DNA of 60,955 nt, filler included. It is 4 parts of 4 records of this genome, joined end to end, with 100 filler letters (N's around TTAATTAATTAA, not from the genome) between each part and the next. Parts side by side here need not be neighbours in the genome. Positions count along the whole stretch, not along the records: positions 38,752 to 53,129 come from SRR20825019_2057; 3 more parts are not named here. One strand, given 5' to 3'. Position numbers and translations under genes: made by a program. Below, piece by piece: positions 1-60,955 of this stretch. Under the pieces are notes generated by a model, which saw only the letters and a program-made list of their open reading frames with translations, was not told the origin of the DNA and made no database searches. Position 1 is the first letter of the stretch; the number at the start of each line of letters is the position of its first letter.

Positions 1-21222: not shown

Positions 21223-21579
21223 ATGCAAAACCGTGTAGAAAGAGTTGCATTTCAAGTTAAAACTATATTAATGGAATCATTATATAACGGTATAATAAGA
21301 GATCCAATAATAAAAGAAGCGTTTTTAACCATAACAAGGGTTGAAATGAGTAAAGATTTAAAAATAGCAAGATGCTATATTGTAACTAGTCAATTTCATA
21401 AGATTGATGATGTAAGTCTTTTTAAATCTTTATCCAAAGCAGCTTCAATTTTAAGAAATATTATCAATAAGGAAATTACACTTAAATATTCTCCTAAACT
21501 AGTTTTTTTTAAGGATGATTGGATTGAAAAACAAGAGAAAGTAGAAAATATCATTAAATCTATGCAACATAAATGTTAA
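21223..21579 (+). CDS. rbfA: ribosome-binding factor A
   Basis: 'TITRVEMSKDLKIA' and 'LKYSPKLVF'; position after infB. Confidence 0.9.
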   Translation: MQNRVERVAFQVKTILMESLYNGIIRDPIIKEAFLTITRVEMSKDLKIARCYIVTSQFHKIDDVSLFKSLSKAASILRNIINKEITLKYSPKLVFFKDDWIEKQEKVENIIKSMQHKC

Positions 21580-22451
21580 ATAGTTTTTGGTTAAATTACA
21601 ACAAGCCTGTAGGTATTTCTTCTATGAAGGCTGTTTCCATGATTAAAAAATTATTTGGTTTTAATAAAGTTGGTCACGCTGGTACGTTAGATCCAGAAGC
21701 TCATGGAGTATTGCCTATTGCAATAGGAGAAGCTAATAAGCTTATTAGATACATTGTTGATGCTGAAAAAGAGTATAAATTTAAAGTGAGGTTTGGAATT
21801 AAAACCACGACAGGTGATAAAGAAGGTGAAATCATAGAAAGAACTAACATAATACCTAAAAAAGAGGATTGCATTAATGTTTGTAAGAATTTTATTGGAA
21901 AAATTGAACAAACACCTCCTATTTATTCTGCTATTAAAATAAATGGAAATAGATCATATAAACTTGCGCGAAAAAATATTGATTTTACTATACCAAAAAG
22001 ACAAATAGAAATATTTGAATTAAAATTACTTGATTATAATGAAGATAAAAAAGAGGCAACATATTATACAAGATGCTCAAAAGGAACTTATATCAGAAGC
22101 CTTGCTGAAGATATAGCTTTCTTCTTGCAAAGTTTAGCTTTTGTGATAGAATTAGAAAGGACTAGGGTGGGATGCTTTGCTAGCACGGATGCTGATTTTT
22201 GTGATAAAAAGCTTCTTGATGTAGTAAAGCTTCAAGATAAGCTTGACTGTATTGCTCGAAATAAGGAGTGCGTACTTGAAAATATTTTTTCTGTAGATAT
22301 AAATGCTAAAGAAGTTCAAAATATTAGACATGGACTCAAAATTCCTTTACAAAGTAAAGATCAGTTTTTATGGATTAAGCATCAAAATCAAGTCATAGCA
22401 ACTGGATATGTTAAAGACAAAGTTTTTAAAATAGAGAGGGTATTTAATTAA
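21573..22451 (+). CDS. truB: tRNA pseudouridine(55) synthase
   Basis: 'KVGHAGTLDP', 'PPIYSAIKING' and 'CSKGTYIRSL'. Confidence 0.96.
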   Translation: MLNSFWLNYNKPVGISSMKAVSMIKKLFGFNKVGHAGTLDPEAHGVLPIAIGEANKLIRYIVDAEKEYKFKVRFGIKTTTGDKEGEIIERTNIIPKKEDCINVCKNFIGKIEQTPPIYSAIKINGNRSYKLARKNIDFTIPKRQIEIFELKLLDYNEDKKEATYYTRCSKGTYIRSLAEDIAFFLQSLAFVIELERTRVGCFASTDADFCDKKLLDVVKLQDKLDCIARNKECVLENIFSVDINAKEVQNIRHGLKIPLQSKDQFLWIKHQNQVIATGYVKDKVFKIERVFN

Positions 22452-22464
22452 AATTAGGTAGTAG

Positions 22465-22725
22465 ATGATAATAGAAAAAAATAAAATAGTTAAAAAATTT
22501 GGTAAAACAGAGCAAGATACTGGTGCTTATGAGGTACAGATTGCTTTAATTACTGAAAGAATTAATAATCTTAAGGAGCATTTTAAGAATAATCACAAAG
22601 ATTTTCATTCAAGAAGAGGCTTACTAATGCTAGTAGGACAAAGAAGAAGATTGCTTAAGAAGCTTAAAGAAGTAGATACTGAAAGATATACAAATATAGT
22701 TAAATCTTTAAAGTTGCGTAAATAA
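22465..22725 (+). CDS. rpsO: 30S ribosomal protein S15
   Basis: '[13 protein letters not shown]' and '[10 protein letters not shown]'. Confidence 0.97.
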
Positions 22726-22812
22726 TAGACATATTATTTAATTACATAATGCCTTGTTACGTTTATTAAGGCAAATTCAAATATTAAAACAAAATTATCA
22801 AAAGAGAAACAA

Positions 22813-25095
22813 ATGATTAAAGAAATTAAGAAGCAAATTATACTTGGTGGTGATACACTAACAATAAGTACTGGTAAATATGCAAACATGACAAATTCAA
22901 GTGTTATGGTAAGTATTGGAGATACATCAGTATTATGTACTGTAGCAAGTTCAAATAATTCCAATGAAGATATGAATTTTTTACCTCTTACAGTAAATTA
23001 TAGAGAAATGGCATATGCTGCAGGAAAAATCCCAGGAGGATTTTTTAAAAGAGAAGGTAAAGGTTCAGAAAGAGAAACTTTAATATCAAGATTAATAGAT
23101 AGACCAATTAGGCCTATGTTTAGAAAAGGCTTTTCAGGTGATACCCAAGTAATTTGTACTGTACATTCATATGATGAAAAGCATAATCCTGATATAATTG
23201 CAATGATAGGAGCATCTGCTGCACTTGCTTTATCAGAAATTCCAATGCAAAATATTATATCTGGAGTTAGAGTTGGTAAGGTAGGAGATGAGTTGAAACT
23301 AAACCCATCTTTAGATGAGTTAAAAGAAAGTGAACTTGACCTTGTTGTTGCTGGAACTGATGAATCTATTGTAATGGTTGAGTCTGCAATTAAAGAGCTT
23401 GATATTAATAAAATGCAGGAAGCTTTAGAATTTGCACATAATAATATAAAACCAGTTGTAGAATTAATTAAGGAATTACAAAAAGAAGCTGGTAATAAAA
23501 AATGGGAGATAGAAGAAAGCAAAGAAAGTAATACTTTAAAAAATATTAAAAAAAATTACGAACAAAATATAAATGAAGCTTTAAAAATAAAATCTAAAAA
23601 AGAAAGAGTTGCATTACTTTCAGATATAAAATCAAAAATAATAGAAGATAATAAAGAAGTAGAAGATTTTAATATGCAAGAAGTTGGAACTTCTATAGAC
23701 AGTATTAAATCAGATATATTAAGAGATGCTATTTTACAAGGAAAAAAAAGAATTGACGGAAGAAGTCATACTGAAATTAGAGATATTAATTGTGAGGTAG
23801 GAATATTTTCAAGAACACATGGATCAGCTTTGTTTACAAGAGGTGAAACTCAAGCTTTAGTTGTTACAACTCTTGGTTCTACTGTTGATGAACAAATAGT
23901 TGATGACCTTACTGGAGATGAAAGAGAGCATTTTATGCTACATTATGTCTTCCCTCCATATTCAGTGGGAGAGGTTTCAATGTTAAGAGGTCCAGGCAGA
24001 AGAGAAATAGGACATGGTAAATTAAGCTTAAGAGCTCTTGAGAGCGTTATGCCAAGTAAAGAAGATTTTCCATATACTCAAAGAGTAGTTTCAGAAATTA
24101 TAGCTTGTAACGGTTCTTCATCAATGGCAACAGTTTGCGGAGCTTCATTATCACTGATGAATGCAGGTGTGCCTATTAAATCTCATGTTGCAGGTATTGC
24201 TATGGGATTAATTAAAGAAGATAAAAAACATGTTGTTTTATCAGATATTATGTCAGACGAAGATCAACTTGGAGATATGGATCTTAAAGTTACAGGTACA
24301 AGAAATGGATTAACAGCACTTCAGATGGACATAAAAATTCCTGGAATAACTGCTGATATAATTAAAGAATCCCTAGAATCTGCAAGAAATGGTCTTGATC
24401 ATATTCTTGGTAAAATGGAAGAATGCTTAAAAACTCCTCAAAAATCTTTAAGTGAATATGCTCCTCAAATAAAAGTTATTAAAATCAATACTGATAAAAT
24501 TAAAGACTTAATAGGTCCAGGAGGAAAAATTATTCAAGAAATTAGTGAGTCTACAAATTCTAAAATTGATGTTGATAAAGATGGTCTTGTGAAAATTGCT
24601 ACATCAGGAGGTGAGAAAAATATGCAGCTAGCTATGGAAAAAATCTCTGGAGTAGTTTCAAGTCCAGAACTTGGTAAGATATACGAAGGAAAAGTAGTTA
24701 AAATTATAGAATCAGGTGCATTTGTAAATTATTTTGGAAGTAAAGATGGTTTTGTACATATAAGTGAAGTATCAAATGAAAGAGTTGAAAACATTGATGA
24801 TTATCTTAAAGAAGGAGATGTAGTTAAAGTTAAATTAATAGAGATTGACTTTAAAGGCAAAGCTAAACTTACCCTTCTTTTAGATAAAGAAGTAAGACAA
24901 TCTACTAGAAAACCTTACGAAGGTAGATCTAGAAGAGAAGGTGGTTCTAGAAGAGAAGGTGTATCTCAACAATCTTTTGATGGTAAAAGATCTGGAAGGT
25001 TTAATAAAAAACCAAATAATAAAAATGGTAATACTCTATATGATAAACCTAAAAAGCAATCTGGATTTGAAGCTATAAAAAAGTATTTTAGTTAA
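22813..25095 (+). CDS. pnp: polyribonucleotide nucleotidyltransferase
   Basis: Two RNase PH domains ('SRLIDRPIRP', 'RREIGHG', 'GDMDLKV'), KH and S1 domains. Confidence 0.98.
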   Translation: MIKEIKKQIILGGDTLTISTGKYANMTNSSVMVSIGDTSVLCTVASSNNSNEDMNFLPLTVNYREMAYAAGKIPGGFFKREGKGSERETLISRLIDRPIRPMFRKGFSGDTQVICTVHSYDEKHNPDIIAMIGASAALALSEIPMQNIISGVRVGKVGDELKLNPSLDELKESELDLVVAGTDESIVMVESAIKELDINKMQEALEFAHNNIKPVVELIKELQKEAGNKKWEIEESKESNTLKNIKKNYEQNINEALKIKSKKERVALLSDIKSKIIEDNKEVEDFNMQEVGTSIDSIKSDILRDAILQGKKRIDGRSHTEIRDINCEVGIFSRTHGSALFTRGETQALVVTTLGSTVDEQIVDDLTGDEREHFMLHYVFPPYSVGEVSMLRGPGRREIGHGKLSLRALESVMPSKEDFPYTQRVVSEIIACNGSSSMATVCGASLSLMNAGVPIKSHVAGIAMGLIKEDKKHVVLSDIMSDEDQLGDMDLKVTGTRNGLTALQMDIKIPGITADIIKESLESARNGLDHILGKMEECLKTPQKSLSEYAPQIKVIKINTDKIKDLIGPGGKIIQEISESTNSKIDVDKDGLVKIATSGGEKNMQLAMEKISGVVSSPELGKIYEGKVVKIIESGAFVNYFGSKDGFVHISEVSNERVENIDDYLKEGDVVKVKLIEIDFKGKAKLTLLLDKEVRQSTRKPYEGRSRREGGSRREGVSQQSFDGKRSGRFNKKPNNKNGNTLYDKPKKQSGFEAIKKYFS

Positions 25096-25187
25096 TAACT
25101 TGATTATAAATATAAAATTAAATAATTTTATTATAAAATATTACTATTAAAAATATATTTACTGATTGATTAATTTTTAGATTAAAC

Positions 25188-25856
25188 TTAAAAATCTAGT
25201 TCAAGATAATGTTCAGGAGGATTTATGCCAGGGACATTATCTCTTAAAATATCTTGAAATGAGGGTCTTGATTTTAATAAAAGATACCAGTTTTTAATAA
25301 TGGATGATTTCTCCCAAGGGAATTCATTTAAATAATCTATCAATGAAAAATGAGAAGCTAAAATAAAATCTGCAAATGTGATTTTTTCATCAGCAATTTG
25401 ACTTTTTATATTAATTATATTTTCTAAATAATTAATATGATAATATATATTTTCTTTAGCTATTCTTAAATTTTGAGTATCTGGAGATTCATTTAGTAAT
25501 TTTGCTTTTATTATTTTTTCATCTACAAAAATTTTAGTAACTTCTCTATATAATTTATTATTAGACCAAGAGATTAATCTCCTAATTTCAGAATTTATAT
25601 ATGCATTTTCAGAAAAAAAAGAATTTTTATATGTTTCATTAATATATTCAAGAATGCTATATGCTCCTATTATATTATTATTATCTTTAGTAATAAATAT
25701 AGGAAGTTCTCCAGAAGGACTCAGTTTTAAAAATTCTTCAGTATAATTCCAAAATTCTATTTGTTTTTTTTCAGTAACAATATTTAATTCATTTAAAATC
25801 CACCTTATTTGTCTTGAGAAAGGACATAATGGATGGTGAATAAGTATATTTTCCAC
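25188..25856 (-). CDS. glutathione S-transferase family protein (FzlA-like)
   Basis: 'HHPLCPFSRQIR' N-terminus and 'WYLLLKSRPSF...PPEHYLELDF' C-terminus resemble alphaproteobacterial FzlA-like GSTs. Confidence 0.85.
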   Translation of the reverse strand: MENILIHHPLCPFSRQIRWILNELNIVTEKKQIEFWNYTEEFLKLSPSGELPIFITKDNNNIIGAYSILEYINETYKNSFFSENAYINSEIRRLISWSNNKLYREVTKIFVDEKIIKAKLLNESPDTQNLRIAKENIYYHINYLENIINIKSQIADEKITFADFILASHFSLIDYLNEFPWEKSSIIKNWYLLLKSRPSFQDILRDNVPGINPPEHYLELDF

Positions 25857-25880
25857 GTTTATTAATATTATAATTTATTT

Positions 25881-26097
25881 AGCGGCGACCTATAAGCCGG
25901 ATTCTGTACAATAAAATTGCTACTGCTATTCATCTAGCATACTTGTTACCAAGTATGTCCTGCGACCTACCCGCACAACTTAAAGGCTTAGTAAAAGAAA
26001 CCATATATAGATGCGCTTATTTGGTCTTGCTCCTAGTAGGGTTTACCTTGCATTTTTTGTTACCAAAAAACCGGTGAGCTCTTACCTCACCTTTTCA
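25881..26097 (-). ncRNA. rnpB: RNase P RNA (3' part; truncated at the contig end)
   Basis: The reverse complement contains GGTAAACCC...GGAGCAAGACCAAATA, TAGATGAAT and the universal 3' ACAGAATCCGGCTTATAG. Confidence 0.95.
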
Positions 26098-26197
26098 NNN
26101 NNNNNNNNNNNNNNNNNNNNNNNNNNNNNNNNNNNNNNNNNTTAATTAATTAANNNNNNNNNNNNNNNNNNNNNNNNNNNNNNNNNNNNNNNNNNNN
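26098..26197. other. artificial contig linker
   Basis: N44-TTAATTAATTAA-N44, which places stops in all six frames. Confidence 0.97.
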
Positions 26198-26286
26198 GGC
26201 GGATGGGGTGGGATTCGAACCCACGGTACAGTTTCCTGCACGCCGGTTTTCAAGACCGGTTCCTTCAACCGCTCGGACACCCATCC
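26198..26286 (-). tRNA. tRNA-Ser(TGA)
   Basis: Reverse complement GGATGGGTGTCCGAGCGGTTGAAGGAACCGGTCTTGAAAACCGGC...GGTTCGAATCCCACCCCATCCGCC has a long variable arm and anticodon TGA. Confidence 0.96.
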
Positions 26287-26426
26287 CGCTAGGAGTTTTA
26301 TATCAAACTGATTGTAAATATGCAAGTAATAGTAAATAATATTGGTAAGTTTCTAATATGTTTGTTTAGCTTTGTTGCAACATGATAAGAAGTTTGCTAT
26401 TTTTCAGCTAAATTATAAATTAAATA

Positions 26427-27671
26427 ATGTCTTCAAAAGATTCAGAAATTGTAGTTCTTGATATAGGTAGCAGTAAGATAGCAGGTCTTGTTGCTGTTTA
26501 TAATAAAGATCAAAAAATAAATGTTCTTGCAAATAACATATTTAAATCTAAGGGGTTCCGTTCTGGAAGGGTTATTAACTTAGATGAAGCAGAAGAATCA
26601 GTACTACAAACTATATATTTTTTAGAAAAACAATATGGCAAGAATATATCAAAAGTATCACTAGTTCTATCAGGGGAGGGCGCAAAATCTTATTATATAG
26701 ATCATAAGATTGATATATCAGGTAGTAGAGTTACCTCTATTGATATACAAAATTTACTTACAGGAGCTATTAAAAAGTACCAATCCCAAGTAAGGGAAAT
26801 TATTCATTTTTTCCCGGTAGAATATATAGTTGATAATGATAGATTGGTTCAAGATCCAGATGGTATTTTATGTAAAAGTTTAGGATGTAGAATACATATC
26901 GTAGTTCTTGAGAGGAATATTTTATTAAATTTATCAAGTTGTTTTTCAAAGAGTAATATACAAATAAGTAATTATATCTTAGGCTCATATGCATCAGGTT
27001 TATCATGTATGTCTGAAGATGAGAAAAGTCTTGGGTCTATGATTTTTGACCTTGGAGCTGCCTCAACTGGTTTTACGATTTTTTTAGATAAAGTTCCTGT
27101 ATTTACTTCAACAATATCTCAAGGGGGTAATGATATAACATCTGATATATCGAAAAGATTTTCTATAAGTTTTGAATTAGCTGAAAAGATGAAAATACTA
27201 TATGGTTCAAATCTTGGTATGCAGGGTAAAAATACTATTATAAATTTAGATGGTGAAATTCAAGAAGATATAGATTTAGATGGTAACTCAATTCAAACTG
27301 AAGAATTTATAGAAGTAATACATACAAGGTTTAAAAGAATAATTGAAATTGCAAAGGCAGATTATGACAAACTTGGTATAGATCATTTAGTTTCAAGAAA
27401 AATTATACTAACAGGAGGAGGATCAAGTCTATATGGTGTTAAGGATTTATTTTCAAATATATTTCATAAACAAACAAGAATAGTAGACTCTCAAGTTGAA
27501 ACTTTAGATAAAATGGATAAGAAGTTAAACTTACCTTCTGGTTTTGTGGCTCTAAAAGGGGCTATCTATCATAATATGTTGAGGCCCAAACATAATTATG
27601 AGACTGATGAATCGGGTAAAATAACACAAGTACTTTCAAAAATTGCTACTTGGTTTAAAGGTAATTTGTAA
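26427..27671 (+). CDS. ftsA: cell division protein FtsA
   Basis: 'LDIGSSKI', 'DLGAAST', 'AEKMKILYG', 'LTGGGSSL' and a C-terminal amphipathic helix 'IATWFKGNL'. Confidence 0.95.
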   Translation: MSSKDSEIVVLDIGSSKIAGLVAVYNKDQKINVLANNIFKSKGFRSGRVINLDEAEESVLQTIYFLEKQYGKNISKVSLVLSGEGAKSYYIDHKIDISGSRVTSIDIQNLLTGAIKKYQSQVREIIHFFPVEYIVDNDRLVQDPDGILCKSLGCRIHIVVLERNILLNLSSCFSKSNIQISNYILGSYASGLSCMSEDEKSLGSMIFDLGAASTGFTIFLDKVPVFTSTISQGGNDITSDISKRFSISFELAEKMKILYGSNLGMQGKNTIINLDGEIQEDIDLDGNSIQTEEFIEVIHTRFKRIIEIAKADYDKLGIDHLVSRKIILTGGGSSLYGVKDLFSNIFHKQTRIVDSQVETLDKMDKKLNLPSGFVALKGAIYHNMLRPKHNYETDESGKITQVLSKIATWFKGNL

Positions 27672-27741
27672 AGATTTTTTCTTTATTATAATTAATGATG
27701 ATTATTATAGTTCTATAAAGAAGTTATTATTTAAATTTAAT

Positions 27742-29379
27742 TTATAGTGATAATTCATCATGATGATAAGCTTCTAGATTCTTTTCTATAAAATTCTCAT
27801 ATCTTAATATAAAGCCTTGAAAATTATTATTATAATCTTGTTTATTGTACGTGAATGCACTTATAGCTGAATTTACCAAATGATCTTGGCTTTCTTCGGC
27901 GCCTGCTATATTTCTAGCTATAATAAACAAAATATCATTTGGTAAATCTAGTATGCTTATTTGATCATTTTTTTCTTTTAGTGATGTATTGTGAGATGAG
28001 CTAAATATATTTCTGCATGATATAGAAAAGCTTTTCAATGACATGATATCTATATTTTTATAATATTTAATCATGTCTTTAATATAATCTTTAGAAATTG
28101 GCCATTCATAATATGGATCTAGCATGCAAATATATTTCATACATTCTATTCTGTTATTTTTATCATATCTGTCAAAAATAATTATTCTTTCAAGTTCATT
28201 AAAAATAATTACATCTTGAGCATGAATCATTTTATTTCTAGTTTCTAAATTAGGTGTAAGGTCTATTAAATATTTCATAACATTTATAAGACCTCCTTTA
28301 GCTGCATCTTTAAAAGCAGAATCATTTTGAGCATGAATCATCTTTTCCCTAGTTTCTTGGTTAGGAGTTATATCAACTAAATATTTCATAATATCCAGTA
28401 TACCTTCTTTTGCGGCGTTTCTGAATATTTCGTCATCTTGGGCATGAATCATCTTATTTTTTTGATCTAGGGTTTTAGTAATTTCAATTAAATAATTCAT
28501 GATAATATTTACACTTCCCTTTTTAGCAGCATTTACGAAAGCTCCATCATCTTGAGCATGAATCATTATATTTCTTTCATCTATATCTGGGGTCATATCA
28601 ATTAAATATTCAATAATATCAATATGACATCCGATAGCTGCATTTATGAAAGCTTGATTATGATTTGCATGGATCATTTGATTTCTAGCTTTTAAATTAG
28701 GTGTAAGATCGATTAAATATTTCATAATATCTAAATGTCCCCATCTTGCAGAAAAAATGAAAGCATCATTATTACCTGAGTGAATCATTTTATTTCTAGC
28801 ATCATCATTGTCTTTTGTTAGATCAATTAAATATTTTAATATATCAATATGACCTTCACGTGCAGCATTTCTGAAAGCTAGGTCATTCCTTGAATGTATC
28901 ATTTGATTTATTTCACTTTGATCATTTAATTGATCAATTATATATTTAAGTATATCAATATAGCCTTTGCTTGCAGCATCACAAAAAGCAGAATTATTTT
29001 TAGTATGAATCATTTGCCTGACAGATTCTTGGCTTGGAGCTGTTTCAATTAAATATTTTGCCATATCTAAATGACCATATCTTGTTGCATTTAGGAATGC
29101 TTCACAATTTTTATCTTGAATCAATGCTTTATCATCTTCTATAGAACTAGATAATGTTTGTATGAGTTTCAAAATATCAATATGGCCATATTTTGATGCC
29201 TCAAAAAATATATGCCACTTTGTCAATTTAAGCTTTTTAATTATAAATAGTATATTTTCAGAGGTTAATTCATTATCTGAATCATTTTTTAGAATATTAC
29301 AAAAAAACTCGTATGCTTTCGAACTATCATAAAGATATAGGAAATTTTGATTAATACTATTTAATATGTTTTCAATCAT
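27742..29379 (-). CDS. ankyrin-repeat protein (about 9 repeats of 37-38 aa) with a C-terminal F-box-like motif
   Basis: Repeats 'MIHAQNDxAFxxAAxxGxxDIMKYLIDLTP'; 'ILDLPNDILFIIARNI' near the C-terminus. Confidence 0.85.
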   Translation of the reverse strand: MIENILNSINQNFLYLYDSSKAYEFFCNILKNDSDNELTSENILFIIKKLKLTKWHIFFEASKYGHIDILKLIQTLSSSIEDDKALIQDKNCEAFLNATRYGHLDMAKYLIETAPSQESVRQMIHTKNNSAFCDAASKGYIDILKYIIDQLNDQSEINQMIHSRNDLAFRNAAREGHIDILKYLIDLTKDNDDARNKMIHSGNNDAFIFSARWGHLDIMKYLIDLTPNLKARNQMIHANHNQAFINAAIGCHIDIIEYLIDMTPDIDERNIMIHAQDDGAFVNAAKKGSVNIIMNYLIEITKTLDQKNKMIHAQDDEIFRNAAKEGILDIMKYLVDITPNQETREKMIHAQNDSAFKDAAKGGLINVMKYLIDLTPNLETRNKMIHAQDVIIFNELERIIIFDRYDKNNRIECMKYICMLDPYYEWPISKDYIKDMIKYYKNIDIMSLKSFSISCRNIFSSSHNTSLKEKNDQISILDLPNDILFIIARNIAGAEESQDHLVNSAISAFTYNKQDYNNNFQGFILRYENFIEKNLEAYHHDELSL

Positions 29380-29605
29380 TAATACTAATTCATAGTTATT
29401 ATGATAATTTTAGCATTTATTATTCTACTTATCAATTGATATCAATTTCTAGTTTTTTTAAATACTAGTAATTATAAATTTTTAGATTGTAGAAATTGAG
29501 AGCAACAATGCTCAAGCAGAGAGTTTAATTATAGTGCTAGCATAGAAGATTAATATCAACAATATTATTAAAAATAAAACTATATAATTTTTATTTCTCT
29601 TTTCT

Positions 29606-30493
29606 TTATGTATTTGAGTAAATGGCATAACTTTTAAATTCTGTATCTAATATAATTATTGTAAGAATAGCAAACATATAAAAAATTGAATATTTAAAAA
29701 GATTTTGTAAATCTGTATCATCGTTATTATTTTGATAAGTTCTATAAGATAAAAATAAGAAGAAATATCCAAGAAAGCATGCAAGAATAAAATATATAAT
29801 ACTTTGGTATTTTAGGAAATATGGAGCTAAAGATATAAGTACCATTATAATGGAATAAATAATAATTGATTGCTTAGTAGTTTTTTCTCCATAAATAACT
29901 GGAAGCATAGGTATCTGACATTTTTTATATTCTTCTATTCTAATTATTGATAACGCCCAAAAATGAGGTGGGGTCCATAAGAATATAAATAATGCTAATA
30001 TAAAAGGATAAGCATTAAACTCCATTATATTTGTAGAATAATAACCGATGATAGGTGGCATAGCTCCAGATATGCCACCAATTACAATATTTTGAGATGA
30101 ATTTCTTTTAAGTAACACTGTGTATATATATGCATATATTATTATAGATATTAAAGTTAATATTCCTGCAATATAATTTACAAAAACAGACATAATAGTT
30201 ATTGAAAAAATACCAAGTATAAATGAAAAACTGAGACCATCATCAGGGGATATTCTTTTACAGACTATTGGTCTATTTTGTGTTCTTGTCATCATTAAAT
30301 CTATATCTCGATCATACCACATATTAAAAGCAGCAGCTGAACCAGATGCAAGGCAAATAGATAAAAGGCTTACAAGTGCTATAACAGGATGTATGTCTGA
30401 TGGTGATATAACCATTCCTGCAAAGGCACTATATGCTATAAGCATCATTACTTTAGGTTTAGTGAGTATTAGATAATCCGTAACTGATGACAT
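29606..30493 (-). CDS. ctaB: protoheme IX farnesyltransferase (heme O synthase)
   Basis: 'LTKPKVM', 'NMWYDRDIDLMMTRTQNRP' and 'WTPPHFWAL'. Confidence 0.96.
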   Translation of the reverse strand: MSSVTDYLILTKPKVMMLIAYSAFAGMVISPSDIHPVIALVSLLSICLASGSAAAFNMWYDRDIDLMMTRTQNRPIVCKRISPDDGLSFSFILGIFSITIMSVFVNYIAGILTLISIIIYAYIYTVLLKRNSSQNIVIGGISGAMPPIIGYYSTNIMEFNAYPFILALFIFLWTPPHFWALSIIRIEEYKKCQIPMLPVIYGEKTTKQSIIIYSIIMVLISLAPYFLKYQSIIYFILACFLGYFFLFLSYRTYQNNNDDTDLQNLFKYSIFYMFAILTIIILDTEFKSYAIYSNT

Positions 30494-30572
30494 GTTTTTT
30501 ACCTTTTATAATTATATAGACAATTTATGTTAGATATTTAATATACGAGTATATATATAAATACTAGAAAAT

Positions 30573-32968
<2,396 letters not shown>

Positions 32969-33325
32969 TTTATTATCATTAATTGTAACACCAATTATTT
33001 AATTGAATAAAATATAAGGTTAAACTATTTTTCAAGAACTATTATTATATTATAATAATGTCTTCTAATAATTTAAAATACTGTAATATTTTATCTTAAC
33101 TATAAAAATAATTATAATAAAAATTGTAAAAAAATCTATATATACCAGCATAACATATTTTTAAGAGTATATATATTTATCTTTTAAAAGAGGATTACAA
33201 AAATTTTTTATACGATTATTAGTCCCTTAAAAAATTAGACATAATTTTTATACAGAATTTCTATATTGACACATTACAGTGACAGTAGTATTTTTAAATA
33301 TTATAAGAAGATCTGGATTTGCTTT

Positions 33326-34441
33326 ATGGAACAAGTTATAAAAATACTTTCAAAATTAGAAACTGAAGATCAAAAAATAGTAGAATCTTACTTAGACCAA
33401 ATTCACAAAAACAAGAAAAATTATAAAAATTATTCAACTTTGGGTAATTATCTAGCTGTAAAGCAATTTGTTGATACTGCAATAAGTGTTTATTATGAAG
33501 GTATTAATAGTTGTAGAAGTTGCGCTAAGTTATACAGAGAACTAGGTTCATGTTTAAGAAATAATGGAGATCTAAAAGGCGCTTTAATAGCGTATGAAGA
33601 AGGTATTTTTCATTGTCCAGATCATGTTCATCTATATAGTGATTTGGCTTCGTTTCTAACTGCAAATGGAGATGTTAATGCTGCATTTCAGGTATATGAG
33701 CTAGGTATAGATAATTGTTGTTTAAGTATCAAATTACTTAAAGAATATGGTTCAAGTTTATTAAATTCAGGTTATATTGATAGAGCTGTCACTGTATACG
33801 AACATGTTGCAAAAATTAATCCAAGTTATACTAAAATATATATTGAATTGCTTTTAAGTATTATTGATCGTGGAGAAGTTGAGACAGCAAATAGATTTTA
33901 TGAAAGTGCTATGGAGCATTTTCAAGATCATGATTTAATTTATTTAGGGTTTGGTTCTTTTTATAAACAGAAGGGAGATATTAAAAGAGCTATAGAAGTT
34001 CTTGAAGATGGTATTAAAAATTGTACATATAATTGTGAGATATATAGAGAATTAGGCTCATATTTATTTAGTAATTATGAGAGAGATAAAGCTATAAATA
34101 TTTATGAGGAAGGGATAAAAAAATACCCTCAAATACCAAACCTTTATAAGGATTTAGGCGATTCTTTAGGAGTGATTGGTGACTATAATAAGAAATTAGA
34201 AGTTTTTACAAAGGGAGTAATTAAATGTCCTGATAGCCAAGAGCTTAAAATTGATTTAGAAAGTAGCATTAATTATATTACTGGATATATTGATTATTTA
34301 AATAATGAACAATATATTAATATAAGTAATGGTTCATATGAGCAAGCTACAAGATTTTATAATTTTGCATCAGAAATTTATCATGAAACTCATGATACAA
34401 TATCAATAGCTTTAGAGGTACTTGGTAGAAATAATATTTAA
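33326..34441 (+). CDS. tetratricopeptide (TPR/HAT-like) repeat protein
   Basis: About 34-aa periodic 'LYxELGSxL...AIxVYEEGIxxCP' units. ATG 33326 preferred because the TTG start at 33266 is part of a TTGACA -35 box (17-nt spacer, TATTTT at 33289). Confidence 0.8.
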   Translation: MEQVIKILSKLETEDQKIVESYLDQIHKNKKNYKNYSTLGNYLAVKQFVDTAISVYYEGINSCRSCAKLYRELGSCLRNNGDLKGALIAYEEGIFHCPDHVHLYSDLASFLTANGDVNAAFQVYELGIDNCCLSIKLLKEYGSSLLNSGYIDRAVTVYEHVAKINPSYTKIYIELLLSIIDRGEVETANRFYESAMEHFQDHDLIYLGFGSFYKQKGDIKRAIEVLEDGIKNCTYNCEIYRELGSYLFSNYERDKAINIYEEGIKKYPQIPNLYKDLGDSLGVIGDYNKKLEVFTKGVIKCPDSQELKIDLESSINYITGYIDYLNNEQYINISNGSYEQATRFYNFASEIYHETHDTISIALEVLGRNNI

Positions 34442-34581
34442 TTAGATTTCATATATTTTAATATATTTAAGTAATTTTGAAATAATTGCGAAAAATTAGT
34501 ATTTAAGATAAAGCACAAAAAGCAATCCTGTAAAAGATATTTAATATTTTTATATATAAAGTTAAATTACTATTAATATAA

Positions 34582-35262
34582 TTACTTGCACAAACTTATA
34601 ATACCATTATCCATTTTATATGTTTTATCAAACATTTTAGCTATTTGTAGATTGTGAGTTACAACTAAAGCGGATAAAGAATATTTTTTAACCATTTTAA
34701 CAATCATTTCTGCTACATCAATAGAGTTTTTATTGTCAAGATTACCTGTAGGTTCATCAGCAAGAATTAGTTTTGGTTTATTTATTAATGCTCTTGCTAT
34801 AGCAACCCTTTGTTTTTCACCACCAGATAATTCTTCTGGATAATTAAATATTCTAGATTTAAGACCTAGTTCACTTAAAATGTTATCAGCATCTCTCAAG
34901 GATTTTTCATTATTATTACCTCTAATTATAAGAGGCATAGCGACATTTTCTCTTGCATTAAAGTCTTTTAAAAGATGATGATATTGATAAATAAATCCAA
35001 TTTTATTTAATCTAAGTTTATCAATAGCTTTGCTATTCAATGTTTTTAAATTTTGATTTTCAATTTCTATATTTCCTTCATATATTTTATCAAGAGAGCC
35101 AAGTATATGGAGAAATGTTGATTTTCCGCTTCCAGAAGAGCCAAGTATCGAACATATTTCTTTAGATTTTAGCTTAAAATTTATAGAATTTAACACAGAA
35201 ATTATTGATCTTCCTTGAATATAATTCTTATTGAGATTTTTAACATTTAATATTAATGACAT
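34582..35262 (-). CDS. lolD: lipoprotein-releasing ABC transporter ATPase
   Basis: GSSGSGKS, '[10 protein letters not shown]', LSGGE and 'ADEPTGNLD'. Confidence 0.93.
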
Positions 35263-35327
35263 TATTATAATATTATATTAATTTTAATTATTCTTATAGT
35301 TTTTATTTTAGTCAATATTTCTATTAA

Positions 35328-36575
35328 TTATTCATTTTTTAAAGCAGTTGATGGATCAATGCTTGAAGCTTTATATGCAGGATATATTGTTGCTATAAAG
35401 CTTAAAGATAAAGAAATAAATGAAACTAAAATTATATCATATATTTGTAATTTAGAAGGCAAATAATACAAAAAATAAATTGCAGGCTCAAAAAGTACTA
35501 TATTCGTAAAACTTTCAAGATATGTTCTAATTGTATCAATGTTTTTTGAAAATAATATTCCAGAAATTACTCCCAAACTAGTTCCTAAAATTCCTGTAAA
35601 TGTTCCGGATATAATAAATATTGTCAAAATAGAATATCTACTAGCGCCCATTGTTCTTAATATTGCAATTTCTCTTGTTTTTTCTTTTACTAGCATAAAT
35701 AAACTTGAAATTATATTAAAGGCAGCAACAATAATTATTAGAGTCAAAACCATAAACATAGCAGAACGTTCAATTTTAAGAGCATTTAAAAGTCCACTAT
35801 GAATTTCATGCCAGCATTTTACAGAAAGTATATTTTTATATCTTTTTTTAATTTCTTTTGAAATCTTATCTACATAATTTTCGTTATTTAAGAATATTTC
35901 GATTAAATTTGGATTATTCTTTGTAGATAAAAGTTTAGATGCAAACTTAAAAGGCATAATTACATTTAAGCTATCATAATCATACATGTTACTTTTATAG
36001 ATAGCTGCAACATTAACATCTTTATGTCTTAATATAGGTCCAAGCATAGATGTTACAAAAGATGGTGTGATTATTTTTAAGCTGCTTTTTGGTCCTATTT
36101 CCAGATTTTTCATTAACTCAATACCAATTAATATATTATCTTCTTGATAAAAGGAGTTTAGATTTCCATATTTTATTTTATTAATAATTTGTTTTAAAGA
36201 TGCAAGATGATCAATAGTAATTCCTTTAAGTATAGCACCTCTTGATTGAGTATCACTATTTAAGAGTATTTGACCTGAAACAACTTTATGAATTGATTGA
36301 ATACCAGAAATTTCTTTAATATCATTTATGATCTCTGAACTATTTTCTATGAAATTAGAATATTTACTAGTTATAATAATATCTCCATTTAGACCCCTAA
36401 TGTTAGAAACAAGTTCGTTTCTAAAACCATTCATAACAGACATTACAATGATTAAGGAAGCAACTCCAAGTAATATACCTAAGACTGAAAAAACAGTAAT
36501 TATTGAAACAAGTTTTTCTCTTTTTCTTGCAATAAAATATCTAAGTGAAACTTTTAAAATGAATTTATTAAACAT
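35328..36575 (-). CDS. lipoprotein-releasing ABC transporter permease LolC/E
   Basis: 'SLIIVMSVMNGF', 'VAAFNIISSL' and 'EIAILRTMGA'. Confidence 0.93.
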   Translation of the reverse strand: MFNKFILKVSLRYFIARKREKLVSIITVFSVLGILLGVASLIIVMSVMNGFRNELVSNIRGLNGDIIITSKYSNFIENSSEIINDIKEISGIQSIHKVVSGQILLNSDTQSRGAILKGITIDHLASLKQIINKIKYGNLNSFYQEDNILIGIELMKNLEIGPKSSLKIITPSFVTSMLGPILRHKDVNVAAIYKSNMYDYDSLNVIMPFKFASKLLSTKNNPNLIEIFLNNENYVDKISKEIKKRYKNILSVKCWHEIHSGLLNALKIERSAMFMVLTLIIIVAAFNIISSLFMLVKEKTREIAILRTMGASRYSILTIFIISGTFTGILGTSLGVISGILFSKNIDTIRTYLESFTNIVLFEPAIYFLYYLPSKLQIYDIILVSFISLSLSFIATIYPAYKASSIDPSTALKNE

Positions 36576-37875
36576 TTTTAGCAAAATAATTTTTAGTTAT
36601 TTCTATTATCTTGCCAAGATTTACAATTTTATTCTCACCAGTAATTCTATTAACAAACTCAATATTACCAGAATTTATATTTCGATTTGAAATTATAATC
36701 TGAATAGGGCTTCCAATTAAATTATTATTAGCAAATTTATTACCTCTACTTGAGTTTGTATCATCAATTAAACACTCAATTGAAGCTTCATTTAAATTTT
36801 TGTAGATATTTTCAGCTATATTAGTACAATTTTCATCTTTAAAATCTAAATTTATAATTGATGCTTTAAAAGGTGCTATTTCTTTAGGCCAAATTATACC
36901 TTTTTCGTCGTGATGAGCTTCTATTATAGCTGCAACTAATCTGGATATTCCAATACCGTATGAGCCCATTTTAGGATAAATTTTATTACCAAGTTTATCT
37001 TGTAATTCTACATTTAAAGACTTTGTATATTTATCACTAAAATTAAATATATGTCCTATCTCTATGCCTTTTGATTTTGTAATATTTTCTTTATTTATTT
37101 TTAAGTTATTCGGATCATGTTTTTCTTCTGCTGATGCATATTTATCTATGAAATATTTATGATCAATAGTTTTGTTATTATCTATGTAATCAAAAATATC
37201 AGTTTGGTAAAAAATATTACTTTCTCCGTTTGATGCTATAACATGGAATTCATGACTAAGATCACCGCCAATAGGACCATTTTCAGCTTTTACTGGGATT
37301 ACTTTAATCCCTAGATTCTTAAATATATTAAGATATATATCAAACATCTTAAAATAAGTATTTCTTGAATCTTCTTCACTCATATCAAAACTATACGCAT
37401 CCTTCATTAAAAATTCTCTACCTCTTAAAGTTCCATATCTAGGTCTTATTTCGTCTCTAAATTTCCAAGTTGACTGGAATAATATTATTGGAAGATTTTT
37501 ATGAGAATAAATATTATTTTTAAATATGTCTGTAACTATTTCTTCAGCAGTAGGTGCAAATAAAATCTCTGTTCCATGCCTATCATTCATTTTAAGCATT
37601 TCTTCTCCATAATCATTATATCTTTCAGATATCTTCCATAAATCAGAAGATTGAATACATGGCATAATTAGCTCCTGGCACCCTGATTTTATTAATGTAT
37701 TTCTTATTATATTCTCTATATTCTTAAGTATTTTGACTCCAAGTGGAAGCCAAGAATATATTCCAGAGCTATGCATGCGTATCATACCAGATCTAAGCAT
37801 TAATCTATGTGAAGGAATAATAGCTTCTTTTGGGTTTTCCTTTAATGTTGGAAGAAAAAATTTTGATAGTCTCAT
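36568..37875 (-). CDS. proS: proline--tRNA ligase (short alphaproteobacterial form)
   Basis: 'SHRLMLRSG', 'KFRDEIRPR', 'REFLMKDAYSF' and 'MGSYGIGISR'. Confidence 0.97.
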   Translation of the reverse strand: MRLSKFFLPTLKENPKEAIIPSHRLMLRSGMIRMHSSGIYSWLPLGVKILKNIENIIRNTLIKSGCQELIMPCIQSSDLWKISERYNDYGEEMLKMNDRHGTEILFAPTAEEIVTDIFKNNIYSHKNLPIILFQSTWKFRDEIRPRYGTLRGREFLMKDAYSFDMSEEDSRNTYFKMFDIYLNIFKNLGIKVIPVKAENGPIGGDLSHEFHVIASNGESNIFYQTDIFDYIDNNKTIDHKYFIDKYASAEEKHDPNNLKINKENITKSKGIEIGHIFNFSDKYTKSLNVELQDKLGNKIYPKMGSYGIGISRLVAAIIEAHHDEKGIIWPKEIAPFKASIINLDFKDENCTNIAENIYKNLNEASIECLIDDTNSSRGNKFANNNLIGSPIQIIISNRNINSGNIEFVNRITGENKIVNLGKIIEITKNYFAKNV

Positions 37876-37958
37876 CTTGTGTTACGTATTTTTATATTAT
37901 AAATTATGTTTAATTTTAATTATTTATTCATTATAGCATAATAAATATATAAATCTAT

Positions 37959-37987
37959 TTGACAGGGTTATTATCTATGTGTATTCT
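37959..37987 (+). promoter_or_regulatory. sigma70 promoter of rpmB-rpmE
   Basis: TTGACA (37959-37964), 17-nt spacer ending in TGTG, TATTCT (37982-37987). Confidence 0.65.
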
Positions 37988-38039
37988 GCTTCGCTATGGT
38001 ATATTAATAACCAAATATAACTAATTTATTGCAATAATT

Positions 38040-38336
38040 ATGACTAGGGTATGCGAGTTAACTGGAGTAAGAACTAGATCTGGAAATAATGTTTCTCACT
38101 CTGTCAGAAGAACTAAAAGAAAATTTGTACCAAATTTGCATAGTTTACGTTTATATAGCGAAGCTCTTGCAAGTAAGTTTAGATTAAGAATTTCAGCTGC
38201 TGCATTAAGAACAGTAGAGAAGTTTGGTGGCCTTGATAAGTATATTACATCATGCTCAAACGATAATTTATCTAAAAATGCTAAAGCTTTAAAATTTAGA
38301 GTACTTAATAAATTAGAAAGAAAAAGTCAGAGTTAG
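38040..38336 (+). CDS. rpmB: 50S ribosomal protein L28
   Basis: 'RVCELTG...GNNVSHS..RTKRKFVPNL'. Confidence 0.96.
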   Translation: MTRVCELTGVRTRSGNNVSHSVRRTKRKFVPNLHSLRLYSEALASKFRLRISAAALRTVEKFGGLDKYITSCSNDNLSKNAKALKFRVLNKLERKSQS

Positions 38337-38345
38337 ATTAGGACT

Positions 38346-38576
38346 ATGAAAAAAGATATTCACCCAAAATATAAAGAATTAAAATTAAAAATCGGTAATG
38401 ACGTTTTTTATACAAGATCTACTTACAAGCAAAATGAGCTTTTAGTAGATATTGATTTCAGGAAACATCCTGCATGGACTAAAAAAGGAATGGGTTCTCT
38501 TAGTGCAACAAGTAAGAATGTTACTTCTTTTAACCAAAAATTTGCAGGACTGGATTTTGGAATTAAAAAATCCTAA
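38346..38576 (+). CDS. rpmE: 50S ribosomal protein L31 (cysteine-free form)
   Basis: 'MKKDIHPKY...DIDFRKHPAWT'. Confidence 0.94.
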   Translation: MKKDIHPKYKELKLKIGNDVFYTRSTYKQNELLVDIDFRKHPAWTKKGMGSLSATSKNVTSFNQKFAGLDFGIKKS

Positions 38577-38612
38577 TATTTAGTATCAATTTAATTTAAT
38601 TTTAATTATTAT

Positions 38613-38651
38613 CGCGGGGTAGAGCAGCCCGGTAGCTCGTCAGGCTCATAA
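38613..38651 (+). tRNA. initiator tRNA-fMet(CAT), 5' half (truncated by the contig end)
   Basis: CGCGGGGTAGAGCAGCCCGGTAGCTCGTCAGGCTCATAA is the typical 5' half of the initiator tRNA. Confidence 0.92.
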
Positions 38652-38751
38652 NNNNNNNNNNNNNNNNNNNNNNNNNNNNNNNNNNNNNNNNNNNNTTAAT
38701 TAATTAANNNNNNNNNNNNNNNNNNNNNNNNNNNNNNNNNNNNNNNNNNNN
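38652..38751. other. artificial contig linker; boundary between Rickettsiales-like and Bacteroidota-like DNA
   Basis: N44-TTAATTAATTAA-N44, with an abrupt change in base composition and gene affinity on either side. Confidence 0.97.
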
Positions 38752-39230
38752 GGAAATTTCATCGCATCCTGAATAAAGAAGATGGGCATGTTGTTTCCCA
38801 CCAAATCCCATGTACCTTCTTGGGTGTAAAATTTTACTGCGAAACCTCTCACGTCCCTGGCCAAATCGGTGGAACCTTTGGAACCGGCCACTGTTGAAAA
38901 CCGAACAAAGACTGGGGTTTTCCTTGTAGTATCGGTAAAAATCCCTGCCTTTGAATATTTTTCGATGCTCTCATAGAGTTCAAAATAGCCGTGGGCACCA
39001 CTACCCCGGGCATGCACAATGCGTTCAGGAATACGTTCGTGGTCAAAATTTGTTATTTTTTCCCTGAGCAAGAAATCTTCCAACAGAGTGGCCCCTCTTT
39101 CTCCAGCCTTTAATGAATTATTGGTATCGTTGACCTTGACCCCTTGTCTTGTGGTCAAAGGTTTATTTGAATAATCAATGGAACTTTTATTCAATTGTTG
39201 TTTCTTTTTCGAATTTTTTTCAGACGTCAT
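38752..39230 (-). CDS. katE: large-subunit catalase HPII, N-terminal part (truncated by the linker)
   Basis: '[15 protein letters not shown]', '[26 protein letters not shown]' and 'DLVGNN'. Confidence 0.93.
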
Positions 39231-39739
39231 GGTTACCTTTTTTAGATTTAAGTAATGAATATAGGTGAGCGTCCAAGCTTAGGGTGATCCAATAAAATAA
39301 AATATTGCCTCATAAATTCATTGCCATCATTTATATCCAAATATGGATGAAACTGGTGAATCAAGTCAATGGCAAAAGTATACGGATAAGCACAGTCGTT
39401 CCGACCCCATGCTTTAAAAATGCCGCTATGGTGTACAATGGAATATTTAGGATAATGGTTATCATTGACATGTTTTTTTTAGTTCCCTTCAAATTTAATC
39501 CACTGTTATTGAAGCAAAGCCACGGAATTGAACCCATGAACTGTGAGACCAATGCAATGTATCTTAATGTGATTCAGATTATCAATCTTTGGATTTGGGC
39601 TGGTACCCTTACTTTTTCGGTGTAATAATTATTGCTTTAACGCTAAGGACAACCTTGGTTTTGGATTACCTTTTTTCCATGATTCCCATTTATCTTTCAA
39701 ATGGCCAATTATGGTGAACACCGTATAAAAAAAAGGAAA

Positions 39740-40768
39740 ATGAAAAAGGATGTATATGATAATATTTTGGATACCGTAGGCAATACGCCACTAATCCAAA
39801 TGAATAGAATGTTTAACAACAGGCATACTCTTTTTATTAAAATGGAAGGACTAAATCCGGGCGGAAGCATGAAGGATAGGACAGCAAGTCTCATTATTTC
39901 TGAAATGCTACGTGCTGATGAAATACGCCACGGGGGCACCATTATAGAAAGCAGTTCCGGAAACATGGCCATTGGTCTGGCCCAGGCATGTCTTTATCAT
40001 GGGCTGAATTTAATCGTTGTGGTCGATATTAATTTAAACCCACACACACGAAAGTTGCTCCGTGCCTATGGAGCTAAAATCGTGACAGTACATGAGCCTC
40101 ATCCCAAGGGTGGTTTTTTGGCCGCAAGATTGGAAACAGTGAACGAATTGTTGACCAGGGTACCCAACTCTGCTTGGACGAACCAATATCAGAACCCGAA
40201 CAATCCCAAGGCTTACCAAAGAACCATGACCGAGATAATGCAAGCCTTGGATAACAATCTGGATTATTTGTTTGTGGCCACAAGCACTTGCGGTAGTCTT
40301 ATGGGATGTATAGATTATGTGAACTCTAAAGAATTAAAGACAAAGATTATAGCTGTGGATGCGGTAGGAAGTGTTCTCTTTGGTGATAAAGTTGGAAAAC
40401 GACTTATTCCAGGACATGGTGCAGGTGTGGCATCTCATTTTTTGGATAGGGACAAGGTATTTGATGTAATCCATGTCAGTGATGCAGAATGTGTACAGGG
40501 GTGCCGAAAACTTTTGCAACAGGAAGCTATCTTGGCAGGAGGATCATCTGGAGGTATTTTCACTGCCTATCAAAAGTACAGGCACAGGTTGCCACAAAAT
40601 TCAAGGTCGGTACTTTTATTCGCGGACAGGGGAGAGCGCTATCTCGATACAATTTACAATCCAGATTGGGTAAAACAACATATTGAAATGGAAAAAGCGA
40701 TCACAAATCCACTACAAGAAAAAAAGATAAATAATAACAAACGACTTTATGAGCATGTCCGCATTTAA
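39740..40768 (+). CDS. SbnA-type PLP-dependent cysteine-synthase-family enzyme (O-phosphoserine beta-replacement)
   Basis: 'NPGGSMKDR' (PLP lysine), 'ESSSGN', 'GGFLAAR', 'NQY', 'ATSTCGSLMG' (instead of the CysK GxGTGG) and 'RLIPG'. Start is ATG 39740 or 39701. Confidence 0.88.
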   Translation: MKKDVYDNILDTVGNTPLIQMNRMFNNRHTLFIKMEGLNPGGSMKDRTASLIISEMLRADEIRHGGTIIESSSGNMAIGLAQACLYHGLNLIVVVDINLNPHTRKLLRAYGAKIVTVHEPHPKGGFLAARLETVNELLTRVPNSAWTNQYQNPNNPKAYQRTMTEIMQALDNNLDYLFVATSTCGSLMGCIDYVNSKELKTKIIAVDAVGSVLFGDKVGKRLIPGHGAGVASHFLDRDKVFDVIHVSDAECVQGCRKLLQQEAILAGGSSGGIFTAYQKYRHRLPQNSRSVLLFADRGERYLDTIYNPDWVKQHIEMEKAITNPLQEKKINNNKRLYEHVRI

Positions 40769-42563
40769 GGTCGCGATTGTAGGTTTGGGGCCAAAAGGTT
40801 TGTTTGCCTTCGAAAGATTATTGTCTCATTTGTACAATTCGGATTTTGCAAAGGAACTGGAGGTGAATCTTTTTGAAAAAACCGGGAATTTTGGGGCGGG
40901 AAAAATCTATGACCCCCTTCAACCGGATTATCTTTTGATGAACTACCCCAACCGAAACATCAATGTTTGGCCTGAAGCCTATACTGCCGAGTTGCCCATT
41001 GATGCACTATCGTTTTCGGAGTGGTTGGCTAAAAGAAAAAATTGTTCCGTTCGGGAAGTTATTGATGAATTTGCGCCTAGAGCATTGGTGGGCACCTATC
41101 TAATGGAGTGTTTTGAAAAGCTAAATGAAATAGGCAATTCCTTTTGTAAGATCAAAAAGCATAAAGCTGCTGTTTTTGATATTTTGTCCATGGGTGAAAA
41201 AACTTGTCTGCTATATCAGGATCCCAAGTCGCAAAACCAGTCTAGGTTAAATGTTGATGAACTCTTGCTTACCACGGGGCATTGCAGTTGGAAAGGAAGG
41301 TTGGAACGCAATCAAAACAATGCGTCGAGAGCTGAAGGTGGCCCCGTTAATATACCTTTTGTTTATCCACTACGGCAGAAAATGTCAGGAATTTCAGAAA
41401 ATTCTATAGTAGGGATCAAAGGATTGGGCCTAACTTTTATCGATACGGTACTAGCCTTGACAGAAGGGAGAGGTGGGCACTTTAGTTCCCAGGAGAATGG
41501 AGCTTTAATGTATCATGCGTCCCAAAAAGGGCCAAAACAAATCATTGCATTCTCCCGAACTGGTCTGCCCATGGTTCCCCGGTCTTCCCACGAGGGCAAA
41601 AAGAAATATAGACCAGTATATTTTACTCACCACAATGTTCATGATCATTTAGATGGTAATGGTAAGCCCAGTTTTGAAGAACATATATGGCCTTTGTTCA
41701 AACTGGAGACAACATACAGGTATTATAAGGTGCTATTTGAAACATACGGTCTAACCATGCATCCGGGAGAAAGTGCCGAAACACTTCAAAAGCAGATAGA
41801 AAAATTCCATAGTAAATTTACAGATGAGCCAAGGTTCAATTTCGCCAATCTTTTCAATCCGGTGGACTTTAGTGATCCAAATACAAAACTTGCACCATTG
41901 GTGTATTTTAAATATGTGCTTGGTCAAGCAGAACTTGGGTCGGAAAAAAGCCCATTTATGGCGGCTGCGATGACTTGGGGGCAGATAGGAGAAACATTTA
42001 ACGATATGTATCGATTCGGTGGAATGACGCCCGATTCACACGAGGTGTTTGATAAAAAATATCGCTCCAAGCTCAACCGTATCTCTTACGGTCCACCGTT
42101 GGAGAATATACAAAAAATGATTGCACTCGTTGATTCAAGCATTTTAAATTTGAATTATTCGGAAAACCCGGAAATTAAAGAAGTTGATAAAGGTTGGAGG
42201 CTAAAGACGCCAAAAATACCGCCAATCACTGTTGATACCATGATTGATGCCCGTATTCCTACCAATGTTTCATGCCAAGATTGGTCTGAATTGCTAACCA
42301 GAATGCGCCAAAGAGGAGAAATCCGTGAGTTTTTAATAGGGGATAAGCACACCACTTATCGAACGGCTTGCCCGGAGATTGACCATAAAGGAAATGTTGT
42401 TGCTCAAAATGGTGGTGCCAATCCAAGGATTACGTTATATGGAACTTTGACAGAAGGGATTACCTACGACAACGATTCGCTTTCCCGCTACCGAAATAAT
42501 ATGGCTTCGAGCTGGGCAAAGGGAATCACGGAGCGTAATGTTAAATTAGTGCTGAAAGCATAA
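40749..42563 (+). CDS. FAD/NAD(P)-binding flavoprotein resembling CreE/FzmM amino-acid N-monooxygenases
   Basis: 'IVGLGPKGLFAFERL', 'GAGKIY..LQPDYLLMN', second Rossmann 'KGLGLTFID', 'LTEGRGGHF', 'SRTGLP' and 'YGPP'. Confidence 0.75.
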   Translation: MSMSAFKVAIVGLGPKGLFAFERLLSHLYNSDFAKELEVNLFEKTGNFGAGKIYDPLQPDYLLMNYPNRNINVWPEAYTAELPIDALSFSEWLAKRKNCSVREVIDEFAPRALVGTYLMECFEKLNEIGNSFCKIKKHKAAVFDILSMGEKTCLLYQDPKSQNQSRLNVDELLLTTGHCSWKGRLERNQNNASRAEGGPVNIPFVYPLRQKMSGISENSIVGIKGLGLTFIDTVLALTEGRGGHFSSQENGALMYHASQKGPKQIIAFSRTGLPMVPRSSHEGKKKYRPVYFTHHNVHDHLDGNGKPSFEEHIWPLFKLETTYRYYKVLFETYGLTMHPGESAETLQKQIEKFHSKFTDEPRFNFANLFNPVDFSDPNTKLAPLVYFKYVLGQAELGSEKSPFMAAAMTWGQIGETFNDMYRFGGMTPDSHEVFDKKYRSKLNRISYGPPLENIQKMIALVDSSILNLNYSENPEIKEVDKGWRLKTPKIPPITVDTMIDARIPTNVSCQDWSELLTRMRQRGEIREFLIGDKHTTYRTACPEIDHKGNVVAQNGGANPRITLYGTLTEGITYDNDSLSRYRNNMASSWAKGITERNVKLVLKA

Positions 42564-42565
42564 TT

Positions 42566-44053
42566 ATGAAAGAGAAAATAAAAAAGTATAGAAAATCACA
42601 GGGGCCACATCCATTGACCCCAATAACCAGTTCGTGGATGCACAAAACCATGGATAATCGCGAACAAATCAATAAATTAATGGAAACATATGGTTCTCCT
42701 ATCAATTTACACTACCTGCCATCCTTTACCAAAAACATTAAAGACTTTCAAGATGTATTCAAAAAACATAAAATAAACGGGCAAATCTATTTTGCCCGAA
42801 AAGCCAACAAGTCTAAAAGTCTGGTCAAGGAAGCTTTATCGTGTGGTATTGGAGTGGATACCGCAAGTTACCAAGAATTGCACGAGGCTTTGGCCCTGGG
42901 TGGCAATGCAGAAAATTTGGTGTTGACCGCTGCCATTAAAACTAGACCGCTGATGGAATTGGCCGTAAAGCATAACATCGCGATAATAATCGATAATTAT
43001 GATGAGCTCGAATTGGTTCAGAAGGTGGCCCAAGAATTTAACTGCTTGGCCAATATTGGGATTCGGTTAAGTGGATTTACCGTGAATGGCCAAAAGCTGT
43101 ACAGTAGGTTTGGATTTGACATCGATATCGAAAAGAATAAACTTGTCGAATGGTTAGGAGACAGATCAAAATCCAATAACGTTCTTCTTACCGGTGTCCA
43201 CTTTCATTTAGATGGGTATTCCATTGAGCAAAGGGCAGAAGCGATATTACAAACCTTGGATGTAATAGAAGAATTTGAAATAGCAGCTGCTAAAATTTCG
43301 TTTCTGGATATTGGTGGCGGCATATTGATGAACTATTTGGAGTCAAAAACAGAATGGGAACAATTCCAAGACCGTTTGCAGCGGGCAGTACTGGAGAAAG
43401 ATGCACCGATTACATTTAAAAATAATGGTCTTGGGTTTGAAAAGAATTCCCAAGGGGACGGTATTTCCGGTGAGCTTAAGACATATCCCTATTTCAATCA
43501 AATTTATGGCCCTGCGTTTTTAGAACAAATTCTTACTTATAAACGCCCAGGTGATAAACCGGTTTTGCAATATGTTAGGGATAAAAACATTCAATTACGA
43601 ATAGAGCCGGGTCGGTCGTTATTGAGCCAAGTGGGCCTTACCATTGCGAAGATTGTACATAGAAAGAAGGATTCTGAAAATAATTGGTTGGTTGGGCTGG
43701 ATATGAACATGAGCCAGCTCAAAAGCTCTAGTGCCGATTTTCTTTTAGACCCGTACATTATGTATGCAGACCCAATGGAGACTGTTGAAAATACAGCATT
43801 ATATTTTACCGGAGCCTATTGTCTTGAACAAGATGTAATTCTAAAAAGAAAGCTATCCTTTCCTAAACTACCTCAAACAGGTGACTTTGCAGTTTTTGTG
43901 AATACTGGTGGATATATGATGCATTTTTATGAAACAGAAGCACACCTTTTCAGTTTATCAAAGAACTTTTATATACCCGATGATAATGAAGGTATTCTTC
44001 AGGATGATACCCTATTTGAAAAGATTGGGGACGAGGATTTGATTGAACATTAG
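42566..44053 (+). CDS. Y4yA-family fold-type III PLP-dependent decarboxylase (LysA/SbnH-like)
   Basis: 'FARKANK' (PLP lysine), 'HFHL', 'DIGGG', 'EPGRSL', 'GAYCLE' and 'NTGGY'. Confidence 0.85.
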   Translation: MKEKIKKYRKSQGPHPLTPITSSWMHKTMDNREQINKLMETYGSPINLHYLPSFTKNIKDFQDVFKKHKINGQIYFARKANKSKSLVKEALSCGIGVDTASYQELHEALALGGNAENLVLTAAIKTRPLMELAVKHNIAIIIDNYDELELVQKVAQEFNCLANIGIRLSGFTVNGQKLYSRFGFDIDIEKNKLVEWLGDRSKSNNVLLTGVHFHLDGYSIEQRAEAILQTLDVIEEFEIAAAKISFLDIGGGILMNYLESKTEWEQFQDRLQRAVLEKDAPITFKNNGLGFEKNSQGDGISGELKTYPYFNQIYGPAFLEQILTYKRPGDKPVLQYVRDKNIQLRIEPGRSLLSQVGLTIAKIVHRKKDSENNWLVGLDMNMSQLKSSSADFLLDPYIMYADPMETVENTALYFTGAYCLEQDVILKRKLSFPKLPQTGDFAVFVNTGGYMMHFYETEAHLFSLSKNFYIPDDNEGILQDDTLFEKIGDEDLIEH

Positions 44054-44266
44054 TTAAAAAAGTAGTTCGGTTTCCTTTTGTAGGTTCAGGAAATTTACAG
44101 GAATCCAATACGCAATTAATCCTTCCAAAGCATAATTATCCAAGTACAATTTCTCGATGGATTTCTTCATGCTAAATAATTGAATTGTTTGCATCAAAAA
44201 GAAATTTATATAAGGCAATTTCTTTAAAATAAATAGGATACGTTTATAAGAACAAAAAGATAAATT

Positions 44267-44668
44267 ATGAAAGTACAAGCCTATTTGGCCTTTAGGGGCA
44301 ATTGCCAAGAAGCCCTTGATTTTTATGCAAATTGTCTGGGGGCAGAGATAAAAAATAGACAGACCTATGCCGATAGAAAAATTGATGTTCCCGATGAATA
44401 TAGAGATTGCCTGCAACACGCTGAATTGAAAGCGGATGGTGTGGATTTTATGGCATATGATGCTACCCCTGATACGCCTTTGACGGATGGCACAAAAATC
44501 CATTTGAGCATTGATGTCGACACTAAGGAAAAGGCCCAAGAGATTTTTGAACAGCTTTCATCGGGAGGCCGCGTTCATCATGAGCTTCGCCAGCGAGAGT
44601 GGAATGCATTGTTTGCCAGGTTTACCGATAAATACGGTATTAACTGGATGCTTAATTGTGACCTTTAA
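44267..44668 (+). CDS. VOC family protein (PhnB/YjdN-like)
   Basis: 'YLAFRGNCQEALDFY', 'QHAEL' and 'DKYGINWMLN'. Confidence 0.9.
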   Translation: MKVQAYLAFRGNCQEALDFYANCLGAEIKNRQTYADRKIDVPDEYRDCLQHAELKADGVDFMAYDATPDTPLTDGTKIHLSIDVDTKEKAQEIFEQLSSGGRVHHELRQREWNALFARFTDKYGINWMLNCDL

Positions 44669-44929
44669 TTAAAGAGGTTATCTGGGTTATGTTGAAGGTT
44701 TCATTGATAAGATGAATACTTTAATGAGTGGTTCAAATTTCATAAAATTACTGAGGTATTCTGTCCCAATGGTATTACCATTGTAAGATACATTGCAAAA
44801 ACTTACAAATGAATGTGATATGGGACCTTGTAGAAAAGTTAGTCAAGAGAAGTGGTGCCACACGCTTCTCAGCAGTTCAGGGACACTGCAAGTGATTCCA
44901 TTTTGGTTTCCATTAATTTATATATTCAT

Positions 44930-45493
44930 TTAATTGTTTTTATCGCTTTTTTCTTTTCCTGTTTTTTCGTCTTCGCTGACTGTGAGATAATGATCGGTTT
45001 TTCCCAAACCTACAATTTTAATAATATTCACAACGGTGTTATAGAGCATGAGAACAACAACGATCAATCCCGCACTCAACAGGCTCGATATACCTAAACT
45101 GGTGTAGTATATAATAGTAAACCAATGGTCTGCTACATTGTCCGATTCGGTGATGGGTAGGTTGAATAGAAGAAAAGACATCAATGCTGCTATAAAAACA
45201 ATGGTATCGAACTTTGCGATCTGGAGGACATGGAGATAATGATCATCTTTTAATTTGGATTTGGTCCCAGAACTCAACCCTAAAAGGGTCAGTAATAAAG
45301 TAAGTGTGGTGGCGGAAGCTAGCACTATGGTATTGCATAGCATATTTAGACCTGAGAGTGAATTTTTAATCAATACTTTGGCTTCGTAACCACTAAGTTC
45401 ACCTAAAAGAAAAGAGCCCGTTAAAATAACGATTAACGATATCGCACCTCCTGTTAAGGCTCTTTTGGTATATGTGCTAGTTTGTAAATCCAT
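44930..45493 (-). CDS. hypothetical membrane protein (about 4 TM)
   Basis: 187-aa ORF with four hydrophobic segments and normal codon usage. Confidence 0.7.
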   Translation of the reverse strand: MDLQTSTYTKRALTGGAISLIVILTGSFLLGELSGYEAKVLIKNSLSGLNMLCNTIVLASATTLTLLLTLLGLSSGTKSKLKDDHYLHVLQIAKFDTIVFIAALMSFLLFNLPITESDNVADHWFTIIYYTSLGISSLLSAGLIVVVLMLYNTVVNIIKIVGLGKTDHYLTVSEDEKTGKEKSDKNN

Positions 45494-45572
45494 TACACTT
45501 CAATTTTGGTTCAAACGGTACTGTTGGGTACTTGACATTATATGGGTTTGGTCCAAAGACCGGTTTGTTTGT

Positions 45573-46208
45573 TTACTTCCTTATAGGTTCGGTCCTGACT
45601 GGAAATCCATTTGATTTAATAGAACATAATTTGGTCAAGAAATGGGCATAGCCAAAGGAATCGTCGATATGTAGATTGATGGAATCAATCATTTCTGCAA
45701 AGATGGTTCCGTCGACTTTCAAGGATTCTTCCCCAAACCATTCCAAGGCAAAGGTATACCACACTTCGCCATAAACTTTAACGGTTGCATATTCTACTTG
45801 ACATCCAAAAGGAAGATGTTCCGTAATGGATACGGGCTTGATTGCACCATTTTCTTCGGTTAGCTGTACAAGCATTAGTTCTTTTTGGACAGGAATCCAA
45901 TTACAATGTTTAAAATCAGTTATTCGGGAAAACACAGAGTCTTGCTCCTGCACATTGAAGCTCCATTTTATGAACTCATCAAAACAGCCCCAAATGTTAT
46001 CGTTGAGACCACCATATCCCCTTGTGCCCACACGATGTTTTACTTCGATTTTGCCTTCGCGCAGCTTTATACCGATATCTTCATTGTTGATATCGAGATA
46101 AAAATCGGTCCTCAACCGTTTTGAAGTACAATTGAGGTGTTGGAACCAATGCGCCAATAGTTCTTTTTTTTCTTGAAAAAACCATCTTATTTCTTTGGTC
46201 CTGTACAT
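45573..46208 (-). CDS. CYTH-like (triphosphate tunnel) hypothetical protein
   Basis: From ATG 46208: 'KEIRWFF', 'RTDFYL', 'IKLREGKIEVK' and 'KWSF'. Confidence 0.6.
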   Translation of the reverse strand: MYRTKEIRWFFQEKKELLAHWFQHLNCTSKRLRTDFYLDINNEDIGIKLREGKIEVKHRVGTRGYGGLNDNIWGCFDEFIKWSFNVQEQDSVFSRITDFKHCNWIPVQKELMLVQLTEENGAIKPVSITEHLPFGCQVEYATVKVYGEVWYTFALEWFGEESLKVDGTIFAEMIDSINLHIDDSFGYAHFLTKLCSIKSNGFPVRTEPIRK

Positions 46209-46438
46209 AGTCTCTTGTTTTTCATCATGGGTAAATAAGTAAATTAGTAAAATATTATGTGAGCGAATGACTTCAAAACAGTAAAGTTTAACTGTAAGCG
46301 TTAAGTGGTACAACCAACTGGTGCCAACACGTATAGAGTCCACAGGATTTTTCGTTACATCAATTGAATAGAAACCTTAGAACTACTTTTAATGTGGATG
46401 CTAAGCGGTAGGTATATTTGTAACCGCATTTTAATAAT

Positions 46439-46672
46439 ATAAACAACGGTTTAAAGGAAATTGAGGACACTATTAATGAGATTATTCAAAATAATAAGGA
46501 TGCCATAAAGGGGTATGAAAAGCCATCCGAAAATGCCAAATAAGCTGGACTGAAAAACTATTTTCGTACCAAATCCAAAGAAAGAAGCAATTTTCTTGTT
46601 GGATTAAAAGATTCTGCATCGGCGTGTGATACCCGGGATGGAAAAATACAATTTCAGGATACTATTGATTGA
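46439..46672 (+). pseudogene. PA2169/DUF2383 four-helix-bundle protein remnant
   Basis: Translates (ATA)NNGLKEIEDTINEIIQNNKDAIKGYEKPSENAK*AGLKNYFRTKSKERSNFL. ATA stands in place of the start codon, there is an internal TAA at 46541-46543, and the C-terminal part is lost. Confidence 0.7.
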
Positions 46673-46699
46673 TGGGCACACTAATGACACTTCACTGGA

Positions 46700-47131
46700 T
46701 TAATTATAAATAGTAAAAACACTTGTATTACTATTAATGGTCATTTGCCAATCCTGAAGATTTTTTACACACTTATAAATCAAGGTTTTTAATTGATTGT
46801 AAGACGTAGGCTTTCTGAGATACCCTGCGGCCCCCATTCTATGAAGCCGTTCTATTTCAGTCTTAAGAAACGATGTGGAATAAATGATTACCGGAATGTT
46901 TTTGAATTTTTCATCATTTCGGATATCTGACAAACATTCAAATCCGTTCATCATTGGCATGTTTAAATCCAAAAAAATAACATCGGGAAGTTTTTCCTCG
47001 GAATATAAGTTTCCCATTAAACATACGCCATCTGCAAAGGTCGAGGTTTCAATGGTTAAAGGGATCTCTTTCAAGGCTTCGGAAAAAAACAGCCTGTCAT
47101 CTTCGTCGTCGTCAGCTAAAAAGATATTCAT
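46700..47131 (-). CDS. stand-alone response regulator receiver protein
   Basis: 'LADDDEDD', 'FLDLNMP', 'YSTS' and 'YLRKP'. Confidence 0.92.
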   Translation of the reverse strand: MNIFLADDDEDDRLFFSEALKEIPLTIETSTFADGVCLMGNLYSEEKLPDVIFLDLNMPMMNGFECLSDIRNDEKFKNIPVIIYSTSFLKTEIERLHRMGAAGYLRKPTSYNQLKTLIYKCVKNLQDWQMTINSNTSVFTIYN

Positions 47132-47198
47132 GATTTAGTTGAGTTTTTAAAGATTGATTTATGTTTAAGAGAGGATTTGGTTTTCTTTAATTAATGTA

Positions 47199-47639
47199 CT
47201 ATCCCATTTCGTATAATATGGATTGAAAGTCCCTAATATTGGATTCCGTTTTTTTAAGGTGGCTTTTAAGCACATTTTTAGTTTTACGATCTATCTCCTG
47301 GTGTTCTAACAAGCTTTTGTAATCATCTTCCTTATTTCGTTCCGCTTTAATTAAACTAGCCCAAACAGAAGCATTGTCACCAACATCCGGCAGTGGTCTG
47401 GGAAACCAATAAATAGCTCTTTGGTCGGTGAGCCTTTCACTGCTTTCCACATCACCACCCAAGTCTGAAATATTTTTAATAAGCTCTTCAGCTTCCTTTT
47501 CGGCTATTTCTTCAAGTTGATTTAATTTATCTGTAGTTGGTGGATGTGTAATGGAATCAGCCAATTTTTGAAGAACTTGTTTATAATCCAAGGTATTGGT
47601 CAAAATTTTATTCAATACATCTATTATGTTGTTTTCCAT
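47199..47639 (-). CDS. ferritin-like / DUF2383-like four-helix protein
   Basis: Helical 146-aa ORF with 'LNKIL', 'ELIKNISDLGG' and 'LIKAE...DDY'. Confidence 0.55.
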   Translation of the reverse strand: MENNIIDVLNKILTNTLDYKQVLQKLADSITHPPTTDKLNQLEEIAEKEAEELIKNISDLGGDVESSERLTDQRAIYWFPRPLPDVGDNASVWASLIKAERNKEDDYKSLLEHQEIDRKTKNVLKSHLKKTESNIRDFQSILYEMG

Positions 47640-48159
47640 GGAACTCTAATTTTATCTGACGGGTTAACGTTAAAACACATTACAATAAACCAATGGCAAT
47701 GTAAAGTTTCAATTCTTAAAAGAATAATCCATTTGCACGAATTAGTAACTCGAAAAAAAATGGACTTTTTCGGATAAATGGTTCGTTTTATATCCAGTGG
47801 TTTCTGTCTATTAGAGTTCCATATGGCGGTATAACAGATGGATCTGTGCTTTATTTCTATTAGGATTTTGCTACTTAGAGGGAGCAAGTAATAATATCGC
47901 TTTTTTAGGAACAGGAATATGGCCAGTACACTTTGATTCTATAGATTTAAAACAGATCTCTCACTGCCCTTTGACGGTCTGAACAATCGAAAGATCTGTC
48001 TTGCTCTGTGCCTATCGCTTGGTCGCGATGAATAAGCGCTCCCAATAACCCCATGGGTGCGCGTAACGCTGATTACTGCGTCGATATCGCCCTTTTGAAC
48101 CTTCATCACAGCTATTGAATCGAACTATGAAGGATTGAGACTGTCCAATGGTAAATCGA

Positions 48160-48489
48160 AAAAATTAAATTTCATCCGATGCTGGTGCAATTGAGTATGT
48201 ATGTGTCTTTATGGCTAAGGAAGTTGGTATGGAAATTAATCCCTACCAATGACCTCACCTTTTCATCCGGTTCACAGGGACATCAGGGCACCCTGGGGAT
48301 GGGAGAAGGATAGTCGCCCTCAGTTACATTTACTGAAATTAGGGGAGAAAGCCAGTCTAAAACAATCCAAGGTCAATGAAATTATTGAGCAAATTAAATA
48401 CGCTCTATTATTGGGAGGATTTACCTGATGAACATGGTGTGACAAAAACGAATATCAATTTTATTCAATCCAGAATGGCAACTGTTTGA
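48160..48489 (+). pseudogene. HipA-family kinase toxin remnant
   Basis: Fragments in shifted frames: 'SDAGAIEYVCVFMAKEVGMEI', 'DLTFSSGSQGHQGTLGMGEG*' and 'HLLKLGEKASLKQSKVNEIIEQIKYAL'. The catalytic core between them is missing. Confidence 0.6.
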
Positions 48490-49648
48490 TCGAGACAAAC
48501 GGGGAATGGTAATTACAGATAAGTAGGTGATGACAGATATTTCCTTTATTTTGGGCGGTTCTATTTATCATTTGTAGTAGGCTTCAGTATCTATTTTATG
48601 GTATTAGTTGTCCATAACAACTTGATTCAGAGCAACAAAACCCAATTATTGGTTAGCTTTATTTTCCCAATCCTTAATATAGGTATCCAAGTTAATCGAC
48701 CAGATAGCATTTTTTAGAATCATATTGACAATCAACATATGCCCATGCTTTTGTTTCCTTGTCTTCAGCGTGCTTACGATTCTCCATGATTTTTAAAAAG
48801 TCATAATAAACCTGGTAAACCGAACATCTTCAGGAGGGGGGTCAGTGCTCCATCACAACAGATCGGAAGGGGTATTGTTGGAAGCAAAACGCATATCAGT
48901 AAAATCCTCTGATAATCTAGCGGAAGTGGTTTATGTACTCGAATTCTCTGATTATGCACAATTCTCAAAGTTTTTTAAGCAAAATATGCATTATTCCTAG
49001 TGATTTTCAAAAACATACCTATAAGATATTTGAGTATTTAGTGATTGGTAGACTTCAAAAGATATGGTTTCTTTTCAAAGGGTTGGTAAATAGCATGGAA
49101 GGCAACTTTATGGCCTGACATATGTCCAGTTTGAAAGAAAGGTCTTATTTTTAAAGAGAATAGCTTTTTTGGTGGCTCAGAAATTCTCAGTTTATGTCGT
49201 TTTATTTTTAAACCTTTCCCTTTTGTATATATCGCTTGTGGTTCATTATCCTTTTTCTCTTTTCGAGTGTTTACTTATCCGTTGTTTACATTTCTGGAGT
49301 TCGATTCGATTAATCATTTGAAATCAATAACATGAAAAATACTTTAAAGATCTTTATATTGCTTATAACTATGATCTTCATATCCTAAAAAGCTGGAATT
49401 CCTGCGTCAGGGCTTACCGGTTACGGATTTATTCTGATCCTAATCTTGTTATATTAAAATAGGTGGCCATACCAATGTTGATTTAAAAGGAACCTGTATG
49501 ATTTCCAGCAGTTATAGCTTTCTATCATAAAAAAAAGCTAAAGGATAATTAGGCCAATGATTAACGATCAATACTATGACAGACCAGTATACAATGTCTT
49601 ACAAAGAAAATCAACGTTTGCGAAAAGTATATATTTAAAGAGTGAATT

Positions 49649-51037
49649 ATGCATAACAAAGGGATTAGCACCTATGATGCCATTGTCATCGGATCTGGAC
49701 AAGCAGGAACCCCGTTGGTATTTAAATTGGCTTCACAAGATCAAAAAGTAGCGTTTATCGAAAAAGAGCATTTTGGGGGTACATGTCTCAACGTTGGTTG
49801 CACCCCAACCAAAACCTACGTGGCTAGTGCCAGACGTATGTGGGAGGCACAGCACGGGGAAGACATGGGCATTGAAATTCCACTTGGCACAAAGGCCAAT
49901 CTTCGTAAAATAAGAGCGAGGAAGAACACATTGATACAAAAGTCCGTTGAAGGCATTGCCAAAGAGGTGGAGCAGAGTGAAAACATCATTTTTTTTAAAG
50001 GCGAGGCTCGTTTTGAAGGTGAAAAGATTGTTGCCGTGGGCAATAAGTTCTTGACTGCTGAAGAAATATATATCAATGTTGGTTGCAGACCATTTATTCC
50101 TGATGGGTATAATGACATTCCTTACCTTACCAATCAAAGTATGTTGGAATTGGAGGAATTACCAGAACATTTACTGATTATCGGTGGAAGTTATATAGGT
50201 TTGGAGTTTGGCCAAATGTTTTCGCGTTTGGGCTCAAAAGTTACCATCGTAGAACAAGGAGACTCCATAATCGGACGTGAGGATGAGGAAACCAGCCAAG
50301 CTATTCAACAGATTATGGAAGATGATGGCGTAGCTTTCAGATTGGGGGCAAAATGTCTTGCTGCAAAAAAGAACGATAACGGGGGTATTTCAGCGCAAAT
50401 CAATTGTCCCAAGGATGGGTCGGTACAAATAGAGGGAAGCCATCTGCTGTTGGCCGTTGGTAGACGTCCCAACACTGAAGATTTACAGCTTGATAAAACA
50501 GGAGTGAAGATAAATGACAATGGATTCATTGAAGTGAATGACCACTTGGAAACCGATGTGAAGGGTATTTTTGCCTTGGGCGATTGCAATGGAAAAGGGG
50601 CATTTACCCATACCGCCTATAATGACTATGAAATTATCGCTGACAATAAATTTGGTGGAAAAAATAGAAAAGTCTCGGATAGAATCACAACCTACGGACT
50701 TTATGTTGACCCTCCTCTAGGTAGGGTGGGTATCACCGAAAGGGAAGCTCGGCAAAAAGGAATGGACGTGCTCATAGGACATCGCCCATTCAGTAAGATT
50801 GCGCGTGCCAAGGAAAAGGGAGAAACCAGTGGTTATATGAGCGTGCTGGTGGATGCAAGGACCAAGAAAATATTGGGTGCCACAGTGCTCGGTGTTGGAG
50901 GTGATGAAATCATAAGCAGCATCATCAATATTATGTATGCCCACACAGGTTATGAAGTAATACGAGACGCTGTACATCCGCATCCAACAGTTTCAGAACT
51001 TATCCCCTCCGTATTGGAATCATTGACAAAATTGTAG
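49649..51037 (+). CDS. class I pyridine nucleotide-disulfide oxidoreductase (MerA/RclA-like, lacking the C-terminal Cys pair)
   Basis: GSGQAG, GGTCLNVGCTPTK, GGSYIG, 'AFTHTA' and C-terminal HPHPTVSE. Confidence 0.88.
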   Translation: MHNKGISTYDAIVIGSGQAGTPLVFKLASQDQKVAFIEKEHFGGTCLNVGCTPTKTYVASARRMWEAQHGEDMGIEIPLGTKANLRKIRARKNTLIQKSVEGIAKEVEQSENIIFFKGEARFEGEKIVAVGNKFLTAEEIYINVGCRPFIPDGYNDIPYLTNQSMLELEELPEHLLIIGGSYIGLEFGQMFSRLGSKVTIVEQGDSIIGREDEETSQAIQQIMEDDGVAFRLGAKCLAAKKNDNGGISAQINCPKDGSVQIEGSHLLLAVGRRPNTEDLQLDKTGVKINDNGFIEVNDHLETDVKGIFALGDCNGKGAFTHTAYNDYEIIADNKFGGKNRKVSDRITTYGLYVDPPLGRVGITEREARQKGMDVLIGHRPFSKIARAKEKGETSGYMSVLVDARTKKILGATVLGVGGDEIISSIINIMYAHTGYEVIRDAVHPHPTVSELIPSVLESLTKL

Positions 51038-51043
51038 AATAGT

Positions 51044-51136
51044 ATGAAAGTCATTTGGAACATTCAGAGTGTGGCCGAGGCAAAGGGAATCGCCGGTTAT
51101 TATACTTTTTGGAACTATATGAAAGTTGAGGAATAA
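51044..51136 (+). pseudogene. 30-aa DUF427-like minigene (in-frame internal deletion)
   Basis: MKVIWNIQSVAEAKGIAGYYTFWNYMKVEE; its stop overlaps the egtB ATG (TAATG). It resembles the N-terminus (MKAIWN...AE) and C-terminus (A..I.GY..FW..V.V.E) of DUF427 proteins joined together. Confidence 0.55.
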
Positions 51137-52284
51137 TGGAACTTAAAGAACAGTTTTTAAAGACCAGAAAAAAAACAGAAACGATATGCAGTCCGCTTCA
51201 AACAGAGGATTATTTGGTACAGCCTATAGTGGATGTGTCCCCGCCAAAATGGCATTTGGCCCATACCACTTGGTTTTTTGAACAGTTTGTTTTGGTAAAG
51301 TATGATTCATATTATAGGGTGTTCCATCCAGATTTTTCCTATTTGTTCAACAGCTATTACAACCATATGGGCGAAAGGACGCAGCGACAAGATAGAGGCT
51401 TTATGACCCGACCAAGTGTTGCCAATGTTTATGAATACCGAAATTATGTCACCGTTGCCATAACGAAGGTCTTGGAAAACAACCCCAGTGATGAGGTGAT
51501 GGAGTTGGTAGAAGTCGGTATCAACCACGAACAACAGCATCAAGAATTATTGGCTTATGATATTAAATACATTTTGGGAACACAGCCTACCTTTCCAAGT
51601 ATCGGTGATTATTATATGTTGAAAGAAGAACAACAGGGCCAGCAGTGGCTCTCCTTTTCAGAAGGTCTCTATGAAATCGGTCATCAAGGTAATGGCTTTT
51701 GTTTTGATAATGAATTACCTGTACACAAGGTATATGTGCAAGATTTTGACATTAGCAACAGCTTGGTTACCAATGGAGATTTTTTGGAATTTATGGAAGA
51801 TGGAGGATATGGGGACTTTGATCTTTGGCATGATGAAGGCTGGCATTTTATACAGAACAATGCCATTAAACACCCTCTGTATTGGCATTGCAATGATGGG
51901 GCATGGCAACAGTACCATTTCAATGGTTTGGAAACGTTAAAACCCAACCTGCCCGTTTCACATATTTCCATGTACGAAGCCTATGCTTTTGCCAATTGGA
52001 AAGGAATGCGATTGCCCACTGAGTTTGAATGGGAGGTGGCAGCAGGAGAATTGCCTTGGGGGAAACTTTGGGAATGGACAAATTCGGCCTATTTGCCCTA
52101 TCCGGGATTCAACTGTGCCGAAGGTGCGCTTGGTGAGTACAACGGAAAGTTTATGATAAATCAAATGGTGTTGCGCGGAGCTTCGTTGGCTACCCCAGAA
52201 GGTCACGAAAGGGGGACTTACCGTAATTTTTTCCACGCTTCGAGTAGATGGATTTTTTCTGGAATACGACTTGTGAAACAGTAA
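51136..52284 (+). CDS. egtB: ergothioneine biosynthesis sulfoxide synthase
   Basis: DinB domain 'SPPKWHLAHTTWFFE', 'FNSYY' and the iron-binding 'HEQQHQE', plus an FGE-like domain 'RLPTEFEWE', 'EYNGKFM', 'YRNFF'. Confidence 0.93.
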   Translation: MELKEQFLKTRKKTETICSPLQTEDYLVQPIVDVSPPKWHLAHTTWFFEQFVLVKYDSYYRVFHPDFSYLFNSYYNHMGERTQRQDRGFMTRPSVANVYEYRNYVTVAITKVLENNPSDEVMELVEVGINHEQQHQELLAYDIKYILGTQPTFPSIGDYYMLKEEQQGQQWLSFSEGLYEIGHQGNGFCFDNELPVHKVYVQDFDISNSLVTNGDFLEFMEDGGYGDFDLWHDEGWHFIQNNAIKHPLYWHCNDGAWQQYHFNGLETLKPNLPVSHISMYEAYAFANWKGMRLPTEFEWEVAAGELPWGKLWEWTNSAYLPYPGFNCAEGALGEYNGKFMINQMVLRGASLATPEGHERGTYRNFFHASSRWIFSGIRLVKQ

Positions 52285-52291
52285 TTCGAAA

Positions 52292-53129
52292 ATGCGGGAT
52301 TTTTTTGAACATGTAAAGGAGGGGCTCGGGAAAACCCCGAAAGAAATCTCCTCTCGCTATTTTTATGATTCCAGGGGAGATGCATTGTACCAGGACATAA
52401 TGCAGTTGAAGGAATACTATCTTCCCCGTTGTGAAATGCAGATTATAGAAAATAATAGTGACCAAATCGCCCAAGATCTCTCCGCTCGACATTCTTGTTT
52501 GCAAATCGTGGAACTAGGCGCGGGGGATGGAACTAAAACCAAGCATATGCTCAAGCAGTTCCAACCTTATTTTGGTGCTATGGAATATGTTGCCATGGAT
52601 ATTTCCAATCATGTTTTGGACATTAATGAGAAGGAAATACGAAGTGAAATTGCACAGGTGGATTATAAAAGTATTGCTGGTGATTATTTTGAAACTTACC
52701 AGTCCCTTCCCGAAACATCTTATGGAAGGTTGGTTTTATTTTTAGGCGCCAATATCGGTAATTACAGTACAACCGAGATATATGGTTTCTTTCGGTTTAT
52801 TCAATCTAGGTTGAGGGAAGATGATTGTTTTTTGGTGGCTTTCGATTTGGTAAAAAATCCTAGAAAAATTCTTGCCGCATATGACGATAATAAAGGCATT
52901 ACCAAAGAGTTCAACCTTAACCTGTTAAAAAGAATGAATAGGGAGCTGGGGGCTAATTTTAACATCCAACACTTTGATCACTTTCCTTATTACAATCCAT
53001 TGACAGGCGTTGCGTCCAGTCAAATAGTTAGTTTGAAAAAGCAGAGAGTAGAATTTTCCGATGGCTTTTCTGTTGCTTTTGACCTTTTCGAAGCGATACA
53101 TTGGATAGGGCGGTCAATGTATACCACCT
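52292..53129 (+). CDS. egtD: L-histidine N-alpha-trimethyltransferase (3'-truncated)
   Basis: 'YFYDSRG..LY..I..L.EYY', 'VELGAGDG.KT', 'FLGANIGN' and 'AYDD..GIT..FNLNLL.R.N.EL'. Confidence 0.9.
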
Positions 53130-53229
53130 NNNNNNNNNNNNNNNNNNNNNNNNNNNNNNNNNNNNNNNNNNNNTTAATTAATTAANNNNNNNNNNNNNNN
53201 NNNNNNNNNNNNNNNNNNNNNNNNNNNNN
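53130..53229. other. artificial contig linker
   Basis: N44-TTAATTAATTAA-N44. Confidence 0.97.
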
Positions 53230-53508
53230 CTCTATGGTGTCGCAAGACAAACATCTAAAGTGAAAATGATATTGAGTCTTTTCCGATGGTTCACATTTTT
53301 TACAAATAGCAAAATATTGCTTTCCATCCTCCGCAACAATTCTATGTACTAAATCGTCCTCACAAAATCTATTCAGTACCCTGTATATCGTAGCTCTATT
53401 AATTTTAATATCAAGCTGTCTTTCTATAGCATCCTGACTCAACGCTTTTTTTGAGCTTGAAAGTAAGCTTAATACTGCTTCTTTTGTAGGTGTATTTCTT
53501 CTATTCAT
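53230..53508 (-). CDS. Fur-family transcriptional regulator (3'-truncated)
   Basis: 'RNTPTK', the HTH 'INRATIYRVL' and the metal sites 'HFHFRCLSC'. Start is ATG 53508. Confidence 0.9.
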
Positions 53509-53509
53509 T

Positions 53510-53583
53510 TTATTGCGATTATGTTGCAATAATACAAAAAAATAGTATATTTGTCAAACATACTATTGCGACTGTATCGCAAT
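53510..53583. promoter_or_regulatory. two ATTGC-N9-GCAAT operator palindromes flanking overlapping divergent Bacteroidota promoters
   Basis: TTATTGC-GATTATGTT-GCAATAA (53510-53532) and ATTGCGA-CTGTA-TCGCAAT (53565-53583). TAnnTTTG boxes lie at 53546-53553 (+) and 53555-53562 (-). Confidence 0.7.
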
Positions 53584-53670
53584 TAAATATTATAATAACT
53601 AAAAGAGTAAGATTTAGGATAGAAATTCTATGTTAGAATCGATACTCTTTTCAAATAAAAAATTAATAAA

Positions 53671-54576
53671 ATGGATACAAATCAATTTGAAGTAATTATA
53701 ATAGGCGGCAGTTACGCAGGACTTTCTACAGCTATGACCTTAGGGCGCTCTCTAAGAAAAACTCTGATTATAGATGCCGGAGATCCTTGTAACAAACAGA
53801 CTCCTCATTCTCATAACTTCCTAACTCAGGATGGAAAAACTCCACGAGAGATCACTGAAGTATCAAAAAAACAAGTTTCAAAATATGATACAATAACATT
53901 TTATGACGGTATCGCTTTAAAAGGAAGAAAAATTTCAGAAGGATTTGAAATCACTACTAATAATGGAGCTGTTTTTAAAGGAAAAAAAGTAGTGTTTGCA
54001 ACAGGAATTAAAGATCAATTGCCAGCTATAAAAGGAATTGAGCAATGTTGGGGAATTTCTGTTGTGCATTGTCCATATTGCCATGGATATGAGATTAGAG
54101 ACAAAAAAACAGCCATCATTGCCAATGGCAATAAAGCTTTTCATTTAGCGTCCTTAGTAAACAATCTAACTAAAGAAATTACCATCTTAACTTCTGAAAA
54201 AAAGAACTTTAATGAGAGTCAGCTTCAAAAACTTAAACAACATAATATTAAAATTATTGAAAAGGAAATTTCAGAAATAATACATAAAAAAGGAATCCTA
54301 GAACAGATTATTTTTACAGACGGTTCCAAAGAAATTTTTGAATGTGCTTATACGGCAACAACATTCAAACAGAGTACTTCTATTCCTACAGAATTAGGTT
54401 GCAAACTTACCGAAAATGGATATATTGAAGTTGATTTCATGCAAAAAACAACCGTAAATGGAGTTTTTGCTTGCGGTGATAATAGCGCTATGATGCGTTC
54501 TGTAGCAACTGCTGTTTATAGCGGAAACATAACAGGGGCGATAATAAATAAAGAATTAACTGAAGAAAGCTTTTAG
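53671..54576 (+). CDS. TrxB-like NAD(P)/FAD-dependent oxidoreductase
   Basis: GGSYAG, 'SHNFLTQDG', 'HCPYCHGYE' and 'GVFACGD'. Confidence 0.9.
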   Translation: MDTNQFEVIIIGGSYAGLSTAMTLGRSLRKTLIIDAGDPCNKQTPHSHNFLTQDGKTPREITEVSKKQVSKYDTITFYDGIALKGRKISEGFEITTNNGAVFKGKKVVFATGIKDQLPAIKGIEQCWGISVVHCPYCHGYEIRDKKTAIIANGNKAFHLASLVNNLTKEITILTSEKKNFNESQLQKLKQHNIKIIEKEISEIIHKKGILEQIIFTDGSKEIFECAYTATTFKQSTSIPTELGCKLTENGYIEVDFMQKTTVNGVFACGDNSAMMRSVATAVYSGNITGAIINKELTEESF

Positions 54577-54577
54577 T

Positions 54578-54823
54578 ATGGTTGAAGTATTTATGACAAA
54601 CATTCAGTCTGAAATTCTCTCAAAAGAAATTCTTATGCTATTAGAGGGAAATTATCCTAGTTTAGAAATTAATTTTGATCTAGAAGATTTTAATAAACCC
54701 TATCCCTGCGGGCATTCGATTTTAAGAATTGAAGGAACTTTTATCAATTCTGATTCTATTATACAACTCTTAAAATCTAAAGGAGTTGAATGTGATATTT
54801 TAGAAGACAAAATATGTAATTAA
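54578..54823 (+). CDS. conserved Bacteroidota hypothetical protein (81 aa)
   Basis: 'VEVFMTNI...INFDLED...ILRIE...CDIL'; starts 1 nt after the oxidoreductase stop. Confidence 0.7.
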   Translation: MVEVFMTNIQSEILSKEILMLLEGNYPSLEINFDLEDFNKPYPCGHSILRIEGTFINSDSIIQLLKSKGVECDILEDKICN

Positions 54824-55061
54824 TATGCTTTATCCTTAGTAAGATAAAAACAGTTCTAGGCATAAAAATAATAGAGATAAGTTTTAACAACTCAAAAAAC
54901 AAAGCACTCCAACGGAAGTGTAAGAAAGTTAAACCTTGATTATCGAATAAATCATACAACTTATTTTAAAACTTTTAAAGTTGTACTTTTTTTCCGTTGC
55001 AACAACTAACGGGCAACCAACAATTATTTCTATATTTGAACAAATACCTAAAACTTATAGC

Positions 55062-57590
55062 ATGCAAAAAATATTATCCTTTCTTTTTATTGGATTAGTA
55101 TTTACATTTTCTACGTATTCACAGAAGCCAAAAACCTATTCTTCTGCTGATATTTATCAAGCAGTACAAAAGCTTAATTTCCTTGGAACAGCACTCTATA
55201 TTGCTGCACACCCCGATGATGAAAACACGCGGTTAATTTCTTATCTTTCTAATGAAGTAAAGGCAAGAACTGGCTATTTATCGCTTACAAGAGGAGATGG
55301 AGGGCAGAATTTAATAGGAGCAGAATTACGAGAACTTTTAGGAGTTTTAAGAACTCAAGAGCTTCTAGCGGCTAGACGTGTGGACGGTGGCGAGCAATTT
55401 TTCTCGCGTGCTAACGACTTTGGGTTTTCGAAACATCCAGATGAAACCTTAGAGATTTGGAATAAAGACGAGGTACTTTCTGATGTTGTTTGGGTTATTA
55501 GAAACTTTAAACCCGATGTAATTATCAACCGTTTTGACCATAGAAGTCCGGGTACAACACACGGTCACCATACTTCTTCGGCCATGTTAAGCGTTGAAGC
55601 ATTTGACCTTGTGAATGATAAAAATAGCTATCCAGAACAATTAAAATATACAGACCTTTGGCAGCCAGAACGTATGTTTTTTAATACTTCTTGGTGGTTC
55701 TATGGAAGTCAGGAAAAATTTGAAGAGGCCAATAAATCAAAAATGCTAAGTGTAGATATTGGCACCTACTACCCTACACTTGGGCAAAGTAATAACGAGA
55801 TTGCTTCCATTGCTCGTAGCCAACATTTAAGTCAGGGATTTGGTGGGATTTCTGCCCGTGGTTCTGAAAAAGAATATATTGAACTGTTAAAAGGAAGTTT
55901 TCCAAGAAACAATACTATTTTTGATGGTATTAATACTACTTGGGGGCGTGTAGAAGGCGGAGAAGCTATTGCCGAAATATTATTAGATATAGAAGCTAAT
56001 TTCAATTTTAAAAATCCATCAGAACATCTTGCAGATTTAGCAAAAGCCTATCAATTAATTTCTAATTTAAAAGATGATTATTGGCGGGAAATTAAATTAG
56101 AAGAGATTAAAAAAATTATGGAAGCCTGTAGCGGCTTATTTATAGAAGCAACAACTGCACAAGCTTCTGCTGTACCTGGAGAAAACATCAGTATTAACGC
56201 TTCAATTATTAATAGATCGTCCTCCAATATGACGCTTAAAAACATAAGTATCTCTCCTAGTGATGTTGTACAAATTATCAGTAAAAAATTAGAAAACAAT
56301 AAATTTATAACTACCAATCAAAAAATTACTATTCCTGAAAATAGTGAATACACAGCACCCTATTGGTTAAAAGAAGAAGGTACATTAGGAATGTACAAAG
56401 CGCCGCAATTACTAAGAGGAAAACCAGAAACTCCTAGATTAGTTAAAGCTACATTCACCATAAATATCGAAGGAGTTAGTATTCCTTTTGAAAAAAATAT
56501 CATTTATAAATTTTCAAAGCCTGATAAAGGTGAAATTTATCAACCCTTTGAAATTCTTCCTAGGGTTTCCACTTCTGTAGCTAATAAAGTAATTATTTTT
56601 TCTGATGAAAAATCTAAGGACATTCCAGTAACCATTACTTCTGGAGCAGATAATATTTCAGGAAACATACATTTAAAATACAATAGCGGATGGAATGTGA
56701 GTCCTCAACAAATAGATTTTTCCATTGCTAAAAAGGGTGATACAAAAACAGTTATTTTTACAGTAACCCCTCCAGCAGATGAAAATCAGGAAACTATTAC
56801 ACCTATCATAAAAATAGATGGAAAAGAATATACTCAGGAACTAGTAACCATAGCTTACGACCATATTCCTACGCAATCAGTTTTACTTCCTGCTAGTTTT
56901 AAAGTGGTGCGTTTAAACATAAAGAAAACAGGAGAAAACATTGCTTATGTTGCTGGTGCTGGAGATGAAGTACCAGAAAGTTTACGTCAAATAGGATATA
57001 CTGTAACTGTAATACAGCCAGAAAATATTAGTAATGGATACTTAAAAAATTTCGATGCAGTAGTAATGGGGATTAGAGCATATAATATTCATGAATCTCT
57101 TAAATTTAAACAACATATTCTTTTAGATTATGTAAAGGAAGGTGGCAATTTAATTGTTCAATATAATACTGCCGGGAGAAACGGACTTGGAATGGATAAT
57201 CTGGCACCCTATTTGTTGCAATTATCTCGAGACCGTGTAACCGATGAAAATGCTGAAGTTACTTTTAACGCACCAAACAATCCGTTATTAAATACTCCCA
57301 ACAAAATATCTCAAAACGATTTTACTGGTTGGGTACAAGAACGAGGATTATATTTCCCTGACAAATGGGGAGAGGAATTTACCTCAATTTTTTCGATGCA
57401 CGACAAAGGGGAAAGTAAAAAAGACGGTAGCTTATTGGTTGCTCCATATGGAAAAGGATATTATATTTACTCAGGATTGAGTTTCTTTAGAGAACTCCCT
57501 GCTGGTGTTCCAGGGGCTTATAAAATATTTGCCAATATGCTTTCTATTGGAAAAGAAGAAAGTACAAATTTAAACCCAATAAAAGGATAG
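55062..57590 (+). CDS. secreted PIG-L/LmbE family deacetylase, multidomain (C-terminal GATase-like domain)
   Basis: Signal peptide from ATG 55062, 'AAHPDDE', 'TRGDGGQN', 'HGHH' and 'WVQERGLYF'. A TATATTTG promoter box lies at 55031-55038. Confidence 0.9.
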   Translation: MQKILSFLFIGLVFTFSTYSQKPKTYSSADIYQAVQKLNFLGTALYIAAHPDDENTRLISYLSNEVKARTGYLSLTRGDGGQNLIGAELRELLGVLRTQELLAARRVDGGEQFFSRANDFGFSKHPDETLEIWNKDEVLSDVVWVIRNFKPDVIINRFDHRSPGTTHGHHTSSAMLSVEAFDLVNDKNSYPEQLKYTDLWQPERMFFNTSWWFYGSQEKFEEANKSKMLSVDIGTYYPTLGQSNNEIASIARSQHLSQGFGGISARGSEKEYIELLKGSFPRNNTIFDGINTTWGRVEGGEAIAEILLDIEANFNFKNPSEHLADLAKAYQLISNLKDDYWREIKLEEIKKIMEACSGLFIEATTAQASAVPGENISINASIINRSSSNMTLKNISISPSDVVQIISKKLENNKFITTNQKITIPENSEYTAPYWLKEEGTLGMYKAPQLLRGKPETPRLVKATFTINIEGVSIPFEKNIIYKFSKPDKGEIYQPFEILPRVSTSVANKVIIFSDEKSKDIPVTITSGADNISGNIHLKYNSGWNVSPQQIDFSIAKKGDTKTVIFTVTPPADENQETITPIIKIDGKEYTQELVTIAYDHIPTQSVLLPASFKVVRLNIKKTGENIAYVAGAGDEVPESLRQIGYTVTVIQPENISNGYLKNFDAVVMGIRAYNIHESLKFKQHILLDYVKEGGNLIVQYNTAGRNGLGMDNLAPYLLQLSRDRVTDENAEVTFNAPNNPLLNTPNKISQNDFTGWVQERGLYFPDKWGEEFTSIFSMHDKGESKKDGSLLVAPYGKGYYIYSGLSFFRELPAGVPGAYKIFANMLSIGKEESTNLNPIKG

Positions 57591-57592
57591 TC

Positions 57593-57694
57593 ATGCTTAG
57601 TAAGTTTGTTTGGAAAAGAGAGTATTCTATTGTATTGATTATGAATGCGATTTACATTTTTGTTTTTTATCTAATTATGATTTCAAACAAATAG
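57593..57694 (+). CDS. small single-TM protein (33 aa), not in the ORF track
   Basis: MLSKFVWKREYSIVLIMNAIYIFVFYLIMISNK fills the gap between the deacetylase and the symporter almost exactly. Confidence 0.65.
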   Translation: MLSKFVWKREYSIVLIMNAIYIFVFYLIMISNK

Positions 57695-57698
57695 TACT

Positions 57699-59426
57699 AT
57701 GGAATTAATCGATTGGATAGTACTAACGGGTACCCTACTATTTATTGTAGGGTACGGTTATTTAAAAACCAAAGGAAGTCAAAACGTATCCGACTATATT
57801 TTAGGTGGTAATGAGGCAAAATGGTATACCGTTGGCCTTTCTGTAATGGCAACACAGGCTAGTGCTATTACTTTCTTGTCTACTCCTGGACAAGCTTTTC
57901 ATGACGGAATGGGGTTTGTGCAATTCTACTTTGGACTTCCACTGGCCATGATAATTATCTGTGTGGTCTTCGTCCCTATTTATCATAAATTAAAAGTATA
58001 TACTGCCTATGAATTCCTCGAAAATAGATTCGATTTAAAAACACGTTCCTTAGCTGCCATTCTCTTTTTAATACAACGTGGATTGGCTGCAGGAATTACC
58101 ATATATGCGCCTTCTATAATATTATCTGCGGTTTTAGGCTGGGAAACAAAAACTCTAAATATTGTTATTGGGATTTTGGTAATAATATATACTGTTTCTG
58201 GTGGGACAAAAGCGGTAAGTGTTACGCAAAAGCAGCAAATGTTTGTTATAATGACAGGAATGTTTACGGCTTTTTATTTAGTAATGAGTTACCTCCCAGA
58301 AGATATAACCTTTAGTAAGGCTATGAAAATTGCGGGTGCTAACGACAAACTTAACATCCTTGATTTCTCTTTAAACCCTAAAAGTCGTTATACATTTTGG
58401 AGTGGAATTACGGGAGGCCTCTTTTTAGCCCTCGCCTATTTCGGAACCGACCAAAGTCAGGTACAACGCTATTTATCGGGGAAGTCAGTTAGAGAAAGTC
58501 AGTTAGGACTTATTTTTAACGGTCTGTTTAAAGTACCGATGCAATTTTTTATACTGTTAGTTGGAGTTATGGTTTTTGTGTATTACCAATACAATCATTC
58601 TCCTTTAAATTTTAATCCTGCTGCAGTAGAAGCGGTACAACAATCGGAATATGCCGATCAATATCAGCAATTAGAAAAGCAACATTTGGCGCTCGAAAAA
58701 GATAAAAAAATGGCTCAAGAGCGATTTTCCGCAGTTTTAGATGTTAAAGATTACGAATTAATTGTAGCTGCTAAAAAGCAAATTCAAGATATCAATAAAA
58801 AAGAAATAAAAAGTCGCCAAGACGCTAAAGCTCTTATTCAAAAAGTAGATGAAGATTTAGAAACCAACGATAAAGATTATGTTTTTATACATTTTATACT
58901 GAATAAAATTCCAACAGGACTTATGGGGTTATTGTTAGCTGTAATATTTTCAGCTGCCATGTCTTCTACAGCATCCGAATTAAATGCTTTAGGAACCATT
59001 ACTACCATTGACCTTTTTAAAAGAAGACAAAAGAAAGAACACGATGAAAAATACTATTTAAATGCTACTCGTTGGTTTACATTTGGATGGGGGATTATAG
59101 CCATTTTGTTCGCTAATTTTGCTTCGCTTTTAGATAATTTAATCCAATTAGTAAATATTATCGGTTCTATTTTCTACGGAAATGTACTCGGAATATTTTT
59201 AATTGCATTTTTTATAAAATTTATTCGTGGAAATGCCGTTTTTATAAGCGCCATTGTCACACAAATAGCCATCATCCTTATTTACTATTTTGCCATTCAT
59301 CGATATGATGCAGGAGATGAAAAACTAGGATATTTATGGCTAAACTTTATTGGTTGTGCCATGGTCATTATTATTGCTATAATCTTAGAAATTTTAAACA
59401 GAACAACCAATGCTATCAAGAAATAA
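57699..59426 (+). CDS. sodium:solute symporter (SSS)
   Basis: 'ATQASAITF', 'TAYEFLENRFD', 'GTDQSQVQRYL' and 'AAMSS'. Confidence 0.95.
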   Translation: MELIDWIVLTGTLLFIVGYGYLKTKGSQNVSDYILGGNEAKWYTVGLSVMATQASAITFLSTPGQAFHDGMGFVQFYFGLPLAMIIICVVFVPIYHKLKVYTAYEFLENRFDLKTRSLAAILFLIQRGLAAGITIYAPSIILSAVLGWETKTLNIVIGILVIIYTVSGGTKAVSVTQKQQMFVIMTGMFTAFYLVMSYLPEDITFSKAMKIAGANDKLNILDFSLNPKSRYTFWSGITGGLFLALAYFGTDQSQVQRYLSGKSVRESQLGLIFNGLFKVPMQFFILLVGVMVFVYYQYNHSPLNFNPAAVEAVQQSEYADQYQQLEKQHLALEKDKKMAQERFSAVLDVKDYELIVAAKKQIQDINKKEIKSRQDAKALIQKVDEDLETNDKDYVFIHFILNKIPTGLMGLLLAVIFSAAMSSTASELNALGTITTIDLFKRRQKKEHDEKYYLNATRWFTFGWGIIAILFANFASLLDNLIQLVNIIGSIFYGNVLGIFLIAFFIKFIRGNAVFISAIVTQIAIILIYYFAIHRYDAGDEKLGYLWLNFIGCAMVIIIAIILEILNRTTNAIKK

Positions 59427-60399
59427 AAAAATAAAATGGGGAATTCTAGCCCCAGGTCGTATTGCTACTAAATTTGCTCAAGACTTACTAACGGTTAAGG
59501 ATACAGAATTATATGCTGTTGCATCTAGAACACTAGAAAAGGCTGAAGAGTTTAAAGAAACCTATGGCGCTAAAGTAGCTTATGGAAATTATATGGATTT
59601 AATTACAGATCCTAACGTTGATGCCATTTACATTGCCACACCTCATACTTTTCATAAAGCATATTCCATTGATTGTTTACTGAATAAAAAAGCGGTACTC
59701 TGTGAAAAGCCCTTGGCTTTAAATAGTGCCGATGTAGATGTGATGCTGCAAACGGCAAAGCAAGAAGGTGTTTTGTTAATGGAAGCGTTATGGACTGCTT
59801 TTTTACCTCATTACCAAGATGTTCTTAATTTTTTAGAGGAAGGGAATTATGGAAAAGTAGTATCTATTGATGCTGATTTTGGGTTTTATCGTGAATTTGA
59901 TGCCTCTACTCGATTATTCGACAAACAATTAGGTGGCGGAAGTTTATTAGATATTGGAATCTATCCTATTTTTTGCGCAATGTCTATTCTAGGCAAGCCA
60001 GATGACATCCAAGCAAATGGTACCTTTTTTGAAACAGGAGCAGATTCTTCTTGCAACATGATTTTTTCTTATAAAAATGGAGCTGTTGCAAGGCTTTCTT
60101 CAACATTAAAAGAAGAAACTCCCACAGAAGCTACCATAAAATGTGAAAAAGGAACTATAAAATTACATACGCAATTTCACAGACCTACTTCTGTAACTTT
60201 TACTGATGCAGATGGAAAACAGACAACCAAACATTACGATGTAAATACATTAGGATATAATTTCGAAATAGCTCATTTTAACGAACTTTTACGCAGTGGA
60301 AAAACAGAAAGTCCTATTATGACTCATAAGTTTAGTCATCAACTCATGGAAATTATGGATAAAGTAAAAGAAGAAATTGGCTTGAGTTACTGCTATTAA
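59410..60399 (+). CDS. Gfo/Idh/MocA family oxidoreductase
   Basis: 'WGILAPGRIA', 'YIATPH', 'LCEKP' and 'GGGSLLDIGIY'. Confidence 0.93.
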   Translation: MLSRNKKIKWGILAPGRIATKFAQDLLTVKDTELYAVASRTLEKAEEFKETYGAKVAYGNYMDLITDPNVDAIYIATPHTFHKAYSIDCLLNKKAVLCEKPLALNSADVDVMLQTAKQEGVLLMEALWTAFLPHYQDVLNFLEEGNYGKVVSIDADFGFYREFDASTRLFDKQLGGGSLLDIGIYPIFCAMSILGKPDDIQANGTFFETGADSSCNMIFSYKNGAVARLSSTLKEETPTEATIKCEKGTIKLHTQFHRPTSVTFTDADGKQTTKHYDVNTLGYNFEIAHFNELLRSGKTESPIMTHKFSHQLMEIMDKVKEEIGLSYCY

Positions 60400-60461
60400 A
60401 TTGTAAGTAAAAGAAAAAGCAACTACCTAGAGACAAACATAGGTATATTCAAATCTAAATA

Positions 60462-60914
60462 ATGAATTTAGTTAAAGCTGCTATTAACGACAATAAGTTA
60501 CTCACAGAAATAACTATTGCTTCCAAATCTCATTGGGGCTATTCTGAAGTTGAAATAAAAAAATGGATTCCAGAGCTTACTATCACTTCGGAGTATCTAC
60601 AAAAGAATTATGTATACAAACTTATAGATTCTGATAAGCTTGTTGGTTTTTTTGCTTTTATTATACGAAGTAAAGATACTATTGAATTAGATTTCTTTTT
60701 TGTTTCTCAAAAACATATTGGAAGTGGTTATGGTGCAGTATTAATGAATCATTTTTTAGCAAAAGTAAAAGAATTAAAATATCACAAAGTATTTTTAATT
60801 GCCGACCCAAATGCTGAAACATTTTACGCCAAATTTGGTTTTAAAGTAACCGATTATAAAAAGAGTAATATTATAGGAAGATTACTACCTGTAATGGAAA
60901 AAACATTTGAATAA
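60462..60914 (+). CDS. GNAT family N-acetyltransferase
   Basis: 'SKSHWGYS', 'IGSGYG' and 'ADPNAETFYAKFGF'. Confidence 0.9.
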   Translation: MNLVKAAINDNKLLTEITIASKSHWGYSEVEIKKWIPELTITSEYLQKNYVYKLIDSDKLVGFFAFIIRSKDTIELDFFFVSQKHIGSGYGAVLMNHFLAKVKELKYHKVFLIADPNAETFYAKFGFKVTDYKKSNIIGRLLPVMEKTFE

Positions 60915-60955
60915 GAAACTAAAATTTTCTAATCAACTACCTCGAGGCAAGCCTA

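Follow-up and report, generated by a model that had tools for sequence, protein, structure and literature searches.

The window, a 60,955-nt stretch of DNA, contains three adjoining genes for an SbnA-family enzyme, a flavin monooxygenase and a Y4yA-type decarboxylase, which are best explained as a self-contained, horizontally mobile biosynthetic operon. From phosphoserine, the trio probably forms a small metabolite of the diamine type, the usual partner being replaced by a flavoenzyme that adds oxygen. More specifically, and tentatively, we propose an SbnB-independent route, in which a phosphoserine adduct would be N-oxygenated and decarboxylated to an ethylenediamine-type product for intracellular use under stress. 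No description of this trio was found in the searchable literature, in agreement with the preliminary description, which had put the trio forward as a candidate undescribed pathway.

Gene layout and contig boundaries

Three intact ORFs lie on the plus strand at 39740-40768, 40749-42563 and 42566-44053, the first two overlapping by 20 nt (40749-40768) and the last two separated by 2 nt (42564-42565), which reproduces the co-oriented, tightly coupled arrangement claimed earlier. An alternative upstream ATG at 39701 would extend the first product to 355 aa; the originally called start at 39740 fits better because the orthologs at L001 and L002 are 342 aa long, as is the product from this start.

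The window consists of four contigs, joined by three N44-TTAATTAATTAA-N44 linkers, at 1-26097 (GC 0.288), 26198-38651 (GC 0.274), 38752-53129 (GC 0.389) and 53230-60955 (GC 0.329). The trio lies on the third, whose real edges are marked by the artificial joints at 38652-38751 (left) and 53130-53229 (right). This contig is 14.4 kb long, Flagellimonas-like and of 38.9% GC, and the unrelated pieces around it have 27-33% GC. Because the window is a concatenation, the earlier argument from the absence of SbnB, lyase, synthetase, exporter and receptor on "this contig" is invalid, its basis being 14.4 kb plus unrelated DNA, and the absence of partners was tested instead in genomes related to the source of the trio.

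As for the flanking genes, which had been described as a divergent katE and a VOC gene, the latter stands as a VOC/glyoxalase-family gene (44267-44668, plus strand; PF00903/PF06983) 213 nt downstream of the trio, whereas the former is a catalase fragment at the contig end. It is the 5′ part of a divergently oriented gene (38752-39230, minus strand; PF00199 positions 1-135 of 383), comprising the first ~160 codons and running into the linker at 38751.

Assignment of the three enzymes

The first gene (39740-40768, plus strand, 342 aa) encodes a PLP-dependent beta-replacement enzyme that scored 397 bits against the SbnA-family model TIGR03945 (cut-off 350), had S. aureus SbnA (5d84) as its best PDB match (E 8e-73), and in profile scoring fell far under the cut-off of every cysteine-synthase and cysteate-synthase model. 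When aligned to the catalytic and phosphoserine-binding residues listed in the available part of PMC12414870, Lys47 corresponds to SbnA K58, the loop 72-78 to ESSSGNM 83-89, and Arg132, Gln151/Tyr152 and Ser185 to R143, Q162/Y163 and S195, so that, by alignment, the catalytic lysine and the phosphoserine-selectivity residues of SbnA are conserved.

The second gene (40749-42563, plus strand, 604 aa) encodes a class-B flavin monooxygenase with PF13454 (FAD-NAD(P)-binding) as its only domain match. Its sole sequence relative in the PDB is the FzmM aspartate N-hydroxylase 8cp2, which was matched over the full length by a profile of 36 family members (E 4.7e-53). The AlphaFold model (pLDDT 91.4) gave 8cp2 as the top Foldseek match as well (TM 0.83, 22% identity), the next being SidA and PvdA with TM <=0.47. 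Retained in the family are the FAD/NADPH fold, the catalytic Asn (36/36) and several basic residues, including some Arg/Lys. The position of FzmM Arg412, however, is Ser in 29 of the 36 members and Arg in none, that of Arg416 is Asn in 33/36, and that of Asn413 is Glu/Asp in 19/36. According to the available part of PMC10404684, the N413E substitution abolishes Asp hydroxylation by FzmM, and these aspartate-holding residues are all conserved in bona fide members of the family.

Since the aspartate-binding arginine cluster of FzmM is absent, gene 2 is, as judged from sequence, a sister subfamily of the FzmM/CreE L-aspartate N-hydroxylases, not a nitrosuccinate synthase, and conversion of Asp to nitrosuccinate or nitrite by its product appears unlikely. 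The earlier assignment as a CreE/FzmM-like N-oxygenase thus holds for the fold and catalytic apparatus, but not for the L-aspartate-binding residues. Retention of the FAD/NADPH apparatus and basic residues together with loss of the Asp site is in keeping with another amino-acid substrate, likewise anionic. True aspartate N-oxygenation, in which N-hydroxy-aspartate or nitrosuccinate (leading to nitrite or 3-nitropropionate) would be formed and this product or nitrite used by the PLP enzymes, could draw on the full-length homology, the shared fold and the retained catalytic Asn and Arg/Lys residues; given the replaced positions, the N413E result and the lack of any lyase family conserved in cis in 80 related loci, it is very unlikely.

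The third gene (42566-44053, plus strand, 495 aa) encodes a Y4yA-type fold-type III PLP decarboxylase, with a match to PF02784 (Orn/DAP/Arg decarboxylase N-domain) and a lysA-model score of 132.6 bits, below the cut-off of 297.9. Its predicted structure (pLDDT 87.3) had full-length Foldseek matches to D-Orn/D-Lys decarboxylase, DAP decarboxylases, BtrK and N-citrylornithine decarboxylase, and K79, G250-252, E347-R350 and C419 are invariant in 31/31 sequences. Homolog records carry the name "Y4yA family PLP-dependent enzyme", under which a search of titles and abstracts found no published biochemistry. All three family calls stand at the level originally given.

These assignments also bear on a sulfur route, in which sulfide or a thiol would be joined to phosphoserine, S-oxygenated to a sulfinate or sulfoxide and decarboxylated to a hypotaurine/taurine-like or S-substituted cysteamine oxide antioxidant. 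Such a route would suit the catalase and the ergothioneine genes EgtB/EgtD on the trio's own contig, the EgtB-family gene beside a catalase on a Chondrinema plasmid, the presence of class-B flavin monooxygenases among the structural relatives of gene 2 (for example Tmm, which oxidises DMS too), and the binding of cysteine to SbnA as an inhibitor (available part of PMC12414870). It is nevertheless quite unlikely, given that gene 1 exceeds the equivalog cut-off for SbnA and none for cysteine or cysteate synthases, that separate CysK/CysM-like genes are found in each of five trio-bearing genomes, and that the closest flavoenzyme is an amino-acid N-hydroxylase (TM 0.83 versus <=0.47). Known sulfinoalanine decarboxylases have a different PLP fold, which also counts against it.

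Conservation, distribution and neighbourhood

About 77 of the 80 related loci have the gene order SbnA-like enzyme, flavoprotein, decarboxylase. A strong SbnA-like match lies directly upstream of the flavoprotein in 77/80 (of the other three, one is truncated where its contig begins, one is too near a contig end and one has a weak match), and the decarboxylase lies directly downstream in 79/80, being cut by contig ends in two and split in two in another two. SbnA-flavoprotein fusion ORFs of 851-949 aa occur at 6/80 loci and also in P0119/P0120, and P0123 is the sole flavoprotein-decarboxylase fusion (34% identity to the decarboxylase over 455 aa). P0123 has a long low-complexity tail, and its fusion could be a gene-calling artefact.

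The fusions and gene order also bear on a heterocyclic beta-substituted alanine as product, for which the decarboxylase and flavoenzyme would build an N-O heterocycle or hydroxylamine before the SbnA-like enzyme adds the alanyl unit. Plant cysteine synthases make isoxazolinonyl-alanine, and isoxazolinone formation from a beta-amino acid is an example from plant and insect chemistry. This scheme gives each of the three enzyme types a role, and the SbnA-flavoprotein fusion also suits a flavoenzyme product feeding SbnA, but the order of the genes and the one fusion of flavoprotein to decarboxylase would place the decarboxylase after the flavoenzyme, and the nearest fold-III decarboxylases use diamino or basic amino acids, leaving the scheme barely probable.

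Clustering of ORFs around the 80 loci returned just the three trio families as general (80, 77 and 71 loci), the next neighbour reaching 21, and none of the SbnB, lyase, synthetase, exporter and receptor families recurred within 10 kb. Each of the five trio-bearing genomes has exactly one SbnA-family gene above cut-off; a genome-wide partner search, covering SbnB and IucA/IucC, found an SbnB-family gene above cut-off in 0/5 (top score 57 bits vs 327) and IucA/IucC in 0/5. The cassette is thus conserved as a unit without an adjoining SbnB, lyase, synthetase or transporter, in support of the earlier interpretation.

A module whose diaminopropionate or ethylenediamine would enter a siderophore, metallophore or non-ribosomal peptide made by a synthetase encoded elsewhere in the genome is unlikely in view of the missing IucA/IucC in these five genomes, the lack of a synthetase, exporter or receptor family that recurs within 10 kb, and neighbours that are stress genes, not iron genes. 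Consistent with it are the SbnA-family membership of gene 1, the fold class that gene 3 shares with SbnH-type enzymes, and relatives that adjoin an IucA/IucC synthetase and MFS exporter in NGR234 or a MATE exporter in M. avium. Such supply would resemble the part played by SbnA/B/H in making staphyloferrin B or by the EDDS genes.

The trio is spread over a few hundred species, mostly marine Bacteroidota, and occurs on roseobacter plasmids too, with a patchy distribution (10/301 sampled genomes of the family). Record titles place alga-associated hosts among the carriers. The downstream VOC gene is an optional accessory, with an ortholog that immediately follows the trio in the same orientation in 17/80 loci. 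Patchiness, plasmid-borne copies, such hosts and this VOC gene could suit a unit that breaks down or detoxifies an amino acid or opine of environmental (algal) origin. We regard this as highly improbable, as SbnA-family beta-replacement builds C-N bonds, the phosphoserine-binding residues of gene 1 are intact, and no catabolic-type transporter or regulator is conserved near the 80 loci.

Downstream, a stress-type block (46700-47639) comprises a response regulator (46700-47131, minus strand) and a DUF2383 protein (47199-47639, minus strand), found near the trio in 5/80 and 21/80 loci, respectively. A large catalase lies within 10 kb in 11/80 loci, and also on the Chondrinema plasmid. Stress-type neighbours occur within 10 kb in 46/80 loci, a count that has no matched random-window control and includes many loci from related genera (at least 13 from Maribacter). 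These neighbours (large catalase, DUF2383, hibernation factor) point to general or oxidative stress and back the possible stress link raised in the preliminary description. A screen of RNA runs gave a single run, with 0.05 of the sampled words.

A proposed route and its closest known systems

For the SbnB-independent route, we infer the nucleophile, the oxygenated atom, which of the last two steps comes first, and the product with its role and with any surviving N-O group. The SbnA-family enzyme would convert O-phospho-L-serine to a PLP-aminoacrylate and add the amine of an amino acid (L-glutamate, if it acts as SbnA does), to give an N-(2-amino-2-carboxyethyl) adduct of the ACEGA type. The FzmM-fold monooxygenase would then N-oxygenate the bridging secondary amine with NADPH and O2, standing in for the absent NAD-dependent SbnB; alternatively, the amino acid could be N-hydroxylated ahead of its use by SbnA, yielding the same N-hydroxy adduct. 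Water loss would give an imine, and its hydrolysis a 2-oxo acid and 2,3-diaminopropionate, while a second oxidation would yield a nitrone and then N-hydroxy-diaminopropionate. Finally, the Y4yA-type decarboxylase would take off the alpha-carboxylate, leaving an ethylenediamine-type product, maybe with an N-hydroxy group, that is probably used intracellularly during general or oxidative stress.

Replacement of SbnB by the flavoenzyme was the first of two alternatives offered previously, and we likewise favour this reading. Against it, using a class-B monooxygenase instead of an NAD-dependent dehydrogenase is costly in NADPH and O2, and no FzmM-family member is known to have a secondary amine as substrate.

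Other Y4yA modules, likewise uncharacterised, also pair an SbnA-like beta-replacement enzyme and a Y4yA decarboxylase with an oxidoreductase. The pNGR234a module comprises y4yA, a Cys-synthase-like gene, an octopine/nopaline-dehydrogenase (opine-dehydrogenase) family gene, IucA/IucC and MFS, and that of M. avium pMAH135 a Cys-synthase-like gene, an ornithine cyclodeaminase/SbnB-like gene, Y4yA and MATE. Unlike the trio, they have an NAD(P)-dependent oxidoreductase, PLP enzymes below the SbnA cut-off, and exporters or a synthetase attached. Their different oxidoreductases suggest, by analogy, that the middle redox step may be interchangeable between modules; as their SbnA-like enzymes score 236 (NGR234) and 235 bits (M. 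avium) against a cut-off of 350, and the M. avium cyclodeaminase 93 bits against the SbnB cut-off of 327, this analogy spans distant relatives.

Among described systems, the staphyloferrin B pathway of S. aureus (SbnA/SbnB/SbnH, outlined in the available part of PMC12414870) shares an SbnA-family enzyme with equal catalytic and O-phosphoserine-binding residues, a fold-type III PLP decarboxylase through which an ethylenediamine unit would be obtained, and a redox step between them. It differs in that relatives of the trio are without SbnB and NIS synthetases in 5/5 genomes, and in the trio's O2/NADPH flavin monooxygenase, Y4yA-type decarboxylase and non-iron context. The L-aspartate N-hydroxylases FzmM/CreE/AlaI (8cp2) share the three-domain fold, the class-B flavin/NADPH apparatus and the catalytic Asn with gene 2, which differs from them in its 22% identity, its replaced entry-chamber Arg cluster and Asn413, and its fusion or coupling to SbnA instead of a nitrosuccinate lyase in cis. 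The EDDS genes of Amycolatopsis japonicum reportedly (Spohn's work of 2016) include SbnA-like, SbnB-like and DAP-decarboxylase-like members and form an ethylenediamine core without NRPS/NIS. That system, unlike the trio, is zinc-regulated, exported, actinobacterial and not known to include a flavin monooxygenase. The available part of PMC4993170 describes the EDDS pathway as distinct from NRPS/NIS.

The L-alanosine (ala) cluster of Streptomyces alanosinicus was the only described cluster found in the literature in which Dap formation of the SbnA type occurs together with a CreE-type flavoenzyme and Dap N-hydroxylation (available part of bioRxiv 10.1101/763607). Unlike the trio, the cluster as described there has SbnB (AlaA/B pair), a CreD homolog lyase, a separate two-component N-hydroxylase, and A-domain, PCP and TE components, with no decarboxylase in that account, and its CreE homolog produces nitrite from aspartate.

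A conserved trio of genes in marine Bacteroidota

The three genes lie on the + strand, with the SbnA-like gene 1 at 39701/39740-40768, the flavoprotein gene 2 at 40749-42563 and the Y4yA-type decarboxylase gene 3 at 42566-44053, and the ORF listing and translation, with a 20-nt overlap between genes 1 and 2 and a 2-nt gap between genes 2 and 3, bear out the preliminary description of three co-oriented, tightly coupled genes. A search with gene 2 gave 419 matches, of which almost all came from marine Bacteroidota; with each species represented by one genome, a scan confirmed 300 relatives, and the best 80 of these 300 loci, mostly from Flavobacteriaceae, Cyclobacteriaceae and other Bacteroidota together with two MAGs labelled otherwise, were analysed. 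By tblastn, a strong SbnA-like match stood directly upstream of gene 2 in 77 of the 80 loci, the other three being one truncated by the contig start, one too near a contig end and L080, where the match was weak. The decarboxylase followed directly downstream in 79/80 (two copies truncated by contig ends, two split in two), the exception again being L080. When ORFs of at least 90 aa from the 80 loci were clustered, the only general families were the three of the trio (80, 77 and 71 loci), and the next commonest neighbour families reached 21, 20 and 17 loci.

The expectation that the trio would be conserved without an SbnB or CreD-type partner alongside held over these 80 loci: within 10 kb, only the trio families were general, and no conserved SbnB, lyase, synthetase (IucA/IucC included), exporter or receptor was found in cis. 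For a CreD/FzmL-type nitrosuccinate lyase, this means that no family besides the trio occurred in more than 21 of the 80 loci within 10 kb; the nitrosuccinate lyase superfamily also includes housekeeping enzymes. The operon is real and widespread, and what surprises is the family to which its central enzyme is assigned.

Gene fusions argue for a coupling of the enzymes of the trio. At least two SbnA-flavoprotein fusions of 936-938 aa occurred among the flavoprotein-search matches, and fused SbnA-flavoprotein ORFs of 851-949 aa were present in six of the 80 loci (L051, L056, L058, L059, L066 and L070), the fusion hosts being Mesonia, Salegentibacter and Zunongwangia. When longer proteins were sought, a single flavoprotein-decarboxylase fusion came up, the 1207-aa P0123, which aligned to gene 3 at 34% identity over 455 aa; this fusion calls for caution because it is one high-GC sequence with a low-complexity, Arg/Ala-rich tail of ~290 aa, which may be a read-through artefact. 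The trio was also found on Sulfitobacter pontiacus plasmids and one Chondrinema litorale plasmid, and in 10 of 301 sampled genomes from the family of the related genome G001; it is a patchy, mobile module.

An FzmM-like flavoprotein between two PLP enzymes

Gene 2 had PF13454 as its only Pfam match, and its sole sequence relative in the PDB was FzmM, the L-aspartate N-hydroxylase of Streptomyces sp. V2 (8cp2/8cp5; phmmer E 1e-27); a profile built on 36 members of the family matched 8cp2 at E 4.7e-53 over 7-565. Its AlphaFold model (pLDDT 91.4) matched 8cp2 in Foldseek at TM 0.83 and 22% identity, further matches (SidA, PvdA, DfoA and Tmm) had TM values of 0.47 or less, and the ESM Atlas gave nothing beyond generic "FAD/NAD(P)-binding" clusters. 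Homology to FzmM is full-length, and the three-domain fold with the helical substrate domain is present.

According to the FzmM structural study (PMC10404684), aspartate enters through a chamber of Arg13, Arg276, Asn413, Arg416 and Arg577, sulfate is bound by Arg266, Arg409, Arg412 and Arg416, both sets of residues are conserved across true FzmM homologs, and the N413E mutation abolishes hydroxylation. These positions were followed by pairwise and profile alignments in 36 family members including gene 2, picked from the 120 matches listed of 419. The catalytic Asn62 over the flavin was Asn in 36/36 (N65 here), the dinucleotide-binding motif GxGPKG was invariant, and Arg266 and Arg577 remained Arg in 35/36 and 34/36, respectively. 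Arg13 was Lys in all 36 members, Arg416 was Asn in 33 (Arg in one), Arg412 was Ser in 29 and Arg in none, and Arg276 was variable; Arg409 was Arg in 20 and Gly in 13, gene 2 among the latter, and Asn413 was Glu or Asp in 19, with Glu in gene 2. The complete aspartate entry chamber, as outlined in that study, was absent from the 36 aligned members. Of the CreE/FzmM-like N-oxygenase that had been proposed, the fold, the catalytic Asn and the dinucleotide motifs therefore stand, while the aspartate entry chamber is replaced. Measured against these residues, the gene 2 family is a sister subfamily of FzmM/CreE with a different substrate, which is probably still anionic.

Gene 1 passed the model for N-(2-amino-2-carboxyethyl)-L-glutamate synthase (TIGR03945; 397 bits vs the equivalog cut-off of 349.95) and lay far under all cysteine-, cysteate- and cystathionine-synthase cut-offs in the NCBIfam scan, and its trio orthologs in five related genomes scored 389-410 bits on TIGR03945, all five passing. 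The nearest solved structure was S. aureus SbnA (5d84, E 8e-73), and in the phmmer alignment Lys47 fell on the PLP lysine K58 and the active-site loop 72-78 on ESSSGNM (83-89). Arg132, Tyr152 and Ser185 are kept and align to R143, Y163 and S195, which PMC12414870 credits with O-phosphoserine selectivity in SbnA.

Gene 3 carried a PF02784 N-domain in Pfam and failed the lysA model TIGR01048 (132.6 bits vs the equivalog cut-off of 297.9), and no Y4yA model was reported for it in the NCBIfam scan. It has the two-domain, alanine-racemase-like barrel and beta-domain fold of Orn/DAP/Arg decarboxylases, and full-length Foldseek matches of its model (pLDDT 87.3) were D-Orn/D-Lys decarboxylase, DAP decarboxylases, BtrK and N-citrylornithine decarboxylase, with E down to 8e-26. 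K79-A80-N81, G250-G252, E347-R350 and C419 were invariant in all 31 aligned orthologs, and we take these to be the PLP-lysine (KAN), the GGG phosphate loop, EPGR and the catalytic Cys. Identity to the namesake Y4yA of pNGR234a was 29% over 95% of the query (tblastn E 2e-45), and closer homologs (38-51% identity) on annotated plasmids bear the PGAP name "Y4yA family PLP-dependent enzyme".

A possible diamine route with a flavoenzyme in place of SbnB

SbnA-type formation of diaminopropionate (Dap) is thought to require SbnB. Partners were searched in five genomes that carry the trio, namely two of Flagellimonas, two of Maribacter and one of Algoriphagus. In each, the trio's own gene was the only one of the SbnA family to pass the cut-off. 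SbnB-family (TIGR03944) matches over the cut-off were found in none of the five, the best reaching 57 bits vs 327, and IucA/IucC synthetases were likewise found in none; in these related genomes, no sbnB or IucA/IucC partner elsewhere was thus found to complete a known pathway. SbnA systems have an SbnB-family NAD-dependent dehydrogenase partner that releases L-Dap, whereas the five trio-bearing genomes have no such partner. The idea that contig ends had merely truncated a larger, staphyloferrin-like cluster down to the trio was rejected, since complete genomes have the trio in the same isolation.

According to two sources (PMC12414870; bioRxiv 10.1101/763607), SbnA joins O-phosphoserine and L-glutamate into the adduct ACEGA, from which SbnB releases L-Dap by oxidative cleavage, and SbnH acts on a Dap conjugate as a decarboxylase, leaving an aminoethyl unit. 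The only redox enzyme in the present operon is the class-B N-hydroxylase relative, coupled and sometimes fused to SbnA. The flavoenzyme could hydroxylate either the amino acid before SbnA acts or the adduct afterwards, and both orders would give an N-hydroxylated secondary amine. This N-hydroxy intermediate could dehydrate to the same imine as that formed by SbnB, with hydrolysis freeing Dap, or a second oxygenation could lead through a nitrone to N-hydroxy-Dap. The decarboxylase would act last and give ethylenediamine or its N-hydroxy derivative; alternatively, it might work on the intact adduct. The rival explanations that we name are that the trio supplies a precursor, follows a sulfur route, truly oxygenates aspartate, forms a heterocyclic alanine or serves catabolism. 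The scheme of SbnA adduct, N-oxygenation and decarboxylation to ethylenediamine or an N-hydroxy derivative is put forward tentatively, its chances falling somewhat short of even.

As to the product and role of the trio, we infer a more specific reading that is clearly less probable and on balance unlikely. The product would be an undescribed compound in which a scaffold of ethylenediamine or N-(2-aminoethyl)-amino-acid type carries an N-hydroxy or nitrone group. In marine Bacteroidota and roseobacters it would scavenge radicals or peroxides inside the cell, or protect against stress by buffering metals, and the key step, secondary-amine N-oxygenation of the opine-like SbnA adduct by the FzmM-fold enzyme, would replace SbnB. 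To our knowledge, such an oxygenation has no precedent in the FzmM family.

Related modules occur around Y4yA decarboxylases on two other plasmids. On pNGR234a (L082, 87761-94378), Y4yA is accompanied by a cysteine-synthase-family enzyme, an octopine/nopaline-dehydrogenase-family enzyme, IucA/IucC and an MFS exporter, and on M. avium pMAH135 (L083, 105451-110942) by a cysteine-synthase-family enzyme, an ornithine cyclodeaminase and a MATE exporter. The trio and both plasmid modules are alike in combining an SbnA-like enzyme, an oxidoreductase and a Y4yA decarboxylase, and the layout recurs with three different oxidoreductases since each of the three pairs differently. SbnA was the best model for the PLP enzymes of pNGR234a and pMAH135, yet they scored 236 and 235 bits vs the cut-off of 350, and the pMAH135 cyclodeaminase scored 93 bits vs 327 on the SbnB model; because the plasmid enzymes score below these cut-offs, the analogy with the trio is one between distant relatives. 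The two plasmid modules may make related ethylenediamine-type metallophores. The pNGR234a module is embedded in a type III secretion region, and that of pMAH135 adjoins copper-resistance genes.

No published account of the trio was found in the searched literature, outside which lie most subscription journals and supplements, and the one relevant paper on SbnA and Bacteroidota describes sbnA/sbnB sub-clusters of the ordinary kind in NRPS loci. On sequence grounds, what appears new here is that a flavin monooxygenase stands where SbnB is expected in the building of a diamine of the SbnA type. A few hundred species appear to pair SbnA with this monooxygenase, sometimes as a fusion; if the scheme is true, the FzmM/CreE family would gain a second substrate class besides aspartate, the uncharacterised Y4yA decarboxylase family would gain a role, and a metabolite of the ethylenediamine or N-hydroxy-diamine type would prove to have a compact route of three genes that can be transferred.

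Surroundings of the trio

A script located three linkers with stops in six frames, N44-TTAATTAATTAA-N44, at 26098-26197, 38652-38751 and 53130-53229, one of which was also seen on reading 38000-39760. The pieces that they separate have GC contents of 0.288 (1-26097), 0.274 (26198-38651), 0.389 (38752-53129, carrying the trio) and 0.329 (53230-60955), and operons, islands or GC shifts read across these joints are artefacts. A genomic island as the source of the GC jump was ruled out by the artificial contig joint at that place. The trio piece shares 81-96% DNA identity with contig C32 of Flagellimonas abyssi, apart from one rearrangement, whereas in two Flagellimonas genomes a class-II aminoacyl-tRNA synthetase at 36568-37875 on the neighbouring piece matched no better than partially, at 24%. 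More than one organism is therefore present in the record, which could be a mixed bin or an assembly of a host plus an associate. The argument of the preliminary description that this contig lacks partners cannot stand as given, since the window consists of four pieces of mixed organisms.

The gene first read as katE does encode a catalase N-terminus (~160 codons), and it is incomplete, covering Pfam positions 1-135 of 383 before the linker cuts it. The trio piece also holds a VOC gene, a response regulator and DUF2383, followed further along by a pyridine-nucleotide-disulfide oxidoreductase (49649-51037), an EgtB-like gene (51136-52284; FGE-sulfatase and DinB_2) and an EgtD-like gene (52292-53129; Methyltransf_33) truncated at the contig end. 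The contig of the trio thus seems to hold an ergothioneine pathway of two genes as well. The ergothioneine-type block lies upstream of the trio in F. abyssi vs downstream in the window. Between 47890 and 49650 (~1.7 kb), no ORF exceeds 64 aa on either strand and Rfam gave no match at E up to 0.1; identity to F. abyssi is nevertheless 94% here, and the stretch may represent either the remains of a gene or a non-coding element not yet described. At 38600-38651, the final ~40 bases of contig 2 resemble a 5' tRNA half truncated where the contig stops, which ARAGORN did not call, and the same program placed a tRNA-Ser(tga) at the opposite end of that contig (26198-26286).

The Rfam scan of the trio contig (E up to 0.1) yielded no riboswitch or other RNA, and a terminator scan yielded no convincing terminator after the trio. 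Promoter-like sites were fewer than in shuffles (16 vs a mean of 20.1) in a sigma-70 scan, which does not cover Bacteroidota promoters, and a k-mer search of 77 loci found no shared upstream motif beyond close relatives. Five non-RNA runs, which belong to two studies and bear five different coded organism labels, contained the interval 39231-44700 in full, as would fit a Flagellimonas-like bacterium that accompanies other organisms being sequenced; the sole RNA run containing it did so at a share of 0.05.

Pfam scans of recurrent neighbours, tallied among the 80 loci, identified DUF2383 in 21, a VOC gene directly downstream on the same strand in 17, the ribosome hibernation factor S30AE in 14, YetF in 13, a large catalase in 11, DUF3891 in nine, a response regulator in five and a polyphosphate kinase in four. 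At least one stress-type neighbour, VOC excluded, was present in 46/80 loci, a raw count without a random-window baseline in which many loci come from related genera. If a genome of 4-5 Mb has one or a few copies of the large catalase, chance would place this gene in far fewer than one of 80 random 20-kb windows. On the Chondrinema plasmid, a catalase and an EgtB-family gene lie beside the trio. This genomic company of large catalase, DUF2383, hibernation factor and ergothioneine genes suggests a stress-survival role in abundant marine heterotrophs. In 14 loci of Maribacter/Sediminicola (e.g. L011, 5935-8650), a molybdopterin-dependent oxidoreductase pair, consisting of a MoCoBD large subunit and a 2Fe-2S subunit, is always divergent and upstream of the trio, an arrangement that is genus-level synteny.
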